Assembly (NCBI GenBank): GCA_016789445.1
Contig: JAEUQT010000002.1
Coordinates: 8,052 to 72,051 of the forward strand
Reading direction: 5' to 3'
DNA length: 64,000 bases
Source: a bacterium
GTDB taxonomy: Bacteria; Patescibacteriota; Minisyncoccia; Phycocordibacterales; UBA2100
How positions within the stretch are numbered: the stretch's first letter is position 1; the number at the start of each line of letters is the position of its first letter. The position numbers were made by a program, and so were the translations under genes. Positions 1 through 64,000 of this stretch are shown here, piece by piece. Under the pieces are notes generated by a model. The model searched no databases. It saw only the letters and a list, made by a program, of their open reading frames with translations, and was not told the origin of the DNA.

Positions 1-162
1 GGACGTGATGGCGGGTACCGTGGCTATACGCTCGAAGACGTGACCGTGCCGGGCCTCTGGCGCGTGAATGTCCGCACGAGCGATGATCGGCTTATCGGGA
101 AGGTTACGTTCCGCATCCAAGATGTCGGGGTGCGGGCGACGACAACCGAAGTTATCCGTTAA
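1..162 (+). CDS. 3-prime end of an unidentified protein-coding gene (partial at window edge)
   Basis: Open frame 1 runs from the window start to a TAA stop at 160-162. Too short to assign a function. Confidence 0.35.
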   Translation, partial: GRDGGYRGYTLEDVTVPGLWRVNVRTSDDRLIGKVTFRIQDVGVRATTTEVIR

Positions 163-205
163 TCTCGCGTAATCCAAGGGTTTTTGCTATAAAGACTCGT
201 GCAAT

Positions 206-280
206 GGTGGTCGTAGCTCAATTGGTAGAGCTCTGGTTTGTGGTACCAGCGGCTGTGGGTTCGAGTCCCATCGATCACCC
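206..280 (+). tRNA. tRNA-His (anticodon GUG), with G-1
   Basis: Manual cloverleaf: 7-bp acceptor stem GTGGTCG/CGATCAC (one G-T wobble) with an extra 5-prime G (G-1) typical of tRNA-His. D-arm is AGCTCAATTGGTAGAGC. Anticodon stem is CTGGT/ACCAG with loop TTGTGGT, giving anticodon GTG. T-arm is GTGGGTTCGAGTCCCAT. CCA is not encoded. Confidence 0.8.
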
Positions 281-396
281 CTGATAAGTCCTGATTGAAG
301 CGAAGTGCGGCGCACTTCGCGGTGGGGCTCGAAAGACGGAGGCGCGACGGCGCCGAGTCGGGGTCGCGGGTTTCGCGAGCGCGCGAAAACCCGTGA

Positions 397-416
397 CCGA
401 GCCCATCGATCACCCC
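397..416 (+). repeat. Direct repeat of the tRNA-His 3-prime end (CGAG(T)CCCATCGATCACCCC), 118 nt downstream of the tRNA
   Basis: 19 of 20 nt identical to positions 262-281, with a single 1-nt indel. The intervening ~118 nt is very GC-rich and made of hairpins, for example CGAAGTGCG-GCG-CACTTCG. No tRNA D-arm or anticodon arm is present, so this is a remnant rather than a second tRNA. Confidence 0.55.
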
Positions 417-505
417 AAGTGAATCCCGTAGTTATGCACCCAGGTCCGTATACGGGCGGGAGAGGGGGCTATACTGATGGAAAGGTCGATATATGAGCCA
501 TTCTT

Positions 506-718
506 TTGAATGCCATGAGCTCACTTAACTCTCTGACGTTCATCCTCTTGGTCGTCGGCGGTCTCAACTGGCTGCTGTTCGCCCTCACGGGTATGGATGT
601 CGGTTCCATCCTCGGCGGCATGGATTCGATGATTGCAAAGATCATCTACCTGCTCGTCGGTCTCTCAGCGCTCTACCAGCTCTTCACCCACAAGTGGTCG
701 GGCGGTTCGGCGATGTAA
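506..718 (+). CDS. DUF378-family small membrane protein
   Basis: 70-aa ORF with two hydrophobic helices and a GGLNW motif characteristic of DUF378 proteins. A hairpin lies downstream. Confidence 0.55.
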   Translation: MNAMSSLNSLTFILLVVGGLNWLLFALTGMDVGSILGGMDSMIAKIIYLLVGLSALYQLFTHKWSGGSAM

Positions 719-736
719 GTGTTTTTCGATAGGTTG

Positions 737-761
737 CAAAGCCTCCCTTGTGGAGGCTTTG
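737..761 (+). terminator. Terminator-like hairpin (AAAGCCTCC-cttgt-GGAGGCTTT) without a strong U-tract
   Basis: Perfect 9-bp inverted repeat immediately after the DUF378 gene stop. The weak T-run lowers confidence. Confidence 0.3.
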
Positions 762-859
762 TGCGTTCAGTAAGACGGTGCGTGCTCCGCCGTCTCCTCA
801 GATACTGACCAGAGCGTGATACCATTTACACATTAATTTTCACGCTCTTTCGTCTTTTT

Positions 860-1687
860 ATGGATGAACAATTCAATGGTTCGCGCGCGGTACGTTTCTC
901 GCCGCCGGACATCATCGTCAAGACTGCAGCTGCAGCGCTTGGTGTTTTAGCACTCTTCCTCCTCATACAGACCGTAAAGGCCATGAAGGAGTATCGCTAT
1001 GTCGGTAGCGGCGTCACGGCGACCAATACCATCACGGTCACCGGTAACGGCGAAGTATTTGCGGTGCCGGACCGTGCGACGTTCACGGTAAGCGTGCGCG
1101 AAGAGGCTGAAGATGTTGCGGGTGCACAGGACAAATCGACGGCGAAGATCAATGCGATCATCGCGTACCTTAAGGAAGCCGGCGTCGAAGAGAAAGATAT
1201 CAAGACGCAGAGCTACAACGTGAATCCGAAGTACGAGTATACGCAGGCGGCATGCACCAACTTCTCGTGTCCGCCATCGAATCAGAAACTTGCCGGCTTT
1301 GAGGTCTATCAGACGCTCGAAGTGAAGGTGCAGGATCCGAAGAAAGCTGGGGAGCTGCTCACCGGCGTGGGCGGCAAGGGCGCTTCCGAGGTGAGCTCGC
1401 TTTCATTCACCGTTGAAGATGAAGATGCGCTCCGCGCACAGGCCCGCGAGCAGGCAATCAGTGAAGCGAAGGAGAAGGCAGATGCCTTGGCAAAGCAGCT
1501 TGGCGTTTCCGTCGTGCGCGTCGTCGGCTTCTACGAAGATGCCGGTGGCTATCCTCCGATGCCGTATGCGTACGGCAAGGGTGGTGTCGCTATGGATGCG
1601 GCACTCGAATCCCGCGTCGCACCGACGCTCCCGACCGGTGAGAACAAGATCGTCTCGAACGTGAACGTTACCTACGAGATTCGGTAA
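860..1687 (+). CDS. SIMPL/DUF541-domain protein (26 kDa periplasmic immunogenic protein-like), N-terminally membrane anchored
   Basis: 275-aa ORF with an N-terminal TM helix. Architecture and motifs (KxxAxxxAxxKAxxLA, C-terminal GEN..VxxxVxV) match SIMPL-domain proteins. Confidence 0.65.
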   Translation: MDEQFNGSRAVRFSPPDIIVKTAAAALGVLALFLLIQTVKAMKEYRYVGSGVTATNTITVTGNGEVFAVPDRATFTVSVREEAEDVAGAQDKSTAKINAIIAYLKEAGVEEKDIKTQSYNVNPKYEYTQAACTNFSCPPSNQKLAGFEVYQTLEVKVQDPKKAGELLTGVGGKGASEVSSLSFTVEDEDALRAQAREQAISEAKEKADALAKQLGVSVVRVVGFYEDAGGYPPMPYAYGKGGVAMDAALESRVAPTLPTGENKIVSNVNVTYEIR

Positions 1688-1745
1688 TTCTTGCGTTCGT
1701 GCCCATCCCAGCGTAGTCTCGGGGACGGCAGACAAGGAGAGAGTC

Positions 1746-2024
1746 ATGGCCGAGCGACAGCTCTACAAATACGCGAAACGAGCGGAGACGACAGGTGACG
1801 TGAAGGATGCTATCCGTTTTATCCGGACGAAGCAGAAGGACGCCACGATACGGATCCATATCCGAGGAGCGTGGTCGGGATGCCCGAAGGAGATAACCCT
1901 ACGGCCGCACGGTAACATCAATCGCTTTCAAAAGAGATTGGTAGCTTTGCTTTCGGCACCGCCATTCCAAGAGGTGACGGTGGTCCCGGTTAAAATCGTC
2001 CCCGATGCCTCGAACAAAAGGTAG
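1746..2024 (+). CDS. Hypothetical small protein (92 aa)
   Basis: ORF preceded by GGAGAG 4 nt upstream of the ATG and followed by a strong hairpin terminator at 2032-2056. No recognisable family. Confidence 0.4.
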   Translation: MAERQLYKYAKRAETTGDVKDAIRFIRTKQKDATIRIHIRGAWSGCPKEITLRPHGNINRFQKRLVALLSAPPFQEVTVVPVKIVPDASNKR

Positions 2025-2031
2025 GCGAGAT

Positions 2032-2058
2032 GCGCCCCAGCCGACGGCTGGGGCGCTT
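2032..2058 (+). terminator. Rho-independent terminator (GCGCCCCAGCC-gac-GGCTGGGGCGC followed by TTGACTT)
   Basis: 11-bp perfect stem with a 3-nt loop and a downstream T-rich run, sitting just after the 1746-2024 ORF. Confidence 0.5.
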
Positions 2059-2085
2059 GACTTCTGGACAGAAAGGGAGTATCAT
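2057..2085 (+). promoter_or_regulatory. Sigma70-type promoter TTGACT-N17-TATCAT for the secE-nusG-rplK operon
   Basis: -35 TTGACT at 2057-2062, a 17-nt spacer, and -10 TATCAT at 2080-2085, about 55 nt upstream of secE. A small hairpin (GCCCCC-GCA-GGGGG) sits in the leader. Confidence 0.5.
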
Positions 2086-2139
2086 GATGTCGTTAGTTAA
2101 AGCCCCCGCAGGGGGTTTTAAATTAGGAAAACAATCACT

Positions 2140-2403
2140 ATGGGACTCGGACAATACATCAAAGATACCCGCAGCGAACTCAACCACGTCGCGTGGCCGA
2201 CGCGCGTGCAGACCATCGTGTATACGATCCTTGTGGTTGTTATTTCCATCCTCGTCTCCCTCTATCTCGGCGTGTTCGACTTCCTCTTCACGAACGGCCT
2301 CGGCAAGCTCGTTGAAACGGTACCAGCTGCTCCGCAGGTGACTCCGATCAATCTCGACGACGTCCAGTTCTCGACCACTACCAGCACGACCACGGTAGAA
2401 TAA
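2140..2403 (+). CDS. secE: Preprotein translocase subunit SecE, with an unusual Thr/Pro-rich C-terminal extension
   Basis: Conserved SecE core (R.EL..V.WP.R......T..V........L...D) plus a single TM helix. The position immediately upstream of nusG is the conserved gene order. Confidence 0.8.
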   Translation: MGLGQYIKDTRSELNHVAWPTRVQTIVYTILVVVISILVSLYLGVFDFLFTNGLGKLVETVPAAPQVTPINLDDVQFSTTTSTTTVE

Positions 2404-2407
2404 TCAT

Positions 2408-2950
2408 ATGAAGCAGACCTACGGCACAGATCGTCAGTGGTACGCGGTCCATACCTACTCCGGGTATGAGGATGCGGTCGCGCGCAATCTCAAGCAGCGC
2501 ATCGAATCATTCGGCATGCAGAACAGCATCTTCGATGTCGTCGTCCCCACCGAGAAGAAGATCAAGATCAAGAATGGCCGCAAGACCGAAGTGAAGGAGA
2601 AGACTTTCCCAGGCTATGTCCTCGTGGACATGATCGCCACCGATGAGGCATGGTCGGTCGTCCGCAACACCCCGCAGGTGACCGGTTTCGTCGGTACCGC
2701 CAACCAGGCAGTGCCACTTTCTCCGGATGAAGTCGAAAAGATCCTCAAGCGCACCGCAGGGGAGCAGGTCCGCCATGCGATCGACCTCGCCGAGGGCGAT
2801 GCAGTCGCTATCATCGACGGTCCCTTCAAGGATCTCGAGGGCAAGGTCGGCGAGATTGACGAAGAGCGAGGAAAGGTTAAAGTACTGGTTCCTATGTTCG
2901 GCCGCGAGACTCCGGTGGAGCTCGAAGCTGACCAGGTCCAACGCCTCTAA
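2408..2950 (+). CDS. nusG: Transcription termination/antitermination factor NusG
   Basis: N-terminal [11 protein letters not shown] (NGN domain) and C-terminal KOW motif (GD.V.I.DGPF....G.V.E.D). Conserved secE-nusG-rplK synteny. Confidence 0.9.
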
Positions 2951-2955
2951 TTCAT

Positions 2956-3378
2956 ATGGCAAAAGAAATCACTAAAATCATCAAATTGCAGATCCAGGCG
3001 GGTGCCGCTACACCGGCTCCTCCTGTCGGTACTGCACTCGGTCCAGCCGGCGTCAACATCGGCGAGTTCGTCAACCAGTTTAACGCGCAGACCCGTCCTA
3101 TGATGGGCAACGTCGTCCCGGTCGTCCTCACTGTCTACAAGGACCGTTCGTTCACGTTCATCGTGAAGAAGCCGCCGGCATCCCGTCTCGTTCTCAAAAA
3201 GCTCGGCATCGAAAAGGGTTCAACCAAAGCTCAGAACAAGGTCGCGAAGCTCACCAAGCAGCAGCTCACGGAGATCGCTGAGGAGAAGATGGAAGACCTC
3301 AATGCGTACGATGTAGAGCACGCAAAGAAGATCATCGCCGGTACCGCCCGCTCCATGGGTATCGACGCGGAACTCTAA
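2956..3378 (+). CDS. rplK: 50S ribosomal protein L11
   Basis: Highly conserved L11 N-terminus (K..I.KL.I.AG.A.P.PP.G.ALG..G.NI..F...FN). Confidence 0.9.
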
Positions 3379-3395
3379 GAGTTCTGACTCGGAAA

Positions 3396-3426
3396 GAAAA
3401 AGGCTCCGTAAGGAGCCTTTTTCTAT
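3396..3426 (+). terminator. Rho-independent terminator (AAAAAGGCTCC-gtaa-GGAGCCTTTTTCT)
   Basis: Perfect stem plus a T-tract directly after rplK. It terminates where rplA would normally follow. Confidence 0.6.
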
Positions 3427-3436
3427 TGGGGAAGCC

Positions 3437-5113
3437 GTGTACAATTCGCGCATGCCACAGGTACGCGACGCTCTTGCTACGGCCCTCGAGAAGGAGGGAG
3501 TTCAGGATCCTCAGTTCACTCTCGAACACACGGCGGATTTCGCGCACGGTGATTATGCGTCGAGCGTTGCGCTCGCATATGCGAAGCAGTTGAATACGAA
3601 TCCGCGTTCTCTCGCAGAAAAGCTCGTCGCTTCGATGGGGAATATCGAAGGTGTTTCGAAGATTGAGATCGCGGGTCCTGGGTTCATCAACTTCACCCTC
3701 GAGGCGAAATTTCTCTTTGAGATGCTGAAGATTGGTCTCGCGCACGGTGACGCATGGGGGCGCAGCATGCAGCTGCAGGGAAAGAAGGTGATGGTGGAAT
3801 ATACCGATCCGAATCCTTTTAAGGCATTCCATATCGGGCACCTCATGAGCAATACGATCGGCGAATCACTCGCGCGATTGCAGGAAGCTGCTGGTGCCGA
3901 AGTCATCCGTGCGAACTATCAGGGCGATCTCGGCGTGCATGTCGCCTGTGCCATCTGGGGAATCAAGAAGCTCGGCATCCATCCGACAAACGCCGATGAA
4001 TTCGGTCGCGCCTATGCGGAAGGCGCGACCGCCTACAAAGAGAATGCAGAAGCAAAAACGGAGATCGATGCGATCAATAAGAAACTCTACGATCAATCTG
4101 ATGCTGAATTGAATGAACTGTACGATACGGGACGCACAGAATCTCTTGAGGCATTTGAACGGATTTACGCAATTCTTGGTACGAAGTTTGATCACTATTT
4201 CTTTGAAAGCGAGACAGGGCCGATCGGAAAGAAGATCGTCGAGAGCAATCCGGCAGTGTTCCCAGAATCCGAGGGCGCACGTGTTTTCAAAGGCGAAGAG
4301 CATGGGCTCCATACGCGAGTATTTCTCAATTCCCAAGGGCTTCCGACGTACGAGGCGAAAGAGCTTGGTCTGGAGAAACTGAAGACCGAACTATATCCGG
4401 ATGCGGAGACGCTCTACATCGTGACGGCAAATGAAGTCGTTGATTTCTTCCGCGTGGTGAAAAAGGCGATGGAAATCGTCCATCCGGAAATCGCGGCGAA
4501 GCTTACGCACGTCTCGCACGGCATGATGAAGCTTCCTGAAGGGAAGATGTCTTCTCGCACCGGTAACGTCGTCACGGGAGAATCGCTCATCAAGGACCTC
4601 GCAGAAGTCGCGAAAGAGCGTGCAGCGGAGAGTCGTGCCGACGACAAAGAGAAGCTTGCGCAAGATATCGCCGTTGCGGCAATCAAATTCCAGATTCTCA
4701 AAGGCAGTACCGGCAAGGACATTATTTTCGAACGCGAACGCGCACTTTCCGTCGAAGGCGATTCAGGACCATATCTCCAGTACACGCACGCACGAACGCA
4801 TGCGATCGTCGAGAAGGCGAAGGATTCTGGCGTAGAAGCCGCGTTTGATCCTGCTGCATCTGTGCCAGAGCTTGCGCGCCTCATCTTCCGTTTCTATGAC
4901 GTCGTAAAGCGCTCTCGCGCTGAGCTCGAGCCGCACCATGTGACGAACTACCTCATCGCCGTCGCGGCCGCATTCAATAGCTGGTACGCACAGGAACAGA
5001 TCCTCGATGGCACTCCTGCCGCAGCGCACAAAGTCGCACTTACCGATATAACCCGCCTCACCCTCAAGAACGGCCTCTGGCTTCTCGGTATCCCGACGCC
5101 GGAGAAGGTCTAG
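3437..5113 (+). CDS. argS: Arginine--tRNA ligase
   Basis: Class I HIGH motif (FHIGHLMS) and a KMSKS-like motif (KMSSRTG), with ArgRS-type domain order. 558 aa. Confidence 0.85.
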   Translation: MYNSRMPQVRDALATALEKEGVQDPQFTLEHTADFAHGDYASSVALAYAKQLNTNPRSLAEKLVASMGNIEGVSKIEIAGPGFINFTLEAKFLFEMLKIGLAHGDAWGRSMQLQGKKVMVEYTDPNPFKAFHIGHLMSNTIGESLARLQEAAGAEVIRANYQGDLGVHVACAIWGIKKLGIHPTNADEFGRAYAEGATAYKENAEAKTEIDAINKKLYDQSDAELNELYDTGRTESLEAFERIYAILGTKFDHYFFESETGPIGKKIVESNPAVFPESEGARVFKGEEHGLHTRVFLNSQGLPTYEAKELGLEKLKTELYPDAETLYIVTANEVVDFFRVVKKAMEIVHPEIAAKLTHVSHGMMKLPEGKMSSRTGNVVTGESLIKDLAEVAKERAAESRADDKEKLAQDIAVAAIKFQILKGSTGKDIIFERERALSVEGDSGPYLQYTHARTHAIVEKAKDSGVEAAFDPAASVPELARLIFRFYDVVKRSRAELEPHHVTNYLIAVAAAFNSWYAQEQILDGTPAAAHKVALTDITRLTLKNGLWLLGIPTPEKV

Positions 5114-5116
5114 GCT

Positions 5117-5356
5117 ATGGCGGATCTTTCGGAAATCGCACAGAACTTTAAACATGGTACCTACCGCCATTTCAAGGGTGGAATATATAAGACGATCTGC
5201 ATCGGGCGAAGCAGCGAAGAGCGAGATCAAGAATTTGTCGTATATCAGTCACTTGATCGTGGACATATTTGGATAAGGCCGTTACCGATGTTTATTGAAG
5301 AGGTCGACCGCGACGGATATAAAGGGCCGCGTTTTTCATACGTTGCCGAATCATAG
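5117..5356 (+). CDS. DUF1653-domain protein
   Basis: 79-aa ORF with the GTYRHFKGG.Y......EE.....VVYQSL.....W.RP..MF motif typical of DUF1653. Confidence 0.5.
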   Translation: MADLSEIAQNFKHGTYRHFKGGIYKTICIGRSSEERDQEFVVYQSLDRGHIWIRPLPMFIEEVDRDGYKGPRFSYVAES

Positions 5357-5374
5357 TTTTGCTACACTGCCTGC

Positions 5375-6964
5375 ATGACGCAGGAAGATGCACTCTCCAT
5401 ACTCAAGCTTGGCGTGAATGTCTTCCTCACCGGTGAGCCGGGGGCGGGGAAGACGCATACGATCAACCAATACATCCACTGGCTGCGCGAGCGGGGAGTG
5501 GAGCCGGCAGTGACGGCTTCGACCGGTATTGCGGCGACGCATGTGGGAGGCATGACGATCCATAGCTGGAGCGGTATCGGCGTGAAGAAGAGATTGACCG
5601 ACTGGGATATCGAGAACATCCAAGCTCGGGAGAAGACCGCGAAGCGTATCTATGACGCAAAGATTCTCATCATCGACGAGATCTCCATGCTTGATGCGGA
5701 CACGCTTGAGAGCGTGGATGCGGTGCTGCGTGCGTTGCGGCAGCCGGTCATGCAGGAGAGTCGGCCGTTCGGCGGTCTCCAAGTCATCTTCGTGGGGGAC
5801 TTCTTCCAGCTGCCGCCGGTTTCCCGTGGGGAGAACGTACGCTTCGCCTTTGATTCAGATGCATGGAAAGCCGCGAATCCGGTCGTGTGCTACCTCTCCG
5901 AGCAGCACCGTCAGGAGGATGCAGCATTCCTGGATCTCTTGAATGCCGTGCGTCGCGGAGAGGTGGAAGACGTGCACTATGAATCACTTCGCTCCCGCAT
6001 GAAGCGAGTGAGCGAGAAAAAGAAAGTGACCCGACTGCATACGCATAATGCTGAGGCGGATCGCATCAATGACGAATCGCTCGCCGAGGTAGATGGAAAG
6101 ACCCATGTCTTCCATATGACGACGAAAGGTTCACGTACGCTCGTCGACGCACTGAAGCAGAATGCACTCTCGCCGGAGACGTTGGTACTTAAAGAAGGAG
6201 CGACGGTGATGTTCACGCGCAACAATTTCGATATGGGGTATGTGAACGGGACGCTCGGTGAAGTCGTGGGCTTCGCGAACAGTGGGTATCCGATCGTGAA
6301 GACTAAGAGGGGGGATCGTATCGAGGCGGTGCCGGGAGAGTGGAGTATCACCGACGGCTCGAAAATACTGGCGCAGATAAAACAGGTGCCGCTCCGTTTG
6401 GCGTGGGCGATCACGGTGCATAAATCGCAGGGGATGTCGCTGGATGCGGCGATCATCGATCTATCACAGGCGTTCGAGTTCGGGCAGGGATATGTCGCGC
6501 TCTCGCGCGTGCGTTCGCTCGACGGGCTTTTTCTTGAAGGATTTAACGAGCGAGCCTTGCAGCTGCACCCGCAGATCGTGCGCCAGGACGAACTCTTCCG
6601 TGCAAAATCCGACGCCGCACAGCGACGCATTTCGACCATACCTGATGAGGAGCGGGGAGTGTTGGAGAAGAACTTCCTACGTGCCATCGGCGCACGCGAG
6701 CCGGAACCCATAAAACCCAAGAAAGCTCTCGAAAAGGGAAAGCTCGAAAAAATACGTGAGAAGTTCCCGAATGCCGGTCGTCCGTGGACGAAAGATGATG
6801 ATGAGCGCCTGACGGAGCTCTTTGAAGCGGACACGCCCATGAAAACCATCGCCAAGGAATTCGGCCGCAAAGCGAGTGCTATTACGGCACGGCTCGTGAA
6901 GCTTGAGCTTATCGAAGACCCGTACTGGTCGAACAAAAACAAGACACCTCGCGCTGAAGAGTAG
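5375..6964 (+). CDS. PIF1/RecD-family ATP-dependent DNA helicase with a C-terminal HTH tail
   Basis: Walker A GEPGAGKT, helicase motifs (LIIDEISM, VGDFFQLPPV) and a RecD/PIF1-like C-terminal region (HKSQG). The last ~70 aa resemble a sigma-70 region-4-like HTH. Start is supported by an extended -10 (TGcTACACT) 6 nt upstream. Confidence 0.75.
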   Translation: MTQEDALSILKLGVNVFLTGEPGAGKTHTINQYIHWLRERGVEPAVTASTGIAATHVGGMTIHSWSGIGVKKRLTDWDIENIQAREKTAKRIYDAKILIIDEISMLDADTLESVDAVLRALRQPVMQESRPFGGLQVIFVGDFFQLPPVSRGENVRFAFDSDAWKAANPVVCYLSEQHRQEDAAFLDLLNAVRRGEVEDVHYESLRSRMKRVSEKKKVTRLHTHNAEADRINDESLAEVDGKTHVFHMTTKGSRTLVDALKQNALSPETLVLKEGATVMFTRNNFDMGYVNGTLGEVVGFANSGYPIVKTKRGDRIEAVPGEWSITDGSKILAQIKQVPLRLAWAITVHKSQGMSLDAAIIDLSQAFEFGQGYVALSRVRSLDGLFLEGFNERALQLHPQIVRQDELFRAKSDAAQRRISTIPDEERGVLEKNFLRAIGAREPEPIKPKKALEKGKLEKIREKFPNAGRPWTKDDDERLTELFEADTPMKTIAKEFGRKASAITARLVKLELIEDPYWSNKNKTPRAEE

Positions 6965-6984
6965 CCTTTGCTACGATAGCTTCC

Positions 6985-9900
6985 ATGGCTGAAAATCGGG
7001 GAAAATCAGAGACTGCCAAGCGGGAAGAAGAGGTTCTGGCCTTCTGGAAGGAGAACAAGACCTTCGAGCGCTCCTTGGATAAGAAGGCCCCGAAGGGGGA
7101 ATTCGTCTTCTACGACGGCCCGCCGTTTGCAACCGGATTGCCGCACCATGGCTCGCTTCTTTCCTCGATAATCAAGGACGTCATCCCGCGATACAAGACC
7201 ATGCGTGGCTACAAGGTCCGCCGCCGCTGGGGGTGGGACACGCACGGTCTCCCTATCGAATCGCTTGTCGAGAAAGAGCTCGGTCTCAAGACCAAGAAGG
7301 AGATCTTGGAGATCGGCATAGCGAAATTCAACGACGCGGCACGCTCGATGGTATTGAAGTACGTCCATGATTGGCAGCGATATATCGACCGCGTCGGCCG
7401 CTGGGTGGACTATGAGAACTCCTACAAGACGATGGACAATACGTACATCGGTAGCGTCTGGTGGGCACTCAAGGAGCTCGACACAAAGGGACTTCTCTAC
7501 GAAGGGAATAAGGTCCTCATGTACTGCACACATTGCGAGACGCCGCTTGCGAAAGCGGAGATCGCGATGGACAACACCTACAAGGATATAACCGAAGAGG
7601 CGATTACGGTGAAGTTCGAATTGAAAGAGGAATCAAAGACCTATTTCCTCGCATGGACCACGACGCCATGGACGTTGCCGGGTAATGTCGCGCTCGCGGT
7701 AGGGGCAGAGATCGAGTATGTGAAAGCGAAAGCGGGGGGTAGTGTCTACATACTTGCGAAAGAGCGCGCCGCATCGGTTCTTAAAGATGTCACCCACGAG
7801 ATCGTGGGGACACTGAAGGGAAGCGAGATCGTCGGAAAAGCATACAAGCCGGTTTTTGATGTGGCGTCATTGAAGACAGAAAAGTCACACAAAGTGCAGG
7901 CGGCGGATTTCGTCACCACTGAAGACGGTACGGGCATCGTGCATATCGCGCCGATGTACGGCGAGGACGACAACCAGCTCGGGCAGCGCGAGAAGCTGCC
8001 GATGGTACAGCTCCTTAATCCGAATGGTACGTACAACGATCTGGCACCATCGTTCCTGCATGGACTCTACCTGCGTGACGCGAACAAAGACATCAAGAAA
8101 GATCTCGAATCGCGCGGCCTCTTGTTTGCGCGCGCCAACCATACGCATTCCTATCCGCACTGCTGGCGATGCGGCACACCGCTCATCTATAACGCGGTTT
8201 CTTCCTGGTTCATCAATATCCAGAAGATAAAAAGCCGACTCATCGAGGCGAACCAGGAGATCAACTGGGTTCCGGAGCACTTGAAGAACGGTCGCTTCGG
8301 GAAGATTCTGGAAACCGCACCGGATTGGACGATCTCACGCAACCGCTTCTGGGCATCACCGCTTCCGATCTGGAAATCGAAAGAGGGGAAGGTGATGGTT
8401 ATAGGCTCCCTGGGTGAATTGAAAGAAAAGGCGAAGAAGAGCGGCAACACGTACTTTGTCATGCGCCATGGCGAAGCGGAATCCAATGTCACGAATACGC
8501 TGAGCTCGAAGAAGGATGCGCCTGTCCATCTCACCGAGAAGGGGAAGGAGGATGTGCGTGAGTCTGCAAAGAATCTTGGAAAGAAAATCGATCTCATCGT
8601 CGCGTCACCGTTCGTGCGTACGCGTGAATCGGCTGAGATCGCCGCTGAGGGGCTCGGGCTCAAGAAGAGCGACATCGTCTTCGATGATCGTCTTGGCGAA
8701 TACGATCTTGGGTCTCAAGACGGCATCTCGCTCGAAGAGTGGCATCTCGAATATCCGGCAAATCTAGAGCGTTTCGAGAAAGGTCCGGAAGGTGGCGAGA
8801 ATGACTCTCAGGTGCGTCGACGCATGGGCGCTGTCCTCTGGGAACTGGAAGAGAAGTATCGAGGAAAGAACATCCTCATCGTCTCGCATGGCACGCCGCT
8901 CTGGCTCTTAAAGGGTGCTGCTAAGGGCTTCACGAAAGAAGAGATCGTCGCGACCTACAAGACCGACTATCCGAGTAAGGGAAAGATTACCGAACTCCCG
9001 TTCTCTCCCATTCCGGTGAATGCTGATTTCGAACTCGACCTCCATCGTCCGTACACGGATTCCATTGTGCTCCTCGACGAGGCCGGCACTGAATATCAGC
9101 GCATTCCGGAAGTCATCGACTGCTGGGTGGAATCGGGCTCTATGCCATTCGCCGAATATCACTATCCGTTCGAGAATAAGGCGGAATTCGAGAAGCGAAG
9201 CCCGGGCGATTTCATTGCGGAATACATCGCACAGACGCGCACGTGGTTCTACTACCTGCATGCGATGAGTATCGCGCTCTTTGACCATGTCGCGTTCAAG
9301 AACGTGGTCACGACCGGGACCATCGTCGCGGCCGACGGGGAGAAGATCTCGAAATCGAAGAAGAACTACACCGATCCCTTGGAGCTTATCGACACCTATG
9401 GCGCGGACGCGATGCGCCTCTACCTTATGGGCTCTCCCGTCATGCAGGCGGAGGATCTGCGCTTCCGCGATGAGGATGTGCGTGATGCACATAACCGCAT
9501 CATCGGTATCCTCTGGAACAGCTTCAAATTCTTCGATCTCTATCAGAAGGAGTACGACGGCAAGGCAGAGGGGCGAAAGAGCGAGCATGTGCTCGATCGC
9601 TGGATCTTCGCGCTTCTCGACGAAGTGACTGAAGAGGTGACGGCGGCTATGGAGAGGTATGACACTCCGCGCGCGGCACGAGCGATCCGTGGCTTCGTCG
9701 ACGAATACTCGACGTGGTACGTGCGCCGTTCACGCGAGCGCGTGAAAAGCGAATGGCATGAACGTCAGTTCGCGCTTGCGACGCAACGGGAAGTCTTGCT
9801 CACATTCTCGAAACTCATCGCACCCATCATGCCCTTTTTGGCGGATGCGATCTGGCGCAACATCGAGGATGGCGGCAGCGTGCATCTCGAAGAGTGGCCG

Positions 9901-10425
9901 CAGGTGAAGCGTGGGTTCTTCGCGCGACTCTTCGCTAAGCCGGATGCCATCCTTGCGGAAATGAAGGATGTGCGTTCAATCGTCACCAAGGCGCTTGAGG
10001 CGCGCGACAAGGCGGGCATCAAGGTGCGTCAGCCACTCAATCTCCTGGAGATCGGTTCGAATATCTCAAAAGAACTGCGCGACATCATCCGTGACGAAGT
10101 AAATGTGAAGCAGGTTATGCCTGCGAAAGATCTTGCGGCAGGGGAGGTGCGATTGGATACGGTCATCACACCGGAACTGCAGCGCGAAGGTGAAGTGCGC
10201 GAATTGCTGCGCGCGGTACAGGGGCTCCGCAAGGAAGGAGGACTCAATCCGGGGGATGCTGCAACGATATTGGTCTCGGCTACTGATGAAGCATGCATGC
10301 TCATTGAATCTGCAAAGGACGAACTGGATCGCATCGCGAGTGTGAAGGGAGTCGTATTCACCGACAATGTCGAAGGTGTGAGCGTGAAGCTTGGTAGCGG
10401 GAGCGCCAACATCCGCCTCGGCTAG
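6985..10425 (+). CDS. ileS: Isoleucine--tRNA ligase (type 2), with an inserted histidine-phosphatase (PGAM-like) domain
   Basis: HIGH-region PHHGSLL, WTISRNRFWASPLPIW, LDLHRPY, KMSKS as KISKSKKN, and a C-terminal anticodon-binding region; 1146 aa. Nucleotides ~8395-9040 encode a complete RHGE...SHG histidine-phosphatase fold inserted between the PIPIW and DLHRP segments. Confidence 0.9.
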   Translation: MAENRGKSETAKREEEVLAFWKENKTFERSLDKKAPKGEFVFYDGPPFATGLPHHGSLLSSIIKDVIPRYKTMRGYKVRRRWGWDTHGLPIESLVEKELGLKTKKEILEIGIAKFNDAARSMVLKYVHDWQRYIDRVGRWVDYENSYKTMDNTYIGSVWWALKELDTKGLLYEGNKVLMYCTHCETPLAKAEIAMDNTYKDITEEAITVKFELKEESKTYFLAWTTTPWTLPGNVALAVGAEIEYVKAKAGGSVYILAKERAASVLKDVTHEIVGTLKGSEIVGKAYKPVFDVASLKTEKSHKVQAADFVTTEDGTGIVHIAPMYGEDDNQLGQREKLPMVQLLNPNGTYNDLAPSFLHGLYLRDANKDIKKDLESRGLLFARANHTHSYPHCWRCGTPLIYNAVSSWFINIQKIKSRLIEANQEINWVPEHLKNGRFGKILETAPDWTISRNRFWASPLPIWKSKEGKVMVIGSLGELKEKAKKSGNTYFVMRHGEAESNVTNTLSSKKDAPVHLTEKGKEDVRESAKNLGKKIDLIVASPFVRTRESAEIAAEGLGLKKSDIVFDDRLGEYDLGSQDGISLEEWHLEYPANLERFEKGPEGGENDSQVRRRMGAVLWELEEKYRGKNILIVSHGTPLWLLKGAAKGFTKEEIVATYKTDYPSKGKITELPFSPIPVNADFELDLHRPYTDSIVLLDEAGTEYQRIPEVIDCWVESGSMPFAEYHYPFENKAEFEKRSPGDFIAEYIAQTRTWFYYLHAMSIALFDHVAFKNVVTTGTIVAADGEKISKSKKNYTDPLELIDTYGADAMRLYLMGSPVMQAEDLRFRDEDVRDAHNRIIGILWNSFKFFDLYQKEYDGKAEGRKSEHVLDRWIFALLDEVTEEVTAAMERYDTPRAARAIRGFVDEYSTWYVRRSRERVKSEWHERQFALATQREVLLTFSKLIAPIMPFLADAIWRNIEDGGSVHLEEWPQVKRGFFARLFAKPDAILAEMKDVRSIVTKALEARDKAGIKVRQPLNLLEIGSNISKELRDIIRDEVNVKQVMPAKDLAAGEVRLDTVITPELQREGEVRELLRAVQGLRKEGGLNPGDAATILVSATDEACMLIESAKDELDRIASVKGVVFTDNVEGVSVKLGSGSANIRLG

Positions 10426-10427
10426 GT

Positions 10428-11003
10428 ATGTATCAGAAATATCAGACCGATACGCTCGTCCTGCGTAGCTACGAGCGCGGCGAGGCGGATCGTATCTACG
10501 CGCTCTTTACCCGGGAATTCGGATTGGTGTGGGCACGTGCGACGGCGGTGCGACGCGAGAATTCACGGCAGCGCTATGCACTGCAGAGCGGATCGCGCTC
10601 TATGGTCTCCTTGGTGCGTGGACACAAAGGATGGCGTGTCGCAGGAGCCACTGCCATCGAACAGCTTGATATGCGGAAGGTGAGCGGCGTGCATGCGTTT
10701 ACGCGCATCAGCGCACTTCTAGAGCGCCTCGGTGGCGGGGAGGAACCGAATTCGTATCTCTTCGACACACTGGTTCACGCGTACGCATCTCTGATGCGAG
10801 AGGGGGCGGAGTTGCATCCGGTTATTGAATTGGTCACGGTGGCGCGCATGCTCTTCGCGCTCGGCTACCTTTCGCAGGATGCGTTTGGTACGGCGCTTTT
10901 CGCGGAGACGGCGTACACCGAAGCGGGTTTGCGGGAAGTGCAGGGAGTCCGCTCCCAAGTGCTTGCCTCTGTAAACAAATCGCTGTCCGAGACCCAGCTC
11001 TAA
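10428..11003 (+). CDS. recO: DNA repair protein RecO (short form)
   Basis: N-terminal OB-fold pattern (T..VLRS...GE.DRI..LFT...G......A.R..S.....LQ) typical of RecO. 191 aa, shorter than typical RecO. Confidence 0.55.
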   Translation: MYQKYQTDTLVLRSYERGEADRIYALFTREFGLVWARATAVRRENSRQRYALQSGSRSMVSLVRGHKGWRVAGATAIEQLDMRKVSGVHAFTRISALLERLGGGEEPNSYLFDTLVHAYASLMREGAELHPVIELVTVARMLFALGYLSQDAFGTALFAETAYTEAGLREVQGVRSQVLASVNKSLSETQL

Positions 11004-11019
11004 GTGGTATCATTCCCGA

Positions 11020-12996
11020 ATGCCTCCGCGGGAGCCTTCTCCAAGGGATAGGGAAGAACAAGAGCGTATCAAACGGCTGCGTGAAGCGATGTATTCACGC
11101 AAGCTCGAACCCCTGATCAAGGAGAAGCCGCGCCGTGAACTCGAAGTGACCCCGCCGCCGGTCGGTGAAGAATTCATCCGTGAGGAGCCGCTTCTCCAGC
11201 GCAGCACGGTCGCACCGAAAAGCATCCGCTTCACCCGTGTCCTTATCCGATGGGCGATCATGGCCTCTGTTGCGTTCTTTGTCGGCGCGATCGCTTTTTT
11301 TGCCTACTACTTCTTGCTCGGCGGGGGTTCGACGCCGGTTGATCCGGGCAATATCGATATCTCGGTCTCTGGTCCATTGCAGGTATCGAGCGGTTCTCCG
11401 ACTGAACTACAGGTCGCAGTCGTGAACCGTAATCGCGGCGCACTTGAACTTGCTGATCTCGTTATCAAGTATCCAGACGGCACCCGTTCTCCGGTTGATC
11501 TCAGCACGAATCTCAAGGATCAACGCATCTCACTCGGCAACATCGAACCGGGCGGTCGTCGACAAGGAACGGTCTCGGCGGTCTTTTCCGGTGTCGAAGG
11601 TGATCGCGGCACGATCGAGATCGATCTCGAATACCGTCTTGTCGATTCGAGTTCGATCTTCGTCGCTTCGACCAAGTATCAGATCGTCTTCGCATCCTCG
11701 CCGATCTCGCTTTCCATCGAGGGGAACAGCGAGACCGTCTCGGGACAGCCGATCGAATTCAAGGCGACGCTTGCATCGAATGCGGAATCCGTCGTGAAGG
11801 ATGTGCTTCTCAATGTGAATACGCCGTTCGGATTCACGATGTCGTATGCCGATCCTGCGGCGCAGAGGGTCGCGGGTGGCCAGCTCTGGACGCTCGGAGA
11901 CCTTTCTCCAGGGCAGAAGAAGACGGTGACTCTGCGCGGCGTCATAAGCGGAGAAAGTGGCGATGAGCGCGTCTTCCGTTTCAAAGCAGGTACGCGACCG
12001 GACACAGAGCAGAACGTGCTCACGACGACGCTCGCGGATTATGCGCATCACGTGATAGTCTCGCGTCCGTTCCTCGGACTCGCGGTGACGCTCAACAAGG
12101 ATATGGTGGGCGGAAGCGCGGTGGTTTCTCCGGGGGAAACTGTGAACGTCTCGGTCGCCTACGAGAACAATCTTTCAACTGAAGTGACGGATGCAGTCAT
12201 CGTCGCGCGACTCGGCGGAGTGGAGATCGACGGCGCGACGGTGCAATCGACCGATGGCTTCTATCGTTCGACGGATAAGGTTGTGCTCTGGGATAAGACG
12301 ACGACGCGCGGCACGCTCGGGCGCATCGCATCCGGCGCCAAGGGTACGCTCAACTTCTCATTCCAGATGCCGACCAACGACGTTCTGTCGGAGATCCGCA
12401 ATCCTTCGCTCTCGATCAGCGTGCATGCGGCAGGGAAGCGTGTCTCGGAAAACGGTGTTCCTGAGACGCTTCAGGCGACGGCGGTGCAGGACATCAAGCT
12501 TGCGAGCGATCTCCAGCTCATCGCACAGGGGCTCTACTACTCGAATCCGTTCGGCTCTTCGGGACCGATGCCGCCGAAGGCGAATTCCGAAACCACGTAT
12601 GCCTTGGTATTCAGTCTCACCAACACCACGAACAAGATCAAAGATGGCGTCATAACTGCGGTATTGCCGCCGTACGTGCGTTGGGTGGGTATCTACAGTC
12701 CGTCGAGCGAAGACATCAAATTCAATCAGAACGACAGCACGATGACGTGGCGCGTGGGGGACATCGAAGCGGGTACCGGCGTGAATGGATCGCTCCCGAA
12801 GCAGGCCGCGATCGCGATCGGCTTTACGCCCTCGACGTCGCAGATCGGCCAGCAGCCGCTCCTCATTCGCGACGTCACTCTCAAGGGTAAGGACGAGGCG
12901 ACGGGGGCGAATATCACGCGCGTCGCGGACGATGTCACCACCAATATCAGCGGAGACCCGGGCTTTACCGCAGCCAACGCGAACGTGGTCCGGTAA
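11020..12996 (+). CDS. Membrane-anchored surface protein with a disordered cytoplasmic N-terminus, one TM helix and about four tandem beta-sandwich (CARDB/DUF11-like) domains
   Basis: 658-aa ORF with a charged N-terminus, a TM helix (IMASVAFFVGAIAFFAYYFLL), then repeated ~110-aa beta-rich segments with a recurring G..V.V.N.G / L.Y pattern. Start is supported by an extended -10 TGgTATCAT 6 nt upstream. Confidence 0.6.
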   Translation: MPPREPSPRDREEQERIKRLREAMYSRKLEPLIKEKPRRELEVTPPPVGEEFIREEPLLQRSTVAPKSIRFTRVLIRWAIMASVAFFVGAIAFFAYYFLLGGGSTPVDPGNIDISVSGPLQVSSGSPTELQVAVVNRNRGALELADLVIKYPDGTRSPVDLSTNLKDQRISLGNIEPGGRRQGTVSAVFSGVEGDRGTIEIDLEYRLVDSSSIFVASTKYQIVFASSPISLSIEGNSETVSGQPIEFKATLASNAESVVKDVLLNVNTPFGFTMSYADPAAQRVAGGQLWTLGDLSPGQKKTVTLRGVISGESGDERVFRFKAGTRPDTEQNVLTTTLADYAHHVIVSRPFLGLAVTLNKDMVGGSAVVSPGETVNVSVAYENNLSTEVTDAVIVARLGGVEIDGATVQSTDGFYRSTDKVVLWDKTTTRGTLGRIASGAKGTLNFSFQMPTNDVLSEIRNPSLSISVHAAGKRVSENGVPETLQATAVQDIKLASDLQLIAQGLYYSNPFGSSGPMPPKANSETTYALVFSLTNTTNKIKDGVITAVLPPYVRWVGIYSPSSEDIKFNQNDSTMTWRVGDIEAGTGVNGSLPKQAAIAIGFTPSTSQIGQQPLLIRDVTLKGKDEATGANITRVADDVTTNISGDPGFTAANANVVR

Positions 12997-13034
12997 ATAG
13001 CCTCGGCGACTAAAATGCGCTATACAGAATCCCT

Positions 13035-14345
13035 ATGAGCGACGTCAGTATGGAAAAGATCGTCTCCCTCGCCAAGCGTCGAGGATTCATTTACCCCGGA
13101 TCGGAGATCTACGGAGGGCTCTCGGGTACCTGGGACTACGGCCCGATGGGAGTGGCTCTGAAGCGGAATATCCAGAATCTCTGGTGGCGGATGTTTATCG
13201 AGAGCCGAGATGATATGTTCGGCGTCGACGCGGCCATCCTCATGAATCCGAAAGCATGGGAAGCATCGGGGCATGTGAGCGGATTCTCTGATCCGATGGC
13301 GGAATGCACCAAGTGCAAGCGACGTTTCCGTGCCGATCATGTCGAAGGGAATGTGTGCCCTGAATGCGGTGGGAAATTGGGCGAGGCCAAGCAGTTCAAT
13401 ATGATGTTCAAGACGCAGGCAGGCGCCAGCGAAGACGCTGCGGCGACGGTGTATCTGCGACCGGAAACCGCCGGCGGCATGTTCGTGAATTTCAAGAATG
13501 TGATGGACAGCCAGCACCCGAAGCTGCCGTTCGGCTTGGGACAGATCGGTAAGGCGTTTCGCAACGAGATAGCTCCCCGCGACTTTGTCTTCCGCTCCCG
13601 CGAGTTCGAGCAGATGGAGATCGAATACTTCGTCCATCCGTCGCAGTGGGAAGGGAAGTTCGAGGAATGGAGGAAGGCCATGCACGAATGGATGAAAGCG
13701 GTCGGGCTCGATATGTCGAAAGTAAGCGAGCTTGAAGTGGCTCCTGAAGACCGTGCGCACTACTCGTCGCGCACCATCGACTTCGAGTTCGAGTATCCGT
13801 TCGGAAAGAAAGAGCTCTACGGTCTCGCATATCGTACCGATTTCGATCTCAAAGCGCATGCCGAACACTCGAATGTCGATCTTTCGGTCATGGATGAGGA
13901 GGCGAAGGAGAAATACGTACCACATGTCATCGAGCCGTCGTTCGGGCTTGAACGTACGGTGCTCGCGGTCTTACTCTCGGCATACACCGAAGATGGGCTC
14001 GGCGAGAACGGTCGCGTCTTCCTGAAGCTTGATCCGAAGATTGCGCCCGTGAAAGCGGCGGTCTTCCCGCTTCTCAAGAACAAGCCTGAACTCGTCGCGA
14101 AGGCGCGCGAGGTATACGAGATGCTCAAGAAGGAGGTTCCGAACATCATGTGGGATGACAATGGCAATGTCGGGAAGCGCTATCGTCGTCAGGACGAGAT
14201 CGGTACGCCGTACACCATCACCATTGATTTCGATACGCTGGGCGAAAGTGGTGACGAGAAGAAAGACACCGTCACTCTGCGCGATCGTGATACGGGAGAG
14301 CAGGAACGCGTCGCGATGGGGGATCTCCTTGCGCGCATCCGTTAA
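13035..14345 (+). CDS. glyQS: Glycine--tRNA ligase (dimeric alpha2 type)
   Basis: Class II GlyRS motifs (IYGG..G.WDYGP.G, RPETA, FR.EI..R...FR.REFEQMEIE). Confidence 0.85.
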   Translation: MSDVSMEKIVSLAKRRGFIYPGSEIYGGLSGTWDYGPMGVALKRNIQNLWWRMFIESRDDMFGVDAAILMNPKAWEASGHVSGFSDPMAECTKCKRRFRADHVEGNVCPECGGKLGEAKQFNMMFKTQAGASEDAAATVYLRPETAGGMFVNFKNVMDSQHPKLPFGLGQIGKAFRNEIAPRDFVFRSREFEQMEIEYFVHPSQWEGKFEEWRKAMHEWMKAVGLDMSKVSELEVAPEDRAHYSSRTIDFEFEYPFGKKELYGLAYRTDFDLKAHAEHSNVDLSVMDEEAKEKYVPHVIEPSFGLERTVLAVLLSAYTEDGLGENGRVFLKLDPKIAPVKAAVFPLLKNKPELVAKAREVYEMLKKEVPNIMWDDNGNVGKRYRRQDEIGTPYTITIDFDTLGESGDEKKDTVTLRDRDTGEQERVAMGDLLARIR

Positions 14346-14369
14346 ACGTCGCTATGCTATCATCCTCTC

Positions 14370-15422
14370 ATGGGAGGGACTCAGATTTCCATCACGACCG
14401 GCACGATAGTTAAGACGCTCCTTATCCTTATCGGGGCATGGCTCCTATGGTATTTGCGCGATGTCGTCCTCATCGTCCTTACCGCAATCGTCGTGGCCTC
14501 AGCGCTTGAGCCGGCGGTTGCGGCTTTGCGTCGCTGGAAGGTGCCGCGGTTGGTCGCAGTGATCTTCATCTACCTCCTTCTGGCGCTCTTTCTCGTCGGC
14601 ATCTTCTACTTCTTCATGCCGCTCATCCTGGATGAGCTGGCGGCATTCCTGGCATCGCTACCGGTGTACCTGACAGCGATCGATAGTTCTCCCGTGCTGC
14701 AGGACTACAGCGCCATCTTCGGTCTGCCGGGAGGGGACACCAGCGGGGTTATGGAGAGCGTCCGTGCGGGAGCGAGTCTCACAGGGCTTTTCGGTAATTC
14801 ATTCAGCGCGGCGGCAAGCATCTTCACGGGCCTTTTCGCGTTCATTCTTGTCGTCGTCTTCTCGTTCTATTTCACGGTCGCTGAAACGGGTGTCGATGAC
14901 TTCTTGCGCGTCATCGTGCCGAAGAAGCATCAGTCGTATGCACTTGATCTGTGGTTCCGTTCTCGTCACAAGATCGGTCTTTGGATGCAGGGGCAGCTCA
15001 TTCTCGCCGTCATCATCGGTGTCATGGTCTATCTCAGTCTTATGATCCTTGGCATCAAGCACGCGCTTCTCCTTGCGGTTTTTGCAGCCGTATTCGAACT
15101 TATTCCCGTCTTCGGGCCAACGCTCGCGGCGGTACCAGCGGTCCTTATCGGTTTTGCAGAAGGGGGAGTAAGTACGGGGCTTATTATCATCTTCCTCTAT
15201 GTCATCATCCAGCAGTTCGAAAACCATCTCATCTATCCGGTCGTGGTGACGCAGGTGGTCGGCGTGCCGCCGCTTCTCGTTATCTTGGGCCTCATCGCCG
15301 GATGGAACCTTGCCGGATTCCTCGGCATCGTCCTCTCCGTCCCGATGGCGGCAGTATTGCAGGAACTAGTGCGCGACCTCAATCACGGAAAGATGTTTGC
15401 AGGCGAGGGAGGGAAGGTATAG
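14370..15422 (+). CDS. AI-2E family transporter (UPF0118/PerM-like membrane protein)
   Basis: 350 aa with eight predicted TM helices and the AI-2E pattern (YP.......P.L.I..L..G). Confidence 0.7.
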   Translation: MGGTQISITTGTIVKTLLILIGAWLLWYLRDVVLIVLTAIVVASALEPAVAALRRWKVPRLVAVIFIYLLLALFLVGIFYFFMPLILDELAAFLASLPVYLTAIDSSPVLQDYSAIFGLPGGDTSGVMESVRAGASLTGLFGNSFSAAASIFTGLFAFILVVVFSFYFTVAETGVDDFLRVIVPKKHQSYALDLWFRSRHKIGLWMQGQLILAVIIGVMVYLSLMILGIKHALLLAVFAAVFELIPVFGPTLAAVPAVLIGFAEGGVSTGLIIIFLYVIIQQFENHLIYPVVVTQVVGVPPLLVILGLIAGWNLAGFLGIVLSVPMAAVLQELVRDLNHGKMFAGEGGKV

Positions 15423-15431
15423 GGTACGTGC

Positions 15432-16877
15432 ATGGCTAAGCCTTTCTATCTCACGACCACGCTTCCGTACGTGAATGCGGATCCGCATATCGGATTCGCG
15501 CTCGAGATTATTCAGGCGGATTGCATCGCGCGTTATCGCAGTCTTCTGGGGGACGAGGTCTTCTTCAATACCGGGACCGATGAGCACGGGCAAAAAATAT
15601 GGCAGAAGGCGACCGAGGCGAAACAGGATCCGCAGGCGTATGTCGATGGATACGCCGCGAAGTTCAAATCCCTGAAGGAAAAGCTCGATCTCTTTCCGGA
15701 GCTTCACTTCATCCGTACGACCGATGAAAAGCACAAGGCTGCAGCACAGGAATTCTGGAAGCGCTGCCTCACAGCGGGGGATATCTACAAGAAGAACTAT
15801 CAAGTGAAGTACTGCGTCGGCTGCGAGCTGGAAAAGACCGATTCGGAGCTCGAGAACGGGAAGTGCCCGCTCCACCCCACTCTTGATATCGAGATGATCG
15901 ATGAGGAGAATTACTTCTTCAAGTTCTCGCGCTACCAGACGTCGCTTCTCGACTTGTATGCGCGTCGTCCGGATCTCGTCGTGCCTGATTTCCGTTTCAA
16001 TGAGATCAAGAGTTTCGTCGCGCAGGGCCTGCAGGATTTCTCCATCTCGCGTCGCAAAGACAAGATGCCGTGGGGTGTCCCGGTACCGGACGACGATACG
16101 CAGGTGATGTATGTGTGGTTCGATGCGCTCATCAACTACGTTTCCACACTCGGTTGGCCTGAGAATGGAGCGGACTTCGAGAAGTACTGGGGTATCATCC
16201 CATCGCCGAAAGCGCTGCAGATGGCAGGGAAGGATAACATCCGTCAGCAGGCGGCGATGTGGCAGGCAATGCTTATCTCAGCAAATCTTCCTTCTTCGCG
16301 CCAGATCGTCATCCACGGATTCATAACTTCTGGAGGGCAGAAGATGTCGAAATCGCTCGGTAATGTGATCGATCCGTATGCGATCGTCGATGAATACGGC
16401 GCTGATGCGCTGCGCCTCTTCCTGTTACGGCACATCCATCCGTTTGAGGATAGCGACTTTACGATGGAGAAATTCAAGGAGAGCTACAATGCCGATCTTG
16501 CAAATGGTCTTGGCAATCTAGCGGCGCGCATCCTCACGCTTGCACAGGCAAATCTCCCGCAGGCTATCGAGCGACCCGAAGAAGCGGAATTCGCCAAGGA
16601 ATACGCTGATGCTCTTGATCGATACGACTACAACGCCGCGTGTGATCATGTATGGAAACTCATCGGAGTGCTGGACAAAGAACTGACTGATACGAAGCCG
16701 TTTGCGGTCGTGAAGACCGATCCGGAAGCCGGCAAAACGATGATCGCGAGCATGGTAACGCGCCTGTATGAGATCGCTCGCCTCCTGCAACCGATCCTTC
16801 CTTCAACCAGTGATGCCATCACGGCGGCGGTACTGGCGAACCAGAAGCCGGAGAACCTTTTCCCGCGTAAGGTATGA
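15432..16877 (+). CDS. metG: Methionine--tRNA ligase (short form without C-terminal tRNA-binding domain)
   Basis: P.YVN..PHIGFA (HIGH), zinc knuckle CPLH..C, and KMSKSLGN. Confidence 0.85.
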   Translation: MAKPFYLTTTLPYVNADPHIGFALEIIQADCIARYRSLLGDEVFFNTGTDEHGQKIWQKATEAKQDPQAYVDGYAAKFKSLKEKLDLFPELHFIRTTDEKHKAAAQEFWKRCLTAGDIYKKNYQVKYCVGCELEKTDSELENGKCPLHPTLDIEMIDEENYFFKFSRYQTSLLDLYARRPDLVVPDFRFNEIKSFVAQGLQDFSISRRKDKMPWGVPVPDDDTQVMYVWFDALINYVSTLGWPENGADFEKYWGIIPSPKALQMAGKDNIRQQAAMWQAMLISANLPSSRQIVIHGFITSGGQKMSKSLGNVIDPYAIVDEYGADALRLFLLRHIHPFEDSDFTMEKFKESYNADLANGLGNLAARILTLAQANLPQAIERPEEAEFAKEYADALDRYDYNAACDHVWKLIGVLDKELTDTKPFAVVKTDPEAGKTMIASMVTRLYEIARLLQPILPSTSDAITAAVLANQKPENLFPRKV

Positions 16878-17692
16878 GCCCGAAGTATTACGATTGCCAT
16901 ACGCACGTGAATTTTGTGGCGTTCAAGGATGATGCTGATGCGACCATTAAGCGCGCGCAGGATGCGGGGGTGGGCATGATCATGGTCGGGACGCAGTACG
17001 ATACTTCGGCAGACGCGGTGAAGGTTGCCGAGGCGCATGAAAACGTGTACGCAGCCATCGGCTTGCATCCGATCCACAGCACGAAGTCGTATCACGACGA
17101 GAAGGAGCTCGGTGAGGGCGGGAAGGAATTTACGTCTCGGGGAGAGGTTTTCGACGCGGCGAAATACGAGGCGCTCGCGCAGTCGCCCAAGGTGGTGGCG
17201 ATAGGAGAATGCGGACTCGATTACTATCGCCTCGAAGGCGATACGAAGAAAGTGCAGGAAGAAACCTTTGTGCAGCAGATCGAGATGGCGAATCGACTCC
17301 AGAAGCCGCTCATGCTCCATATCCGTAATGCATACGAGGATTCGCTCGCGCTCCTGAAGGCGCACGCGAAGGTAAAAGGGGACGTGCATTTCTTTGCAGG
17401 GGATTGGAATGTCGCAAAGCAGTTCTTGGACTTCGGCTTCACGCTCTCGTTCACCGGAGTGCTCACCTTCGCGCGGGACTACGATGAGGTCGTCCGCAAT
17501 GCCCCCTTGGACATGCTCCTTACCGAGACCGATGCGCCATATGTGGCACCGAAGCCCTACCGCGGGAAGCGGAACGAGCCCGCCTATGTGGTGGAGGTTG
17601 TGAAGGCTATCGCTGAGATCCGCAGGGAGCCTCTCGAGAAGGTCCAGGAACAGCTCGCGGCCAATGCTCGGCGGGTATTTGGGCTGAAATAG
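16874..17692 (+). CDS. tatD: TatD-family metal-dependent hydrolase (DNase)
   Basis: DCHTH motif, GLHP and GECGLDY motifs. 4-bp overlap with the metG stop (conserved metG-tatD linkage). Confidence 0.8.
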   Translation: MSPKYYDCHTHVNFVAFKDDADATIKRAQDAGVGMIMVGTQYDTSADAVKVAEAHENVYAAIGLHPIHSTKSYHDEKELGEGGKEFTSRGEVFDAAKYEALAQSPKVVAIGECGLDYYRLEGDTKKVQEETFVQQIEMANRLQKPLMLHIRNAYEDSLALLKAHAKVKGDVHFFAGDWNVAKQFLDFGFTLSFTGVLTFARDYDEVVRNAPLDMLLTETDAPYVAPKPYRGKRNEPAYVVEVVKAIAEIRREPLEKVQEQLAANARRVFGLK

Positions 17693-17754
17693 CCCGTAAA
17701 TGAGCCGATTCTTGCGATTTTCATACCCGCGTGCTACAGTGCCCGAACTCAAAT

Positions 17755-18246
17755 ATGTCAGCAGAATCCCATGAAAACGAGGTCGTAACCCGCATCTACG
17801 AGGCGGGCTATCATATTGTTCCTACCGTTAAGGAAGAGGACGTCGAAACGGTGGTCTCCAGCATCCGCTCTGAGATCGAGAAGCTCGGCGGTTCGTTCAT
17901 CGCCGAAGGCGCTCCTACCCTCATCAAGCTCTCGTTCGACATGGACAAGCGCGAGGGCGAGAAGCATGTCGCGTATGACCGCGGCTACTTCGGCTGGCTC
18001 AAGTTCGAGGCAGGCACCCATGCGGCAAAGGCGCTTACGGACTCGCTCCAGGCGAACCCACAGATCCTCCGCTCCATGGTGTTCAAGACGCTCCGCGAGG
18101 ATACGCGTGCCAAGTTCAAGGCGCCGCAGCTTCGCGAGGTGAAGCGCACCGACGCTATCAAGGCGTCGCCTCGTAAGGAGGAAGATAAGGCACCGGTTTC
18201 TGAAGCAGATCTTGAGAAGGCTCTCGAGACACTGACGCAGGAATAG
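17755..18246 (+). CDS. rpsF: 30S ribosomal protein S6 with a C-terminal acidic/lysine-rich tail
   Basis: S6 core (Y....I..P.......E....GG......G...LAY.........G.Y) in the rpsF-ssb-rpsR arrangement. Start chosen at MSAES, 14 nt after the extended -10 TGcTACAGT. Upstream ATGs at 17731 or 17737 are possible. Confidence 0.7.
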   Translation: MSAESHENEVVTRIYEAGYHIVPTVKEEDVETVVSSIRSEIEKLGGSFIAEGAPTLIKLSFDMDKREGEKHVAYDRGYFGWLKFEAGTHAAKALTDSLQANPQILRSMVFKTLREDTRAKFKAPQLREVKRTDAIKASPRKEEDKAPVSEADLEKALETLTQE

Positions 18247-18259
18247 GTATACTTATCGT

Positions 18260-18703
18260 ATGTACTTGAACAAAGCGCTGCTCTACGGTAATCTCACCCG
18301 CGACCCTGAGCTTCGTTCCTTGCCGAGCGGCATGAACGTCGTTAACTTCTCGATCGCTACGAACCGCACTTTTAAGGATCGTGACGGCAAGAAGCAGGAA
18401 CAGACGGATTTCCATAACGTGGTAGTCTTCGGACGCCAGGCGGATACCGTCTCGCAGTACCTCAAGAAGGGTTCCGCAGTCTTCGTTGAAGGCCGTATGC
18501 AGACCCGCTCATGGGAGAAGGAAGGTCAGAAGATGTACCGAACCGAAGTGGTTGCCGACCGGGTCCAGTTCGGACCACGAGGTGCCGGCGGAGGAGGTGG
18601 CGGTAATCGTTCGCATGATTCGCAGCCTGAAGATGACGGCGGAAGCAGCGCAGGCATCGATTACCCGAAGGATGATATAAACCCAGACGATATCCCGTTT
18701 TAA
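18260..18703 (+). CDS. ssb: Single-stranded DNA-binding protein
   Basis: OB-fold SSB motifs, a Gly-rich linker and the C-terminal acidic tail ...DDIPF. Confidence 0.9.
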   Translation: MYLNKALLYGNLTRDPELRSLPSGMNVVNFSIATNRTFKDRDGKKQEQTDFHNVVVFGRQADTVSQYLKKGSAVFVEGRMQTRSWEKEGQKMYRTEVVADRVQFGPRGAGGGGGGNRSHDSQPEDDGGSSAGIDYPKDDINPDDIPF

Positions 18704-18712
18704 ACAAGCTTT

Positions 18713-18910
18713 ATGGCAAATATACTTACCCAGAATGATATCCAGCACGTCGACTACAAGGATGTCGACTTGCTCAAGAACTTCATCAATCCGCATGGCC
18801 GCGTGATGGATCGTCGCAAGACGAATCTCACCGCGAAGCAGCAGCGCGCGGTTGAGGAGGCGGTGAAGCGTGCGCGCTTCATGGGGCTTCTACCTTACAT
18901 TCAGAAGTAA
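18713..18910 (+). CDS. rpsR: 30S ribosomal protein S18
   Basis: Conserved S18 sequence (DYKDV..L..F....G....RR.T...AK.QR....A.KRAR...LLPY). Confidence 0.9.
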
Positions 18911-18922
18911 TGCTTCTGGAGA

Positions 18923-18952
18923 AAAAGCCCCGCTTTCGCGGGGCTTTTTCTA
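18923..18952. terminator. Bidirectional rho-independent terminator (AAAAAGCCCCGC-tttc-GCGGGGCTTTTTC) shared by rpsR (+) and efp (-)
   Basis: Perfect 12-bp stem flanked by A-run and T-run on both sides, lying between convergent genes. Confidence 0.6.
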
Positions 18953-18965
18953 TAGGGGAGAGACG

Positions 18966-19532
18966 CTAGGCGCGCTCGACGTATTCGCCGGTCTCGGTAT
19001 TGATAACCAAGACATCACCCTCCTTGATGAACATCGGGACCGTGAGCGTTGCGCCGGTTTCGAGCGTAACGATCTTCGAGCCGCCCTGAGCAGTATTTCC
19101 GCGGACATCTGGTGGAGCCTCCTTAACCTTGAGCTGGACCTTTATAGGAAGCTTCACATGGAAGATCTTGCCGTTGAATGCCTCGGTCTCGACTTCAGTA
19201 TTCGGTTTCAAGAACTGCCCGCCGTCACCCATCATCTCGTCAGAGAGTGAGAAGCGCTTCGACTTGTCAGTGCCTTCGTGGAAGATCCACTCACCCTTGC
19301 GTTCGTCGTGGAAGACGAAGGTTGCCGGCTTCTTCTCGATCTCGGCCTCGTTGAGTTTGTCCGACTGCTGGAACGAGTACTCAATGGAATTGCCGCGGAT
19401 GAGATGGCGCAGCTTGGTCTGATTGACCGGGCGGCGCTGCTGCTTCTGCATGATGTTATTCCACGTGCAGACGTAGGGTTCGCCTTCGACGATGACGGCG
19501 ACGCCAGGCTTTACTTCGTTGTAATTCAACAT
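18966..19532 (-). CDS. efp: Elongation factor P
   Basis: 188 aa. EF-P three-domain pattern (VKPG.......G.PY.V...........Q.....K...L..G and C-terminal G..V.VP.FI..GD...I.T..G.Y..RA). Confidence 0.85.
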   Translation of the reverse strand: MLNYNEVKPGVAVIVEGEPYVCTWNNIMQKQQRRPVNQTKLRHLIRGNSIEYSFQQSDKLNEAEIEKKPATFVFHDERKGEWIFHEGTDKSKRFSLSDEMMGDGGQFLKPNTEVETEAFNGKIFHVKLPIKVQLKVKEAPPDVRGNTAQGGSKIVTLETGATLTVPMFIKEGDVLVINTETGEYVERA

Positions 19533-19571
19533 ATCGGCGTATTCTAGCCAGAAACACGCCCTTGTCCAACC

Positions 19572-20639
19572 TTATTCTTCTTCACTTCCGGAGCCACGGG
19601 ACGGAGTGCCGCCGTTCTCGAGATTCTTGCGGATATCTTTGAGGAGGGAATTGAGTACGGGCTTATTGTCGCGCAGGAAGGTGCGGGCTGCGTCGTAGCC
19701 ACGACCGAGCTTGTGCTCGCCGTACTGATAGGAGCCGCCGGATGATTTCTCCAATACGCCCATCTTCTCGCCGAGCGCCAAGGCTTCGCCTTCGCGGGAG
19801 ATGCCTTCGCCGTACATCATGTCGAACTCTGTCTGACGGAAGGGGGCTGCCACCTTGTTCTTTACGATCTTCACGCGATGGCGGCCGCCCATGACTTCGT
19901 CGCCCTTCTTGATCTGTGCGATGCGACGGATATCGATACGGACCGACGTGTAGAACTTGAGTGCTTTGCCGCCCGGAGTGGTTTCCGGATTGCCGAACAT
20001 GACGCCGATCTGCATGCGGATCTGGTTGATGAAGATGACGACGGTCTTCGTCTTGGAGACGATTGCGGTGAGTTTGCGCAGCGCCTGTGACATGAGGCGA
20101 GCTTGCTTGCCGACATGCTGCGCGCCCATATCGCCCTCGATTTCGTCTTTTGGAGTGAGGGCTGCGACCGAGTCGACGACGATGACGTCGATCTTGCCGC
20201 TGCGCACGAGCGATTCCGTGATTTCTAGTGCTTGTTCGCCGGTGTCCGGCTGCGAGACGAGGAGAGAATTGATGTCGACGCCGAGCTTCTTGGCGTATTC
20301 AGGATCGAGCGCATGCTCTGCGTCGATGAATGCGCACACGCCGCCTTTTCGTTGTGCTTCGGCTATTGCATGGAGGGAGAGCGTGGTCTTACCGGAGCTT
20401 TCAGGTCCGAAGATCTCGACGATGCGTCCACGGGGGAGTCCGCCGATGCCGAGCGCCCAATCGATACCGATAGAACCGGTAGAGATCGCGTTCACGTCTA
20501 CCTTCGGTGTGTCGCCGAGCTTCATGATCGCTTCGTCGCCGAACTTTGTCTTGATCTCAGATAATGCGCGGTCGATGTCTTTGTCGGTGCCGGTACCCAC
20601 TTCTTTCGGAGGAGCTTTCTCTTTCTTTTTGACTGCCAT
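19572..20639 (-). CDS. recA: Recombinase RecA
   Basis: Walker [11 protein letters not shown]1/L2 loop motifs, IFINQ.R. Start placed at MAVKKKEK (ATG at 20639), 6 nt after a TACATT -10-like hexamer. The tabulated ORF extends further upstream without support. Confidence 0.9.
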
Positions 20640-20691
20640 ACGGGAAATGTATCGGTTAATGGGTAAGTATGAATGAAGTATATCGTGCCGC

Positions 20692-21111
20692 TTAGAGAGG
20701 GGTGGAGGGGGTCGAAGTGGCTGGGGATGAGGTTGCGTGGGAAGCACCTGGCACATAAGAGCCCTCAGGCGCACGGTAGACGATATCGAGGGTCGCCGAG
20801 GTGGTGCGACCGCGCGCATCGCGCGCCTCCAGGATGATGCGGTTCGAGCCGTCGGCGAGCAGGTACGGTTCATCGAACTCACCGTCTTCCGTCACGCTGA
20901 TGGTGTTTCCATTCAGGCGGAGTTCGGAGATGCGCTCAACATGACCCTTGATTGAGGTGAAGGCGGTATCCGAAGAAGTGGCCGTGTGTTCAAGCTCGAT
21001 CGAGGGTCCATACACGAGGCCTTGTGCTTCGTAGAGTGCGTAGCCTCCCGCGAGGAGGAAGAAAAGCGTGAGAAGGAGGCGGATGAAGCGGGAATCACGT
21101 GAAGGGCGCAT
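20692..21111 (-). CDS. Hypothetical exported/membrane-anchored protein with an Ig-like beta domain
   Basis: 139 aa with an N-terminal TM/signal helix ([18 protein letters not shown]), a beta-rich middle and an S/T/P-rich tail. Its 5-prime end overlaps the ftsK stop by a few bases. Confidence 0.5.
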
Positions 21112-21114
21112 ACG

Positions 21115-23349
21115 CTAACCCCGGTTGTATTCGTCTTCTTCGGCTGCTTCTGCAGCGGCAACGAGCTCGTCGGCGTTACCGGCACCGATGACTTCTCGTG
21201 GCTTCGCGCCGTCGGCAGGGCCGATGACACCACGCTCCTCGAGCATGTCGATAAGCTTTGCGGCGCGTGAATAGCCTACACCGAGCTTGCGCTGGAGGTA
21301 GGAGGTAGATGCTTTGCCGGCCTCCAAGACCGCTTGTTTCGCTTCGGCGTACTTGTCGTCGCCCTCCTCATCTTCCATAGAGGCGAAGATGGAGCCGGAA
21401 TCGTTTTGCTGCTTCTCGGAGAAGTCCACGCTATCCAATCCTGCGTCGTTGTTCTTGATGATGTGTGCAACGACCTTCTTGACCTCGCTCTCGGAAATGT
21501 ACGGTGCTTGGATACGGCGCGGCTTCGACATATCGCTCGAGAGGAAGAGCATGTCTCCGGCGCCAAGCAGTTTTTCTGCGCCACCGGTGTCCAGGATGGT
21601 GCGGGAATCGATCTGTGAGGCGACCTGGAAGGCGACGCGAGAGGGGACATTCGCCTTGATGAGGCCGGTGATGACTTTCACCGATGGTCGTTGGGTCGAG
21701 AGTATGAGATGGATGCCGACAGCGCGGCTCATCTGGGCAAGGCGGACTATGCCAGCCTCGAGTTCGCGCGGATAGGTCTGCATGATGTCCGCCAGTTCAT
21801 CGATGATGACCACGATGTACGGCATGGCTTCCGGCATCTGCTCGGCGGTGCCTTTCTCGATTGCCGGAGCGACGACGTTCTCGTGATACGAGGCGATATC
21901 GCGGACCTTTTCCGTCTGGAGGACGTCATAGCGTCTATCCATCTCCTTGGCGAGCCACTTCAGCGCGAGGATGGCCTTCTTGGCATCGGTAATGACCGGT
22001 GCAAGCAAGTGGGGAATGCCGCCGTAGAGCGTGAGTTCGACGCGCTTCGGGTCCACCATGATGAAGCGCAAACGCTCGGGGCCTGCGCGATAGAGAAGGG
22101 ATACGACGAAGTCGTGTATACAGACAGATTTACCGGAGCCGGTCGTACCTGCCACGAGCATGTGTGGCATTTTGGCGAGGTCAGCGAAGTGGGCGGCGCC
22201 GGTGATCGTTCGGCCAAGGCCAAGGAGAAGCGGTTTCGGTGATTGCGTGAATTCATTGTCGCCAAAGAGCGGGGCAAGACCGAGCGTGGTGCGAGAGATG
22301 TTCGGGACTTCGATACCGACCAGTGCTTTTCCAGGAATCGGCGCTTCGATGCGGACCGGCGAAGCGGCGAGCGCGAGCTCGAGATTCGACTGAAGGGCAA
22401 CGATTTTCGCAAGCCGGACGCCCTCGGCCGGCTTCATGGCATACCGAGTTACGGTTGGTCCGATCGAAACCTCATCCATCTCTACTTGAATGCCGAAGTT
22501 CTGGAGCGTGCGCTTGATGATGTTCATGTTCGCCTTTACGTCACCGACTTCAGGCTTACCTTTGTTCTTGCCGAGAAGGGCGAGTGGCGGCGGATCATAG
22601 ACGCTCGCACTCGCGGCGATGATCGGGAAGCCAGCATTCGCATTCGATTCGCCGGACATTTCAGCGATCTGCACGCGTGGCGCAGGTGCTTCTCGGGCGT
22701 CCTCTTCATCGGGAACGGTCTCAACGAGTTCATCAGGCTCATCGTCTTGTTCTTCAGGAATGCCAGCGATCGTGACTTCACGATCTTCTTCGTCCGATAG
22801 ACTCTCACCGCCACGCATGCCTTCGCGCAATGAGGCGATCCAGACACTCAAATGGACATCAAAGGCGATGATGAGCGCGGCAACACTGAATGAGAGAAGG
22901 AAGATGACGGTCGCGATGGTATCCACTGCCGCAACGAGGGGATTGGCTATTGCAGCACCAAGAATGCCGCCTTGCTCGGGAAACGCGAGTGCAATGAGCC
23001 CCAAACTTGAGAGAAGGAATACCAGGATGCTTATGATCTCGATGGCACCGAACCGCTTCTCAAACGAGCGCATGAGCGCGATGGCGAGAAGGAGGAGTGA
23101 GAACGGAAGAAGCATGTACCCAACTCCGAGGAGCTTCGAGAGAATGGTGAAGAGGAATGCGCCGACCGCCCCGCCGACTTCAAACGCAGCAAGTGCAAGG
23201 AAGATGCCGACCGCAACCGCAAGGACCGCACACACACCGCGGAGCGCCTCGATGCTTACGGGAAATGCGGGGATGCTTACATCTTCATCTTTTGAACGCT
23301 TATTGCTTTTGCGTTTCTCACGCTCCTTCTTTGCCATAGGTGCGCACAT
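21115..23349 (-). CDS. ftsK: DNA translocase FtsK/SpoIIIE
   Basis: N-terminal TM helices, an acidic linker, a motor domain (HMLVAGTTGSGKSV, Walker B IVVIIDELAD) and a C-terminal gamma winged-helix (YLQRKLGVGYSRAA.LID.LE..G). Confidence 0.9.
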   Translation of the reverse strand: MCAPMAKKEREKRKSNKRSKDEDVSIPAFPVSIEALRGVCAVLAVAVGIFLALAAFEVGGAVGAFLFTILSKLLGVGYMLLPFSLLLLAIALMRSFEKRFGAIEIISILVFLLSSLGLIALAFPEQGGILGAAIANPLVAAVDTIATVIFLLSFSVAALIIAFDVHLSVWIASLREGMRGGESLSDEEDREVTIAGIPEEQDDEPDELVETVPDEEDAREAPAPRVQIAEMSGESNANAGFPIIAASASVYDPPPLALLGKNKGKPEVGDVKANMNIIKRTLQNFGIQVEMDEVSIGPTVTRYAMKPAEGVRLAKIVALQSNLELALAASPVRIEAPIPGKALVGIEVPNISRTTLGLAPLFGDNEFTQSPKPLLLGLGRTITGAAHFADLAKMPHMLVAGTTGSGKSVCIHDFVVSLLYRAGPERLRFIMVDPKRVELTLYGGIPHLLAPVITDAKKAILALKWLAKEMDRRYDVLQTEKVRDIASYHENVVAPAIEKGTAEQMPEAMPYIVVIIDELADIMQTYPRELEAGIVRLAQMSRAVGIHLILSTQRPSVKVITGLIKANVPSRVAFQVASQIDSRTILDTGGAEKLLGAGDMLFLSSDMSKPRRIQAPYISESEVKKVVAHIIKNNDAGLDSVDFSEKQQNDSGSIFASMEDEEGDDKYAEAKQAVLEAGKASTSYLQRKLGVGYSRAAKLIDMLEERGVIGPADGAKPREVIGAGNADELVAAAEAAEEDEYNRG

Positions 23350-23454
23350 GATATCACGCGGGGAAGTGGCGATTTTCCCTTGCGTTATGCCATAAAATAC
23401 GCCTAACGCTTTCAGACATTGATAAGTGCTCTAGGCCGGCGCTATACTCGAGTC

Positions 23455-24267
23455 ATGCCTAAGGGACATGAAAAGGAAGTTTCAAAGACGACCTCGAATC
23501 CCACATCGGAATCTATAAAAGACGCGCAGGATGTATCAAACGTACTTCTTATATTGGACAGTATATCTATACGGACAAATCCTTTTGGTGCCAACGTATC
23601 TGGTGATAATTCATATCGTAGAGCGGAGAGAATAAGCGCTGCATTACACCTCGTGACCAATCATGTCCCAGAGGAAGAGCCATTGAGGTCGGTAATAAGA
23701 AATAAAGGCCTTGAGCTTCTGTCCGTAATTTTGGAACTACGATCGGGTTTCCGTGGGCCGGCTTCAGAAAAGGGACAGTCCGCCCTGGTGTCCATTCGTG
23801 AGCTCATATCCCTGATCCGTCTTCTCGCTGTTTCGGGGTACATCTCGGTCCAGAATGCCAATGCGATCGCCGAGGCGCTTGATGAGCTGGGCAGCCTTAT
23901 CGTGGTATCCCAGCGCTCTGCATTGGCGGAACAGCTCACCATTACGTCTGATCAGTTGATTCCTCCCACGTCTCCCATCGGCTTTATGCGCCAGGATCGC
24001 TCGCATTCCCCCGGACCTCGACCGGTGCGACGTCCACCGATGACGGCGGTTTCCACAGGGGAAGGGGATGCAGGCTCGAGCCAGCGTGCGGAGCGCATTA
24101 TGGATATATTGAAGCTTGGTGGCCTTTTGGGCATCCGAGACATCGCTTCAAACCTCCCGCAGTACAGCGAGAAGATGGTTCAGAGGGAATTGGCCGATCT
24201 GGTAGAGGCGGGGAAGGTAAAGAAAATCGGCGCGAAGCGGTGGAGCCGCTACCAGCTCCTCGGGTAG
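23455..24267 (+). CDS. Hypothetical protein with a C-terminal winged-helix DNA-binding domain (DeoR/MarR-like)
   Basis: Start chosen at MPKGHE because a TATACT hexamer ends 6 nt upstream, matching the leaderless pattern. The C-terminal ~60 aa (ILKLGGLLGIRDIASNLPQYSEKMVQRELADLVEAGKV) look like a wHTH. Confidence 0.5.
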   Translation: MPKGHEKEVSKTTSNPTSESIKDAQDVSNVLLILDSISIRTNPFGANVSGDNSYRRAERISAALHLVTNHVPEEEPLRSVIRNKGLELLSVILELRSGFRGPASEKGQSALVSIRELISLIRLLAVSGYISVQNANAIAEALDELGSLIVVSQRSALAEQLTITSDQLIPPTSPIGFMRQDRSHSPGPRPVRRPPMTAVSTGEGDAGSSQRAERIMDILKLGGLLGIRDIASNLPQYSEKMVQRELADLVEAGKVKKIGAKRWSRYQLLG

Positions 24268-24891
24268 ATAGTTGCCATTTATGTGGCTTATTTGCTGGGT
24301 TTTTTAGACGTTTTTGCGTGAGGATAAATGCCGTGTTTTAGTCGCGTTTTTCGTTGACTTTTTCTTCATCCTGCCGTATCGTCCCGTGGTGGCTAGTTGG
24401 CTAGAAACGCTTAAATTAAGCCGTTTCTCTCCACTAGTTATCCACAAAGATGAATGCCTTAGAGAGGTGTTCTGAAATACAGCTAGTTTATAATTGCGTC
24501 GATGCTGGTCCGGCTTCCGGAGCATGCATTTCGCAGTACAGGCTGGTCTTGGTGCGACGTTCATTGACATCTTCATAGGCATTACATGGAGAGCTTCCAG
24601 CTGAAAGGTTGGGGGCGTTCGCTCGTCTCCATCTACTAGACAGTAGAGAATTACGCGATTCCAGAAACGGTAGAAATGTCCAGTTACGGCTGTACGGATG
24701 AATGTCTTTTCCCAAACGATGCTAACCCTCGTTCCGTCACTTTTTAGAAGCACGGCTCGGGGCTAGCAAATTATTAATGCGTGCTCGCAACGCACGTATC
24801 TAGCATGTGTGACCCGGTCGAACGATCACACGTGCGGTCTTCTGCTTTCCGAAAGGCGGTGGGAGATTGAAAAAGGTCAAATATCAAAACT

Positions 24892-26853
24892 ATGAGTTTA
24901 GCAACAAAGAATGTTGCGACAGTGCTCGTGGGTTCTGTGTTGGTTCTTGCGCTTTCGTTTGCTTTTGTCACTCCGGCAAAGGCGGACATGCTCTCTGACC
25001 TCCAGGCTCAGGTTCAGGCATTGCTCGCTCAGATCGCAGCTCTCGGCGGTGGTTCTACGACTACTTCCGGTGCAGGCTGCTACGCGTTCACACAGTCTCA
25101 TCAGCAGGGTCAGTCCGGCGGCGAGATCATGTGGATCCAGAAGTTCCTTAACAGCCATGGTGCACAGGTTGCAGCTTCGGGCGCTGGTTCTCCAGGCAAC
25201 GAGACTGCATACTTCGGCGCTATGACGAAGGCCGCTGTCGCAAAGTTCCAGGCAGCTAACGGCATCACGCCGGCAGCTGGTTACTGGGGCCCGATCACGA
25301 TCGCAAAGGCTAAGAGCCTCTGCGCATCTGCTCCGACAACGGGTACTCCGTCGACTGGCGGTGAGTCTCTCAGCGGTTCAGCTGGCAGCATCTCGCTCAA
25401 CTCTTACTCTGCAGACGTCGAAGACGATGTCTACACTGGTGAGACTGAGAAGGTCCTCGGCTTCCGCGTTGAGGCTTCGGGTGGTGACGTTCGCGTGACG
25501 AATACTCGCGTGAAGTTCACCTACACCGGTGCTTCGACTGGCTCTGATCGCCTCGGCAACTACGCTTCTGAGATCAGCGTCTGGGCAAACGGCCAGAAGA
25601 TCGCGGCAATGTCGCCGTCGAGCTTCGTCCGTGACTCCGCAGGTGTCTACTCTGCAAGCATCCCGGTTTCTCAGGTTGTCCGCATGGGCAGCAACAACAA
25701 GGTCACCTTCAACATTGGCTTCACGGCTAATGCAAGTGTAGATACGGATGACGTATCGAAGGCTTGGACGGCTGAGCTTGTTCAGACCCGCTACACCGAC
25801 GCTTCTGGCGCAACGCTCTTCGACTCGACGAGCGTCAGCAATGCTGGAGTCAACGTGAAGCGCCTCTCGTCTTCTTCGGACGTGAAGCTCCGCATCGCGG
25901 AAGGTTCTGGCAATCCGAAGGCAGGCAACGTTAAGGTTTCGACCACGGGCACGACTGAAATCACGCTCGCTGAGTTCACCCTTAAGGCTGAAGGTGCAGA
26001 GATGGAGTTCGATACCCTCAAGGCAACGAGCACCATCACGGGCGCTTCAACTAACAGCGATATGGTTCAGGAGTTCTACCTCATGCGTGGTAGCACTCGT
26101 CTCGCAGACATCACCGCGACTTCGACCACTTCGTACCTCGAGTTCGATCTCGATGATACGGAGACGATCGCAAAGGATGCTACGCAGACCTACCGCATCG
26201 TTGCTAAGGTTAACAAGACCAGCACTGGCACTTTCGATGACGGTGACAGCATCAAGGTTGATGTAAACGGCGGTGAATACTACATCGCTGCTAAGTCGAC
26301 GTCTGATGGCAAGTCGGTCACGACTCGTGCAGGCTCGGTCACGACCTACACCCAGACGCTCTACGCAGAAGGTATCCAGGTTTCGAAGGTTGGCGAAAGC
26401 TTCACCCACAACCCTCAGGATACGTCTGCTAACAGCACGGGTGAGTTCAAGGTGACACTCCGCGTTACGAACTTCGGTTCTAACGACGTGTATGTCCCGC
26501 TTAGCGCTCTCGCATCGACGACTGCAGGTGCAGTTGGTGACAACAGCACTAAGGGCGTCTCGTACTACCTCTACAATGGCACTACTGCCACTTCGACGAC
26601 GGTTACGGCGACACTCTCTCGCGTCTCGGGCGGTACTGAGCTTACGAACTCCGTTCGTATCGGCGGCGGCTCTTCGGCTGACTTCCAGCTCGCAGTTACC
26701 TACAATCCGGATGTACCGGCTTCCACTGGTCAGTGGCGCGTACAGATCGGCAGCGTTGGTACTGCACTCACCGACGCTACTGCGGCGACAACTCTCACCA
26801 GGACTGTTCCTGCAGAGGACTTCCGCACTGGCTACTACACGGTCAACAACTAA
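24892..26853 (+). CDS. Abundant-surface-protein candidate (S-layer-like): signal peptide, coiled-coil, peptidoglycan-binding-like domain, long Thr/Ser/Gly-rich beta region
   Basis: Signal peptide ending AKA-DM, heptad Q/A-rich segment, and a PG_binding_1-like motif (GGEIMWIQKFLNSHG...ETAYFGAMTKAAVAKFQAANGITPAAGYWGPIT). Strong bias to GGT/GCT/ACT/TCT/CGT codons, unlike neighbouring genes, suggests very high expression. A strong terminator follows. Confidence 0.65.
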   Translation: MSLATKNVATVLVGSVLVLALSFAFVTPAKADMLSDLQAQVQALLAQIAALGGGSTTTSGAGCYAFTQSHQQGQSGGEIMWIQKFLNSHGAQVAASGAGSPGNETAYFGAMTKAAVAKFQAANGITPAAGYWGPITIAKAKSLCASAPTTGTPSTGGESLSGSAGSISLNSYSADVEDDVYTGETEKVLGFRVEASGGDVRVTNTRVKFTYTGASTGSDRLGNYASEISVWANGQKIAAMSPSSFVRDSAGVYSASIPVSQVVRMGSNNKVTFNIGFTANASVDTDDVSKAWTAELVQTRYTDASGATLFDSTSVSNAGVNVKRLSSSSDVKLRIAEGSGNPKAGNVKVSTTGTTEITLAEFTLKAEGAEMEFDTLKATSTITGASTNSDMVQEFYLMRGSTRLADITATSTTSYLEFDLDDTETIAKDATQTYRIVAKVNKTSTGTFDDGDSIKVDVNGGEYYIAAKSTSDGKSVTTRAGSVTTYTQTLYAEGIQVSKVGESFTHNPQDTSANSTGEFKVTLRVTNFGSNDVYVPLSALASTTAGAVGDNSTKGVSYYLYNGTTATSTTVTATLSRVSGGTELTNSVRIGGGSSADFQLAVTYNPDVPASTGQWRVQIGSVGTALTDATAATTLTRTVPAEDFRTGYYTVNN

Positions 26854-26907
26854 CGTTGCTTGATCCAGGTCTCGCAAGGGATCTCCAGTTGGGAATCGGC
26901 CCAACAG

Positions 26908-26942
26908 CAAAAACTCCCCCGCAAGGGGGAGTTTTTGTTTTG
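26908..26942 (+). terminator. Rho-independent terminator (AAAAACTCCCCC-gcaa-GGGGGAGTTTTTGTTTT)
   Basis: Perfect stem with a GNRA-like loop and a long T-tract after the surface-protein gene. Confidence 0.6.
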
Positions 26943-26999
26943 TGAGGTTGTGCACAGCGCGGTCTCGCGCTTCATGAAGTTTGGGAAGAGAATAGGGGC

Positions 27000-29384
27000 A
27001 TGAAAACGTGGCTTCGGGGCGCCGCGATCATGCCCCTCTTCCTTGGGACTTTCTCGATTGCGGAGGCGCTCGAAAGTCCACAGCCAATCGGATTCTTCTG
27101 CGGCAATGCGACAAGCTCGATTATTGCGAACCAGTTCTATATTCCCGACGGGCAGTGCACGTATCTCTCGCCGAAAATCACCGGTTCGCGCTACGGAGAC
27201 ATCTATCGTGGTGCGGTCGGTAGTTCGACTCTCGTAAATGGCCACTTGCTCGGCTTCAATGCCACGAGCTCTCCGCAATCTGGGGATGTAATACCGAACG
27301 GCGCACAGGGAGAGGATATATTAGTCGCGGTATTTCCGGCGCAATTCGTGAGCGAATTCAGGGCGTACTTCCAGACAGGAGCGGGGATTCCGCTATCGAA
27401 TAACTATGGATTCCTTCCTTTCAAGTGGGGAGTGCCGCCGGAATCAGAGCCAGAGGAGCCGGATCCGGTCATCATCATTCCCGGTATTCTTGGCTCACAG
27501 CAGGATGGTTCAGGGGAATGGGTAATCGATCCGATTCTGCATACCTATGATGACCTGATCGCCACGCTTGATGTCAATCACTACACCCCCGAAGTCGATC
27601 TATTCACCTTCCCATACAACTGGCGGAAATCGAATGTAGAGACGGCTGAGTTGCTGAAGCAGAAGATCGATGAGGTTAAATTGATATGTGGGTGTGAAAA
27701 AGTCGATCTCGTTGCGCATTCGATGGGAGGTCTCGTCGCGCGACAGTATATCCAGTCAGATTCCTACGAGCAGGATGTGGATCAGCTCATTTTCTTGGGT
27801 ACACCGCACCTCGGTGCTCCGAAAGCGTATTTGATGTGGGAGGCCGGCGAGTTCTCTCCTCTCGGTCTTCGGCCGGATTATATGGTTGATTCGATTATTG
27901 AATTGCTCTTACTATTCGAGGCAAAGGAGAAGGGATTTGAAGACGTATTTGCCTATATAAGGAATTCACCAATTGCATCAGTGAAAGAGCTACTCCCTAT
28001 TTATGGATACCTTTTTGAGGGGAATGTTTTGCGCGAGTATCCGAATGAATATCCCTTTAATCACTTCCTGGAAAATCTAGATAGTGAGAAAAATAAGCTT
28101 TACGAATCGGGCGTGGAAGTACACAATTTCGTGGGAAATATTGGAGGGAGCTCGATAAAAGGACTTGAGGTAGTGGCATCACAATCCCATTTTCCGAAGT
28201 GGGAACATGGGTATCCGAGTGTTTTTGATGCTCCGCTCGGGAACCATGGACTCATTTTAGGAGATGGTGATGGAACAGTGCCGTTAGAGAGCGCCTCGCA
28301 TATAAGCTTGAATTTAAGTGTTAATGCCTTTGAACACGGAGAAATGGTAACTGATGCCCAAGGGTCAATCTTCAATATTTTGACTGGAGACGATGCTAGC
28401 GTCTTGATTACCGACCAATCGGGACTCATACAAAATATCTTGCTATTCAAAATTCTTTCACCAGCTGATTTTATGGTTGTTGCTCCTGATGGGCGACGCA
28501 TTGGTAAAGATCCAACAACGAATGCTGAGATAAACGAGATACCAAACTCCTTCTATTCCGGGTTCCATACAGATACTGAATTTGTTGCCATCCCAAATGT
28601 GCTCGATGGGGAGTATAAAATTCTCATTCAAGGTACAGGCAGTGGCGAATATACAATTGAGACAAACTATATTAACGGTGCCACTACCACAGAAGGCTCA
28701 TACACTGAAGATACTTATCCAGGCCTAGTCACCGAGCTGAATCTTATAGTGAACAGCGAGATCCCCGAAGAAATTGAAATCACGGCCTCCGATACAATCC
28801 CCCCACTGATTTCAATAGTCTCGCCAGAGCCCAAGGATTATCTGCGCTCCACACAAATGCCGGTGGAAGTGATCGCGCAAGACGCATCTGGACTGTTCAT
28901 CCTCGAAACAAAGTTCGGCTCTACGACTATTCCAAATAGCGGAACTATTGATTTATTCTTCCAGAAACTCGGAACTTCCACGATTGTGGCCTCGTCTACC
29001 GATGTATTCGGAAATAGCACCACGACATCGCAATCTTTTCGCATAATCGCGACGGCAAGTAGTACCATTTCTGACTTCGAGCGTGCATACATGCTCGGCT
29101 GGATGACCAAGAAGACTTATGATGGATTGCGGCAGAAAATAAAGGGTATTCTGGTAGTGAGGAAGGTGATTAGGAATATTGTTCAGACGATCGTCGAGCC
29201 TGATCCAGGCGGCAAACAAACAACGAAGAAGGTGCAGAAGAAAGTCGAAGTATCCGAACAGGTACTAGATAAGCTTGCAGCCAAGGCTATCCTAAAGGAG
29301 TTGGATAAATATCGAGGAAAGGGGTTGGATGAGCGGGCATATCAATTACTAAAAGAAGACATCATTTGGTTAATAAATTATTAA
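27000..29384 (+). CDS. Secreted alpha/beta-hydrolase lipase/esterase (PGAP1/LCAT-like, nucleophile elbow AHSMGG) with a large beta-rich C-terminal region
   Basis: Signal peptide, a lipase-like core (IIIPGILGS...VDLVAHSMGGLVARQY...FLGTPHLGAP), then ~450 aa of Ig-like beta-domain sequence. The 3-prime half is strongly AT-rich compared with the 5-prime half. Confidence 0.65.
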   Translation: MKTWLRGAAIMPLFLGTFSIAEALESPQPIGFFCGNATSSIIANQFYIPDGQCTYLSPKITGSRYGDIYRGAVGSSTLVNGHLLGFNATSSPQSGDVIPNGAQGEDILVAVFPAQFVSEFRAYFQTGAGIPLSNNYGFLPFKWGVPPESEPEEPDPVIIIPGILGSQQDGSGEWVIDPILHTYDDLIATLDVNHYTPEVDLFTFPYNWRKSNVETAELLKQKIDEVKLICGCEKVDLVAHSMGGLVARQYIQSDSYEQDVDQLIFLGTPHLGAPKAYLMWEAGEFSPLGLRPDYMVDSIIELLLLFEAKEKGFEDVFAYIRNSPIASVKELLPIYGYLFEGNVLREYPNEYPFNHFLENLDSEKNKLYESGVEVHNFVGNIGGSSIKGLEVVASQSHFPKWEHGYPSVFDAPLGNHGLILGDGDGTVPLESASHISLNLSVNAFEHGEMVTDAQGSIFNILTGDDASVLITDQSGLIQNILLFKILSPADFMVVAPDGRRIGKDPTTNAEINEIPNSFYSGFHTDTEFVAIPNVLDGEYKILIQGTGSGEYTIETNYINGATTTEGSYTEDTYPGLVTELNLIVNSEIPEEIEITASDTIPPLISIVSPEPKDYLRSTQMPVEVIAQDASGLFILETKFGSTTIPNSGTIDLFFQKLGTSTIVASSTDVFGNSTTTSQSFRIIATASSTISDFERAYMLGWMTKKTYDGLRQKIKGILVVRKVIRNIVQTIVEPDPGGKQTTKKVQKKVEVSEQVLDKLAAKAILKELDKYRGKGLDERAYQLLKEDIIWLINY

Positions 29385-29386
29385 AT

Positions 29387-29605
29387 ATGATTGACGCAAT
29401 CGGTTTGACTGACGCGCTTCTTGGGCTGGCCGTGTGGTGTAGTTCCGCCTTCTTTGTTCTATCACTTCTGCTTTTTCGTTTTCTGCTGAAAAAGAGTGTT
29501 GCGAACTCAATTTTAATGAGTATTGCAGTAGGGCTGATCGGTGCAATAAGCTCACCGTTCCTTTTTTATGCGTACATAAAACTCATTGGGTATTCCTTGA
29601 TTTAA
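29387..29605 (+). CDS. Hypothetical small two-helix membrane protein
   Basis: Hydrophobic 72-79-aa ORF in an AT-rich segment directly after the lipase gene. Weak evidence. Confidence 0.3.
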   Translation: MIDAIGLTDALLGLAVWCSSAFFVLSLLLFRFLLKKSVANSILMSIAVGLIGAISSPFLFYAYIKLIGYSLI

Positions 29606-29676
29606 GACTAGATAGTTTTTGACCGAGGTCGAAGGGAGGGCTGCCAAAAGACATTGTATAATCCAAGTAAGGGAAT

Positions 29677-29868
29677 ATGGGCGCTGCGGTAAATTCGTTC
29701 TTCAGATTCGTACTGGGATTCAGTCTCTTTGTGGCCGCTTCTCTTGGGCTAGCGTTTACGGTCTCGACGTATGCCATGAAGAAGGATAGGGAAGAGCAGA
29801 CCGCTGCTGCGTTCAAGGCGATGCTCAATCAGCCAGAGGAGACTGCGTGGTGGGAGGTGTGGAAATAG
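29677..29868 (+). CDS. Hypothetical small membrane protein (63 aa)
   Basis: One TM helix, followed immediately by a hairpin terminator. Confidence 0.4.
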   Translation: MGAAVNSFFRFVLGFSLFVAASLGLAFTVSTYAMKKDREEQTAAAFKAMLNQPEETAWWEVWK

Positions 29869-29869
29869 A

Positions 29870-29901
29870 AAAACCGATGCCATGTGGCATCGGTGTTGTT
29901 T
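29870..29901. terminator. Bidirectional terminator (AAAACCGATGCC-atgt-GGCATCGGTGTTGTTT)
   Basis: Perfect 8-9-bp stem with flanking A-tract and T-tract, lying between convergent small ORFs. Confidence 0.55.
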
Positions 29902-30118
29902 AGGCAGGGAATTTGACCCCGTGACTTTCGAAGAGCTTGCGGATGATCTGCAGGTGATTCGGCTTTGTATTGTAGAACCGCTGGATCGACTTGCCGAGAA
30001 CGCAGAGCGTCTCGTTGTGTTCAACCGAGCCTTTGCCGAACTTGCCCTCTATCGCCTGAGCCAGCTTCGTTTCCGCTTGTGAGAGTTGGTAGGGCGCTAA
30101 TTCCGTGGAATCAAGCAT
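29900..30118 (-). CDS. Hypothetical small helical protein (72 aa)
   Basis: Protein-like composition and it ends at the bidirectional terminator. The overlapping + strand ORF looks less protein-like. Low confidence. Confidence 0.35.
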   Translation of the reverse strand: MLDSTELAPYQLSQAETKLAQAIEGKFGKGSVEHNETLCVLGKSIQRFYNTKPNHLQIIRKLFESHGVKFPA

Positions 30119-30124
30119 TACGCA

Positions 30125-30305
30125 TTACTCCTGTGTTTTACCTCGAGCACGGTACCACGCCCCTCCTTTACAGACAACCGCTGGCGTAGTAGAGTCTTCC
30201 CCAAGGGCCAGAGACAGCGGGCACACAGGTAAGTCCCGCCGAGGTCGAACTATCCTTCTTCGAAGGAGAACTCGGGCCCATTTATAAGGGTCTTTTTGTT
30301 TGGAA
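30125..30305 (+). promoter_or_regulatory. Structured 5-prime leader upstream of rplJ (candidate L10 leader autoregulatory element)
   Basis: A ~180-nt non-coding GC-rich region with long-range complementarity (GGGCCAGAG...CTCGGGCCC) directly upstream of rplJ. Many bacteria have an L10(L12)4-binding leader at this position. Not verified against a covariance model. Confidence 0.4.
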
Positions 30306-30309
30306 ACAT

Positions 30310-30819
30310 ATGGCACAGACGAAGCAGCAGAAAGTAGAGATCGTCTCGAAGCTCGAGACTGCGTTCAAGAACGCAGCCACGTCGGTTCTCATCCACTTCA
30401 AGGGGGTGAACATCGGCGAGGAGACCGCGATGCGCCGTGAACTCCGTCAGGCAGGTGTTACGTACACCGTGGCGAAGAAGACGCTCATCAAGCGTGCGCT
30501 CGCATCGCTCGGTCACGAAACCGAGGGCGTGCCGATGGAAGGGGAAGTAGCGCTTGCGTACGGCGGCAACGACGACGCGACCGCACCAGCCCGCCTCATC
30601 CATGAATTCGGAAAGAAGTACCAGACGGCGGATAAGAAGCCAAAGCTTCACATCCTCGGCGGTATCTTCGAAGGTAAGCTTGTCGACCAGGCGATGATGC
30701 GAGAGATCGCAACCATCCCGTCGATGGCAGGCCTGCGTGGCATGTTCGCGAACGTGATCAACAGCCCGATCCAGCGTTTCGCAATCGCGATGGCGGAAGT
30801 GGCGAAGACGAAGAATTAA
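30310..30819 (+). CDS. rplJ: 50S ribosomal protein L10
   Basis: Conserved L10 N-terminal and central motifs, followed by rplL. Confidence 0.9.
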   Translation: MAQTKQQKVEIVSKLETAFKNAATSVLIHFKGVNIGEETAMRRELRQAGVTYTVAKKTLIKRALASLGHETEGVPMEGEVALAYGGNDDATAPARLIHEFGKKYQTADKKPKLHILGGIFEGKLVDQAMMREIATIPSMAGLRGMFANVINSPIQRFAIAMAEVAKTKN

Positions 30820-30837
30820 TCAATCAACTATCAAGGT

Positions 30838-31194
30838 ATGACACAGGAACAGATCATCGAAGCAGTAGAGAAGATGACCGTCCTCGAGCTCAACACGCTC
30901 GTGAAGGCGATCGAAGAGAAGTGGGGCGTTTCTGCAACTGCAGTTGCAGCAGCAGGTCCGGCAGCGGCAGCGGGCGAGGAGAAGACCTCGTTCACCGTCG
31001 AACTCACCGCAGCAGGCGACCAGAAGGTTGCAGTCATCAAGGTAGTGAAGGAAGCACTCAACCTCGGTCTCGCGGAAGCGAAGGCATTCGTGGACGGTGC
31101 TCCGAAGGTTCTCAAGGAGGACATGAAGAAGGAGGAAGCCGACGAGCTCAAGACGAAGCTCGAAGGAGCAGGAGCAAAAGTTACCATCAAGTAA
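30838..31194 (+). CDS. rplL: 50S ribosomal protein L7/L12
   Basis: N-terminal dimerisation helix, Ala/Gly/Pro hinge, and C-terminal domain (VIK.V...L.L.EAK..VDGAPK.LKE...KEEA.ELK.KLE.AGAKV). Confidence 0.9.
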
Positions 31195-31273
31195 CTTTTG
31201 CGAGTGCTCGGGAAGAGTCGGGTGAGCCGTGGGTTAAGGAGCGGCGTAAAGAGTTTCCCGTCTCGGAGAGCAG

Positions 31274-31303
31274 AAAAAGATCCGCACCAGCGGATCTTTT
31301 TCG
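31274..31303 (+). terminator. Rho-independent terminator (AAAAAGATCCGC-acca-GCGGATCTTTTTCG)
   Basis: Perfect stem plus T-tract, 80 nt after the rplL stop. Confidence 0.6.
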
Positions 31304-31307
31304 TTGA

Positions 31308-31370
31308 GAACCGAGGGTTCTCAAGGAGGAGCTTGCGACGACTGTTGGTGCGAAGGTCACGATCAAGTAA
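31308..31370 (+). pseudogene. Diverged duplicate of the rplL 3-prime end (encodes ...PRVLKEELATTVGAKVTIK*)
   Basis: GGTTCTCAAGGAGGA is identical to rplL positions ~31098-31112. The terminal GAKVTIK-stop is encoded with five synonymous codon differences from the real rplL end. It is followed by its own terminator. Confidence 0.5.
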
Positions 31371-31391
31371 TCTCTCGTATCAAAAAGAGAA

Positions 31392-31423
31392 GCGCCCGAC
31401 GATGTGTCGGGCGCTTTTCGTTT
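31392..31423. terminator. Bidirectional terminator (GCGCCCGAC-gatgt-GTCGGGCGCTTTTCGTTT)
   Basis: Perfect 9-bp stem. It ends the rplL-remnant unit on the + strand and abuts the stop of the minus-strand receiver-like gene. Confidence 0.6.
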
Positions 31424-31826
31424 ACGCTGCTTTCTGGTGATCGCGTGAAAGCTCTTGAAAGATCAGCCCTGCTTGCTGGCATATGTTCAATCGCAGCTCT
31501 TGCTCCGTATCACCCGATGCGAAGAAATTACAGCCTGCGACCTGACAGGCGAAGGCCCCCTCATTCGTTGCATAGGCTTCAAACACGATCATCGGGTTTC
31601 CGAATTCTCTGCGGATCTTTCGGACAAGTCGCGCTGTTTCTCGTCCGTTCCCGCAAAAATTCGCATCCACTACGATGATGTCGGTATCAAGCATCTCGGT
31701 CCATCGCCAGCGAAGATTTAAAGGCGATCTCGACCTCTCGACATGGTCGATCCCGAAACGTCTCAAATTCTCCGAAAGCATGTTCCCGAATGAGCCTTCG
31801 GGTGCAAGCAAAAGAACTTTTTCCAC
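31422..31826 (-). CDS. Stand-alone atypical (pseudo-)receiver domain protein
   Basis: REC-like beta-alpha fold with the phospho-acceptor Asp (IIVVDANF), but it lacks the N-terminal acidic pair (LLLAPEG) and the conserved Thr/Lys. Start reassigned to a GTG at 31826, preceded by AAGGAG at 7-nt spacing. The tabulated ORF extends to an ATG at 31889. Confidence 0.5.
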   Translation of the reverse strand: MEKVLLLAPEGSFGNMLSENLRRFGIDHVERSRSPLNLRWRWTEMLDTDIIVVDANFCGNGRETARLVRKIRREFGNPMIVFEAYATNEGAFACQVAGCNFFASGDTEQELRLNICQQAGLIFQELSRDHQKAA

Positions 31827-31941
31827 CGCGTATCTCCTTTCTGAAGAGTGCGAGGATCGAACAATACAACGATAATGCGGGTCAAGCAAGGAGATTTTTT
31901 ACCAGAAAATCACCTCATGCTACAATCCGCTTACTACGGAT

Positions 31942-32544
31942 ATGACGAAAGCTCACGATTTCTTGGAGGCAGTACTAGGGAACCCGTCCCGAGCCAAGAT
32001 ACTGAGACTCTTCGTCCTCCACCCGAAAGAGACGTTCACGCCGGCCGAGATCGCGCGCCGCGCGAAAGTGGGTGCGCACAGCGTGAACACGGAAGTGGAA
32101 TCGCTCAAGAAGACCGGACTCCTGAAGGAAGAGAAAGGACAGGGTTCGACTGCACGTAAGAAGATCTCATACTATTCGCTCAATCCTGAGTGCAAGCAGC
32201 TGAACGCCGTCACCACGTTCGTGCACGCGGTTTCTCCCGCGCAGTACAACGACGTCGAAGCTGCGCTTCGTCGCGCAGGACGTATGTCGGTGGTGCTCCT
32301 TTCTGGTGTGTTCACGGGAGACATCACACGTCCGGCGGATCTCATCATCGTCGCGGATACTTTAAACGACGAGCGCTTGGAGAAGGCAGTGAAATCATTC
32401 GAATCGAAATACGGGAGGGAGGTGCGCTACGCCGTTTTCTCGACGCCGGAATTCCGTTATCGCCTCACGATCAAGGATAAGATCTTGCGCGATATCCTGG
32501 ACTACCCGCATCGGGTGCTCATCAACCGCACCAACTACCTCTAG
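31942..32544 (+). CDS. Winged-HTH plus nucleotidyltransferase-fold-like protein (hypothetical regulator)
   Basis: N-terminal wHTH (SRAKILRLFVLHPKETFTPAEIARRAKVGAHSVNTEVESLKKTGLL). The C-terminal region has a minimal-nucleotidyltransferase-like GS...D.D signature (LLSGVFTGDITRPADLIIVAD). Divergent from the pseudo-receiver gene. Confidence 0.5.
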   Translation: MTKAHDFLEAVLGNPSRAKILRLFVLHPKETFTPAEIARRAKVGAHSVNTEVESLKKTGLLKEEKGQGSTARKKISYYSLNPECKQLNAVTTFVHAVSPAQYNDVEAALRRAGRMSVVLLSGVFTGDITRPADLIIVADTLNDERLEKAVKSFESKYGREVRYAVFSTPEFRYRLTIKDKILRDILDYPHRVLINRTNYL

Positions 32545-32659
32545 AGCCTATCCACACTGCGCGTACTTACCGCACCGCAAAAAGCAGGGGGTTGCTATCA
32601 TGAAGACACTCTTCGGTCGAAGACTTTTAATAATTACTAGTGATAGTACCTAGGTATAT

Positions 32660-33352
32660 ATGATAGTTGCACAATCAGCGGCGACTCTGCAGGGTTCGTT
32701 CAATGATGTGTGGTTCACGGTCGTCACGTTCGTTCCGGCGATACTCGCAGCCGCGGTGATCTTCATCATCGGCTGGATCGTAGGAATGATCTTGGCAAAG
32801 GTGATCGAACAGGTGGTCGACGTCCTCCGCATCGACGATGCTCTCAAGGCATCGGGCGTGCATGAGGCAGTCAAAGACGCCGGATTCAATCTCCATGCAG
32901 GACGCCTTCTCGGCAGCCTCGTGAAGTGGTTCATCATCGTCGTGTTCCTCATCGCATCGCTTGAAGTACTCGGCTTGGTCCGCGTCACGATGTTCTTGCA
33001 GCAGGTGGTCTTGTACTACCTCCCGCAGGTCATCGTCGCGGTCCTCATCATCATCCTTGCGGCGATCGTCGCAGAGGTGGTGCGCAACTTGGTCATCGGA
33101 TCCGCTCGTGCTGCTGGCGTTCGTCAGGCGCACCTCGCAGGCTCCGTCGCCAAGTGGGCGATCTGGATCTTCGCAGTCTTGGCTGCGCTCAACCAGCTCG
33201 GCATCGCGGCGGCTTTCTGGCAGACGCTCTTCACGGGTATCGTGGTCGCGCTCTCCCTTGCATTCGGCTTGGCCTTCGGCCTTGGCGGCAAGGAGGCAGC
33301 GGCTCGTACCATCGAGCGCCTCCGTTCAGAGACTCTGCATCACGACAAATAA
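32660..33352 (+). CDS. Membrane protein with conserved TM-helix repeats (MscS-related/CmpX-like)
   Basis: 230 aa with four to five TM helices and the repeated motif pattern of the conserved-TM-helix family (..L....G.I.........L). Confidence 0.5.
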   Translation: MIVAQSAATLQGSFNDVWFTVVTFVPAILAAAVIFIIGWIVGMILAKVIEQVVDVLRIDDALKASGVHEAVKDAGFNLHAGRLLGSLVKWFIIVVFLIASLEVLGLVRVTMFLQQVVLYYLPQVIVAVLIIILAAIVAEVVRNLVIGSARAAGVRQAHLAGSVAKWAIWIFAVLAALNQLGIAAAFWQTLFTGIVVALSLAFGLAFGLGGKEAAARTIERLRSETLHHDK

Positions 33353-33380
33353 GGCCCAATACCTTGGGTTTTCGGCTCTT

Positions 33381-33498
33381 CACCCCGCCTTCAGGCGGGG
33401 TGAATCCGTAGGGTGAGACGGGGTCGGGGCCCCGTCGCAAGGCCGGAGTCTGCCTCGGGCAGACGAGGCGGGGTCGCGCAATTCGCCAGCAGGCGAAT
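33381..33498 (+). other. Array of four consecutive GC-rich stem-loops, structured RNA or multi-hairpin terminator
   Basis: CACCCCGCC-ttca-GGCGGGGTG (33381-33402), GACGGGG-n-CCCCGTC (33418-33436), GTCTGCC-tcg-GGCAGAC (33447-33463) and ATTCGCC-agca-GGCGAAT (33481-33498). It lies between the stop of the TM-helix-repeat gene and the rRNA promoter. There are no spacer-repeat regularities, so it is not a CRISPR array. Confidence 0.4.
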
Positions 33499-33563
33499 AT
33501 GTGTGACCGGAAGGCCCATTTTATCCACATTTTATGCCCAGATTCGGCCATTTCGGCTCCCGC

Positions 33564-33592
33564 TTGACGGGTGGTAGACGGACGTATATACT
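33564..33592 (+). promoter_or_regulatory. rRNA operon promoter TTGACG-N17-TATACT with an AT-rich upstream (UP-like) tract
   Basis: -35 at 33564-33569 and -10 at 33587-33592. The 16S promoter at 47279-47306 is nearly identical. About 350 nt upstream of the mature 23S 5-prime end. Confidence 0.5.
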
Positions 33593-33944
33593 CCGCCTTA
33601 CATATGGGACTTAAGCAGATGCAAAAGAAGTGGCGTGGATAGCCAGATTTTTTCTGTCCTTCCGATTGCCGCTTCCGAGCGGCTTTTTTTGTACCCGTGT
33701 GTAGCTCGTTGACAACTGAAGAACGACATCAAATTCAGCGTAGAGCCGCAAGGCTTTGCGTTGAGAAAGAAAACGAAAGAATCAAATGTTCTTATTTCTG
33801 GTTACAAGTCTCCAGAAATAAGATCAGGAACCTTCTTCCGAAAGGAAGGAGGCTTGTAGGACACCAAAACCTTCGTATCCTCTGCACTAGACATGCATGA
33901 TGCGAAGTAAAAGAACACGCGGTTCCCAGAATTCTCATAACGAG

Positions 33945-36895
<2,951 letters not shown>

Positions 36896-37170
36896 CGTTA
36901 GGGAATTGTGGGTATCCGTGTTCGCACGGTGTCCAACGCAAGTCTTTCGTTTTTGATGGTGTCGTTCTTCAGTTGCCAAAGGGCATGATCTTTTAGATAT
37001 TCGTGGATTTCAGAGAGGAAAGTCGCATGACTTCTCCTCGGCGGGGGTGAGGGATAGGCTCACACATTGGACATCTGTCCACTTCGGTCGGGCTAAGTTC
37101 CTCTATGAAGGGCAATGCTCTCTCCCCGCTCTTCTCTGAAATCCATGAATACTTAGACTATTGAAGATTC

Positions 37171-37281
37171 TGTGTTGGTGGTTTGGCGAAGGGGGTACAC
37201 CCGTTCTCATTCCGAACACGGCAGTTAAGCCCTTCTGCGCCGATGGTAGTCGAAAGGCGAGAGTAGGTCGCCGCCAACACA
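37171..37281 (+). rRNA. rrf: 5S ribosomal RNA
   Basis: CCCGTTCTCATTCCGAACACGGCAGTTAAGCCC...GCCGATGGTAGT, with terminal helix TGTGTTGGTGG/CCGCCAACACA. Confidence 0.85.
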
Positions 37282-37295
37282 GAGTTTTCAAATCC

Positions 37296-37322
37296 GAAGC
37301 CGCCGCGAGGCGGCTTTTGGCT
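37296..37322 (+). terminator. Terminator after 5S (GAAGCCGCC-gcga-GGCGGCTTTTGGCTTT)
   Basis: Perfect stem plus a T-rich tail 15 nt after 5S. Confidence 0.5.
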
Positions 37323-37338
37323 TTATACTGTTTGATAT

Positions 37339-38124
37339 ATGTCCTGGGCTTCTCGCAGGCGTTTCGCATACATCTTCAGCTTTCTCGTGATCGTGGGCTC
37401 TCTCACGCTCATCCCGCTCGCGATGTATCTCTACGAGCCAGGGGATTGCTTCGACGGGAAAATGAATAACGGCGAGACCGCGATCGATAAGGGTGGAAGC
37501 TGTCGCTTGCTCGATGAGCGTGCACTCCTGCCGACGACGATCGTATGGTCGCGCGCGATGCCGGTGCGAATGCCGGGTGCGGAGCAGGGAAGTTTCAGTG
37601 CCGTCGCGTATGTCGAGAATCCGAATGTCGGTGCGGGTGTCATGGAGGCACCGTACATCTTCCGCCTCTATGATGAGAACAATGTGTTGGTCGCAGAAGT
37701 CGAAGGCGTGACGCCGATCATCCCTGGCAATGTGACGCCGGTTTTCGTCGGTGGCATCAATACCGGTTTCCGCAAAGCGACGCGCGCATTCTTCGAATTC
37801 ACGGCGCCCTTGGTGTGGCAGCGCCTGTATGATGCGACCGAGCCGATCACGGTCCCGACGAAAGAGATCGTGAATGCAAATACCGAACCGCGCCTCAATG
37901 CGGTTATCAGGAATGGCTCCGTCGTCGACCTCAAGAACACGCAGTTCGTCGCCATCGTCTTCGATACGGCAGGGAACGCGTTTGCCGGCTCTGCGACTGA
38001 AGTGCAGTTCCTCGAGCGTGGTAAGCAGATGGATGTCGCCTTTACGTGGCAGGATCCCTTCCCGTATCTTCCGGGCCGCATTGATGTCCTTCCGATCATG
38101 AAGCCCCTCATGGAGCCGCGCTAG
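37339..38124 (+). CDS. Hypothetical membrane-anchored extracytoplasmic protein
   Basis: N-terminal TM helix and a 230-aa soluble beta-rich domain. A TATACT hexamer sits 9 nt upstream of the ATG. The 309-aa minus-strand ORF over the same region looks like a GC-rich antisense shadow. Confidence 0.55.
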   Translation: MSWASRRRFAYIFSFLVIVGSLTLIPLAMYLYEPGDCFDGKMNNGETAIDKGGSCRLLDERALLPTTIVWSRAMPVRMPGAEQGSFSAVAYVENPNVGAGVMEAPYIFRLYDENNVLVAEVEGVTPIIPGNVTPVFVGGINTGFRKATRAFFEFTAPLVWQRLYDATEPITVPTKEIVNANTEPRLNAVIRNGSVVDLKNTQFVAIVFDTAGNAFAGSATEVQFLERGKQMDVAFTWQDPFPYLPGRIDVLPIMKPLMEPR

Positions 38125-38150
38125 CGCGCAGAGCCCCGCTGCGGCAGAAT

Positions 38151-39281
38151 GTGCGGATGTCAGGTTTTCTCGGGCGCCTCTTCGGACACATCGACTGGTA
38201 CCTATTCTTTGCGGCACTGAGTGTCTCCGTTCTTGGATTGGTGACGATGTATCCCTTCGGGCAAGGCGGCGAAGCCTTCTTCGATCGACAGATCATCTGG
38301 ATCGGCCTCGCGCTCCTAGTCTTCTTTCTCGCAGCGATACCGGAATATACATTCCTGCGCCGCACCCAGATCGTGACCACTCTCTACATCCTTATCCTCT
38401 CGCTGCTTGCGCTCATCTTTCTTACCGGAACCATCGTCAAAGGTGCGCAGCAGCGCTTCGACTTCGGTTTCTTCGCGCTGCAGCCGTCGGATCCGGCGAA
38501 GCTCATCCTTATCATCGTCTTGGCGAAATACTTCGCGCGGCGTCACGTCGAGATCGCGAACTTCAAGCACATTTTCATTTCCGGTGCGTATGCCGCTGCT
38601 ATCTGCGGACTCGTCTTCCTGCAGCCTGACTTCGGCGGCGCCATCATCATCGCGTCCATCTGGTTCGGTATGGTCTTGGTCGCCGGTATCTCGTGGAAGC
38701 ATCTCGCGTTCCTGCTTATAACCGGACTCATCGCCGCAGGGTCCTTGTGGATGTTCGTACTGCAGCCCTACCAGAAGGAGCGCGTGATGACGTTCATCCA
38801 TCCGTTAGCTGACATCCACGGTGCGGGATACAACGCGTATCAATCGACCGTTGCGGTCGGCTCAGGCGAACTGTTAGGAAAGGGAATCGGCTTCGGCACG
38901 CAGTCGAAGCTACGCTTCCTCCCCGAATACCAGACCGACTTTATCTTCGCCGCCTATGCGGAGGAGTGGGGATTCCTCGGCGTCCTCATCGCGCTCGGCC
39001 TTTTTGCGGTCATCGTGCTCCGTACGCTGGTCATTGCGAGTCATGGATCGGACAACTTCGCGGTCCTCTTCGGCGTCGGCATCGCGATCATGTTCCTGGC
39101 GCACATCATCGTGCATATCGGTATGAATCTCGGGCTCCTGCCGGTTACCGGTACGACGGTGCCGTTCATGAGTTATGGCGGCTCTCACTTGCTGACCGAG
39201 TTCCTCGCGCTCGGCATGCTCATGGGCCTGCGCCGCGCTGAGCGACCGCTCTCGCGCGAGAAGGAGTTACTCGGTGTATAA
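38151..39281 (+). CDS. SEDS-family peptidoglycan glycosyltransferase (RodA/FtsW)
   Basis: Ten TM helices with FtsW/RodA motifs (QPS.PAK...I...A.Y, DFIFA...EE.GF.G). Confidence 0.8.
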   Translation: MRMSGFLGRLFGHIDWYLFFAALSVSVLGLVTMYPFGQGGEAFFDRQIIWIGLALLVFFLAAIPEYTFLRRTQIVTTLYILILSLLALIFLTGTIVKGAQQRFDFGFFALQPSDPAKLILIIVLAKYFARRHVEIANFKHIFISGAYAAAICGLVFLQPDFGGAIIIASIWFGMVLVAGISWKHLAFLLITGLIAAGSLWMFVLQPYQKERVMTFIHPLADIHGAGYNAYQSTVAVGSGELLGKGIGFGTQSKLRFLPEYQTDFIFAAYAEEWGFLGVLIALGLFAVIVLRTLVIASHGSDNFAVLFGVGIAIMFLAHIIVHIGMNLGLLPVTGTTVPFMSYGGSHLLTEFLALGMLMGLRRAERPLSREKELLGV

Positions 39282-40403
39282 CTTAGCGGTTTTCTCAACC
39301 ATCTGATCAAGCGAGAAGACTTTCTGGATACGCTTTAAAAGCTCGTCGGAGAGTGATCGCGCAAGCGTCGCGTCTCCCAGTACTTTCTCGATAGCTTCAG
39401 AGAATGCGCGAGCTGCACCTGACTGGACGGTCAGTCCCGTGAAATTGTGGAGGATGATGTCGCGCACGCCTGCGGTATCGCTCGCGACCGCGGGGATGTA
39501 GGCATAGCCCGCTTCCATGAGAACGTAGGGAAGTCCTTCTTTCTGTGAGGTGAGCAGGAATGCATCGAAGGCGCGCAGATACTGCGCAGCCTCCGGTACG
39601 AAGCCGAGAAAATGCACGCGTGATGCGACGCCTGCATCTTCTGCGCGCGCGCTGAGCTTTTCTTTCTCCTCGCCATCGCCGATGACGATCAGGTGTGCAT
39701 CGGATTCAAGAAAGCCCACCATCTCGATCGCCGTCGCATAATCTTTATTGACGTGCAATTCTCCAATCATGCCGATCCACTTCGCGTCCGATGGGATGCT
39801 GGCGTCCAGCGTACGGATATCGCGCCGCGCATCTTCAGGTGAGAGGAAGCGTGGTGTGAGGATGCCGTTGTGGATGAGTGCCACTCTCTTTGGCAGGAAC
39901 GGCAATTTCTTCAGACGGTCTGCGGTGTCGTTGGCGATGGCGATCGTGTGGTGGGAGAGAAGAACCGTCATCCACGTCGCGATCGTAATGGCGAATCGTG
40001 AAAGCGTACCGCGGTCTTCGTCGAACGGGAGTCCGTGCGAGGTGAAAATGATGTGCTTCACGCCCGCAATGCGTCCGGCAAGCGCGCCCAAACCGCCGGC
40101 CTTCGAACTGTTGAGGTGTACGACATCTGGTTTTTCTTTCTTAAAGAGTCGCGCTAATGCGCCGAGGGCTTTCATATCCCCGAGCGGGTTCACGTCGCGG
40201 GAGAGTTCCGGTACGAGGAGGATCCGGATGCCTGCCTGAGCGAGCACTTTCGCAAGGCGACCTGGTTTTCCGTCGGGGGCAGGGCCAAAGGCGACGGTAA
40301 CCTCAAAGCGATCTTTAGGGAGGTTCGTCGCGAGGTCGTGGACGTAGCGTTGGGCTCCTCCGTAGTTGGATTTAGTGACCACCAGCAGTACTTTTGTTGC
40401 CAT
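39267..40403 (-). CDS. Glycosyltransferase family 4 (GT-B fold)
   Basis: N-terminal GGAQRYV...L and C-terminal E.G.P..LMEA...G.P.V.S motif. Confidence 0.8.
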   Translation of the reverse strand: MATKVLLVVTKSNYGGAQRYVHDLATNLPKDRFEVTVAFGPAPDGKPGRLAKVLAQAGIRILLVPELSRDVNPLGDMKALGALARLFKKEKPDVVHLNSSKAGGLGALAGRIAGVKHIIFTSHGLPFDEDRGTLSRFAITIATWMTVLLSHHTIAIANDTADRLKKLPFLPKRVALIHNGILTPRFLSPEDARRDIRTLDASIPSDAKWIGMIGELHVNKDYATAIEMVGFLESDAHLIVIGDGEEKEKLSARAEDAGVASRVHFLGFVPEAAQYLRAFDAFLLTSQKEGLPYVLMEAGYAYIPAVASDTAGVRDIILHNFTGLTVQSGAARAFSEAIEKVLGDATLARSLSDELLKRIQKVFSLDQMVEKTAKLYTE

Positions 40404-40462
40404 ACGCGAGGGCCGAAATGTGGCTTGTAGTATAGCTTTTTTATCGGTATGATGCCAGGACT

Positions 40463-41818
40463 ATGACCCTGGTTCCGAAACGGGACTATCTCATCCTCCT
40501 TCTGGGAGATCTGTGTATTTTTGCTGCCTCGCTTTGGGTGGCGCTGACGCTGCGGTATCTGGAGATTCCGTCCCTGAGCTTCCTCAGTCTCCACACTGCA
40601 CCGTTTTCCATCCTCTTCGTGGCGTGGGTCGGTATCTTTTTCCTTGCCGGGCTCTATGGTCGCTACACCCGCATCTTTCGCACGAAGCTCCTCTCGACCA
40701 TCGTGTATACGCAGCTCATCAACGTCATCATCGCAGCCCTCTTCTTCTTCTTCGTCGAATTCTTCCTTATCGCACCGAAGACGGTCCTTCTCATCTATCT
40801 CATCGTCTCGTCGTTCCTTATTATCTTCTGGCGTGCGTTTCTCTATCCGCGTTTGCGTGGCGGTCGGAAGTTGAAGGGCGTGCTCATCGCCGCGGGAGCT
40901 GATGCTCGTGCATTGGCAGAAGAGATCGGATCGGATTCACGCTATCCCTTCGCCTTCGAATATGTCGTCGATACGTCGCAGACGCCATCACACGAGGTCA
41001 TCCAACACGCATGCCGTGTCGCCGAGGAAGACGATATTGCATTCCTCGTGGTGGATGTCTCCGACAATGCGATCCAGACGGCACTGCCGATCCTCTACGA
41101 TGCTGCGTTCCATAAGCGCCGCTTCGTGATGGTGAATATGATGGATCTCTATCAGGAAGTCTTCGACCGCGTCCCGCTCTCATTAGTGAAGTACGAGTGG
41201 GTGTTGGAGAATTCATCCATCTCACCGGCGTACGATATTCTGAAGCGACTCATGGATGTCGCTGCGGCGCTCATCGGTGGCGCGCTCTCGTTGCTCCTCT
41301 ATCCCTTTATCATGCTCGCGATCAAGCTTGATGATGGGGGAGATATTTTCATCAAACAGGAACGCGTCGGTCGCTTCCAAAAGCCCATCTATGTCTACAA
41401 GTTCCGCAGCATGACGGGGAATGACAGTGGCAAGTACGGCGAAAGCGGCAAGAGTGAACTGGTGGTTACGCGCGTCGGCCGGATCCTACGCGTCCTGCGT
41501 CTCGATGAGCTGCCACAGATCTGGAATGTCTTGAAGGGCGATCTCTCGGTCGTCGGACCGCGCCCGGAATTCCCGACGCTCGCCGAGCACTACAACGCAC
41601 GCATTCCATACTACAACGCGCGCTACCTCGTCACCCCCGGACTCACCGGTTGGGCGCAGATTTTGCACGATCGTCATCCGCACCACGGCACCGACGTCGC
41701 GGCCACGAAAGAAAAACTCTCGTACGATCTCTACTATTTCCTGCGTCGTTCGCTCTTGCTCGATCTCTACGTCATCTTCCAGACGGTACGTATTGTGCTC
41801 ACCGCGAAGGGCACGTAG
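40463..41818 (+). CDS. Polyprenyl-phosphate sugar phosphotransferase (WbaP/bacterial sugar transferase family)
   Basis: Four N-terminal TM helices plus the C-terminal catalytic domain (QERVG......YKFRSM.....DELPQ..NVL.GD.S.VGPRP). Confidence 0.85.
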   Translation: MTLVPKRDYLILLLGDLCIFAASLWVALTLRYLEIPSLSFLSLHTAPFSILFVAWVGIFFLAGLYGRYTRIFRTKLLSTIVYTQLINVIIAALFFFFVEFFLIAPKTVLLIYLIVSSFLIIFWRAFLYPRLRGGRKLKGVLIAAGADARALAEEIGSDSRYPFAFEYVVDTSQTPSHEVIQHACRVAEEDDIAFLVVDVSDNAIQTALPILYDAAFHKRRFVMVNMMDLYQEVFDRVPLSLVKYEWVLENSSISPAYDILKRLMDVAAALIGGALSLLLYPFIMLAIKLDDGGDIFIKQERVGRFQKPIYVYKFRSMTGNDSGKYGESGKSELVVTRVGRILRVLRLDELPQIWNVLKGDLSVVGPRPEFPTLAEHYNARIPYYNARYLVTPGLTGWAQILHDRHPHHGTDVAATKEKLSYDLYYFLRRSLLLDLYVIFQTVRIVLTAKGT

Positions 41819-41827
41819 TATCAGGAT

Positions 41828-42739
41828 ATGGCTGATAAAGCAGTAGTAACCGGCGGCGGAGGATTCATCGGTGCGCACATCGCTGATGCACTCGTCGCTA
41901 AGGGATTCGACGTGCATGTCGTCGACACGTTCGTCGCAGGGCGATTCGAAGATCGCATCAATCCGAGGGTGACCTATCACGAGGTAGACATACGGGATTA
42001 CGAAAAGCTCGTTCCAATCCTCAAGGATGCTGTGTATGTATTCCACGAAGCCGCGCTTCCGCGCGTGCAGTTTTCCATCGAGAATCCGATCGAGACGTTT
42101 GCAGTAAACGTCGAAGGTCTCGTCGCAACGCTGAAAGCTGCGCACGAAGGCGGTGTTCGTAAGTTCGTCTTCGCGAGTTCCGGCTCGGTGTATGGCGATC
42201 AGGAAACCATGCCGCTCACGGAAGATATGAGCGCGCAGCCGAAGAGTCCATATGGCCTGCAGAAGCATGTTGGCGAACTGACATGCAAGGTCTGGAGCGA
42301 GGTATATGGATTGCCGACGGTATGTCTTCGCTATTTCAACGTCTACGGTTCACGCATGGATCCGAACGGTGCTTATGCGCTCGCGGTCGGAAAGTTCATC
42401 AAACAGCGTCAGGACGGAAATCCGATCACCATCTGGGGTGACGGAACGCATAGTCGCGATTTCACCCATGTGACAGATGTCGTCAACGCTAACCTTTTGG
42501 CAGCGGAATCGACAAAGGTGGGGAAGGGAGAGGTTATCAATATCGGCGCGGGTAAGAACCGCACGGTGAACGAGCTCGCAGCAGCAGTCGGGGGACCTAC
42601 CGTTAACGAACCGGAACGCTTGGAGCCGGCGCACGCACTCGCCGACAATCGGAAGGCGAAGGAACTCCTCGGTTGGGAACCAACGATCTCGCTTGAAGAC
42701 GGTGTTGCCGAGCTTAAGAAAGCTGCAGGACTTACATGA
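41828..42739 (+). CDS. NAD-dependent sugar epimerase/dehydratase (UDP-hexose 4-epimerase-like SDR)
   Basis: TGGGGFIG Rossmann motif and YxxxK catalytic pair (SPYGLQK). Confidence 0.8.
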   Translation: MADKAVVTGGGGFIGAHIADALVAKGFDVHVVDTFVAGRFEDRINPRVTYHEVDIRDYEKLVPILKDAVYVFHEAALPRVQFSIENPIETFAVNVEGLVATLKAAHEGGVRKFVFASSGSVYGDQETMPLTEDMSAQPKSPYGLQKHVGELTCKVWSEVYGLPTVCLRYFNVYGSRMDPNGAYALAVGKFIKQRQDGNPITIWGDGTHSRDFTHVTDVVNANLLAAESTKVGKGEVINIGAGKNRTVNELAAAVGGPTVNEPERLEPAHALADNRKAKELLGWEPTISLEDGVAELKKAAGLT

Positions 42740-43497
42740 TCATCGACGGGAAGAGAATCGCGGAAGAAATCTACGGGAGCTTGCAGCTCCCGCGTCCGCT
42801 TACGCTCGGCATCCTGGTCGGAGCGGAGAATCCGGTAACCGATTCGTTCGTGCGCATCAAAGAAAAAGCCGCGGCGCGTCTGGGTGTTACCTTGGTTCGT
42901 CACGAGATCGCGAAGGATGCAACGACTGAACGTGCGGTCGCTGGCGTTGCTGAACTTGTTGGCTCAACCGATGGCATCATCGTACAGCTTCCGCTCCCGC
43001 ACGGAATCGAAGTCGAGACCGTGCTCGCGGCAATCCCGCCTGAAAAGGATGTTGATGGTATCTCGCCGCATCCGAAAGTCCGTCCGCCGGTCGCTGAGGC
43101 GGTCGGGGAAATCCTTGTTCGTGCAGGTATTGATCCGCACGGAAAGAAAGCGGCGGTCGTGGGTTCAGGTCGTTTGGTTGGCGCACCGGTCGCTGCGCTT
43201 CTCGCGAATCTCGGTGCAGACGTCCACGTGCTTACCTTAGGGGATTCTTTAGATGGATTGAAAGAAGCGGATATCATCGTCTCGGGTGCAGGGAAGCCGG
43301 GACTTATACAGCCTGAGTATGTAAGAGAGGGCGCCGTGCTTGTCGATGCGGGAACGAGTGAGAGCGAAGGGAAGGTGATCGGTGATGCTGATCCCGCATG
43401 CGCTGATAAAGCATCTGTTTTTACGCCGGTTCCTGGCGGTGTCGGGCCAATCGCGGTCGCGATGATTTTCAAGAATCTCGTCGAGCTCGCAAAATAA
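42736..43497 (+). CDS. folD: Methylenetetrahydrofolate dehydrogenase/cyclohydrolase FolD (compact form)
   Basis: Conserved FolD motifs (DGIIVQLPLP, DVDG, GAGKPG, TPVPGGVGP). 253 aa, shorter than usual. Confidence 0.7.
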   Translation: MIIDGKRIAEEIYGSLQLPRPLTLGILVGAENPVTDSFVRIKEKAAARLGVTLVRHEIAKDATTERAVAGVAELVGSTDGIIVQLPLPHGIEVETVLAAIPPEKDVDGISPHPKVRPPVAEAVGEILVRAGIDPHGKKAAVVGSGRLVGAPVAALLANLGADVHVLTLGDSLDGLKEADIIVSGAGKPGLIQPEYVREGAVLVDAGTSESEGKVIGDADPACADKASVFTPVPGGVGPIAVAMIFKNLVELAK

Positions 43498-43527
43498 AAA
43501 GCGGGAACCAGAGGTTCCCGCTTTCCT
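43496..43527. terminator. Bidirectional terminator (AAAAAGCGGGAACC-aga-GGTTCCCGCTTTCC)
   Basis: Perfect 9-bp stem between convergent folD and the 43527-44417 gene. Confidence 0.6.
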
Positions 43528-44417
43528 TAGAGTGCATACTTCTGCTCGATTTCCGCACACGTTTGTTCGTGAGCGAGGACCTGAGCAGCTTCTTCCTTGG
43601 TGAGAGTCGGATGCACGAAGGAAACCACGGCGAAACGGTCATCTGTCGCGCCTGATTCACGTGCGGTGTCGACGACGCCATGCAGCGTGCCGTGTCCGTA
43701 CGCGTACTTCGTGATGGCTCCGAACTTCTTGCCGGGGAAGATGCAGATCGTGTCGTACTCGGTCTCGAGAATGCGGTGGCGCGTTCCCGATTCGTCGATG
43801 ACAACCAGTCCCTGTCGGCTGCCCCACCAATGGACGGTGATGCCGGCGCGATCGATATGAGCGGTCGCATCAGGCTTTCCGACTGCCCGCTCCAGATATC
43901 GGAGCGTGCGCGTGACGCATGCGCCGCCGATGAATGATTGCTCGAGCGAATAGGGAACCTGTATCCCGTTCGCAGCATGATATTCATCGAGCAGCGTGCC
44001 GACGAGCGTGGCGATTCCCAGTGAGCGACGATTCAGATCTTCCATCGCATGGAAAAGATCGGTGTACCGATCCACGGGAGCGGCTCGTGCGATCATGCGA
44101 TCGGCAGTTTCCTTGAAGCAGTGGAAGAACCACTTCTGCTCCCGTTCACTGCGGCGATAGAGGCCGCTGTCGTGCTGCCAGCCGACTTCATCGCGACCGA
44201 AGATGTCGGCTGCGAATGCGTCGCGATCCTCGCCGTCGATCATCCGGCGCACATCATTGATGATGGCCGGTGTATGTTCGGCGAGTACGCTCGGGTCGTA
44301 TCGGATCTGCAGGAAGCCTTGGCGAAGAAATGTTTCAACGCCGCCGGCTTCACGTATGGTTTCTCTAAGATCATAGGCGTGTGCCTCACTGCGAGACAAC
44401 GTCGCTGTACCGTGCAT
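43527..44417 (-). CDS. Hypothetical protein, possible Fe(II)/2-oxoglutarate-dependent dioxygenase fold
   Basis: 296 aa with a candidate HxD...H facial triad (AHIDRAG ... GHGTLH). The family assignment is tentative; a profile search is needed. Confidence 0.45.
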   Translation of the reverse strand: MHGTATLSRSEAHAYDLRETIREAGGVETFLRQGFLQIRYDPSVLAEHTPAIINDVRRMIDGEDRDAFAADIFGRDEVGWQHDSGLYRRSEREQKWFFHCFKETADRMIARAAPVDRYTDLFHAMEDLNRRSLGIATLVGTLLDEYHAANGIQVPYSLEQSFIGGACVTRTLRYLERAVGKPDATAHIDRAGITVHWWGSRQGLVVIDESGTRHRILETEYDTICIFPGKKFGAITKYAYGHGTLHGVVDTARESGATDDRFAVVSFVHPTLTKEEAAQVLAHEQTCAEIEQKYAL

Positions 44418-44578
44418 GAGAAAACTCCTTTTCCAGTGCCGGCTGTGAAGGTTCAGTATTGAACCCTGTAGCCCATCGTAGCCTCTTAAAAACGGGGGAT
44501 TTTGCCGCTTTCGGGATTCGTGGCCTCATATGGGGATATCTGGTGGATAACCGGAAACGGGGTACAATACGGCGCTAT

Positions 44579-45883
44579 ATGAAGTACCGTCTGGGAGCAG
44601 TCGTCATCCTCATTCTCGGGGCGCTTTTGGTGTGGTACGTCTACCAGTCTGAAGTCAGCGGCTCCAAGAAGTTCCGCCTCGGGCTCGACCTCTCGGGCGG
44701 CACCCAGCTCCTCTACAAGGCGGATACCAGCGCGATCGCGGGGGATGTCGAGGAATCGATGAATGCATTGCGTGAGACCATCGAGCGCCGCGTAAACCTC
44801 TTCGGCGTCGCGGAGCCGATCGTGCAGCGTGAGAAAGGAAGCTCGGTCGCGGGCGAAGGCGAGGAGCGCCTCATCATCGAATTGCCGGGAGTCACTGATG
44901 CGAACGAGGCGATCCGTCAGATCGGCCAGACGCCGGTTCTCGAATTCCGCATGCTCAAGGAAGATGCGCCACAAACCGCATCGACGACGGTGAACGAGCA
45001 GTTCGGTCCAGCCATCCTTACCGGTCGCCACATCAGCCGCGCCGAATTGCAGTTCGGTCAGGCAGGAGGCTTCTCCAACGAGGCGGTGGTCGTCATCCAT
45101 TTCAATACTGAAGGTAGGGACATCTTTGCGAAGACGACTAAGGATAATGTCGGCAAGGTATTCGGCATTTTCCTCGATGGAACGCCGATCTCCACGCCGG
45201 TCATCAACGAGGCGATCCCTGATGGTACGGCGGTCATCTCAGGCAGCTTCACGCCGGACGCGGCGCGTGAACTTGTGCGCAACCTCAACTTCGGCGCACT
45301 TCCAGTACCGATCGATCTCGTCTCGACGCAGACCGTGTCCGGTACGCTCGGTGGCGAAGCGGTGCAGGACGGTGTCATGGCGGGCCTCATCGGTTTCGCG
45401 GCGGTCGCACTCTTCATGATCCTCTGGTACCGCCTTCCGGGTTTTGTCGCGATCCTCGCCCTCTCGGTCTACGTCATCCTCTCGCTCGCGCTCTTCAAGC
45501 TCATTCCAGTGACGCTCACGGCGGCGGGTATCGCCGCATTCATTCTCTCGATCGGTATGGCGGTGGATGCCAACGTACTTATCTTCGCCCGCATGCGTGA
45601 GGAGTTGGCTCGCGGTAAGGATATGGAAGAAGCGATCCACGACGGTTTTGCGCGCGCATGGCTCTCGATCCGCGACTCGAATATCTCTTCCATCATCACC
45701 GCGATCATCCTCTTCTGGTTTGGTACTTCGATCATCCAGGGCTTCGCACTTGTCTTCGGTCTCGGCGTGGTGATCTCGATGTTCACGGCGATCACGGTCT
45801 CGCGCACGTTCCTCCTCGCTATTGCCCCCAAGAAGGCTGGTCGTATGACCAAATTCCTCTTCGGTAGCGGCATCAAGATCTAA
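44579..45883 (+). CDS. secD: Protein translocase subunit SecD
   Basis: LGLDLSGGT motif, a periplasmic domain and six C-terminal TM helices. Start chosen at MKYRLG (signal/TM helix). The upstream in-frame ATG at 44459 would add 40 non-conserved residues. Confidence 0.85.
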   Translation: MKYRLGAVVILILGALLVWYVYQSEVSGSKKFRLGLDLSGGTQLLYKADTSAIAGDVEESMNALRETIERRVNLFGVAEPIVQREKGSSVAGEGEERLIIELPGVTDANEAIRQIGQTPVLEFRMLKEDAPQTASTTVNEQFGPAILTGRHISRAELQFGQAGGFSNEAVVVIHFNTEGRDIFAKTTKDNVGKVFGIFLDGTPISTPVINEAIPDGTAVISGSFTPDAARELVRNLNFGALPVPIDLVSTQTVSGTLGGEAVQDGVMAGLIGFAAVALFMILWYRLPGFVAILALSVYVILSLALFKLIPVTLTAAGIAAFILSIGMAVDANVLIFARMREELARGKDMEEAIHDGFARAWLSIRDSNISSIITAIILFWFGTSIIQGFALVFGLGVVISMFTAITVSRTFLLAIAPKKAGRMTKFLFGSGIKI

Positions 45884-45884
45884 T

Positions 45885-46790
45885 ATGCTTATCGTCAAAT
45901 ACAGGAACACGTTCTTCGCACTCACTGCAGCCCTTGCGGTGGCGGCGCTCGTCGTGCTAGGTGTCTTCGGGCTCCACATCGGTACCGACTTCACGGGCGG
46001 GGCACTCATTGAAGTGCAGTATCCGCAGAATCGTCCTTCGGTAGAGGAAGTGAAAGAATCCCTCACGAATGCGGGACTTGAAGATGTGACCGTGCGTGGT
46101 GCAGGAGAATACAGCTACATCGTGCGTGCCGCGCCGCTCTCGCAGGATGCTCGCGCGAAAGTTGCTGAGGCGGTCGCTATCAACGGCACGCAGCCGGTCA
46201 TCGAGCGCCTCACTGACGTTGGGCCCTCCATCGGTTCGGAGCTCCGCACGAAGGCGATCATCGCGCTCGGTCTCGTGGCGCTCTGCATCATGCTCTACAT
46301 CGCCTTCGTCTTCCGCAAGGTCTCGAAGCCGGTCTCTTCATGGGTATACGGCGTGATCACGGTCATTACGCTCTTGCATGACCTCGCGATCCCGCTCGGC
46401 GCGTTCGCGATCTTCGGACATCTCTGGGGTGCGCAGGTGGATACGCTGTTCGTCACCGCGATCCTTACGGTCCTCGGCTACTCGGTGCACGACACCATCG
46501 TCGTATTCGACCGAACTCGTGAGAATCTGCGTCTCAATGAGGAGCATAAGCGCAAGGAGGACTTCGAGCACGTCGCAGGACGCTCGATCGAGCAGACCTT
46601 CGTGCGCTCGGTGAACACTTCGATGACCACGCTCGTCTCGCTCGGAGCCCTCTTCTTCTTCGGCCCGGTCGCGACGCAGGATTTCGCACTGACGCTCATC
46701 ATCGGTGTCATCGCGGGAACCTATTCTTCCATCGCACTTGCGACGCCGCTCCTCGTCGCCTACGAACGCTGGAGTGCCAAGCGTTCCTAA
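45885..46790 (+). CDS. secF: Protein translocase subunit SecF
   Basis: DFTGG motif and six TM helices, directly downstream of secD. Confidence 0.85.
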   Translation: MLIVKYRNTFFALTAALAVAALVVLGVFGLHIGTDFTGGALIEVQYPQNRPSVEEVKESLTNAGLEDVTVRGAGEYSYIVRAAPLSQDARAKVAEAVAINGTQPVIERLTDVGPSIGSELRTKAIIALGLVALCIMLYIAFVFRKVSKPVSSWVYGVITVITLLHDLAIPLGAFAIFGHLWGAQVDTLFVTAILTVLGYSVHDTIVVFDRTRENLRLNEEHKRKEDFEHVAGRSIEQTFVRSVNTSMTTLVSLGALFFFGPVATQDFALTLIIGVIAGTYSSIALATPLLVAYERWSAKRS

Positions 46791-46795
46791 AAGAG

Positions 46796-46826
46796 AAAGG
46801 TGCCGCTTGGCGGCACCTTTTTGATT
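46796..46826. terminator. Bidirectional terminator (GGTGCCGC-ttg-GCGGCACCTTTTTGATT)
   Basis: Perfect stem between the secF stop and the stop of the minus-strand small ORF. Confidence 0.6.
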
Positions 46827-47016
46827 ACCAGGTACGGATCTCCGTGGTGCGCGTCGACAGTCGGTCGCGAAGATCGTTCTTGTGAGCGATCATGCCGCGT
46901 TTCGTGTCAGCGCGAACCTGTTTGAGCCACTCCTGGAATTCAGGCGATGAACGATACTCGACACCCCAGATCTGGACATAGAGATCATCGTGTTCGCCAG
47001 GATCCTTATGGACCAT
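46825..47016 (-). CDS. Hypothetical small protein (63-67 aa)
   Basis: GGAGGAG lies 5 nt upstream of the second ATG (MVHKDP...). Basic and helical, ending at the bidirectional terminator. Confidence 0.45.
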   Translation of the reverse strand: MVHKDPGEHDDLYVQIWGVEYRSSPEFQEWLKQVRADTKRGMIAHKNDLRDRLSTRTTEIRTW

Positions 47017-47278
47017 AGTCTCCTCCATTCTAAAGAACAGAAACCAAAACCCCCTCCGGGAAGGAGGGGGTTGGTATCAAGTGGGGGTTACTTAATCACA
47101 ATCCTCTCCTTCGCGAGGGGGTGCGTAAACCAATACCAGACGAAGCTGGCGGTGCGGAGGAGGTTTCGGACCTTCGATTGCATACGGAAAGGGTAGCACG
47201 GCACTGGGGGTCCGCAAGGGGGAGGGGCGGTCCCGCGGCGGACCCCTCTTTTATGGCTCAGTTGAGGCGCGGTAGCGC

Positions 47279-47306
47279 TTGACAGGGGTCGGAAAGCGAC
47301 TATACT
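47279..47306 (+). promoter_or_regulatory. 16S rRNA promoter TTGACA-N16-TATACT
   Basis: Consensus-like hexamers about 250 nt upstream of 16S. A terminator-like structure (GGGGTCCGC...GCGGACCCC + TCTTTTAT, 47208-47254) precedes it. Confidence 0.5.
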
Positions 47307-47554
47307 GCCTCTACTTGTCTCACTCTACTGATCTAGAGCTTCGTGAGATCGAGGATCCCACGAGGCCTTCTTTGGCGTGGGGTAGACCTTTGAAAACTGA
47401 AGAGAGAAACAAACGATCTCCGACCCGCAAGGGTTCGGGGAACACACACATAAGCAAGAACACAAGAAAGTAAAAGAAAGCATTGGAACAAAAGATGTAC
47501 ATTCTTTTGTTCCGTCCAACCTAATCAAGATAGGAGTAGAAATACTCCGTCTTT

Positions 47555-49015
47555 AACTGAGAGTTTGATCCTAGCTCAGGGTGAATGCTGGCGACGTGGA
47601 TAGGGCATGCAAGTCAAGGGGACCGCAAGGTAACCGGCAGACGAGATAGTAACGCGTAGGAACGTACCCAGAAGTCGGGCACAGCTCGCCGAAAGGCGGG
47701 GTAATTCCCGATGGTCTCGCAAGAGTAAAGATTTATCGCTTCTGGAGCGGCCTGCGTAATATCAGCTAGTTGGTGAGGTAATGGCTCACCAAGGCTATGA
47801 CGTTTAGGGGAGCTGAGAGGCTGACCCCCATCGATGGAATTGAGATACGGTCCATACTCCTACGGGAGGCTGCAGTCGAGAATATTCGACAATGGGCGAA
47901 AGCCTGATCGAGCGACGTCGCGTGGTGGATGAAGTCCTTCGGGACGTAAACATCTTTTATGAGGGAGGAAGTTATTGACGTTACCTCATGAATAAGGGGC
48001 TCCAAACTCTGTGCCAGCAGGAGCGGTAATACAGAGGCCCCAAGCATTACCCGGAATCATTGGGCGTAAAGGGTGCGTAGGTGGTCATATTAGTCGAATG
48101 TTAAATCCCGGGGCTTAACTCCGGAATCGCGTTCGAAACGGTACGACTCGAGAGCGTGAGAGGTGAATGGAACTCATGGTGTAGGGGTGAAATCCGTTGA
48201 TATCATGGGGAACACCGAAAGCGAAAGCAATTCACTGGCACGTTTCTGACACTCAAGCACGAAAGCGTGGGTAGCGAACGGGATTAGATACCCCGGTAGT
48301 CCACGCCCTAAACGATGATAACTGGATTTAGGGAGTATCGACCCTCTCTGAGTCGAAGCTAACGCGTTAAGTTATCCGCCTGGGTAGTACGGTCGCAAGA
48401 CTAAAACTCAAAGGAATAGACGGGGGCTTGCACAAGTGGTGGAGCGTGTGGCTTAATTCGTCGCTAAGCGAAGAACCTTACCAAGGTTAGAAATCCTACT
48501 GCACGCCTTCCGAAAGGAAGGAAGCCTTCGAGGGTGTAGGACAGGTGATGCATGGCTGTCGTCAGTTCGTGGTTTGAATCGTTCCCTTCAGTGGGGTAAC
48601 GAACGCAACCCTCGTTGCCTGTTATATTTGTCAGGCGAGACTGCCCCCTCACGGGGGAGGAAGGTGGGGATGACGCCAAGTCAGCATGTCCCTCTGATAT
48701 CTTGGGCTGCACACGCGCTACAATGGCTACTACAGCGGGGCGCGACGGGGTAACCCTGAGCAAATCCTTCAAAAGTAGCCTCAGTTCGGATTGAGGTCTG
48801 CAACCCGACCTCATGAAGCTGGAATCACTAGTAATCGCGGGTCAGCCACACCGCGGTGAATACGTTCTCAAGCCTTGTACTCACCGCCCGTCAAGTCAGG
48901 GGAGTTGGGAGTGCCCGAAGCGCATCCTTGCGATGCTTCAAGGCAAACTCAATGACAAAGACTAAGTCGTAACAAGGCACGGGTAGCGGAAGCTGCTCGT
49001 GGATTCATTCTAAAC
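47555..49015 (+). rRNA. rrs: 16S ribosomal RNA (unlinked from 23S-5S), with a non-canonical 3-prime tail
   Basis: GAGTTTGATCCTAGCTCAG start, CTCCTACGGGAGGCTGCAG, GTGCCAGCAGGAGCGGTAATAC, GGATTAGATACCCCGGTAGTCC, AAACTCAAAGGAATAGACGGGGG and GTCGTAACAAGG. The 3-prime end reads GGATTCATTCTAAACAACCTTCTCTT instead of GGATCACCTCCTTA, so the exact 3-prime boundary is uncertain. Confidence 0.85.
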
Positions 49016-49174
49016 AACCTTCTCTTCGGAGAAGCTGTTAGTCGATTCGTATGCCTCAATTGAGCATACGAGGGTCATGACACTACGACCCCTCAATGTG
49101 TCGGACAACGCGGGAAAGACCGCGGGTTAATGGACGGAACAAAAGAGTGTGTATTGTGTGACGTAAACAAAAAC

Positions 49175-49207
49175 AAAGGCCGCCTTCTCTGGCGGCTTTT
49201 TGTTTGT
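49175..49207. terminator. Bidirectional terminator (AAAGGCCGCC-ttctct-GGCGGCTTTTTGTTTG)
   Basis: It ends the 16S transcription unit and lies just downstream (in minus-strand sense) of the stop of the 49-aa minus-strand ORF. Confidence 0.55.
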
Positions 49208-49267
49208 CGGAATATGGATGCGGCGCGTCTTTCGACGCGCCGCGGAATGTACTGAGATCAAAGTCGA

Positions 49268-49417
49268 TCAGCGTGCGCCGGGTCGCTGGCAGGCCCTGTC
49301 GGTCTCGGCTCGTGCCTGGTCTTGCCATGCCTGCCGACGGCTGACTTTGCCGGACTTGAATCGGCCGGTTGCCTCCTTGCGATCTTCCTTCTTACGCGAA
49401 TCGTTGCCTTTAGCCAT
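49268..49417 (-). CDS. Hypothetical small basic protein (49 aa, MAKGNDSRKKEDRKEATGRFKSGKVSRRQAWQ...)
   Basis: GAGGAG lies 6 nt upstream of the ATG, a terminator is just downstream, and the sequence is lysine/arginine-rich like small ribosome-associated proteins. The longer tabulated ORF (to 49675) runs through the tRNA antisense and is rejected. Confidence 0.4.
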   Translation of the reverse strand: MAKGNDSRKKEDRKEATGRFKSGKVSRRQAWQDQARAETDRACQRPGAR

Positions 49418-49602
49418 TTCTAGCTCCTCTGAGACTTTGAAAGCGGCTTCGCACCTGCCGCGCTCAGAAAGGTAGCATGTCAGCCATATTTTTGCTACTA
49501 TCCTTTCCACGTTGGGGAACCAGCGATATGTGCGTTGAGCTCCGGCGGATGATGCTGATAGTTGGGCCGGGGAGGTGCGTGCTGATAGAGTGACACAATA
49601 AC

Positions 49603-49674
49603 GCGCGTTTAGCTCAGTGGTAGAGCATCCCTCTGATAAGGGGAAGGCCGTAGGTTCAATCCCTACAACGCGCA
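49603..49674 (+). tRNA. tRNA-Ile (anticodon GAU)
   Basis: Manual cloverleaf: acceptor GCGCGTT/AACGCGC, D-arm GCTCAGTGGTAGAGC, anticodon stem TCCCT/GGGGA with loop CTGATAA (anticodon GAT), variable AGGCC, T-arm GTAGGTTCAATCCCTAC, discriminator A. A TGcTACTAT extended -10 at ~49489-49498 may drive it. Confidence 0.85.
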
Positions 49675-49687
49675 CTAAAGACAGAAA

Positions 49688-49715
49688 AGACCTGCCCTGC
49701 GGCAGGTTTTTCTGC
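49688..49715 (+). terminator. Rho-independent terminator after tRNA-Ile (GACCTGCC-ctgc-GGCAGGTTTTTCTGCTTT)
   Basis: Perfect 7-8-bp stem plus a T-tract. Confidence 0.55.
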
Positions 49716-49777
49716 TTTAGTGCGAGCCGGAGGCATGTTTCGTGAGTACGCGAAACAGCCGAGGCGGGGTCGCGGAA

Positions 49778-49803
49778 TTTCTTGCACGACGGTGCAAGAA
49801 ATA
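49778..49803. promoter_or_regulatory. Perfect 11-bp inverted repeat ATTTCTTGCAC-gacg-GTGCAAGAAAT upstream of murA (operator-like)
   Basis: AT-rich perfect palindrome with a 4-nt spacer, about 75 nt upstream of the murA start, with no T-tract. This looks more like a dimeric regulator site than a terminator. Confidence 0.3.
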
Positions 49804-49875
49804 TCTGTGACCACTGAAGCCTTCCTCAAGCTGTCGACATACCACCAAGTCCGTGTAAAACTGACCCTCATTCAT

Positions 49876-51180
49876 ATGAACTACCGAGTCGTAGGCGGGA
49901 AGACGCTCTCCGGAGAGGTCACCACAAATATCTCAAAGAACGCCGCCGTGGTGTTGCTTGCCGCGTCTCTCCTCAATAAGGGGAAAACGACGCTCAAGAA
50001 GATGCCGAAGATCGAGGAGGTGAATCGTCTCATCGAGGTCTTGAAATCCATCGGTGTTTCCGTCGAGTGGGTGAATGGCGATGTAGTCATCACTCCTCCG
50101 GCAAAGCTTGATATCACGAAAGTAGATCGTGCGGCGGCGGAACGCACGCGCTCGATCGCGCTCTTCATCGCACCGCTCGCACACCTCGTTTCTTCGTTCG
50201 ATCTTCCTGCTCCGAAGGGGTGCGACTTGGGCAAGCGATCACTCGGGGCACACATCGATGCGCTCTCTCGTCTCGGAATTGCGATCGAAGGAAGCGAAGA
50301 CACGCATAGCTATCATGTCGAAGTCGGTGAGAGGCGTCCGCGCGAAATCATTATGTACGAAGCGTCGGATACCGGTGTCGAGAATGTGCTCATGGCCGCG
50401 GCGAAGATTCCTGGAGTTACGACGATCAAATTCGCGAGCGCGAATTATATGGTGCAGGATCTCTGCTTCTTCTTGGAACGATGCGGCGTAAAGATTGAGG
50501 GTATCGGAACTTCCACACTCGTTGTGCATGGTGTCGAAGATATTAATGCGGACATTGAAGCGTATCCAAGCGAGGATCCCATCGAGAGCATGTTCTTCAT
50601 CGCTCTTGCGGCGACGACACATTCGGAAATCACCGTGAAGCGCTGCCCGATCGATTTCCTCGAGCTCGAACTCGCAACCCTCTGGAGTATGGGACTTCGT
50701 CACACTCGCTCAGAGGAATATCTTGCCGACAACGGCAAGACGCGACTCATCGATATCACCGTCAAGAAAGCAGATGCTTTGAATGCGCCGCCAGAGAAGA
50801 TCGCGCCGCGTCCGTACCCGGGCATCAACATAGATAATCTTCCGTTCTTCGTGCCGGTGGCGACACAAGCGAAGGGGACGACACTCATTCATGATTGGGT
50901 GTACGAAGGCCGTGCGCAGTACTATCTCTTGATGAGTAAACTCAATGCCAACGTCTCGCAGCTTGATCCGCATCGCGTCGAGGTGACCGGCCCGTCGAAA
51001 TTGCATCCGGTGCATATGGAGGCACCGCCGGCGCTTCGTCCCTCGACGATGCTGCTCATCGGTATGCTTGCCGCAGAAGGTGAATCAGTTTTGGAGAACG
51101 TGTATCCGATCAATCGTGGATATGAACGATTGCACGAACGCCTGAAGGCGATCGGTGCGGAGATCGAGGCTATCGAATAG
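49876..51180 (+). CDS. murA: UDP-N-acetylglucosamine 1-carboxyvinyltransferase (MurA/EPT family)
   Basis: EPT-fold repeats with an N-terminal G.K..S..V..NISKNAAVVLLAASLL pattern. Start placed at MNYRVVGGK (ATG 49876). The tabulated ORF start at 49720 adds 52 unlikely residues and overlaps the palindrome. Confidence 0.75.
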   Translation: MNYRVVGGKTLSGEVTTNISKNAAVVLLAASLLNKGKTTLKKMPKIEEVNRLIEVLKSIGVSVEWVNGDVVITPPAKLDITKVDRAAAERTRSIALFIAPLAHLVSSFDLPAPKGCDLGKRSLGAHIDALSRLGIAIEGSEDTHSYHVEVGERRPREIIMYEASDTGVENVLMAAAKIPGVTTIKFASANYMVQDLCFFLERCGVKIEGIGTSTLVVHGVEDINADIEAYPSEDPIESMFFIALAATTHSEITVKRCPIDFLELELATLWSMGLRHTRSEEYLADNGKTRLIDITVKKADALNAPPEKIAPRPYPGINIDNLPFFVPVATQAKGTTLIHDWVYEGRAQYYLLMSKLNANVSQLDPHRVEVTGPSKLHPVHMEAPPALRPSTMLLIGMLAAEGESVLENVYPINRGYERLHERLKAIGAEIEAIE

Positions 51181-51307
51181 ATTGGCCAAACGAGGCTTAC
51201 TGCGTACAATGCCTCCGAAGGGCACGTGGTGGAATTGGTATACACGTACGTTTCAGAAGCGTATTCCGCAAGGATTGGGAGTTCAAGTCTCCCCGTGCCC
51301 ACTGAAT

Positions 51308-52675
51308 TTAGAAGGGATAGGTGCGTCCGTTCCCTGAATTGTAGAGAGACTCAATTTGTTCGTTGGTGAGAACGGTGTCCCAAATGCCGCATTCATCAAT
51401 AATGCCGTCGAAGAAATTAAAGTTCAATTTCTGGTATCGTCCTATGCTGATACTTGTCTCTCCAGCCGTCAAAGTTTCGTCTGCAGTGTTCGTGCCGTCA
51501 CTTACCCCGTTCAAAAACAGCTCCTTGCCTGACTGATTCCAGGTGAAAGTCGCCATGTACCACGTATCTGTGGCAAGGGGGGTGTTTCCAAGTACTGCGT
51601 TGTTTCCTGCCCCCATGTAGCCGAACAGAACATCACCATTATGTACCGCTACTCCAAAATCCAGTCCACCCGTTGTGACATTAGTAGCGCTACTAAAGAT
51701 AGATGGATTTCCGGGAGAAGGGTCGAGGGTTTCGGCTTTTATCCAACAACTCAACGTTCCTGTCGTCGTGTCAAAGTAACCCTCATTTGCGCGGGAAAAG
51801 TACTGGGATGATGAATATTCTAAGTCCGCACCGTTATTAATTCGTCCGGAAGCATACAAAATCGAATTCATGTTAGTAAGTGTCTTTCCATTCCCCGTAG
51901 CATCTGCCGCATCGCCACTTGACTCATCAAACTTCCAATACGCAATCGGTTCCGGAATTGAGACGGATGGTCTCGGATTGAGTGCAATGAGTTGCGATAC
52001 CCAGTTTTGTTTGATGGATTTGCTGAATGTAGATGATTTAGATCCTGACGCCCCGGCTGACGATTGTGCACTGACGTCCAACGCTGTTGAGGGGCCCAAT
52101 GGAGCATAAGAGATATCGTACTTTTCTGACATGCCGTTCGGAGCGCTGAATCTGCCTCCGGAGAACAATCCTGCATCAATAGAGAAGAGTGCGACAAGTT
52201 GGGAATCCTCGGTGGTCGTTGTGATGGACGGGGCGGTGGCCGTAGTGCCGCGTCCGCTCGATTCAGACACTGGTCCGATAGGATCACCCGCGTCGACGCC
52301 GCTGAATCGAGTGATGCCTCCTGCTGCGCGGGTGGTAGGGGAGATTCTCCAGATGTAGGCATCTGGCTCGGATCCCGTTGCGAGCTTCCAATATGATGCA
52401 ATTGAGATCTCATTTCCTTTGTTCGTGTGCTCGATTACATTCCAGCCATCAGGAATAGTGATTTGAGGACCAGTGCCTCCAAGGAAGGTTATGTTTGCAA
52501 TGAGTATGTCGCCAGCACCTACATCAGCGGGTGTGTCGACACTTACCTCTGAATACGCAACGTTTGTCGAAAATGCGGTCGATGACGACCCGGCTGTGAT
52601 GCCAGCGAGTGCGACGGTGGCGAGTACTAAAGAGACTAAAATACCTGCAGGAACACCAAAACGGGCTCGTTGCAT
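51308..52675 (-). CDS. Secreted protein with a C-terminal LamG-like (concanavalin A-like lectin) jelly-roll domain
   Basis: Start at MQRARFGVPAGILVSLVLATVALAG (signal peptide, ATG 52675). The C-terminal ~200 aa carry the LamG_3-type pattern (YWKFDE..GD.A.D.SGNG..GTL ... LFLNGV). The 3-prime part of the gene is AT-richer than the 5-prime part. Confidence 0.6.
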   Translation of the reverse strand: MQRARFGVPAGILVSLVLATVALAGITAGSSSTAFSTNVAYSEVSVDTPADVGAGDILIANITFLGGTGPQITIPDGWNVIEHTNKGNEISIASYWKLATGSEPDAYIWRISPTTRAAGGITRFSGVDAGDPIGPVSESSGRGTTATAPSITTTTEDSQLVALFSIDAGLFSGGRFSAPNGMSEKYDISYAPLGPSTALDVSAQSSAGASGSKSSTFSKSIKQNWVSQLIALNPRPSVSIPEPIAYWKFDESSGDAADATGNGKTLTNMNSILYASGRINNGADLEYSSSQYFSRANEGYFDTTTGTLSCWIKAETLDPSPGNPSIFSSATNVTTGGLDFGVAVHNGDVLFGYMGAGNNAVLGNTPLATDTWYMATFTWNQSGKELFLNGVSDGTNTADETLTAGETSISIGRYQKLNFNFFDGIIDECGIWDTVLTNEQIESLYNSGNGRTYPF

Positions 52676-52784
52676 AATTAGGTAGATGAAGAAGTAATTG
52701 CCGCAATCGTAGCATGGGCCGATAACCAGCATGTGGGTTGTGCACTGCGTTGTGCTCTCTAGGAGGCTCGGCTAGAATCGACCA

Positions 52785-53855
52785 ATGAACGCGCCCATTC
52801 CCGGACCCTCGTTTTTCATCGGGAAGGGCGACGAATCCCTTATTTCCTTCGGTTCCGGACAGCCGGATCTTCCGCCGCCGGAGGAGGCGTTCCGCATCCT
52901 GCAGCAGTATCGCGGCTTCAAATATGGTCCGGTACAGGGATCCGTCGCCCTGCGCAGCGAGCTCGCGAAGCTGTATCCGGACGCTGAGCCGCATCAGTTC
53001 GTCATAACCAATGGGGCGTCCGAGGCGATTGATCTCGTCTTGCGCGCGATCTACGAACCGGGTGGCAAGATCCTTTTGCCGCGGCCGTACTACTACTCGT
53101 ATCCGCACAACGTGACCTTGGCGCACATGGAGCCGGTCTACTATGACCTTGATGAAAACGGGAAGATCAATCTCGGTACCTTCATGGAGGCAGCGAAGGG
53201 TGTCGTTGCGGTGATGATAAACTCGCCATCGAATCCGACCGGTACCGTACAGGAGGTTGAGACCCTGAAGGCGATCGAGCAGTTTTGCGCGCGAGAAGAT
53301 ATCTACATCATCTCCGATGAGGTCTACAAGGATCTCATCTATGTGCGCGAGAATTATCTCCTGCATGGTCCGCATGTGGTGACCGTCAATTCGTTTTCTA
53401 AGACGTACGCTATGTGTGGTCTCCGTGTCGGATACGTATATTCGCAGGATCAGGAGCTCATCGAGAAGATCATCGAGATGAAGACACACACGGCGATGAA
53501 CACGAGCATTCCGGCGCAGGAGATGGCGATCGCGGCGCTCGCTTCACCGCGCTCGTATGTGACGGATTACGTCGAAGTATGGAAAGCGCGCCGCGACCTC
53601 ATGTACCAGGGAATGAAGGCGCTCGGCCTCGAATTGTGGGAGCCGGAGGGGGCGTTCTACGTGCTCCCTAAGTTCAAGCACTCGGGGAGGGTCGTGAGTG
53701 ATTTATACTATACGTACCGCATGATCACGTATGACGGCGCCTGGTTCGGTGCCTCGGATCGCGTGCGGTTCAGCTACGCCCTGGATGTCTCGAAGATCGA
53801 AGAGGGTCTGAAGCGACTGAAGCAATTTCTTGAAAACGAGTACAAAAACTATTAA
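52785..53855 (+). CDS. Pyridoxal-phosphate-dependent aminotransferase, class I/II fold
   Basis: NSPSNPTG, SDEVY, and SFSKTYAMCGLRVGY (PLP-lysine region). Confidence 0.8.
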   Translation: MNAPIPGPSFFIGKGDESLISFGSGQPDLPPPEEAFRILQQYRGFKYGPVQGSVALRSELAKLYPDAEPHQFVITNGASEAIDLVLRAIYEPGGKILLPRPYYYSYPHNVTLAHMEPVYYDLDENGKINLGTFMEAAKGVVAVMINSPSNPTGTVQEVETLKAIEQFCAREDIYIISDEVYKDLIYVRENYLLHGPHVVTVNSFSKTYAMCGLRVGYVYSQDQELIEKIIEMKTHTAMNTSIPAQEMAIAALASPRSYVTDYVEVWKARRDLMYQGMKALGLELWEPEGAFYVLPKFKHSGRVVSDLYYTYRMITYDGAWFGASDRVRFSYALDVSKIEEGLKRLKQFLENEYKNY

Positions 53856-53857
53856 GT

Positions 53858-53886
53858 ATGATCGGGCTTTTCGATTCAGGATCAGT
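53858..53886 (+). pseudogene. Diverged duplicate of the murI 5-prime end (encodes MIGLFDSGS...)
   Basis: The first nine codons encode exactly the same residues as the real murI start at 54020 (MIGLFDSGS), but six of the nine codons differ synonymously. The frame then diverges and stops after ~45 codons. It lies 2 nt after the aminotransferase stop. Confidence 0.4.
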
Positions 53887-54019
53887 CGCGCACAACCCCG
53901 ACCCCCGCTTAAGAAACCAAAGGTTTCTTACGTCGCTCCGCTCCTATCTTCCTGACACGGGGTCGTGCGTCGCCAGATCGCCGCTCGCCCGATGAATATG
54001 ACCTATAATTTCACATAAT

Positions 54020-54817
54020 ATGATTGGTCTCTTTGATTCTGGATCTGGCGGGCTCTCGGTTCTCCGGGCGATCCGTCAGCGCAATCCGAATGCAGATGTC
54101 GTCTACTTCGGCGATATCAAGCACGCACCGTACGGGACGCGCGAAGCACATGAGCTCGTACATCTTGCTACCAATGGCCTCCGCACGCTCCGCATGTTTG
54201 GGGCGCAAGAGATCGTGAGTGCCTGCAACACGGTCTCCCCGCACGTGCTGAGTCATGGTGCGGAAGGTGCCGATGTTATCGAGATGACCCGTCCAGCGGC
54301 ACGCGGCATGCGTCAGCACGCTGGGGGAAAAGTGCTTCTTCTCGCGACACCTGCAACCGTTTCTGCACGTATTTACGAAAGTGCGTTCGGCGGGATGGTC
54401 ATCCTCCATCAGCATGCGATACATGATCTCGCGGGAGCTATCGAATTCGGTGCGCATGACGACAAGATCCGCGATATCGTACGTAGCGAATTCCAGAAGC
54501 GCTGGGGGGAGAATTTCGATCACGTCTTTCTCGGCTGCACGCACTATCCTTTTGCACGACACATCATCGAAGAGGAGGCGCAGGCGGCATTCGGTACCAT
54601 TTCGATCATCGACCCGGCAGAATCAGTTGCGGAAGAAGCCGACCGACGCTTCGAGACACGAGGCTCGGGATCCATTTTCTTCCGTGCCTCGCAGGATTCG
54701 GAGCATTTTCGTCGCCGCATTCAGGAGTTGTTCCCGGAGTACGAACATACTATAAAGATAATTCCTCCTTTCAGCTCCGTATGGCTCACCAGCAATTTTT
54801 CAATGGGAAACGCGTAA
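54020..54817 (+). CDS. murI: Glutamate racemase
   Basis: MIGLFDSGSGGLSV, CNT (active-site Cys) and GCTHYP motifs. A perfect TATAAT sits at 54005-54010, 9 nt upstream of the ATG. Confidence 0.85.
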   Translation: MIGLFDSGSGGLSVLRAIRQRNPNADVVYFGDIKHAPYGTREAHELVHLATNGLRTLRMFGAQEIVSACNTVSPHVLSHGAEGADVIEMTRPAARGMRQHAGGKVLLLATPATVSARIYESAFGGMVILHQHAIHDLAGAIEFGAHDDKIRDIVRSEFQKRWGENFDHVFLGCTHYPFARHIIEEEAQAAFGTISIIDPAESVAEEADRRFETRGSGSIFFRASQDSEHFRRRIQELFPEYEHTIKIIPPFSSVWLTSNFSMGNA

Positions 54818-56094
54818 CCGTCCTCGGTCTCGGTCTGCTTGGTCGGGGTATTGGGGATGCTGCGTTCATCGCATCGCAGGGCGGCATTGTAACGGTTACT
54901 GACCGGAAATCCGGTGCCGAGCTTCAGGAATCCATTCAACGACTTGCGGAATACGACATCACGTTCCATCTCGGCGGACATATTGAGAGCGACTTCACCG
55001 ATACCGATATGGTAATCAAGGCGGCGGGCGTGCGCCTCGATTCGCCGGAAATCGCGGCCGCGCGCGCGGCGGGTGTTCCGGTCTATATGTCGACCGCGCT
55101 TGCGGCGAAATTTGCCGCTGAGTCCGGAGTAACCGTCGTTGGTGTGACCGGCACGCGCGGCAAATCGACCGTGACCCACATGATTCATCACGCGCTGGTG
55201 GCAGCAGGAAAGCGAGCGCACCTCGGCGGCAATATCCGCGGTGTCTCGACCTTGGCACTGCTGCCGGAGATGCAGAAGGGCGACTTCTTGGTTCTGGAAC
55301 TTGATTCGTGGCAGCTGCAGGGATTCGGGGATCTCGAGATGAGCCCGAATGTAGCGGTGTTCACGAATCTGCAGACCGACCACCAGAATTACTATCCTGA
55401 TATGGATACGTATTTCAGTGATAAGGCGAATATCTTCCGTTTCCAGAAGAAAGGGGATTCGCTCATTGCGACGCCCGAGCTTGCGGAAAAGATCACGGCG
55501 ATCGCGGCGGGGGAAGAGGCATACCGCACGCATGTCGAATCTCCCGCACCTGCAGAATGGAAACTCAACATGCCGGGCGAGCACAATCGCGTGAACGCGG
55601 CACTTGCGGCCGCGGCACTTGAGGTGCTTGGTCTGAGCGCCGAAGAGGTCCGTACTGGTCTTGAATCATTCGCTGGCGTGGAAGGCAGGCTCCAGTTCGT
55701 CCGCGAATTCGCCGGCGTGAAAATCTATAACGACAACAATGCCACCACGCCACAAGCCACTATTGCGGCTCTTCAGGCGCTTGATGCAGGAAAGAAAAAC
55801 ATCATCCTCATCATGGGCGGGGCAGATAAGGGACTTTCTTTCGACGATCTTCTTGGGCAGGCTGAGAAAAGTTGCAAGGAAGTAGTATTGCTCACCGGAA
55901 GCGGCAGCGACCGTGTGTTCGATAAGAAAGCGATGTATCGCTATGACGATCTCGATATGGCAGTTCAGGCGGCCCTCGGGCGCTCGCAAGAAGGTGACGT
56001 TCTCCTCTTCAGCCCGGCGTTCGCATCATTCGGTATGTTCAAGAACGAATACGATCGTAACGATCGATTCCTTAAGATCATCAACGCACTATGA
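54781..56094 (+). CDS. murD: UDP-N-acetylmuramoyl-L-alanine--D-glutamate ligase
   Basis: N-terminal Rossmann G.K..V.GLGL.GR, GVTGTRGKST P-loop, and a Mur-ligase central and C-terminal domain. Overlaps the murI 3-prime end by 37 nt. Confidence 0.75.
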   Translation: MAHQQFFNGKRVTVLGLGLLGRGIGDAAFIASQGGIVTVTDRKSGAELQESIQRLAEYDITFHLGGHIESDFTDTDMVIKAAGVRLDSPEIAAARAAGVPVYMSTALAAKFAAESGVTVVGVTGTRGKSTVTHMIHHALVAAGKRAHLGGNIRGVSTLALLPEMQKGDFLVLELDSWQLQGFGDLEMSPNVAVFTNLQTDHQNYYPDMDTYFSDKANIFRFQKKGDSLIATPELAEKITAIAAGEEAYRTHVESPAPAEWKLNMPGEHNRVNAALAAAALEVLGLSAEEVRTGLESFAGVEGRLQFVREFAGVKIYNDNNATTPQATIAALQALDAGKKNIILIMGGADKGLSFDDLLGQAEKSCKEVVLLTGSGSDRVFDKKAMYRYDDLDMAVQAALGRSQEGDVLLFSPAFASFGMFKNEYDRNDRFLKIINAL

Positions 56095-57362
56095 GCCCTA
56101 TCCCGCAGCGTATCTATATGGTCGGTATCGGGGGTATCGGGATGTCGGGTCTCGCACAGCTCTTGGTCGCACGTGGACTCGCGGTTTCCGGCTCCGACCG
56201 GGAAGAATCCCCGACTACGATGCTTCTTCAGAAAAAGGGAATCCGGGTCTTCATCGGTCACGATCCATTGTTTGTTCCCACCGATACCGAGCTCCTCATC
56301 TACAGCGATGCAGTGCCCGCAGAGAGCCCGGAACGCATGAAGGCGCATGAGCTTGGCATAAAGCAGATCTCTTACTTCGAGATGTTGGGGGAAATCAGCA
56401 AGGGTTCTCGGACGATCGCGGTCGCAGGAACGCATGGAAAGACGACGGTGACCGGCATGCTTGCGGCGATCCTTAAGGCTGCGGGCAAAGAGCCGACCGC
56501 GATCGTGGGATCCATCGTCCGTGATTTCGATTCGAACTTCCTTCCGGGCCGGAACGATCTTTTCGTCGTCGAGGCATGCGAATACCGCGATCATCTTCTC
56601 GAGCTCTCCCCGGAGATTCTCGTCATCACGAATATCGAACTCGATCACACTGATTTCTTCCCGTCGCTCGTTGCACTCCAATCGACCTTCTCGCAAGCAG
56701 TGCGGCGTGTCCCCGAGAAGGGGGTGATCATCACCAATACGCACGATCCAAACGTTGCATCGGTCTTGGAGAAGGTGCAGGCGGAGATATTCGATTACAC
56801 CATAGAGGAAGTACCAAAGCTCGACCTTATCGGGGAATTCAATGCGGCGAATGCGCGGGCTGCGAAGTGCGCTGCGAAGGCGGCGTTTCCTGATATCTCA
56901 GACGAGGTGATCGACATCGCACTCAAGGAATTCAAGGGCGCGTGGCGCCGGTTTGAATACAAAGGGGAGACAAAGAACGGCGCGATCGTCTATGACGACT
57001 ACGCACATCATCCGACTGCAGTCGAGAAAACCATCCAAGCAGCGCGCGAGAAATTCCCGGGTAAGCGCATCGTGGTCGCGTTCCATCCGCATCTCCATAG
57101 CCGCACTGAAACCTTCCTGCATGAATTCGCGCAGGCACTCGATAGTGCTGATCGCGCGATCGTGGCCCCGATCTATGAAGCCCGTCACGAGCAGACGCAT
57201 ACGATCTCGAATCACTCAGTCGCTGAAGTCGGTCAGCATGTAGAAGCGATGGATAGTTTCGATGAGATTCGTGAAGCTCTTGCGGCAGAGTCGGCAGGAA
57301 CACTCATTATCACGATGGGTGCGGGAGATATTTATAAAGTCGCTGAGCAGCTCGTCCACTAA
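56091..57362 (+). CDS. murC: UDP-N-acetylmuramate--L-alanine ligase
   Basis: IYMVGIGGIGMSGLAQLL, GTHGKTT, and Mur-ligase domains. 4-nt overlap with murD. Confidence 0.85.
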   Translation: MSPIPQRIYMVGIGGIGMSGLAQLLVARGLAVSGSDREESPTTMLLQKKGIRVFIGHDPLFVPTDTELLIYSDAVPAESPERMKAHELGIKQISYFEMLGEISKGSRTIAVAGTHGKTTVTGMLAAILKAAGKEPTAIVGSIVRDFDSNFLPGRNDLFVVEACEYRDHLLELSPEILVITNIELDHTDFFPSLVALQSTFSQAVRRVPEKGVIITNTHDPNVASVLEKVQAEIFDYTIEEVPKLDLIGEFNAANARAAKCAAKAAFPDISDEVIDIALKEFKGAWRRFEYKGETKNGAIVYDDYAHHPTAVEKTIQAAREKFPGKRIVVAFHPHLHSRTETFLHEFAQALDSADRAIVAPIYEARHEQTHTISNHSVAEVGQHVEAMDSFDEIREALAAESAGTLIITMGAGDIYKVAEQLVH

Positions 57363-57364
57363 CT

Positions 57365-58030
57365 ATGGCGCTCTTCATCCTTGCAACGCCGATAGGGAAT
57401 CTCGAGGACATCACCTTGCGCGCACTGCGCACACTCAAGGAGGCGGATGTTATTTACGCGGAAGACACGCGGGTGACGGCAAAGCTCTTGGCAAAATACG
57501 ATATCCAGAAGCCGGTATTCCGTCTTGATGAAGCAAAAGAGGCTATCAAGGCCGCCGAGGTGATTGAGCGCTTGGAGAAGAACGAGAATGTGGTGTACGT
57601 ATCTGACGCAGGAACACCTGGTATATCCGACCCTGGTGCTCGGCTGGTCCGCATCGTGCGTGAAGCAGGGCATTCGGCAATCGCCATCCCCGGACCATCG
57701 GCGCTCACTGCGGCGCTCTCCATCGCGGGGATCTCCGGTCACGAATTCATCTTCCTCGGCTTCCTTCCCCACAAGAAGGGGCGACAGACGGCACTGAAGG
57801 CGATTTCGGAAGAGAAGCGCGCGATCATTCTCTATGAATCGCCGCATCGCATACTGAAGCTCTTGGAAGAGCTTGAGATACTCGGCGATCGCCGCATCCT
57901 TGTGGCGCGGGAACTCACGAAAATCCATGAAGAAGTGGTCTCCGGCAGCGCCTATGAGCTCCGCATGCGGTTGGAAACTTCGGGGACCGCGCGAGGCGAG
58001 TTCGTCGTGATTGTCGACGCAACGGAGTAG
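57365..58030 (+). CDS. rsmI: 16S rRNA (cytidine1402-2-prime-O)-methyltransferase RsmI (tetrapyrrole-methylase fold)
   Basis: L.ATPIGNLEDIT.RAL..L...D.I.AEDTR, SDAGTP.ISDPG, and ESPHR. Confidence 0.8.
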   Translation: MALFILATPIGNLEDITLRALRTLKEADVIYAEDTRVTAKLLAKYDIQKPVFRLDEAKEAIKAAEVIERLEKNENVVYVSDAGTPGISDPGARLVRIVREAGHSAIAIPGPSALTAALSIAGISGHEFIFLGFLPHKKGRQTALKAISEEKRAIILYESPHRILKLLEELEILGDRRILVARELTKIHEEVVSGSAYELRMRLETSGTARGEFVVIVDATE

Positions 58031-58045
58031 GGTATACTTTCCGTC

Positions 58046-58279
58046 ATGACAATCGATGCTTTGATCATGTTCGTGGGTGCGTTTATTGCTACACTGCCAT
58101 TCCTTGGTTTCCCGATCCGCATGGACAACATCATCATGGTCGTCACGGGCATCATCGTGATCTCGCTCGGCATCATCATCCGTCGCCGCGCAGTTGCAGC
58201 TCGTGCACGCGCGAAGCGTGTCCATACGTACGTCGAAAGTGCGCCGCAGGTGCGTGGGGAAGTGCATGAGACGGCCTAG
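58046..58279 (+). CDS. Hypothetical small membrane protein (77 aa, two TM helices)
   Basis: Hydrophobic ORF whose 3-prime end overlaps the next gene start by 14 nt. Confidence 0.4.
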   Translation: MTIDALIMFVGAFIATLPFLGFPIRMDNIIMVVTGIIVISLGIIIRRRAVAARARAKRVHTYVESAPQVRGEVHETA

Positions 58280-59564
58280 AGGGTCAGGGCGCATAATTGC
58301 GCTCGGATTCGTCTGCTTCGTTATCGTCGCGGGCGCTTTTGTTGCGAGCGGCTATGCATCGGGTCTGACCCGAACGATCGCGAATGCCGCATTCGCGGTA
58401 ACTCCGGGGACGATGGTGTATACCCGTGGCGCAAGCACCACGTCGGAAGCGGAACCGATTCCTGCAGCACCGAAGCCGGTCGTGAAGCATGTCCCGACGC
58501 CGGATCCGGTTAAGGCGATCTATATGTCGCAGTGTGTCGTGGGTACCCCGAGTTTCCGCGACTCCTTGGTAAAGCTTGTAGATGAGACCGAGCTTAATGC
58601 GATCGTTATCGACATCCGTGATTACACGGGCGGCATCGCGTTTCCGACGGACCACCCGCTTCTCAAGACAATGGTCTCCGATCAGTGCGGCGCGCGTGAC
58701 ATGAAGGCGTTCATCGAACGATTACACGAGAAAGACATCTATGTGATCGGTCGCATCACGACCTTCCAGAATCCGCTCTATACCAAGATGCACCCCGAAC
58801 AGGCAGTGCAGAGCAAGAAAGGGGGCGTATGGAAGGATCACAAAGGTCTCGCGTTCGTCGATGTGGGTGCAACCGCGTATTGGGAGAGCGTCGTTGCGCT
58901 GGCAAAAGAATCGTACGAGATCGGATTCGATGAGATCAATTTCGACTACATCCGCTATCCATCGGACGGCAATATGCTTGATACCGATTTCATCAAGCGC
59001 GACGGGAAGACGAAGCAGGAGATGCTCGAGGATTTCTATAAGTATCTTGATACCAATATTCCGCAGGAGATCGTTATCTCCGCCGATCTTTTCGGCATGG
59101 TCACGACGAACTATGACGATCTGAATATCGGACAGGTGCTGGAGCGGGCGCTGCCGTATTTCGACTATATCGGCCCTATGGTGTATCCCTCGCATTATCC
59201 GAAGGGATTCAATGGCTGGAACGACGTGAATGCGGTGCCGTATGAGCTCATGAAATATGTGATGGCGAGTGCGGTGAAGCGAACCGAAGCCACGACCACC
59301 TCGATCCCAAGTATGGCCTATACCCGTATCGGCACCTCGACGCCCGCAGTGTATTCCAAGCCTGCGTATGACAAGAAAAAGATGCGTGCCTGGATCCAGG
59401 ATTTCGACTATCCCGTTGAATACACGCCGGCCATGGTGGAAGCCCAGCTACGTGCGAATGCTGAATTAGGCCTCCATTCCTACATGGTATGGGATCCCGG
59501 TAACAAGTATTCGAGCTTGAAACCGGTACTGAAGCCGCAACAGGATCTGGCAGCTTCTCATTAA
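58266..59564 (+). CDS. Membrane-anchored putative glycoside hydrolase (GHL10/DUF4015-like TIM-barrel)
   Basis: Start at MRRPRGSGRIIALGFVCFVIVAGAFVA (TM anchor). The body matches the pattern of hypothetical glycosyl-hydrolase-like family 10 proteins (KAIYMSQCV...NAIVIDI.D..G...IGRI..FQ...W.D.....EIGFDEINFDYIRYP). The tabulated start at 58194 is in a GC-rich upstream extension. Confidence 0.55.
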   Translation: MRRPRGSGRIIALGFVCFVIVAGAFVASGYASGLTRTIANAAFAVTPGTMVYTRGASTTSEAEPIPAAPKPVVKHVPTPDPVKAIYMSQCVVGTPSFRDSLVKLVDETELNAIVIDIRDYTGGIAFPTDHPLLKTMVSDQCGARDMKAFIERLHEKDIYVIGRITTFQNPLYTKMHPEQAVQSKKGGVWKDHKGLAFVDVGATAYWESVVALAKESYEIGFDEINFDYIRYPSDGNMLDTDFIKRDGKTKQEMLEDFYKYLDTNIPQEIVISADLFGMVTTNYDDLNIGQVLERALPYFDYIGPMVYPSHYPKGFNGWNDVNAVPYELMKYVMASAVKRTEATTTSIPSMAYTRIGTSTPAVYSKPAYDKKKMRAWIQDFDYPVEYTPAMVEAQLRANAELGLHSYMVWDPGNKYSSLKPVLKPQQDLAASH

Positions 59565-59584
59565 AAAGCGCTATACTATCGGGA

Positions 59585-61354
59585 ATGCAACCCATCAGGG
59601 ATAGTGGGGCTGATGATGAGCGCCGCATCACGTACTTTGCGACGACCCATACCCGCGGCAAGCGGGAGATGTTCGGCATACGTGCGGTAGATCGCGGTAA
59701 GCACATGTACGTGATCGGGAAAACCGGTATGGGGAAGTCCACCATGCTCGAGAACATGGCGATCCAGGATATCCAGAACGGGGAAGGTATCGCGTATATC
59801 GATCCGCATGGTTCGACGGCGGAGAAACTTTTGGATTTCGTTCCGCATGAACGAATCAAGGATGTGCTCTACTTCGCGCCGTTCGATACCGACTATCCAG
59901 TGGGCTTTAATGTCATGGAAGATGTTGGCTACGACAAGCGTCACCTCGTCGTCTCAGGCCTCATGGGTGCCTTCAAGCGCATCTGGGTCGATGCTTGGTC
60001 GGCACGTATGGAATACATCCTCCAGAACGTCCTCCTCGCGCTTCTCGAGTATCCCGGCTCCACACTCCTCGATGTGAACCGCATGCTCACGAACAAACCC
60101 TTCCGTGCGGCGGTCATCGAAAAGATCACCGACCCCATCGTGAAAGCGTTCTGGACAGAGGAGTTCGCAACCTACACCGATCGCTATACCCAGGAAGCGA
60201 CGCCAGCGATCCAGAACAAGGTGGGTCAATTCGTAGCGAATCCTTTGATCCGCAATATCGTGGGCCAGCCGAAATCGACATTCAACCTGCGTCAGATGAT
60301 GGACGAAAAGAAGATTTTCATCGTGAATCTCTCCAAGGGGCGCATGGGTGAATCGAATGCCGCGCTCTTAGGCTCGATGCTCACGGTGAAGATCTATCTC
60401 GCGGCGATGTCGCGTGCCGATGAGCCGCCCGCACGCATGGCGAAGCTGCCACGCTGCTATTTCTATGTCGATGAGTTCCAGTCGATGATGAATGAGGCGT
60501 TCGCCGACATCCTTTCGGAATCGCGCAAATACAAGCTCGCGCTCACCCTCGCAAACCAGTACATCGAGCAGATGGAGGAGAATGTACGCAATGCGGTCTT
60601 CGGCAACGTGGGAACACTCGTCACGTTCCGCGTGGGACCTTTCGATGCGGAGGTCTTGAAGACGGTTTTCGAACCGACGTTCGAAGCGGAGGATCTCGTC
60701 GGCCTCGGTCTCGGTCAGATCTACCTCACGCTCATGATCGATGGCGTGGGATCGGCGCCATTCTCAGCCGAGACGGTTCCGCCTATCGAGGCGCCGCATG
60801 TTTCGTATCGCGAGGACGTCATTCATCACACGCGCAGCGCACACGCGAAGCACCGTTCGGAAGTCGAGGCCATCATCGGGAAGCGGCAAGAAGAATTTGC
60901 GCCGCCTCCGAAAGCACCACCGCGAGAGCGCGATCGATATCCGCGGGAGAACAATTCTGGTGCAAACGGTAATCACCAGCGAGCACCGCAGCCGCGACGA
61001 GAAGATCGTCCTCGTGACGAGGCTCCGCGCGAACCGCGACCGCAGCAACCACAGCCAGCGCCCGTGGCAGAACAGCGCTCGGCTCTGCGAGATGCGATCG
61101 CATCGGTCCAGAAGAAGCCGGAGGAGGTACCAAGGAGCGACGTTCGTTCGCCAGCAGAAATCATGCGTTCGCGCCTCGCCAAGAAAATGGCACGACATGC
61201 GGGCGATGCACCTCCGGAATTCCCGCGCGCACCGCAGGCTCAGCCACAGCCCGTGCGGCCTCCACGAGTTGAATCTGAGGCGCCCCGAACTCCGCGAGCC
61301 AAGCGCGATGAAATCGCAACCGAAGACCTCAAGAAGATATTGAGCGGGGACTAG
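59585..61354 (+). CDS. P-loop NTPase of the FtsK/HerA/TraD-TrwB (type IV coupling-protein-like, DUF87-like) superfamily with a ~160-aa Pro/Arg/Glu-rich disordered C-terminal tail
   Basis: Walker A VIGKTGMGKST, IDPHGS (resembling the DPKG motif of coupling proteins), Walker B YFYVDEFQ, KYKLALTLANQ. There are no TM segments. The C-terminus from ~aa 430 is low-complexity P/R/E/Q-rich. A TATACT hexamer lies 7 nt upstream of the ATG. Confidence 0.55.
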   Translation: MQPIRDSGADDERRITYFATTHTRGKREMFGIRAVDRGKHMYVIGKTGMGKSTMLENMAIQDIQNGEGIAYIDPHGSTAEKLLDFVPHERIKDVLYFAPFDTDYPVGFNVMEDVGYDKRHLVVSGLMGAFKRIWVDAWSARMEYILQNVLLALLEYPGSTLLDVNRMLTNKPFRAAVIEKITDPIVKAFWTEEFATYTDRYTQEATPAIQNKVGQFVANPLIRNIVGQPKSTFNLRQMMDEKKIFIVNLSKGRMGESNAALLGSMLTVKIYLAAMSRADEPPARMAKLPRCYFYVDEFQSMMNEAFADILSESRKYKLALTLANQYIEQMEENVRNAVFGNVGTLVTFRVGPFDAEVLKTVFEPTFEAEDLVGLGLGQIYLTLMIDGVGSAPFSAETVPPIEAPHVSYREDVIHHTRSAHAKHRSEVEAIIGKRQEEFAPPPKAPPRERDRYPRENNSGANGNHQRAPQPRREDRPRDEAPREPRPQQPQPAPVAEQRSALRDAIASVQKKPEEVPRSDVRSPAEIMRSRLAKKMARHAGDAPPEFPRAPQAQPQPVRPPRVESEAPRTPRAKRDEIATEDLKKILSGD

Positions 61355-61355
61355 T

Positions 61356-62099
61356 ATGCGTATCATTGCGGCACTCATCCTCATGGTGCCGTGTCTCGCG
61401 TCTGCGCAGGTCTCGATAACCGAGATCATGTATGACCTGCACCAAGGTTCGGACAGCGGTCGGGAGTGGATCGAGGTGTATAACAGCGGTACTGCTACCG
61501 TTGATCTTACGAAATGGAAGCTCGTGGAGAGCGGGAAGAATCACAAGATCTCGAAAACGAGAGGGGGTCTTGCTGCGGGTACGTATGCAATTATTGCGGA
61601 CAATCCCACCAAGTTCGCCGTTGATCATCCTGACTACGCAGGCGCGTTGTTCGATAGCGCATTCAGCCTGAGCAATGACGGTGAGATGCTCTTCCTGTAT
61701 GCGCCGGACGATGTTCTTGCAGACGAAGTCGGATTCACCAAAGAAGACGGAGGTAGCGGGACCGGGGACTCCCTGCAGCGCGTGGATCTTGAAGCGCGCG
61801 TCTTCTCTCCGGGGATTCCGACACCGGGAGCATCAATTCCTGAGAGCGGCCTTGCACGAACGCCGCAAGTGTCTAGCGGCTCGGAATCGAAAACGGTCTC
61901 GGCGCCGATTTCAGCGACTCCTATACAAGGTGAGCCAGTGAAGCGCAGTGGACTTCAGATCGCCGCAGCAGGAGGTACTGACGTGCCGGCAATCATGTGG
62001 TGGGGCGCCGTCGTTCTGATCGCACTCTGGGGAGCGGGAGGGATCGTCTATGCACGGCGCTTGCAGGGAACCGAGTGGGAGATCATTGAAGAAAGCTGA
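61356..62099 (+). CDS. Lamin-tail-domain (LTD) protein with a signal peptide and a C-terminal TM anchor
   Basis: Signal peptide MRIIAALILMVPCLASA. The LTD signature ITEIMYD....D.GREWIEVYN.G...VDLT.WKL...G is present, followed by an S/T-rich linker and a C-terminal hydrophobic helix (AIMWWGAVVLIALWGAGGIVYA). Starts 2 nt after the ATPase stop. Confidence 0.6.
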   Translation: MRIIAALILMVPCLASAQVSITEIMYDLHQGSDSGREWIEVYNSGTATVDLTKWKLVESGKNHKISKTRGGLAAGTYAIIADNPTKFAVDHPDYAGALFDSAFSLSNDGEMLFLYAPDDVLADEVGFTKEDGGSGTGDSLQRVDLEARVFSPGIPTPGASIPESGLARTPQVSSGSESKTVSAPISATPIQGEPVKRSGLQIAAAGGTDVPAIMWWGAVVLIALWGAGGIVYARRLQGTEWEIIEES

Positions 62100-62120
62100 A
62101 AAAGGGGCTACTCTGGCGCA

Positions 62121-62972
62121 ATGTCAGAAAAGCTCGCACTGGTGACCGGCGGAGAAGGATTCGTCGGATCGAATCTCGTAAAGCGTCTCGTCTCTGAGGG
62201 CTATCGGGTCATCTCCCTGGATAACCACTCGACGGCTCCTGAAGGGAATCGTATCGATGGTGTCGAATACCGTTCGGGGCATACGAAGGATATCGGTGAA
62301 CTCATCCCTGAGACGCCGGACATCATCTTCCATCTTGCCGAGTACGCGCGTCCGGAGAAGAGCTTCGAGGATATCGCGATGGTATGGGATCTGAATATGG
62401 TCGGCACTTTTTCGGTCTTGGAGTTCTGGCGGACCCGCAAGTGCAAGCTGGTGTACGCAGGATCATCGACGAAGTTCGCCGACGGCGGCCTTGGTCGCGA
62501 CCAGAGTCCGTATGCGTGGACGAAGGCGGCGAATACGGAACTGGTACGCAATTACGGCGCATGGTTCGGCCTGCAGTACGCGATCACGTATTTCTATAAC
62601 GTATATGGCCCGGGCGAGCGTGCGGGCAGGTACGGCACGGTGATCGAGATCTTCCGTCAGAAGAAAGAAAAAGGAGAGCCGCTGCAGGTCACATCTCCGG
62701 GAACGCAGCGTCGCAATTTCACGCATATCGATGATATCGTCGATGGGCTTCTCTTGGTCGGCGAAAAAGGTGAGGGAGATGAGTACGGTTTAGGCAATGA
62801 GAAAGATTATTCGATCCTGGAGATTGCCGAACTTTTCGGTGGTCCCGTCGAGATGAAGCCGGAAGTTCCGGGGAATCGCATGAAGGGGATTGTCGACACC
62901 GCAAAGACCAGTGAGCTTGGTTGGAAGGCTACGCGTTCGGTAGAGGAGTACATCCGCTCGGTTATTACATGA
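62121..62972 (+). CDS. NAD-dependent epimerase/dehydratase (SDR family)
   Basis: VTGGEGFVGSNL Rossmann motif and YxxxK (SPYAWTKAAN). Confidence 0.8.
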   Translation: MSEKLALVTGGEGFVGSNLVKRLVSEGYRVISLDNHSTAPEGNRIDGVEYRSGHTKDIGELIPETPDIIFHLAEYARPEKSFEDIAMVWDLNMVGTFSVLEFWRTRKCKLVYAGSSTKFADGGLGRDQSPYAWTKAANTELVRNYGAWFGLQYAITYFYNVYGPGERAGRYGTVIEIFRQKKEKGEPLQVTSPGTQRRNFTHIDDIVDGLLLVGEKGEGDEYGLGNEKDYSILEIAELFGGPVEMKPEVPGNRMKGIVDTAKTSELGWKATRSVEEYIRSVIT

Positions 62973-64000
62973 AGAAGATCCTCATTTTCTCGCTTGCGTA
63001 CTTTCCGAGACATATCGGCGGCGCGGAGATCGCCATCAAGGAGATCACTGATCGTATCAAACCATCGGATATCGAATTCCATCTGATTACGCAGCGCTTC
63101 GATGAATCACTCCCGCTCGAGGAGCGCATCGGTACCGTGCAGGTCTATCGCATCGGGAACGGCGCATCGTATCTCGCCAAGATTTTATTCGTGCTGCGCG
63201 CTGCTGCGCTCGGCGCGAAGCTGCATCGCACACATCATTTCGATACTGCCTGGGCGATGATGAGCTACATGGTGTTTCCTGTGCTGCTTATGCGCCTGTG
63301 GGGAATCCGTCTGCCGTATGTCCTCACGCTGCAGGAAGGAGACCCGTTCGAGCATGTCTTCGGGCGCTGGCATATCCGACTCCTTATGCCGCTTCTGAAA
63401 AAAGGTTTTCGCGAGGCGAGTGTGGTACAGACGATCTCGACCTTCCTTGCCCAATGGGCCCGTTCCGCGGGATTCCGCGGGCCGCTCTATGTCGTGCCAA
63501 ACGGTGTCGATACGGCACACTTTTCCCAGGAACATCCTCAGTCGGTGATCGATGAAATCAAGGATTCTCTCGGCAAGCGAATGGGCGATGTGTTCCTTAT
63601 CACTACGTCGCGTCTCGTCCATAAGAATGCGATCGATGACGTGATCCGTGCACTTACGAAGCTCCCGGCGAATGTTCGATTCATGGTGCTCGGGACCGGT
63701 AATGATGAGACGATGCTTCGCGCTCTCGCGAAGAAAGAAGGTGTCGTTGATCGTGTCGAATTCCTCGGACAGATCTCGCATGCAGAAATGCCCAAATATT
63801 TGAAGGCAAGCGATATCTTCATCCGCCCCAGCCGCTCGGAAGGTATGGGGAATTCGTTCGTTGAAGCGATGGCCGCAGGTTTACCGGTTATCGCGACCCA
63901 GGAAGGGGGACTTGCGGATTTCCTCTTCGATGCGAAGCGTAATCCCGATCAGCCGGTCACGGGATGGGCGGTCGATAAGGATTCGCCGGACCAAATCGTG
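62969..64000 (+). CDS. Glycosyltransferase family 4 (partial, continues beyond window end)
   Basis: GT-B N-terminal domain and the start of the C-terminal E.G.P..V..A..GGL motif region (EGMGNSFVEAMAAGLPVIAT). 4-nt overlap with the upstream gene. Confidence 0.8.
   Translation, partial: MKKILIFSLAYFPRHIGGAEIAIKEITDRIKPSDIEFHLITQRFDESLPLEERIGTVQVYRIGNGASYLAKILFVLRAAALGAKLHRTHHFDTAWAMMSYMVFPVLLMRLWGIRLPYVLTLQEGDPFEHVFGRWHIRLLMPLLKKGFREASVVQTISTFLAQWARSAGFRGPLYVVPNGVDTAHFSQEHPQSVIDEIKDSLGKRMGDVFLITTSRLVHKNAIDDVIRALTKLPANVRFMVLGTGNDETMLRALAKKEGVVDRVEFLGQISHAEMPKYLKASDIFIRPSRSEGMGNSFVEAMAAGLPVIATQEGGLADFLFDAKRNPDQPVTGWAVDKDSPDQIV

Follow-up and report, generated by a model that had tools for sequence, protein, structure and literature searches.

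Phased TANNNT boxes before start codons point to leaderless gene expression in an anti-Shine-Dalgarno-less lineage of Patescibacteria

A TANNNT hexamer shortly before the start codon is an accepted marker of leaderless genes (PMC3160421, PMC6028130), and dRNA-seq and reporter assays have confirmed the signature in Deinococcus and Mycobacterium (PMC12340547, and PMC3898074 as cited there). The corresponding TA-led, or group C, architecture is described for Actinobacteria and Deinococcus-Thermus (Zheng 2011, PMC3160421; Lomsadze 2018, PMC6028130; Zhong 2025, PMC12340547; Cortes 2013, PMC3898074). TA-led genes make up about one third of genes in D. radiodurans and 36-46% in Deinococcus-Thermus (PMC3160421, PMC6028130, PMC12340547). 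Patescibacteria and Paceibacterota are not discussed in the main text of the group C papers. In leaderless archaea such as Haloferax and Sulfolobus (group D), TATA/BRE elements lie ∼26 nt upstream and the anti-Shine-Dalgarno (anti-SD) sequence is retained; it is also kept in Bacteroidota, which use non-SD initiation (group B; PMC6028130). Loss of the anti-SD has been reported in Parcubacteria, with no mention of leaderless mRNAs or of an initiation mechanism (Tsurumaki et al. 2022, RNA 28:1041, PMC9297842). In our search, no paper connected leaderless mRNAs to CPR, Patescibacteria or Parcubacteria; as subscription journals lay mostly outside it, an earlier description may exist.

We analysed a stretch of 64,000 nucleotides (the window), whose host is a tiny uncultured bacterium of the Patescibacteria/CPR. 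The initial annotation of this DNA had noticed TAnnnT hexamers before many start codons, read them as -10 elements of leaderless genes, and proposed to scan their spacing and to check them against base composition. We took the first ATG of each ORF as gene start; some of these starts are surely wrong, which dilutes the box signal and does not create it. TANNNT stood at a spacing of 6-7 nt in 14 of 49 first-ATG starts of the window, and at 5-9 nt in 16 of 49, compared with 2.3% of internal ATGs. Dinucleotide-preserving shuffles of the proximal 40 nt upstream, which match the criterion of Zheng 2011, gave 1.53 ± 1.21 boxes at spacing 6-7 (maximum 7 in 1000 shuffles; Poisson p ∼1e-9 for the excess), so the enrichment far exceeds what composition predicts. 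Six related Paceibacterota loci had the box at this spacing in 39 of 106 starts versus 4.11 in shuffles (maximum 12). The spacing scan likewise bore out the expected peak: across 155 genes of the window and the six relatives, a spacing of 6 accounted for 38 boxes and one of 7 for 15, with 0-7 at every other spacing; internal ATGs predict 0.4-1.2. More distant Paceibacterota showed spacing 6 in 27 of 93 genes, and the peak at 6 is one nucleotide sharp. An annotation-free test agreed, with ATG outnumbering every other triplet at a distance of 6 nt downstream of strong extended -10 matches (9 of 73 versus ∼1 expected); GTG and TTG occurred 0 times each at this position in the window, and all listed starts are ATG. 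Control loci from Bacteroidota and Firmicutes, run through the same pipeline, had no -10 peak at starts. Loci labelled Peribacteria were dropped, having no ORFs under code 11, probably owing to an alternative genetic code.

The 12 hexamer-ATG pairs listed in the initial annotation were all recovered at their coordinates. On the plus strand they comprise the flagged ileS site (TGcTACGAT-agcttcc(N7)-ATG, 6969-6987, ATG 6985; PWM score 10.6 bits) and those of the PIF1 helicase gene (TGcTACACT-N6-ATG, 5360-5377, ATG 5375; 11.2 bits), the gene of a 658-aa hypothetical protein (TGgTATCAT-N6-ATG, 11005-11022, ATG 11020), the AI-2E transporter gene (TGcTATCAT-N6-ATG, 14355-14372, ATG 14370), ssb (TATACT-N6-ATG, 18245-18262, ATG 18260), the gene of a 270-aa protein that gave no Pfam match (gcgcTATACT-N6-ATG, 23440-23457, ATG 23455; TTGATA at -35 with an 18-nt spacer), that of a 261-aa protein after 5S rRNA (TATACT-N9 / TACTGT-N7-ATG, 37323-37341, ATG 37339) and the TrwB-type ATPase gene (gcgcTATACT-N7-ATG, 59569-59587, ATG 59585). 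The minus strand carries efp (TAGAAT-N8-ATG, 19530-19549, ATG 19532; TTGGAC at -35 with a 17-nt spacer) and recA (TACATT-N6-ATG, 20637-20654, start 20639). Two plus-strand entries needed amendment. The murI box (54001-54022, ATG 54020), within a 162-nt insertion missing from sister strains, is TATAAT as described, but its spacing is N10 and not N9. The glyQS sequence was read correctly (gcgcTATACA-N8-ATG, 13018-13037, ATG 13035; 3.1 bits), but this imperfect hexamer lacks the terminal T of TAnnnT.

Eight further boxes, all on the plus strand, extend this list. They precede nusG (TAGAAT-N6-ATG, 2393-2410, ATG 2408; hexamer within the last secE codons, gap 4 nt), argS (gTGTACAAT-N6-ATG, 3437-3454, ATG 3452; downstream of a hairpin and T-run after rplK), metG (TAGGGT-N6-ATG, 15417-15434, ATG 15432; the TAG ends the AI-2E gene upstream), a sugar transferase gene (TATGAT-N9-ATG, 40445-40465, ATG 40463; in a divergent pair with 40403), the gene of a 303-aa protein (TAGTAT-N6-ATG, 41813-41830, ATG 41828; TAG again the upstream stop codon), an aminotransferase gene (ggcTAGAAT-N6-ATG, 52770-52787, ATG 52785; independent calls in sister strains agree on the start), the gene of a 77-aa protein (ggGTATACT-N7-ATG, 58030-58048, ATG 58046; 8.0 bits; independently called in locus L082) and an epimerase gene (ggcTACTCT-N6-ATG, 62106-62123, ATG 62121). 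At rpsF (gTGcTACAGT-N14-ATG, 17732-17757, plus strand; 11.0 bits), the -10 lies 14 nt upstream, which indicates a short SD-less leader of ∼7 nt and not a leaderless start.

Independent gene calls were obtained only via look-ups of ileS and the TrwB ATPase; window proteins 41828-42739 and 24892-26853, looked up in public assemblies, had no matches. Two of the start codons that the initial annotation had corrected (recA at 20639 and the gene at 23455) agree with an independent call, of 355 aa for recA, or with ORF structure, whereas its rpsF correction is unconfirmed. For the 658-aa protein, an independent gene caller put the start at ATG 11089, not 11020. Its orthologues carry TGcTAAAAT-N6-ATG at offset 0 (L003) and TGgTAAAAT-N6 at +2 codons (L002), and these boxes support 11020 as the probable start.

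Extended -10 (TGn) promoters are a classical class in E. coli and Gram-positive bacteria and function without a good -35. Judged together with the leaderless explanation, the TAnnnT hexamer is very probably the -10 of a sigma-70-type promoter, mostly extended (TGnTAnnnT) and with a weak -35. Its informative columns are T-12, A-11 and T-7, plus T-15 and G-14, which is the sigma-70 information profile. The latter two columns were not used in selection and were nonetheless enriched, in the close group (T-15 34/61, G-14 43/61) and in the distant group (34/40 and 29/40). The TGn extension occurs at a frequency of 57-69%, equally common at intergenic boxes and at those embedded in gene ends, and TTG is weakly enriched at -35 to -33. 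The rpoD gene of the housekeeping sigma factor, whose region 3.0 would recognise the TG, lies outside the window. A generic two-hexamer TTGACA/TATAAT scan of positions 1-20000 found 10 sites versus 10.1 in shuffles, that is, no enrichment. Because -35 elements are weak here, the scan is uninformative; it leaves the -35 weakly supported, and the extended -10 carries the promoter call. As in the classical class, T-15/G-14 directly precede TAnnnT and the -35 is weak or absent. In contrast to it, extended -10 promoters are here the majority class for protein genes, and the rRNA promoters have a near-consensus -35. Untranslated RNA genes are preceded by the same TATACT/TACAAT boxes, namely 16S rRNA (TTGACA-N16-TATACT, 47279-47306), 23S rRNA (TTGACG-N17-TATACT, 33564-33592) and tRNA-Leu (TACAAT, with 9 nt to the mature 5' end, 51205-51219), all on the plus strand. 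The tRNA genes for Leu, His (TGcTATAAA) and Ile (TAGAGT) have a -10 alone, 9-13 nt from the mature 5' ends.

The 16S anti-SD had been described as degenerate, and this proved correct. By covariance-model alignment, the 16S rRNA ends at 49014 with GGAUUCAUUCUAAA; its 3' end (48997-49014, plus strand) reads GUGGAUUCAUUCUAAA, CCUCC is absent, and no CACCTCCT was found near the gene. A UUCG hairpin lies downstream of the 16S 3' end. SD 4-mers precede 8% of starts versus 7.8% of controls, whereas in Firmicutes loci the same pipeline assigned an SD to 44-60% of genes. No purine-rich k-mer was enriched upstream of genes without a box, and upstream regions pair neither with the host's own 16S tail nor with a canonical one. 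A few genes still have AGGAG 7-10 nt upstream, which counts against the leaderless explanation. BLAST found no 16S gene in the ileS-centred loci, so the link between tail and promoter was made on separate 16S-centred metagenomic loci. CCUCC was missing within ∼25 nt after helix 45 from 112 of 119 scorable related 16S ends; among 384 genes near these 112 ends, TGNTANNNT occurred at spacing 6 in 23 cases, compared with 6-8 at spacings 7-9 and 0-2 at most others. Seven loci with a canonical tail had the box at 0 of 17 genes and an SD-type 4-mer at spacing 5-7 at 7 of 17; with only seven such loci and 17 genes, the association is suggestive, not strong.

In alignments of orthologues the starts coincide at residue 1; box and spacing are kept while the spacer sequence drifts. 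This holds for ileS, argS, the AI-2E gene, metG, PIF1, efp and glyQS, over a range of 40-75% protein identity. The ileS box is an identical TTGCTACGAT-N7 in L002 and L003, and TTGCTAGGAT-N6 in L004 and GCGGTACACT-N7 in L005 with diverged spacers. TGnTAnnnT lies at N6-7 in the argS orthologues of L002, L005, L006 and L007 without exception and in 6/6 AI-2E orthologues, and the PIF1 box is kept in L002 and L003. Hexamers vary at metG (TAGGGT, TAATGT and TAGGCT in L002-L004) and at glyQS (TATACA in L002 and L003, TATATT-N7 in L004). Upstream of rpsF, L002 and L003 carry the same box at 11 nt, and TGcTAAAGT stands at N11 in L005.

Taken together, sequence and geometry make it highly likely that leaderless mRNAs combined with stop-start coupling are the expression mode of these genomes. 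The -10 would be placed such that the canonical 6-7-nt discriminator ends at the start codon; with a discriminator of 6 nt, +1 coincides with the A of the ATG, and RNA polymerase would start there or one base earlier and produce a leaderless mRNA (pppAUG...). Transcript 5' ends and the mode of ribosome loading are inferred here, the start sites from this geometry. Ribosomes without an anti-SD tail would use initiator tRNA to start at the 5'-terminal AUG, with no SD pairing, and the non-first genes of a unit would be reached by stop-start coupling via ATGA overlaps or 1-5-nt gaps. The leaders of a minority of genes, all without an SD, would be very short (3-9 nt) or longer. More than half of the predicted promoters overlap the final codons of the gene before, which would split the genome into many one- or two-gene leaderless units. 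Leaderless expression had initially been called the dominant mode. Motif, spacing, flanks, conservation and the restriction to ATG support the mode itself, but "dominant" amounts to about 40% of all genes (33-40% TA-led in the window, 29-62% in relatives), or roughly half once stop-start coupled genes are set aside. With leaders of ≤9 nt included, the share reaches about 70%. About seven window genes have no recognisable signal, which counts against the leaderless reading.

The layout of genes bears on an alternative that we consider improbable, in which the boxes are real promoters with a secondary or regulatory role, and most protein comes from read-through or upstream transcripts by termination-reinitiation or 70S scanning. 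Overlaps or gaps of ≤8 nt were found at 9 of 69 genes with a box versus 47 of 128 without: the box belongs to the first genes of transcription units and is underrepresented at internal genes that overlap or are coupled. No box precedes recO, rplK or rpsR, for example, which are coupled, in the window or in the relatives examined. At the same time, over half of the box promoters sit in the end of the preceding gene, and 37 of the 69 box genes that have a neighbour on the same strand follow it at ≤30 nt, most with no evident terminator in between. As many boxes stand only 4-24 nt after the preceding gene in this way, read-through transcripts with internal AUGs must also exist. Orthologues can moreover switch between the coupled and the box-bearing state, as with tatD (coupled in the window, TACTAT-N6 in L002) and murI (TATAAT in the window versus a 2-nt gap in sister strains). 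However, box genes also follow long gaps and hairpin terminators (argS, 37339) or belong to divergent pairs (23455, 52785, 40463), where no upstream transcript can serve them. The one-nucleotide phasing and the ATG-only rule would be purposeless unless the 5'-terminal AUG is used, and the box persists in orthologues across the range of protein identity given above.

Less probable still, by about half, is that TAnnnT acts on the mRNA as a translational signal, either a non-SD ribosome-binding site, which might pair with the altered 16S tail, or an A/U-rich site in a short 5' UTR recognised through a protein. A distance of 6-9 nt to the ATG is typical of ribosome-binding sites too, and the reverse complement of GGAUUCAUUCUAAA holds TAGAAT (UAGAAU), the hexamer seen at nusG, efp and the aminotransferase gene. 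Yet only hexamer positions 1, 2 and 6 and the upstream TG are conserved, which are sigma-70 contacts and not a helix, and the same box precedes untranslated rRNA and tRNA genes. New SD pairing with the altered tail was rejected, since duplex energies with the host's own 16S tail equalled those of internal-ATG controls (p = 0.57). Among related lineages the 16S tails vary strongly, as expected of a sequence no longer under selection, whereas box and spacing are constant. Internal coupled genes, where a ribosome-binding site would be most needed, have no box, and the peak is one nucleotide wide, compared with the broad SD peak of the Firmicutes controls. A functionless by-product of base composition, upstream TAA/TAG stop codons or start-choice bias has next to no probability and is refuted: upstream regions are indeed slightly richer in AT than the genome (51% vs 45%), the hexamer's TA is the upstream gene's stop codon in five cases and starts were chosen by a simple rule, but shuffles, background counts at neighbouring spacings, the unselected flanking TG, the annotation-free test, the peakless control loci and the match to independent gene calls all stand against it.

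The architecture with leaderless first genes is of the known group C type, and the lineage is the new part. As in group C of GeneMarkS-2, a TANNNT -10 lies at 6-8 nt before the first genes of operons, T1, A2 and T6 alone are informative, about one third of genes are affected and the motif helps to fix start codons. Group C phyla have a canonical anti-SD and GGAG-type ribosome-binding sites on leadered or internal genes; here, in contrast, the anti-SD is lost and no such motif is detectable, the TGn extension is very frequent and over half of the promoters lie in the preceding gene's end. Group D archaea share leaderless first genes and little or no SD use, but the element here is a bacterial -10 at 6-7 nt. 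Bacteroidota likewise show no SD enrichment upstream, but their control loci lack the -10 peak. The closest match in lineage and in the 16S 3' end without CCUCCU is provided by the Parcubacteria of Tsurumaki 2022. In the window, rplA (uL1) does not occupy its usual position between rplK and rplJ: a hairpin and argS come after secE-nusG-rplK, and rplJ-rplL lies 27 kb away with no rplA adjoining. This would fit the reported overlap of anti-SD-lacking with uL1-lacking Parcubacteria (PMC9297842).

Leaderless architecture may account for the anti-SD loss published for Parcubacteria, and offers a candidate, testable answer to the puzzle of how translation starts there. With it, a third large bacterial lineage, in which genomes are very small and ribosomes reduced, would join those dominated by leaderless expression, which bears on whether leaderless initiation is ancestral or has repeatedly re-evolved. 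In practice, an ATG 6-7 nt after TGnTAnnnT could serve as a start-calling rule for such metagenome-assembled genomes, and the boxes provide candidate promoter and 5'-end cassettes for CPR genetics. More tentatively, and with slightly more doubt than belief, we suggest that the anti-SD-less Paceibacterota/Parcubacteria as a whole clade gave up SD pairing and make protein only from leaderless 5'-terminal AUGs and by stop-start reinitiation, with promoters in the last codons of preceding genes and most genes forming their own unit. If true, this would explain the free drift of the 16S 3' tail in Paceibacterota/Parcubacteria and make them the first lineage of bacteria to rely on leaderless initiation as its sole de novo route, not as one of two.

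The initial annotation had placed −10 hexamers (TANNNT, or TGnTAnnnT in the extended form) directly before many ATG start codons. All twelve quoted sites were found in the sequence, including the ileS start, which reads tTGcTACGAT-agcttcc-ATG (6969–6987). At murI, the distance from TATAAT to ATG is 10 nt rather than 9, and at glyQS the site is present, with the correction that its hexamer is TATACA. rpsF, whose start had been assigned from the same pattern, does carry a box, but 14 nt upstream. Further box-bearing starts are those of nusG, argS, metG and the genes at 41828, 52785, 58046, 62121 and 40463. IleRS (gene 6985–10425) is 73% identical to proteins of Candidatus Paceibacterota and Minisyncoccia MAGs and 41–58% identical to those of other Patescibacteria, which places the organism among the CPR bacteria, in the Parcubacteria/Paceibacterota group. 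Public read-set assemblies contain an identical or almost identical genome, and independent gene calls in them cover 1–20.4 kb (locus L001) and ~49.6–64 kb (L082 and L083, 98.7% and 91–97% identical to the window).

The 64-kb window has a G+C content of ~55% and contains 23S (33942–36898), 5S (37174–37279) and 16S (47553–49014) rRNA genes plus three tRNA genes. The rRNA genes are unlinked: 23S and 5S lie together (33942–37279), and 10 kb away come 16S and then tRNA-Ile (47553–49675). Separate near-consensus TTGACA/TATACT promoters precede 16S and 23S. At 1,462 nt versus a 1,533-position model, the 16S is short, several helices being reduced. IleRS (1,146 aa) contains a His_Phos_1 histidine-phosphatase domain (Pfam, E 6e-32; residues 491–653, 8455–8943) between the two halves of its class I catalytic domain; as loci L002–L010 match over the full length, this insertion seems common to the clade. 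After secE-nusG-rplK, a hairpin and then argS follow, with no rplA there (2140–3452), and none adjoins rplJ-rplL 27 kb away (30310–31194), a gene order that fits the uL1-lacking Parcubacteria of PMC9297842.

Box sites were aligned on the hexamer, and only columns outside the selection criteria were read as evidence for flanks. T at −15 and G at −14 occurred in 34/61 and 43/61 sites of the close group and in 34/40 and 29/40 of the distant group, together with a weak TTG at −35 to −33. These informative unselected columns coincide exactly with the positions expected for a sigma-70 extended −10 promoter. The hexamer interior is mildly biased (consensus TA(c/t)A(a/c)T), and its information profile, as judged from the alignment, is the A−11/T−7 pattern of sigma recognition, unlike that of a base-paired helix. 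Untranslated genes carry such elements as well: 16S (TTGACA-N16-TATACT), 23S (TTGACG-N17-TATACT), tRNA-Leu (TACAAT, 9 nt before the mature 5′ end), tRNA-His (TGcTATAAA) and tRNA-Ile (TAGAGT). At 6 nt, the most frequent spacing equals the canonical discriminator length, which would put +1 on the A of the ATG. Protein alignments of orthologues begin at residue 1, and box spacing is kept while spacer and flanks vary. For ileS, three genomes share the box TTGCTACGAT, and two others have TAGGAT and TACACT, respectively; TGnTAnnnT at N6–7 precedes the AI-2E transporter gene in 6/6 orthologues, and box and spacing are likewise kept for argS, metG, PIF1, efp and glyQS.

In the best-supported reading, which we regard as very probable, extended −10 promoters phased to the start codon would yield leaderless mRNAs, ribosomes lacking an anti-Shine-Dalgarno (anti-SD) would translate these from the 5′-terminal AUG, and downstream genes would be served by termination-reinitiation. 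This interpretation, already offered in the initial annotation, is supported by the DNA signal, the relatives and the lack of an SD; the signal is observed directly, and we infer where the transcripts begin and how translation is initiated. Among 53 curated window genes, ~21 have leaderless-type starts, ~6 a good box 25–58 nt upstream, and 11–13 no box while overlapping the preceding gene or lying ≤5 nt behind it (rplK, recO, tatD, 42736, secF, murD, murC, 57365, DUF4015, LTD and glycosyltransferase); ~7 fall in no class. Another ~7, including ftsK, secD, rpsF and murI, have a box 10–15 nt upstream. In this short-leader class a strong extended −10 box occurs with no SD and implied leaders of only 3–9 nt, as at rpsF (17732–17757; kept in L002, L003 and L005), 29654–29679, 31918–31944, secD (44560–44581) and ftsK (23335–23356, minus strand).

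Pooled across the clade, overlaps or gaps ≤8 nt were found for 47/128 box-less versus 9/69 box-bearing genes. Of the box-bearing genes with a same-strand neighbour, 37/69 begin ≤30 nt behind it, the promoter lying within the last codons of the preceding gene; in five cases, such as metG and 41828, the stop codon TAG/TAA forms the first bases of the hexamer. The TG is equally frequent in embedded (57%) and free-standing (69%) boxes, which indicates that they are the same element. That the boxes are real promoters and protein nevertheless comes mainly from read-through transcripts seems improbable. The base just before the ATG is T in 49/94 box-less genes (window and L002–L007), partly because of TAATG- and TAGTATG-type stop-start junctions. 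The murI 5′ end carries a 162-nt insertion relative to sister strains (53886–54019; L082 and L083 around 4431–4463), which includes TATAAT-N10-ATG and duplicates the first 11 codons, the two copies (both MIGLFDSGSGG) differing at synonymous sites only. Recombination with a divergent allele is the probable origin. Sister-strain murI lies 2 nt behind the aminotransferase stop and is hence coupled; the locus shows a natural switch between box-led and coupled expression.

Aligned to a covariance model, the 16S terminates at 49014 with ...GUGGAUUCAUUCUAAA, where E. coli has GGAUCACCUCCUUA, and this bears out the degenerate anti-SD reported initially; CACCTCCT was not found near the 16S 3′ end. Pairing of the box with this tail, whose reverse complement contains TAGAAT, was considered and rejected, as duplex energies were the same as in controls. 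SD 4-mers were not enriched at starts (8% versus 7.8% of internal ATGs), and k-mers before box-less genes were stop codons and displaced boxes only, with no purine-rich motif. A metagenome scan with the group's helix-45 signature gave 120 16S ends, 119 with enough tail to score; CCUCC was missing within ~25 nt after helix 45 in 112/119, and these tails are AT-rich and vary between lineages. At 384 genes adjoining CCUCC-less copies, TGNTANNNT occurred at spacing 6 in 23, versus mostly 0–2 at other spacings and 6–8 at 7–9, and the box was present across different tail classes. The few canonical-tail loci had the box in 0/17 genes and an SD-type 4-mer at spacing 5–7 in 7/17. A translational, ribosome-binding-site-like role of the box is very unlikely: upstream duplex energies were no different from controls with either the own (p = 0.57) or the canonical tail (p = 0.16), the same boxes precede never-translated rRNA and tRNA genes, and the hexamer profile is not that of a base-paired helix.

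Downstream of the window 16S lies a UUCG-tetraloop hairpin (CTTCTCTTCGGAGAAG, 49015–49035), also found in 19/119 related copies (0.8 expected from shuffles; including L172, L138, L144 and L156), mostly 13–33 nt and once 52 nt downstream of GUGGA at the 16S 3′ end. Its stems vary through compensatory changes (L172: CCTCCTTCGGGAGG), and possible roles are those of a processing stem, a terminator or a 3′ extension of the rRNA. AGGAG is retained 7–10 nt before the ATG in a handful of genes despite a 16S without CCUCC (window 44417 and 30118, both minus strand; L002 9895; L005 6189 and 5240; L006 14085). Among metagenomic loci lacking the anti-SD, GGAG-type 4-mers are most frequent at spacing 7 (20 versus ~3) and are concentrated in the UUCC-containing tail class (9/42 genes; tail GGATTAATTCC), where pairing with GGAG would be possible with a single G-U.

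With genes called by a self-trained codon model and starts set blind to the motif as the first ATG of each ORF, TANNNT lay at spacing 5–9 in 16/49 window genes, 14 of them at 6–7, versus 2.3% of internal ATGs. These 14 compare with 1.53 ± 1.21 (maximum 7) in 1,000 dinucleotide-preserving shuffles of the 40 upstream nucleotides nearest to the start of these genes, so that upstream composition, the control proposed initially, does not account for the signal. Independently of annotation, ATG followed any TANNNT by 6 and 7 nt 26 and 20 times, versus ~7–15 at most other spacings. With an extended −10 matrix derived from relatives only, ATG was the commonest triplet 6 nt behind strong matches (9/73), 10/13 ATGs at 6–7 begin ORFs ≥60 aa, and GTG and TTG were absent at these spacings. 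The re-read sites, shuffles and annotation-free tests thus confirm the original observation as a whole, and an artefact can be dismissed with near certainty.

In the six closest relatives (L002–L007), 39/106 genes had the box versus 4.1 expected; together with the window, spacings numbered 38 at 6, 15 at 7 and 0–7 at all others (range 0–39). Distant Paceibacterota and Nomurabacteria (L008, L010, L021, L039 and L040; G+C 33–40%) had it at spacing 6 in 27/93 genes. The same pipeline gave a broad SD peak in Firmicutes loci (44–60% of genes) and no box, and neither in Bacteroidota loci, indicating that the method discriminates. The signature was not seen in Moraniibacteriota, Magasanikbacteria and Levyibacteriota loci, which makes it a sub-clade property rather than one of all CPR. 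Four loci labelled Candidatus Peribacteria (L023, L025, L026 and L033) had no long ORFs with genetic code 11, which suggests UGA reassignment in an alternative code or mislabelling of Gracilibacteria-like genomes.

A TANNNT box near the start is an accepted marker of leaderless bacterial genes (PMC3160421, PMC6028130, PMC12340547). Zheng 2011 (PMC3160421) described a TA-like TANNNT ~12 nt upstream of the start, with 36–46% for Deinococcus-Thermus and ~19% for Actinobacteria; Lomsadze 2018 (PMC6028130) defined a group C with a Pribnow box 6–8 nt from the start; and Zhong 2025 (PMC12340547) found a −10 motif 6–7 bp ahead of one in three D. radiodurans ORFs, plus a GGAG RBS motif. Tsurumaki 2022 (PMC9297842) reported that a Parcubacteria subgroup, which overlaps the group lacking uL1, has lost the anti-SD motif, with no mention of leaderless mRNAs. 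In the searchable literature, we found no paper that connects CPR, Patescibacteria or Parcubacteria with leaderless expression, and the only TSS data are from a Saccharibacterium. The one real departure from known leaderless architecture is the missing SD system: in Actinobacteria and Deinococcus it operates beside leaderless genes, whereas in this lineage it is absent. The mechanism is ordinary in kind and the lineage new, and the leaderless reading may explain a published oddity, the loss of the anti-SD in Parcubacteria.

Follow-up and report, generated by a model that had tools for sequence, protein, structure and literature searches.

The window analysed here is a stretch of 64,000 nucleotides from an ultra-small member of the Patescibacteria, in which ileS stands between a PIF1-like helicase gene and a recO-like gene (Table 1). 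The ileS product scored 833.9 bits against TIGR00392 (cutoff 621.4), in two stretches flanking an insert, and therefore belongs to this isoleucyl-tRNA synthetase (IleRS) equivalog. Its Pfam domains are tRNA-synt_1, His_Phos_1, Anticodon_1 (PF08264) and DUF5915 (PF19302), and the CP1 editing domain is present with the motifs WTTTPWTLPGN (aa 224-234) and GTGIVH (aa 315-320). The full-length AF2 model has a pLDDT of 86 and a pTM of 0.76, and the top structures recovered with Foldseek were IleRS2 of P. megaterium (8C9D/8C8V) and yeast IleRS (8WND). The window thus encodes a full-length type-2 IleRS, predicted from its motifs to be competent for editing. Membership of the mupirocin-resistance enzymes MupA/MupB (NF000257/NF000258) was rejected, at 698 and 734 bits against an exception cutoff of 1900 bits; what the window IleRS shares with them is the type-2 lineage only.

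Table 1. Features at and around ileS in the window; positions count from the first nucleotide of the window and residues from the first residue of the ileS product.
Feature	Position	Strand	Description and basis
argS (ArgRS, 558 aa)	3437..5113	+	tblastn with the L090 ArgRS; ORF; synteny
PIF1-like helicase gene	5375..6964	+	Pfam PIF1, E 3e-36; in the slot of the standalone phosphatase of relatives
ileS ORF	6985..10425	+	1146 aa, uninterrupted; type-2 IleRS with nested histidine phosphatase domain
IleRS, N-terminal part	6985..8433	+	aa 1-483: first Rossmann half, CP1 editing domain, WTISRNRFWASPLPIW motif, then first strand/helix of the connective-peptide hairpin
Class I 'HIGH' signature, variant HHGS	7144..7155	+	aa 54-57; fourth His replaced by Ser
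Nested His_Phos_1 (branch 1 histidine phosphatase)	8434..9036	+	~aa 484-684, ~200 residues
RHG motif	8464..8472	+	R494, H495 (predicted phospho-accepting nucleophile), G496
R545, second phosphate-binding arginine	8617..8619	+	SPxxR motif; invariant among aligned homologues
E572, predicted general acid/base	8698..8700	+	RLxExxxG motif; 98% conserved
H635, second catalytic histidine	8887..8889	+	SHG motif; invariant among aligned homologues
IleRS, C-terminal part	9037..10422	+	aa 685-1146: DLHRPYTD return strand, second Rossmann half, KISKS, anticodon-binding domain, type-2 C-terminal domain (DUF5915)
KMSKS signature, as KISKS	9343-9357	+	aa 787-791
recO-like gene	10428..11003	+	Pfam RecO_N; synteny
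tRNA-Ile(GAT) gene	49603-49675		within the window

The HIGH signature of the window IleRS is unusual. HxGS is found in ~105/120 close homologues, and HYGH is mostly retained in more distant IleRSs that bear the insert. A connection between the insert and the HHGS signature was therefore rejected, HxGS being confined to the sub-clade of the window. IleRS2 is known to tolerate altered HIGH motifs (GXHH) (PMC10485003).

The initial annotation had placed a complete histidine phosphatase domain inside IleRS, and the profile searches bear this out. In the full protein PF00300 matches at aa 491-653 with E 6.4e-32 and 111.2 bits (gathering cutoff 21.7), and the search with this profile proposed for the insert interval alone returned E 2.8e-33 (115.7 bits). 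The interval first given, 8395-9040, lies in frame (aa 471-685) in the single ORF, with RHGEAESN at aa 494-501, SPFVRTRESAE at aa 541-551 and IVSHGTPLW at aa 632-640. The limits of the insert were taken from an alignment with insert-less type-2 IleRS, as had been suggested, in which aa 483 of the query joins aa 685 directly. The insertion itself therefore stands, at a size of roughly 200 residues instead of the ~215 originally counted, since ~14 of these are native connector. It sits in a hairpin on the surface of the connective-peptide region, probably 'CP3', between the WxISRNRFW...PxW motif and the DLHRP...EVxDCWxESG segment.

All parts of the branch-1 catalytic core are found in the insert, namely the RHG histidine, the second arginine, the acidic donor and the second histidine. 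R494 and H495 are invariant in alignments of 65 and 118 homologues and are retained in every inserted and standalone relative; the position of E572 is E or D in the standalone relatives. Taken as a whole, the R-H-R-E-H set is (near-)invariant in the 118 homologues and in all standalone relatives and those with insertions at sites 1 to 4. The insert region of the AF2 model has a pLDDT of 91-98 and shows the alpha/beta/alpha phosphoglycerate-mutase-like fold; Foldseek matched it with a probability of 1.00 and a TMt of ~0.75 to PspA (4IJ6), GpgP (4QIH), PhoE (1H2E) and CobC. Strong conservation extends to the residues at either junction (K484, S486, G487, N488 and Y490; P677, N679 and E683), which could reflect a fixed orientation with mechanistic significance and would then tell against mere tethering. 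With a net charge of -4 and a pI of 5.7 the window insert is acidic, whereas the standalone relatives lean towards the basic side (median pI 8.75). The acidity of the insert does not suggest RNA binding, and charge as a hint of RNA binding is ambiguous across the two groups.

PF00300 was present in 120/120 of the closest database homologues. At wider scope, the insert was found in 102 of 150 representatives clustered at 50% identity and at 63 of 80 species-level genome loci, so that the same insertion does recur in related genomes, where the initial annotation had proposed to look for it. All named carriers are Patescibacteria. An identical protein is encoded on 5 independently assembled contigs (P0121), and GC content runs across the insert at 0.52-0.57 with no break. 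The insert is under purifying selection as strong as that on the synthetase itself (dN/dS 0.072 for the insert, 0.064 for the IleRS body). The single ORF, the domain matches on both sides, the homologues and the purifying selection uphold the claim that IleRS is intact around the insert, with no frameshift or fusion artefact. The nested architecture is of ancient origin and occurs widely among Patescibacteria (Paceibacteria/Parcubacteria); it is neither rare nor peculiar to the window genome, with hundreds of public sequences. These carriers are annotated as 'isoleucyl-tRNA synthetase' or 'class I tRNA ligase family protein', and some even as 'histidine phosphatase family protein'. Short proteins combining PF00133 and PF00300 (P0017, P0019, P0020, P0023, P0036) were considered as a split-gene form and rejected as truncated or frameshifted ileS calls, and a LeuRS-editing Pfam label on P0026 was set aside as a weak cross-match to a fragmentary IleRS.

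The label 'phosphoglycerate-mutase-like' given initially holds at the level of the superfamily and fails for a mutase. All dPGM models scored far below cutoff on the insert (TIGR01258, 22.6 against 81.7; NF038349, 70 against 225; other dPGM models, 18-37 against >300). A dPGM identity is further opposed by the length of ~200 aa, the mutase type having ~250 aa with a C-terminal tail, and by the phosphatase-type fold neighbours. CobC (TIGR03162; 64.9 bits, cutoff 162.9), PspA (NF045917; 52.4 bits, cutoff 350) and SixA (TIGR00249; 34.8 bits, cutoff 74.5, a weak match to the N-terminal half) were rejected likewise, and no specific model among CobC, PspA, SixA, dPGM and GpmB reached its cutoff on the insert. 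The nearest PDB sequences are PhoE (E 8e-12) and PspA (E 2e-11), and the closest folds and sequences together are PhoE, PspA, GpgP, the riboflavin HFP and CobC, all small-substrate phosphatases. Judged by sequence and predicted fold, the domain resembles small-metabolite phosphatases (PhoE, PspA, GpgP, CobC) and not mutases.

The same phosphatase is found in related IleRSs at four different sites, the fourth being in the anticodon-binding domain, and sometimes in two copies per protein. It also occurs as a standalone protein, which aligns with the insert from first to last residue. Standalone homologues picked solely by their similarity to the insert were used for unbiased look-ups of gene neighbourhood, and in 7/8 of these the nearest relatives lay upstream of an insert-less ileS, either directly (P0030, P0035, P0053, P0037, P0046, P0064) or one gene off (P0050). 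The same phosphatase-ileS adjacency is seen at L060, L061 and L063; the distant standalone homologues P0095 and P0100 showed no adjacency to ileS. The phosphatase and ileS are separated by a HIT gene at L061 and by a Fic-domain gene at L086. The gene order at the standalone loci is argS-phosphatase-ileS-recO, with argS immediately 5′ of the phosphatase gene and this in turn 5′ of ileS, and the argS-phosphatase-ileS adjacency is kept across proteins that are merely 30-40% identical. The recO-like gene is the conserved 3′ neighbour of ileS in insert-bearing and insert-less relatives alike, and a PIF1 helicase gene between argS and ileS is found also in L095. One genome (L093) carries both a standalone gene and a nested insert. 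In a neighbour-joining tree the IleRS-linked clade is set apart from generic His_Phos_1 domains and its members cluster by insertion site; otherwise the tree is star-like and speaks for no particular order of events. The clade exists in three forms: standalone upstream of ileS, nested at any of four sites, and both together.

Phosphatases are not the only enzymes nested in these proteins. Some related IleRSs also bear GNAT (P0368, P0379), NUDIX, Ser_hydrolase or P-loop kinase-like domains, the last beside a phosphatase in P0283. The kinase-like domain gave weak matches only, to APS kinase, shikimate kinase and Pnkp1 (4XRP), with E 0.02-0.05, too weak to serve as evidence for a Pnkp-like system. 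Together with the HIT gene at L061, the co-inserted domains point to small-molecule or nucleotide enzymes.

The reading that we favour, with a probability of roughly 0.55, is that of an autonomous small-substrate phosphatase that was captured from an operon partner and tethered to IleRS. For each site the partner gene would have entered ileS in a single copying event; lineages like that of the window, in which the PIF1 helicase gene now takes the slot, would afterwards have lost the standalone gene. The nested domain would be an autonomous, catalytically active phosphomonoesterase, its reaction running through phosphorylated His495, an intermediate then hydrolysed with E572 as acid/base. Its substrate is predicted to be a small phosphorylated molecule, most plausibly of nucleotide type and linked to the aminoacylation cycle, for example AMP. 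Because the domain appears to work both standalone and at four distant insertion points, coupling to IleRS would consist of obligatory co-expression and co-localisation, and not of a fixed active-site channel. That nesting took place four times, in IleRS specifically and not by end-to-end fusion, might reflect a need for proximity to the tRNA or the active site. Recurrent capture may, on the other hand, reflect only the adjacency of the source gene, and hence be no proof of a functional link.

The latter thought leads to a rather unlikely alternative, in which the domain is a functionally unrelated passenger: a housekeeping metabolic phosphatase (e.g. of PhoE, PSP or sugar-phosphate type) captured through adjacency and loop tolerance, the fusion being an economy of expression in a tiny genome with no link to aminoacylation. 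IleRS does behave as a permissive scaffold, having gained GNAT, NUDIX, Ser_hydrolase and kinase-like enzymes; a physically adjacent source gene would bias capture, the domain appears to work as a free protein no less than at any of four sites, and its nearest relatives are generic metabolite phosphatases. However, the conservation of argS-phosphatase-ileS order at 30-40% identity is usually the sign of a functional or regulatory link, every capture was found in IleRS and none in the equally adjacent ArgRS, and some lineages retain two copies in one IleRS.

An unlikely alternative gives the domain a role in repair of tRNA ends, a 'pre-charging clean-up' in which phosphate or pyrophosphate is removed from the 3′-CCA of tRNAIle so that charging can proceed. 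To our knowledge, no branch-1 histidine phosphatase acts on RNA ends, and the nearest structures are all small-metabolite enzymes. The same domain also turns up at site 4, within the anticodon-binding domain, and unattached to IleRS, which speaks against a required CCA-end geometry; the window insert is acidic, and the kinase-like match in P0283 is below significance. Candidate ends would be those pyrophosphorylated at the 3′ end by toxSAS enzymes (e.g. FaRel2, CapRel), or the 3′-phosphate and 2′,3′-cyclic phosphate ends left by tRNA nucleases. Pyrophosphorylation of CCA ends by toxSAS blocks aminoacylation and can be reversed enzymatically (10.1101/2021.04.30.441581, PMC11559606). The tethering of the domain to a tRNA-binding enzyme, in a connective-peptide region that by sequence order flanks the acceptor-end path, is in keeping with this role, as are the conserved junctions and the basic standalone relatives; the pairing of kinase and phosphatase in P0283 recalls, weakly (E 0.05), polynucleotide kinase-phosphatase.

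A role as protein phosphatase is very unlikely. Here the nested domain would be a built-in antidote, stripping from IleRS or a partner an inhibitory phosphate placed there by a toxin kinase (HipA-, HipT- or Doc-like). Branch-1 histidine phosphatases do include the protein phosphatases SixA, PGAM5 and Sts-1, GltX and TrpS are known targets of inactivating toxin kinases, and a phosphatase acting in cis could sit anywhere on IleRS, which fits the multiple sites. The weak SixA match over the N-terminal half and the Fic-domain gene at L086 would also agree with it. Yet the Fic gene is a single case and no kinase was found nearby; the SixA match misses its cutoff, the closest folds belong to metabolite phosphatases that have a cap region, and no phosphosite is known. 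Taken more broadly, built-in protection of translation, whereby the phosphatase erases a charging-blocking (pyro)phosphate from either the tRNAIle 3′ end or IleRS, is a rather improbable function. Lastly, the chance of an artefact or dead domain (chimeric misassembly, pseudogene or catalytically inert spacer) is negligible: some database entries are truncated or frameshifted on long contigs (e.g. P0017, P0023), but misassembly, frameshift and pseudogene are excluded by recurrence among hundreds of diverged full-length homologues and by purifying selection (dN/dS 0.07), and the uninterrupted ORF, the even composition, the identical protein on 5 contigs and the invariant catalytic residues stand against this reading too.

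Aminoacyl-tRNA synthetases are among the best-studied enzymes, and most descriptions of additional catalytic domains in them concern editing or eukaryotic signalling additions. In the Patescibacteria/CPR, a major bacterial radiation, an intact and strongly conserved phosphatase resides within what is presumably the sole IleRS. It offers what appears to be a clean natural example of a neighbouring gene becoming a nested domain, in which standalone, coexisting, nested and duplicated intermediates are all extant. IleRS emerges besides as a scaffold on which NUDIX, GNAT, hydrolase and kinase-like modules gather. The favoured reading, a captured and tethered small-substrate phosphatase, yields the testable idea of a phosphomonoesterase tied to isoleucine charging in organisms of minimal metabolism. 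Should the substrate be a tRNA end, a phosphoprotein or an adenylate by-product, the synthetase repertoire would gain a new auxiliary function; if protection were its role, the IleRS of Patescibacteria would be a self-repairing charging enzyme with 'pre-charging proofreading' beside the classical editing domain. Even a fusion that serves economy alone would document an unusual way of streamlining a genome. The finding also bears on annotation, since many carriers have at NCBI no fuller name than, e.g., 'class I tRNA ligase family protein'.

The architecture had been called undescribed at the outset, and a search of the literature accessible without subscription agrees, finding no paper on a phosphatase within IleRS; two recent papers on IleRS evolution and structure, one of them PMC10485003, make no mention of it. 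Compared with known IleRS2 (P. megaterium 8C8V/8C9D, Thermus thermophilus 1ILE, yeast 8WND), the window IleRS has the same fold and domain order (Rossmann/HUP core, CP1 editing, KMSKS, anticodon-binding, DUF5915), with a Foldseek E of 1e-77 and ~30% identity. It differs in its HIGH signature, HHGS against HxGH, and in the connective-peptide hairpin, which houses an enzyme domain of ~200 aa; insert-less IleRS2 shows there a stretch of ~8-25 residues that is often a zinc knuckle. A curated precedent for IleRS with an extra unrelated enzyme domain exists in NF040702 (ileS_w_GNAT), which carries an N-acetyltransferase. However, this is a different IleRS clade with a different domain; membership was rejected for the window IleRS, which lacks GNAT and scores 316.8 bits, and its GNAT-bearing relatives score 241-292 (cutoff 1999).

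Among phosphatases, the broad-specificity enzyme PhoE/YhfR of Geobacillus stearothermophilus (1EBB/1H2E) and the PspA-type phosphoserine phosphatase of Hydrogenobacter (4IJ5/4IJ6) share with the insert the compact branch-1 fold of ~200 aa and the R-H-R-E-H set, and are among its best fold matches (TMt 0.74-0.77). Both are free-standing, whereas the window domain is nested, and at ~22-27% identity, with NCBIfam scores of 52 against 350 for PspA and 53 against 277 for phosphoserine phosphatase 1, their specificity is not transferable. The top NCBIfam phosphatase model for the insert, at 92 bits (cutoff 326), is the bifunctional RNase H/acid phosphatase (Rv2228c-type, NF005567), in which a CobC/PhoE-like histidine phosphatase is likewise joined to a nucleic-acid enzyme; there, however, the fusion to RNase H is end to end and bears no relation to a tRNA synthetase. 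Accessory domains of aminoacyl-tRNA synthetases include the CP1 editing domain, nested in the connective peptide of class Ia enzymes, and the eukaryotic GST, WHEP and EMAPII additions. In these too, loops or termini have gained domains, and CP1 is a precedent for nesting in a connective peptide. Known additions edit, bind tRNA, or mediate complexes or signalling. Unlike them, the window module has no known role in aminoacylation; it is bacterial, apparently derived from a neighbouring gene, and a complete predicted phosphomonoesterase.

The ileS gene of the window encodes an isoleucine–tRNA ligase (IleRS; NCBIfam TIGR00392, 833.9 bits against a cutoff of 621.4), with the match divided into two stretches. 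Pfam places a histidine phosphatase domain (His_Phos_1, PF00300) at aa 491-653 (E = 6.4e-32, 111 bits, gathering score 21.7), between two tRNA-synt_1 halves that are followed by Anticodon_1 and DUF5915. The initial annotation had read nt 8395-9040 as an in-frame phosphatase region within the synthetase. This interval corresponds to aa 471-685, gives E = 2.8e-33 in Pfam when searched alone and contains the catalytic peptides quoted there (RHGEAESN, aa 494-501; SPFVRTRESAE, 541-551; IVSHGTPLW, 632-640). The nested phosphatase is real and the observation is confirmed. Its size, however, had been put too high at ~215 residues: the alignment of insert-less type-2 IleRSs (archaea, Rickettsiales, Peregrinibacteria) extends up to aa 483 at most and resumes at aa 685 or beyond, gapless on their own side, and the insert is delimited accordingly in the table. 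No break in GC content was seen across the insert in the window.

Features of the window; aa numbers refer to the IleRS protein
Feature	Position (nt)	Strand	Remarks
argS	3437-5113		
PIF1-like helicase gene	5375-6964		529 aa; between argS and ileS, in the relatives' phosphatase slot
ileS	6985..10425	+	single uninterrupted ORF, 1146 aa
Class I HIGH signature variant HHGS	7144-7155 (aa 54-57)		fourth His replaced by Ser
Nested phosphatase insert	8434-9036 (about aa 484-684)	+	~200 residues, from alignment to insert-less type-2 IleRS
658-aa protein	11020-12996		weak DUF11/CLIPPER-like match; downstream of recO
23S rRNA	33942-36898		
5S rRNA	37174-37279		
16S rRNA	47553-49014		match spans 1462 nt
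tRNA-Ile (GAT)	49603-49675		

Recurrence supports the earlier claim of a domain insertion rather than a misassembly. An identical protein is encoded on five contigs, each from an independent assembly (P0121). PF00300 is also present in every one of the 120 best homologues in the database (57-100% identity, 1115-1198 aa), and many of these lie on contigs 100-800 kb long. When 1.84 billion representatives at 50% identity were searched exhaustively with HMMER, 102 of the best 150 hits had an insert-like domain, the insert-less ones being 950-1080 aa long. Related genomes were also scanned for the same insertion (one genome per GTDB species; at least 593 related stretches, 80 loci kept). An in-frame insert was found in 63 of the 80 kept loci, nearly all labelled Patescibacteria, Paceibacterota, Parcubacteria, Nomura-, Zambryskii-, Wolfebacteria or generic CPR. 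Moreover, comparing the window with a homologue of 91% identity gave a Nei-Gojobori dN/dS of 0.072 in the insert and 0.064 in the remaining IleRS. Given the Pfam match, the recurrence and the dN/dS, an artefact or a dead domain has practically no probability. Five database proteins (P0017, P0019, P0020, P0023, P0036) are short 'PF00133+PF00300' entries on long contigs. These are truncated or frameshifted ileS calls, P0017, for instance, stopping short of the DLHRP motif with an out-of-frame tail, and represent either assembly errors or occasional pseudogenisation. Some short truncated calls are annotated 'histidine phosphatase family protein' or 'PhoE'.

Judged by its motifs, the IleRS body appears functional. 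CP1 has both the Thr-rich editing peptide WTTTPWTLPGN and GTGIVH, and KISKS, an anticodon-binding domain and a type-2 C-terminal domain are also present. The best structural matches of its AlphaFold model (65-sequence alignment, pLDDT 86, pTM 0.76) are P. megaterium IleRS2 and yeast IleRS. The insert is preceded by WTISRNRFWASPLPIW-x7-V(I/V)GS-x2-EL-x4, with (E)LDLHRPYTD…R(I)PEV(I/V)DCWVESGSM downstream. The same hairpin in relatives (for example the IleRSs of P0016, P0031 and L063) carries two Cys-x2-Cys zinc knuckles, which identifies the insert-bearing element as the final one of the connective peptide, ahead of the second Rossmann-fold half; its order in the sequence makes it a probable 'CP3', as PMC11685878 names these elements. 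An HxGS form of the HIGH signature (HHGS, HSGS, HTGS, HQGS) is found in about 105 of the 120 closest homologues, and HYGH is kept in more distant relatives, insert-bearing and insert-less alike. In the representative P0272 the motif is GIHH, which matches the hyper-resistance type that PMC10485003 describes for IleRS2; that study does not discuss HxGS.

Four residues of the insert (R494, H495, R545, H635) are invariant across 118 aligned homologues, and G496, N501, E572 (98%), E605 and R613 are nearly so. Conserved residues also mark the N-side (K484, S486, G487, N488, Y490) and C-side (P677, N679, E683, D685, H687, P689) junctions. AlphaFold models the insert at pLDDT 91-98, and low-confidence residues on both flanks (453-455 and 710-713) suggest that the hairpin and phosphatase may move as a lobe. 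The closest solved proteins by sequence are PhoE/YhfR (1EBB/1H2E, E = 8e-12) and PspA (4IJ5); the closest folds, at a TMt of about 0.75, are PspA, GpgP Rv2419c, PhoE, a riboflavin-pathway histidine phosphatase and CobC. Every curated subfamily model (dPGM, CobC, PspA, SixA, GpmB) scored far below cutoff for the insert. Both sequence and model indicate that it is a compact, phosphatase-type branch-1 histidine phosphatase. The earlier label 'phosphoglycerate-mutase-like' holds at superfamily level but not in the mutase sense, which is ruled out by the dPGM scores and the phosphatase-type nearest folds.

A free counterpart of the insert lies next to ileS in other genomes. In L060, L061 and L063, loci from the genome scan, an insert-less zinc-knuckle IleRS has a His_Phos_1 gene just upstream (189-202 aa, 35-41% identical to the insert), in the order argS–phosphatase–ileS in L063 and argS–phosphatase–HIT–ileS in L061. 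These loci were chosen via ileS; as an unbiased counter-test, standalone proteins were picked only by similarity to the insert and then located. With X as the phosphatase gene, their loci read argS–X–ileS (P0030, verified), X–ileS–recO (P0035), X–Fic–ileS–recO (P0050), smpB←, argS–X–ileS–recO (P0053), X–ileS–…–recO (P0046), argS–X–ileS fragment (P0064; TIGR00392 E = 4e-25), argS–X–ileS with ileS itself insert-bearing (P0037) and argS–X followed by the contig end (P0058). In two more remote homologues (about 32% identity, E ~1e-9) the gene context was unrelated. These neighbourhoods show that the phosphatase is genetically tied to ileS even as a free gene.

The window keeps the frame of its relatives (argS … ileS–recO–DUF11/CLIPPER-like), with the PIF1-like helicase gene in the phosphatase slot. 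L095 shares this arrangement and adds an HTH_17 gene, suggesting that a mobile or accessory segment was inserted. Synteny from ileS through recO and the DUF11/CLIPPER-like gene to a class II aaRS (tRNA-synt_2b + HGTP_anticodon) is kept in L094, L095, L086 and L090. Elsewhere in the window the rRNA genes are unlinked, on one strand and in an unusual order (23S-5S, about 10 kb, 16S-tRNA-Ile), and no large insertion was seen in the 16S rRNA match.

Alignment to the standalone proteins spans their full length, with the insert matching both their N-terminal residues ((K)N-x-Y-(Y/F)-x-(M/L)RHG) and their final strand (…(I/L)-x-(E/K)-L). Because insert-less IleRS is universal, the nested form is derived, and because all pairwise identities in this comparison are only about 30-41%, the capture is old. 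On the simplest reading, the operon partner would have been duplicated into ileS, both copies would have coexisted, and the free copy would then have been lost. The both-copy stage is seen in L093, where a standalone gene (3225-3803) lies beside an insert-bearing ileS (3814-7260) in one genome; the second catalytic Arg of its insert appears shifted or replaced (SSDSLSAR), which may reflect subfunctionalisation. A HIT-family gene in L061 (4204-4626, Pfam E = 2e-8) and a Fic_N+Fic gene in L086 (5807-6934) lie between standalone phosphatase and ileS. Both families have nucleotidylated or phosphorylated substrates, and this placement could be coincidence or a functional hint.

His_Phos_1 domains were also placed on IleRS coordinates in the 150 representatives, combined with sequence reading, and occupy four sites. 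Site 1, that of the window, accounts for the majority. Site 2 occupies the tip of the second zinc knuckle, immediately ahead of (M/F)(K/R)RIPEVLDCWFESG (P0367, P0371, P0312). Site 3 is in the catalytic domain, between SGSMPYA-x2-HYPF and FPADFIAEG-x-DQTRGWF (P0271, P0339, P0358, P0379, P0390, P0371). The helical anticodon-binding domain holds site 4, flanked by …TYANIDGW-x-PT and LD-x-WI (P0263, P0324, P0350, P0358, P0363, P0378, P0390 and also P0054). Several IleRSs carry two phosphatase domains, tandem-like or at two sites, and R-H…R…E…H is kept in all nested copies. A rough NJ tree, otherwise star-like, sets the IleRS-linked domains (both free and nested) apart from generic His_Phos_1, with a tendency to cluster according to insertion site. 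Judged from these sequences, nesting has happened more than once. Moreover, related IleRSs carry GNAT (P0368, P0379), NUDIX in the CP1 region (P0314, P0338), Ser_hydrolase PF06821 at site 3 (P0363) and, also at site 3, a P-loop kinase-like segment (AAA_18/AAA_33; P0283) that weakly resembles APS kinase, shikimate kinase and Pnkp1. By predicted domain content, IleRS of the Patescibacteria type is a hub where foreign enzyme domains are nested, in proteins of 1350-1560 aa.

In the histidine phosphatase superfamily, a His (here H495) attacks the phosphomonoester to form phospho-histidine, the phosphate is bound by Arg/Arg/His (R494, R545, H635) and a Glu (E572) serves as general acid/base in hydrolysis. 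What the analysis shows is a phosphatase module that has its full set of catalytic residues, is under selection and is physically tied to IleRS. A domain that is kept as a free protein and also at four IleRS positions, spread over three structural domains, is unlikely to depend on a precise channel between active sites; co-expression and co-localisation would be the link common to both forms. The nearest relatives, the co-inserted NUDIX, GNAT, hydrolase and kinase-like domains and the HIT neighbour are small-molecule or nucleotide enzymes, which favours a small phosphorylated substrate, plausibly a nucleotide of the aminoacylation cycle such as AMP. We give this proposal as a whole a probability of roughly 55%. 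An unrelated housekeeping phosphatase, captured through gene adjacency and the tolerance of IleRS for insertions, is a minority possibility. A minority possibility of nearly equal weight is that the domain erases phosphate or pyrophosphate from tRNA 3' ends, for example against toxSAS-type CCA pyrophosphorylation (10.1101/2021.04.30.441581; PMC11559606). The window insert is acidic (pI 5.7), which weakly opposes RNA binding, but the free relatives are basic. A protein phosphatase shielding IleRS from toxin kinases is improbable.

A full-text search of open-access literature found no description of a histidine phosphatase in an aaRS, and two recent studies of IleRS structure and evolution mention neither a phosphatase nor Patescibacteria. 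Hundreds of such proteins nevertheless lie in public databases under generic names. The nested phosphatase is ancient, occurs widely within a single radiation and would be easy to test. Among known systems, NF040702 of NCBIfam is a curated IleRS with a foreign enzyme domain (GNAT), from another clade. In the RNase H/acid phosphatase NF005567 a histidine phosphatase is likewise fused to a nucleic-acid enzyme, but end to end, whereas that of the window is nested. Taken singly, the components are an ordinary type-2 IleRS and an ordinary branch-1 histidine phosphatase of the PhoE/PspA type; their combination is not ordinary.

Follow-up and report, generated by a model that had tools for sequence, protein, structure and literature searches.

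In the 64-kb stretch of DNA analysed here (the window from here on), a complete rplL gene is followed by what looks like a second copy of its own end, which raises the question of where this copy came from and what lies between the two. The gene codes for ribosomal protein L7/L12 (30838-31194, plus strand, 118 aa) and has the Pfam Ribosomal_L12_N domain together with a full-length Ribosomal_L12 C-terminal domain (1-67/67); the upstream rplJ (30310-30819) is intact as well. The second copy, or echo, consists of two blocks located 3' of rplL that repeat its 3' part with order and frame kept. The first block (31311-31330 against rplL 31102-31121) is identical at 19 of 20 positions, and includes the 15 identical bases that an initial annotation of this DNA had noticed at the start of the second segment. 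The second block (31347-31370 against 31171-31194) is identical at 19 of 24 positions, ATCAAGTAA being the end of both copies; all five differences are synonymous and either copy reads GAKVTIK-stop, exactly as had been described. The initial annotation interpreted this as the scar of a recombination that replaced the rplJL region by that of a related genome and left the resident gene tail behind, each copy having its own terminator. As we shall argue, part of this interpretation holds, and part has to be replaced by something rather different.

The echo is a real repeat. Its alignment scored 28 against a maximum of 24 among 100 shuffles, and block 1 scored 18 against at most 14 among 2000 shuffles, i.e., the match exceeds chance, which is the outcome the initial annotation had anticipated when it named a statistical test beforehand. 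Besides, it is present in all ten independent assemblies whose L12 protein is identical (L001-L010; one is a JGI metagenome and the other nine are assemblies of sequencing runs), which rules out an assembly artefact, including the collapsed or chimeric assembly that had been raised as an objection. Among these ten sister strains the echo drifts, with a V-to-A change in two of them and, in four, a 5-nt indel between the two blocks (just upstream of the resident tail) that breaks the frame, whereas the working tail is invariant. Hence, the echo is not under the constraint of a translated sequence.

The initial annotation had also remarked that rpoBC do not follow rplL. The genes are indeed absent, but relatives with and without the echo share this order, which is the normal one for the clade and is unrelated to the insertion event. 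The conserved downstream neighbour is a gene with an HTH_20 domain (31942-32544, plus strand), found after rplL in relatives with and without the echo. As for the surroundings, the order of the rRNA genes is unusual, and they are not linked (33942-37279 and 47553-49014), with the 23S and 5S first and the 16S ca. 10 kb further on, protein-coding genes between 5S and 16S, and tRNA-Ile after the 16S. Upstream of rplJ (30190-30307, plus strand) there is a weak match to the L10 leader (25 bits, E 0.13, gathering score 44) with a conserved AGACAGC...GCCGAGGU motif. A class I aminoacyl-tRNA synthetase of the Ile/Leu/Met/Val type (6985-10425, plus strand, 1146 aa) has a His_Phos_1 histidine-phosphatase domain (residues 491-653) inside its catalytic domain.

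Resident and incoming ends of rplL

We have compared alleles with and without the core, the conserved part of the DNA between the two tails, at the rplL site only, in relatives retrieved by a protein search with the window L12. The core is lacking in L145, L139, L141, and L143, and present in L001-L010, L137, L138, and L142. The empty relative L145 has an L12 that is 99% identical to that of the window and an rplL body identical at 316 of 327 nt (96.6%), and reads ...AAGCTCGAAGG TGCTGGTGCGAAGGTTACGATCAAGTAA TCTCGCTTACGAACT, followed by the terminator and then by the HTH gene. Its tail matches the window echo at 25 of 27 positions, versus 24 of 30 for the window working tail. All six differences from the working tail are at third codon positions, and the 26 nt that precede the tail are identical. 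Moreover, the spacer and terminator after the L145 tail are those found after the last tail copy in the window's sister strains. The echo (31343-31370, plus strand), which is equally close (25/27) to the native tail of the empty L139, is therefore the displaced resident tail, in agreement with the initial annotation. What does not agree is the extent of the foreign DNA, which within rplL amounts to only 28 nt and not to the rplJL region.

The opposite situation is illustrated by L142, in which the rplL body is only 86.5% identical to that of the window, yet the core is present and the working tail is identical at 29 of 30 positions. Similar discrepancies appear among the relatives themselves. 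Between L142 and L015 the unit (tail, spacer and core, see below) is 93.8% identical and the gene body 81.3%, and between L142 and L137 the figures are 88.7 and 93.3%. Judged by these alignments, the relationships of the units disagree with those of their hosts, which shows that the tail moves together with the element, independently of the host gene. For the 5' half of the echo there is only a weak trend to travel with the element.

The same kind of divergence is found well beyond rplL. Over 24 pairs of gene ends and echoes (rplL, fusA, typA, hppA, and one unnamed gene) there were 131 synonymous codon differences and only 8 that were not. This means that both copies have been working gene ends, and the idea of a working tail that comes from another allele, in a related genome, holds for the whole family of elements. 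There are also pairs of tails that are identical or nearly so (31/31 in L122, 32/33 in L133, 18/18 in both L056 and L075), a pattern that suggests recent events or gene conversion. A further variant is seen in L140 (1858-1871), which has no core but has the element-type spacer CTTTTGCGAGTGCT directly before the native terminator; judging from the sequence, the donor lineage may have looked like this ancestrally, or core and echo may have been deleted secondarily.

The echo and the spacer that follows it are predicted to form a hairpin (31345-31383, plus strand), and similar hairpins of tail plus spacer are predicted at the empty sites of other species. Next comes a terminator-like hairpin (31383-31423) common to rplL, on the plus strand, and to a minus-strand ORF; the terminator scan called it on the minus strand only, and its plus-strand tail is TTTTCGTTT. 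The ORF (31422-31889, minus strand, 155 aa, no Pfam match) occupies a slot that varies between strains, the window sharing the stretch with L001 and L002 but not with L003-L010. Indeed, the whole slot from the last rplL tail to the HTH gene is hypervariable (31371-31941 in the window, 3534-3675 in L003, 1858-2575 in L137, 844-1422 in L143). In L137 and L143 it contains small ORFs that are similar to each other by eye and unlike the 155-aa ORF of the window. In eight sister strains an 82-nt mini-insertion is located right after the echo; it brings ACGATCAAGTRA to three copies and repeats its flanks in inverted orientation. In another relative, L018 (3357-4020), ca. 600 nt with a small ORF separate a truncated first echo from a full second one, with nearly the same terminator after each of the two.

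The inserted unit and its occurrence at other loci

Comparison with the empty L145 places the inserted unit at 31167-31342 (plus strand, 176 nt), composed of a replacement tail, a spacer, and the core. Its left edge is uncertain by up to 26 nt leftward, the stretch that is identical in the window and L145. The replacement tail (31167-31194, plus strand) provides the last nine codons of rplL plus the stop, and pairs with the 15-nt spacer that follows. The resulting hairpin, P0 (31166-31209, plus strand; arms 31166-31184 and 31191-31209), has the stop codon in its 3' arm, and its arms are 84% complementary, the bases after the rplL stop being the reverse complement of the last codons. This 3' arm is better suited to its own working tail than to those of other species (permutation p<1e-4), and the spacer has a mean score of 12.3 to the working tail versus 6.3 to the echo, as expected if tail and spacer were inherited together. 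The left edge of the unit is, within one base, the outer base of P0.

After P0 there follow, in this order, a purine-rich linker, P1, the motif TCGGAGAGCAG, P2, P3, GGAGGAG, and CGACGAC. Hairpin P1 (31219-31260, plus strand) reads GGGAAAC-nnnn-GTTTCCC elsewhere, the ten sister strains included, and has a 28-nt loop in the window, with ca. 21-28 extra bases (31223-31250). Neither these bases nor a G-to-A change in the linker is shared by any of the ten sister strains, and the window copy of the element may thus be decaying. Hairpin P2 (31273-31302, plus strand, a perfect stem of 13 bp) is what had been taken for the terminator of the first rplL copy (31274-31303). The terminator scan made no call there because the T-run is paired (with an A-run), and the unpaired U-run that should follow the stem-loop of an intrinsic terminator is missing. 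P2 also varies in length and sequence between copies, being very short or missing in several, and its homologues have no T-run where the hairpin exists at all. Of the two terminators originally described only the second (31383-31423) is terminator-like. P3 (31304-31324, plus strand; TTGAGAACC-GAG-GGTTCTCAA) has compensatory changes at four of its nine pairs over 54 copies, and shares sequence with the older rplL-derived block within the core (31311-31330, plus strand), that is, block 1 of the echo. A short variable hairpin between P3 and the terminal CGAC completes a row of five, and the edges of the unit coincide with the outer bases of this row.

The conserved 3' end of the unit is CGACGAC (31336-31342, plus strand), and in most elements with a displaced copy that copy is immediately preceded by CGAC(G). 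At the left junction GAAGG meets AGCAGGAG and at the right one CGACGAC meets TGTTGGTG; compared with each other, the two junctions have no identical crossover core in common. A free circular or tandem form of the unit would imply a junction in which CGACGAC is joined to AGCAGGAGC. There is no ORF proper to the unit, the overlapping ones being frame-shifted and coming from rplL or running into the flank.

A covariance model (R1) built from 54 cores matched the window at 31207-31328 (plus strand, 58.7 bits, E 2.7e-12), a region that we have called core A. This was the one convincing match in the 64 kb, a scarcity that counts against the reading as an insertion element put forward below. The next best (53906-53955, minus strand) is marginal (16.6 bits, E 0.021) and consists mainly of a P3-like hairpin, AAGAAACC-TTT-GGTTTCTT. 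In the helices P1 and P3, 99.8% of the cells are paired and six pairs have double-sided changes, which none of 500 shuffles equalled; the covariation test counted 44 cells with double-sided changes. In 52 of the 54 copies folding is better for the element strand than for its complement, and the G-U pairs are 97 versus 9, a predicted bias that points to an element functioning as a single strand of that polarity. With compensatory helices on one strand, core A belongs with the structured single-stranded nucleic acids; the folding z-score of the window region is -7.4 versus shuffled sequence. Part of the conservation of the core could come from an RNA function beneficial to the host rather than from mobility.

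Among 80 related species (Paceibacterota/Kaiserbacteria-type genomes, L12 identity 67-87%) ten carry core A after rplL, and some echo at the rplL end is found in ca. 20-25 of them, often with other, smaller hairpin cores in between. One of these, core B, is conserved as well; it contains ...GGCCGGAGC...CGAGGYGRGGTCGCGCA, an AGCA-loop hairpin and ATGYGTGAC, and lies between the rplL end and the echo; it was seen after rplL in L024, L037, L044, and L075, and nested in L016 and L088. Further mini-cores occupy the same position in L028, L046, L056, L062, and L079. In the examples of core B and mini-cores that we examined a hairpin arm ending in GAC stands immediately before the echo.

A pattern search retrieved 46 metagenome loci with core A, many of them away from rplL; the pattern fixed several core positions, so the invariance of these is partly built in. 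The sites are the 3' ends of rplL, rpsI, and hppA (membrane pyrophosphatase), positions just after tRNA genes and, with the core on the opposite strand, the 5' ends of lepA, typA, and fusA, the names of the protein-coding genes being the best matches of fragments of 70-80 aa that score below the full-length cut-offs of the models. R1 scores on the dispersed loci ranged from E 1e-14 to 1e-21. The usual layout is an intact gene end, a complementary segment, the core, CGAC, and a second copy of the host sequence that spans from the insertion point to just past the stop or start codon (9-91 nt). The 5' side of some copies is a plain hairpin only, and some stand directly after a simple stem-loop resembling a terminator stem. 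L097 and L128 are two loci on a single contig whose cores are near-identical, with no difference even in the variable P2, and whose P0 hairpins are unrelated. The targets resemble one another: in the three paralogous GTPases identical G1-motif codons are hit, and the tRNA end GCCGGGAGCA is similar to GCCGGAGCA of rplL.

Spread, origin, and rival explanations

What we have here is a discrete insertion that carries a spare gene end, is shared horizontally and has a conserved structure on one strand. Taking everything together, we think it probable that 31167-31342 is one copy of a small non-coding insertion element, core A, and that the echo is the resident tail that it displaced. The element would have interrupted rplL 28 nt before its end, bringing its own version of these 28 nt, so that L12 is still made full-length, and would have pushed the resident tail and its native spacer downstream, where they now form the echo. 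Spread to the same site in other genomes would require nothing more than DNA uptake and homologous recombination by RecA, the homology arms being the conserved gene, to the left, and the displaced tail with spacer and terminator, to the right. The unit would land 28 nt before the rplL end of the recipient, whose own tail would remain as the echo, and this would account for the synonymous-only differences between the two tails. A RecA is encoded in the window (19572-20882, minus strand); its domain starts at residue 101 of the longest ORF, which has a GTG start, and there is either an N-terminal extension of 100 residues or a later true start. Two other genes of the window, a type IV secretion coupling-protein-like gene (TrwB/T4SS-DNA_transf, 59585-61354, plus strand) and a PIF1-like helicase (5375-6964, plus strand), might bear on DNA transfer in this genome.

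Several other readings have to be weighed against an insertion element. The plain recombination scar of the initial annotation, in which an incoming rplJL allele was joined imprecisely and junk was left between two tails, would explain why the echo matches the native tail of empty relatives and why the two tails differ at synonymous sites only. However, the DNA between the tails is a conserved and covarying structure with over 50 further loci, tRNA and GTPase genes among them, and the foreign tract is 28 nt of rplL and not the rplJL region; with a conserved hairpin element bracketed by the tails at many unrelated loci, we regard a bare scar as very unlikely. Slightly harder still to believe is that the 3' UTR of rplL contains a regulatory RNA of its own, the spacer of which would pair with either tail or echo, sense the translation of the last codons, and control read-through or mRNA stability. 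The region is certainly strongly structured, hairpins of tail and spacer are predicted at several empty sites too, and the spacer co-varies with the working tail at synonymous positions. Against this, the same spacer is a poor fit to the echo, which within the species has drifted as far as an amino-acid change and a broken frame, L145 lacks the whole arrangement with an L12 that is 99% identical, and the same core is found beside tRNAs and, oppositely oriented, at the starts of GTPase genes.

The duplication of a gene end by a copy that the incoming element supplies is a hallmark of large integrase-driven elements, such as e14 in icd and Rac in ttcA (PMC6379469), and there are islands, too, with their integration site inside the 5' end of dusA (PMC4482086). 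The unit could accordingly be the relic of a prophage or island in the 3' end of rplL that lost its interior and kept the attachment arms. We consider this improbable, given that among about 60 copies there is not one with a long interior or an integrase, that the junctions (AGCAGGAG versus TGTTGGTG) share no identical crossover core, that one core with many targets does not fit a fixed integrase specificity, and that no match to the core was found in 2.9 million viral contigs, a result that also speaks against a phage or plasmid origin. Somewhat less improbable, though we still doubt it, is that no transposition machinery was ever involved, and that template-switch duplications at hairpin-rich gene ends had transformation and homologous recombination as their only means of spread. 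This would fit with the rplL end, where small cores of several unrelated types, nested insertions, and inverted flank copies all occur, with the origin of part of core A from an old rplL fragment that pairs with its inverted copy, and with the RecA encoded in the window. Yet near-identical cores, variable hairpin included, at unrelated loci of one contig (L097 and L128), and an rplL-derived segment carried to tRNA, GTPase, rpsI, and hppA sites indicate that some copy-and-paste step is needed.

We also tried and rejected a number of more specific candidates. An alternative-pairing attenuator is contradicted by the misfit of spacer and echo, the drift of the echo in strains, and the presence of the core at unrelated loci. 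At rplL the inverted segment does not look like a guide made afresh across the insertion point, as P0 coincides with the unit within one base and travels with it, though at other sites it may be one. A guide RNA of the TnpB/IscB type (scaffold plus flanking guide) would be self-targeting in view of the identical tail pairs of L122, L056, and L075. The window differences (A/T, A/G, A/G, T/C, C/G, all synonymous) are not adenine-specific, for which reason we rejected a diversity-generating retroelement. A G-quadruplex in the GGGAAGGGGTCGGG linker is not conserved across all subtypes, and the motifs of a CsrA-type sponge or Shine-Dalgarno decoy (repeated GGA, AAGGAGG) are absent from many copies. 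The ends AGCAGG... and ...GCGACGAC are not inverted repeats and the repeats (9-91 nt) usually differ, unlike in a MITE, and the long duplicated target of most copies examined does not fit an IS200/IS605-derived element. Known ribozymes and introns gave no Rfam match. More generally, Rfam 15 had no match to the element in searches with the window region (E<=10) and with eight canonical copies (E<=1), the chance-level overlaps of the window region (rsmX, E 5.6; OrzO-P, E 2.8) lying far below the gathering scores. Literature searches by topic and by sequence strings found no description of the element. What counts against our own reading is that no transposase, integrase, or reverse transcriptase was found among the ca. 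20 proteins scanned of some 55 in the window.

If core A is an insertion element, where did it come from? The block CCGAGGGTTCTCAAGGAGGA, which is the 3' arm of P3 plus linker, is conserved at every type of site, and even as found in a copy at a tRNA (L092) it is 19/20 identical to rplL of the window's clade, at codons for PKVLKED. For this reason core A seems to have arisen at an rplL end and to have moved later to other targets, and P3 seems, from its sequence, to be an old echo paired with its own inverted copy. As to how new sites are reached, our best guess is that the intermediate is a single strand of RNA or DNA in folded form, on which an enzyme encoded elsewhere would act, as suggested by the edges of the unit being outer hairpin bases and by the G-U pairs on one strand. 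Targets would be chosen through similarity to the flanking repeat. In a model, target-primed reverse transcription with snap-back would reproduce the layout at the sites with identical repeats. We put forward as a possibility, and a tentative one, that core A and its smaller relatives represent a new class of protein-less homing element, in which a strand of four or five hairpins would be copied into terminal codons and tRNAs together with a recoded gene end that would let essential genes survive, with targeting by base pairing or homology. Were this true, nature would have its own version of a "cut and rescue" gene drive, with RNA or ssDNA and an enzyme as the agents.

Comparison with known systems

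The genomes of Patescibacteria are tiny. A non-coding unit of 120-180 nt sits in them at the ends of some of the most conserved genes, i.e., those for L12, S9, EF-G, EF4, TypA, the pyrophosphatase, and tRNAs, and since each copy brings a spare gene end the host genes are not destroyed. Insertion is made harmless by another route than splicing, an intein, or ribosome bypassing. The two tails record a donor and a recipient allele, and can thus serve as a marker of gene flow for uncultivated lineages. Core A also defines a conserved structured nucleic acid without a described family, and in annotation it accounts for short "pseudogene tails" and apparent double terminators after ribosomal genes.

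Several classes of bacterial repeats (MITEs, REP/REPIN, Correia, RUP, and the IS200/IS605-derived PATEs) are short, non-coding, hairpin-forming, and multi-copy, and are usually located just outside genes. Core A shares these properties. However, it has neither terminal inverted repeats nor a short target duplication of fixed length, and it goes inside coding ends, which is compensated by a long copy of the gene end with a sequence unlike the resident one. Terminator hairpins are neighbours of the insertion sites of group IIC introns and of IS elements, and core A, in a similar way, is always found directly after a stem-loop (P0); unlike them, it has no intron ribozyme domains (no Rfam match) and no protein, and measures only ca. 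120-180 nt. The bypass element of T4 gene 60 and the mitochondrial "byp" elements are mobile insertions in coding regions that, like core A, leave the protein intact without RNA splicing. They do so through ribosome hopping, whereas here there is a duplicated gene end with its own stop codon.

The closest parallels in terms of logic are prophages and islands. [quoted passage not shown] These are elements of kilobases, with an integrase, one fixed target, and an identical crossover core, whereas the unit described here has 176 nt, no ORF, and no cargo, and core A is found at seven or more kinds of target, in contrast to elements of the integrase type. Like the dusA islands, it has its target inside a gene end, and like e14 and Rac it inserts in the terminal codons, supplies the working end, and displaces the resident one. 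By analogy, then, the logic of core A is that of e14 in icd.
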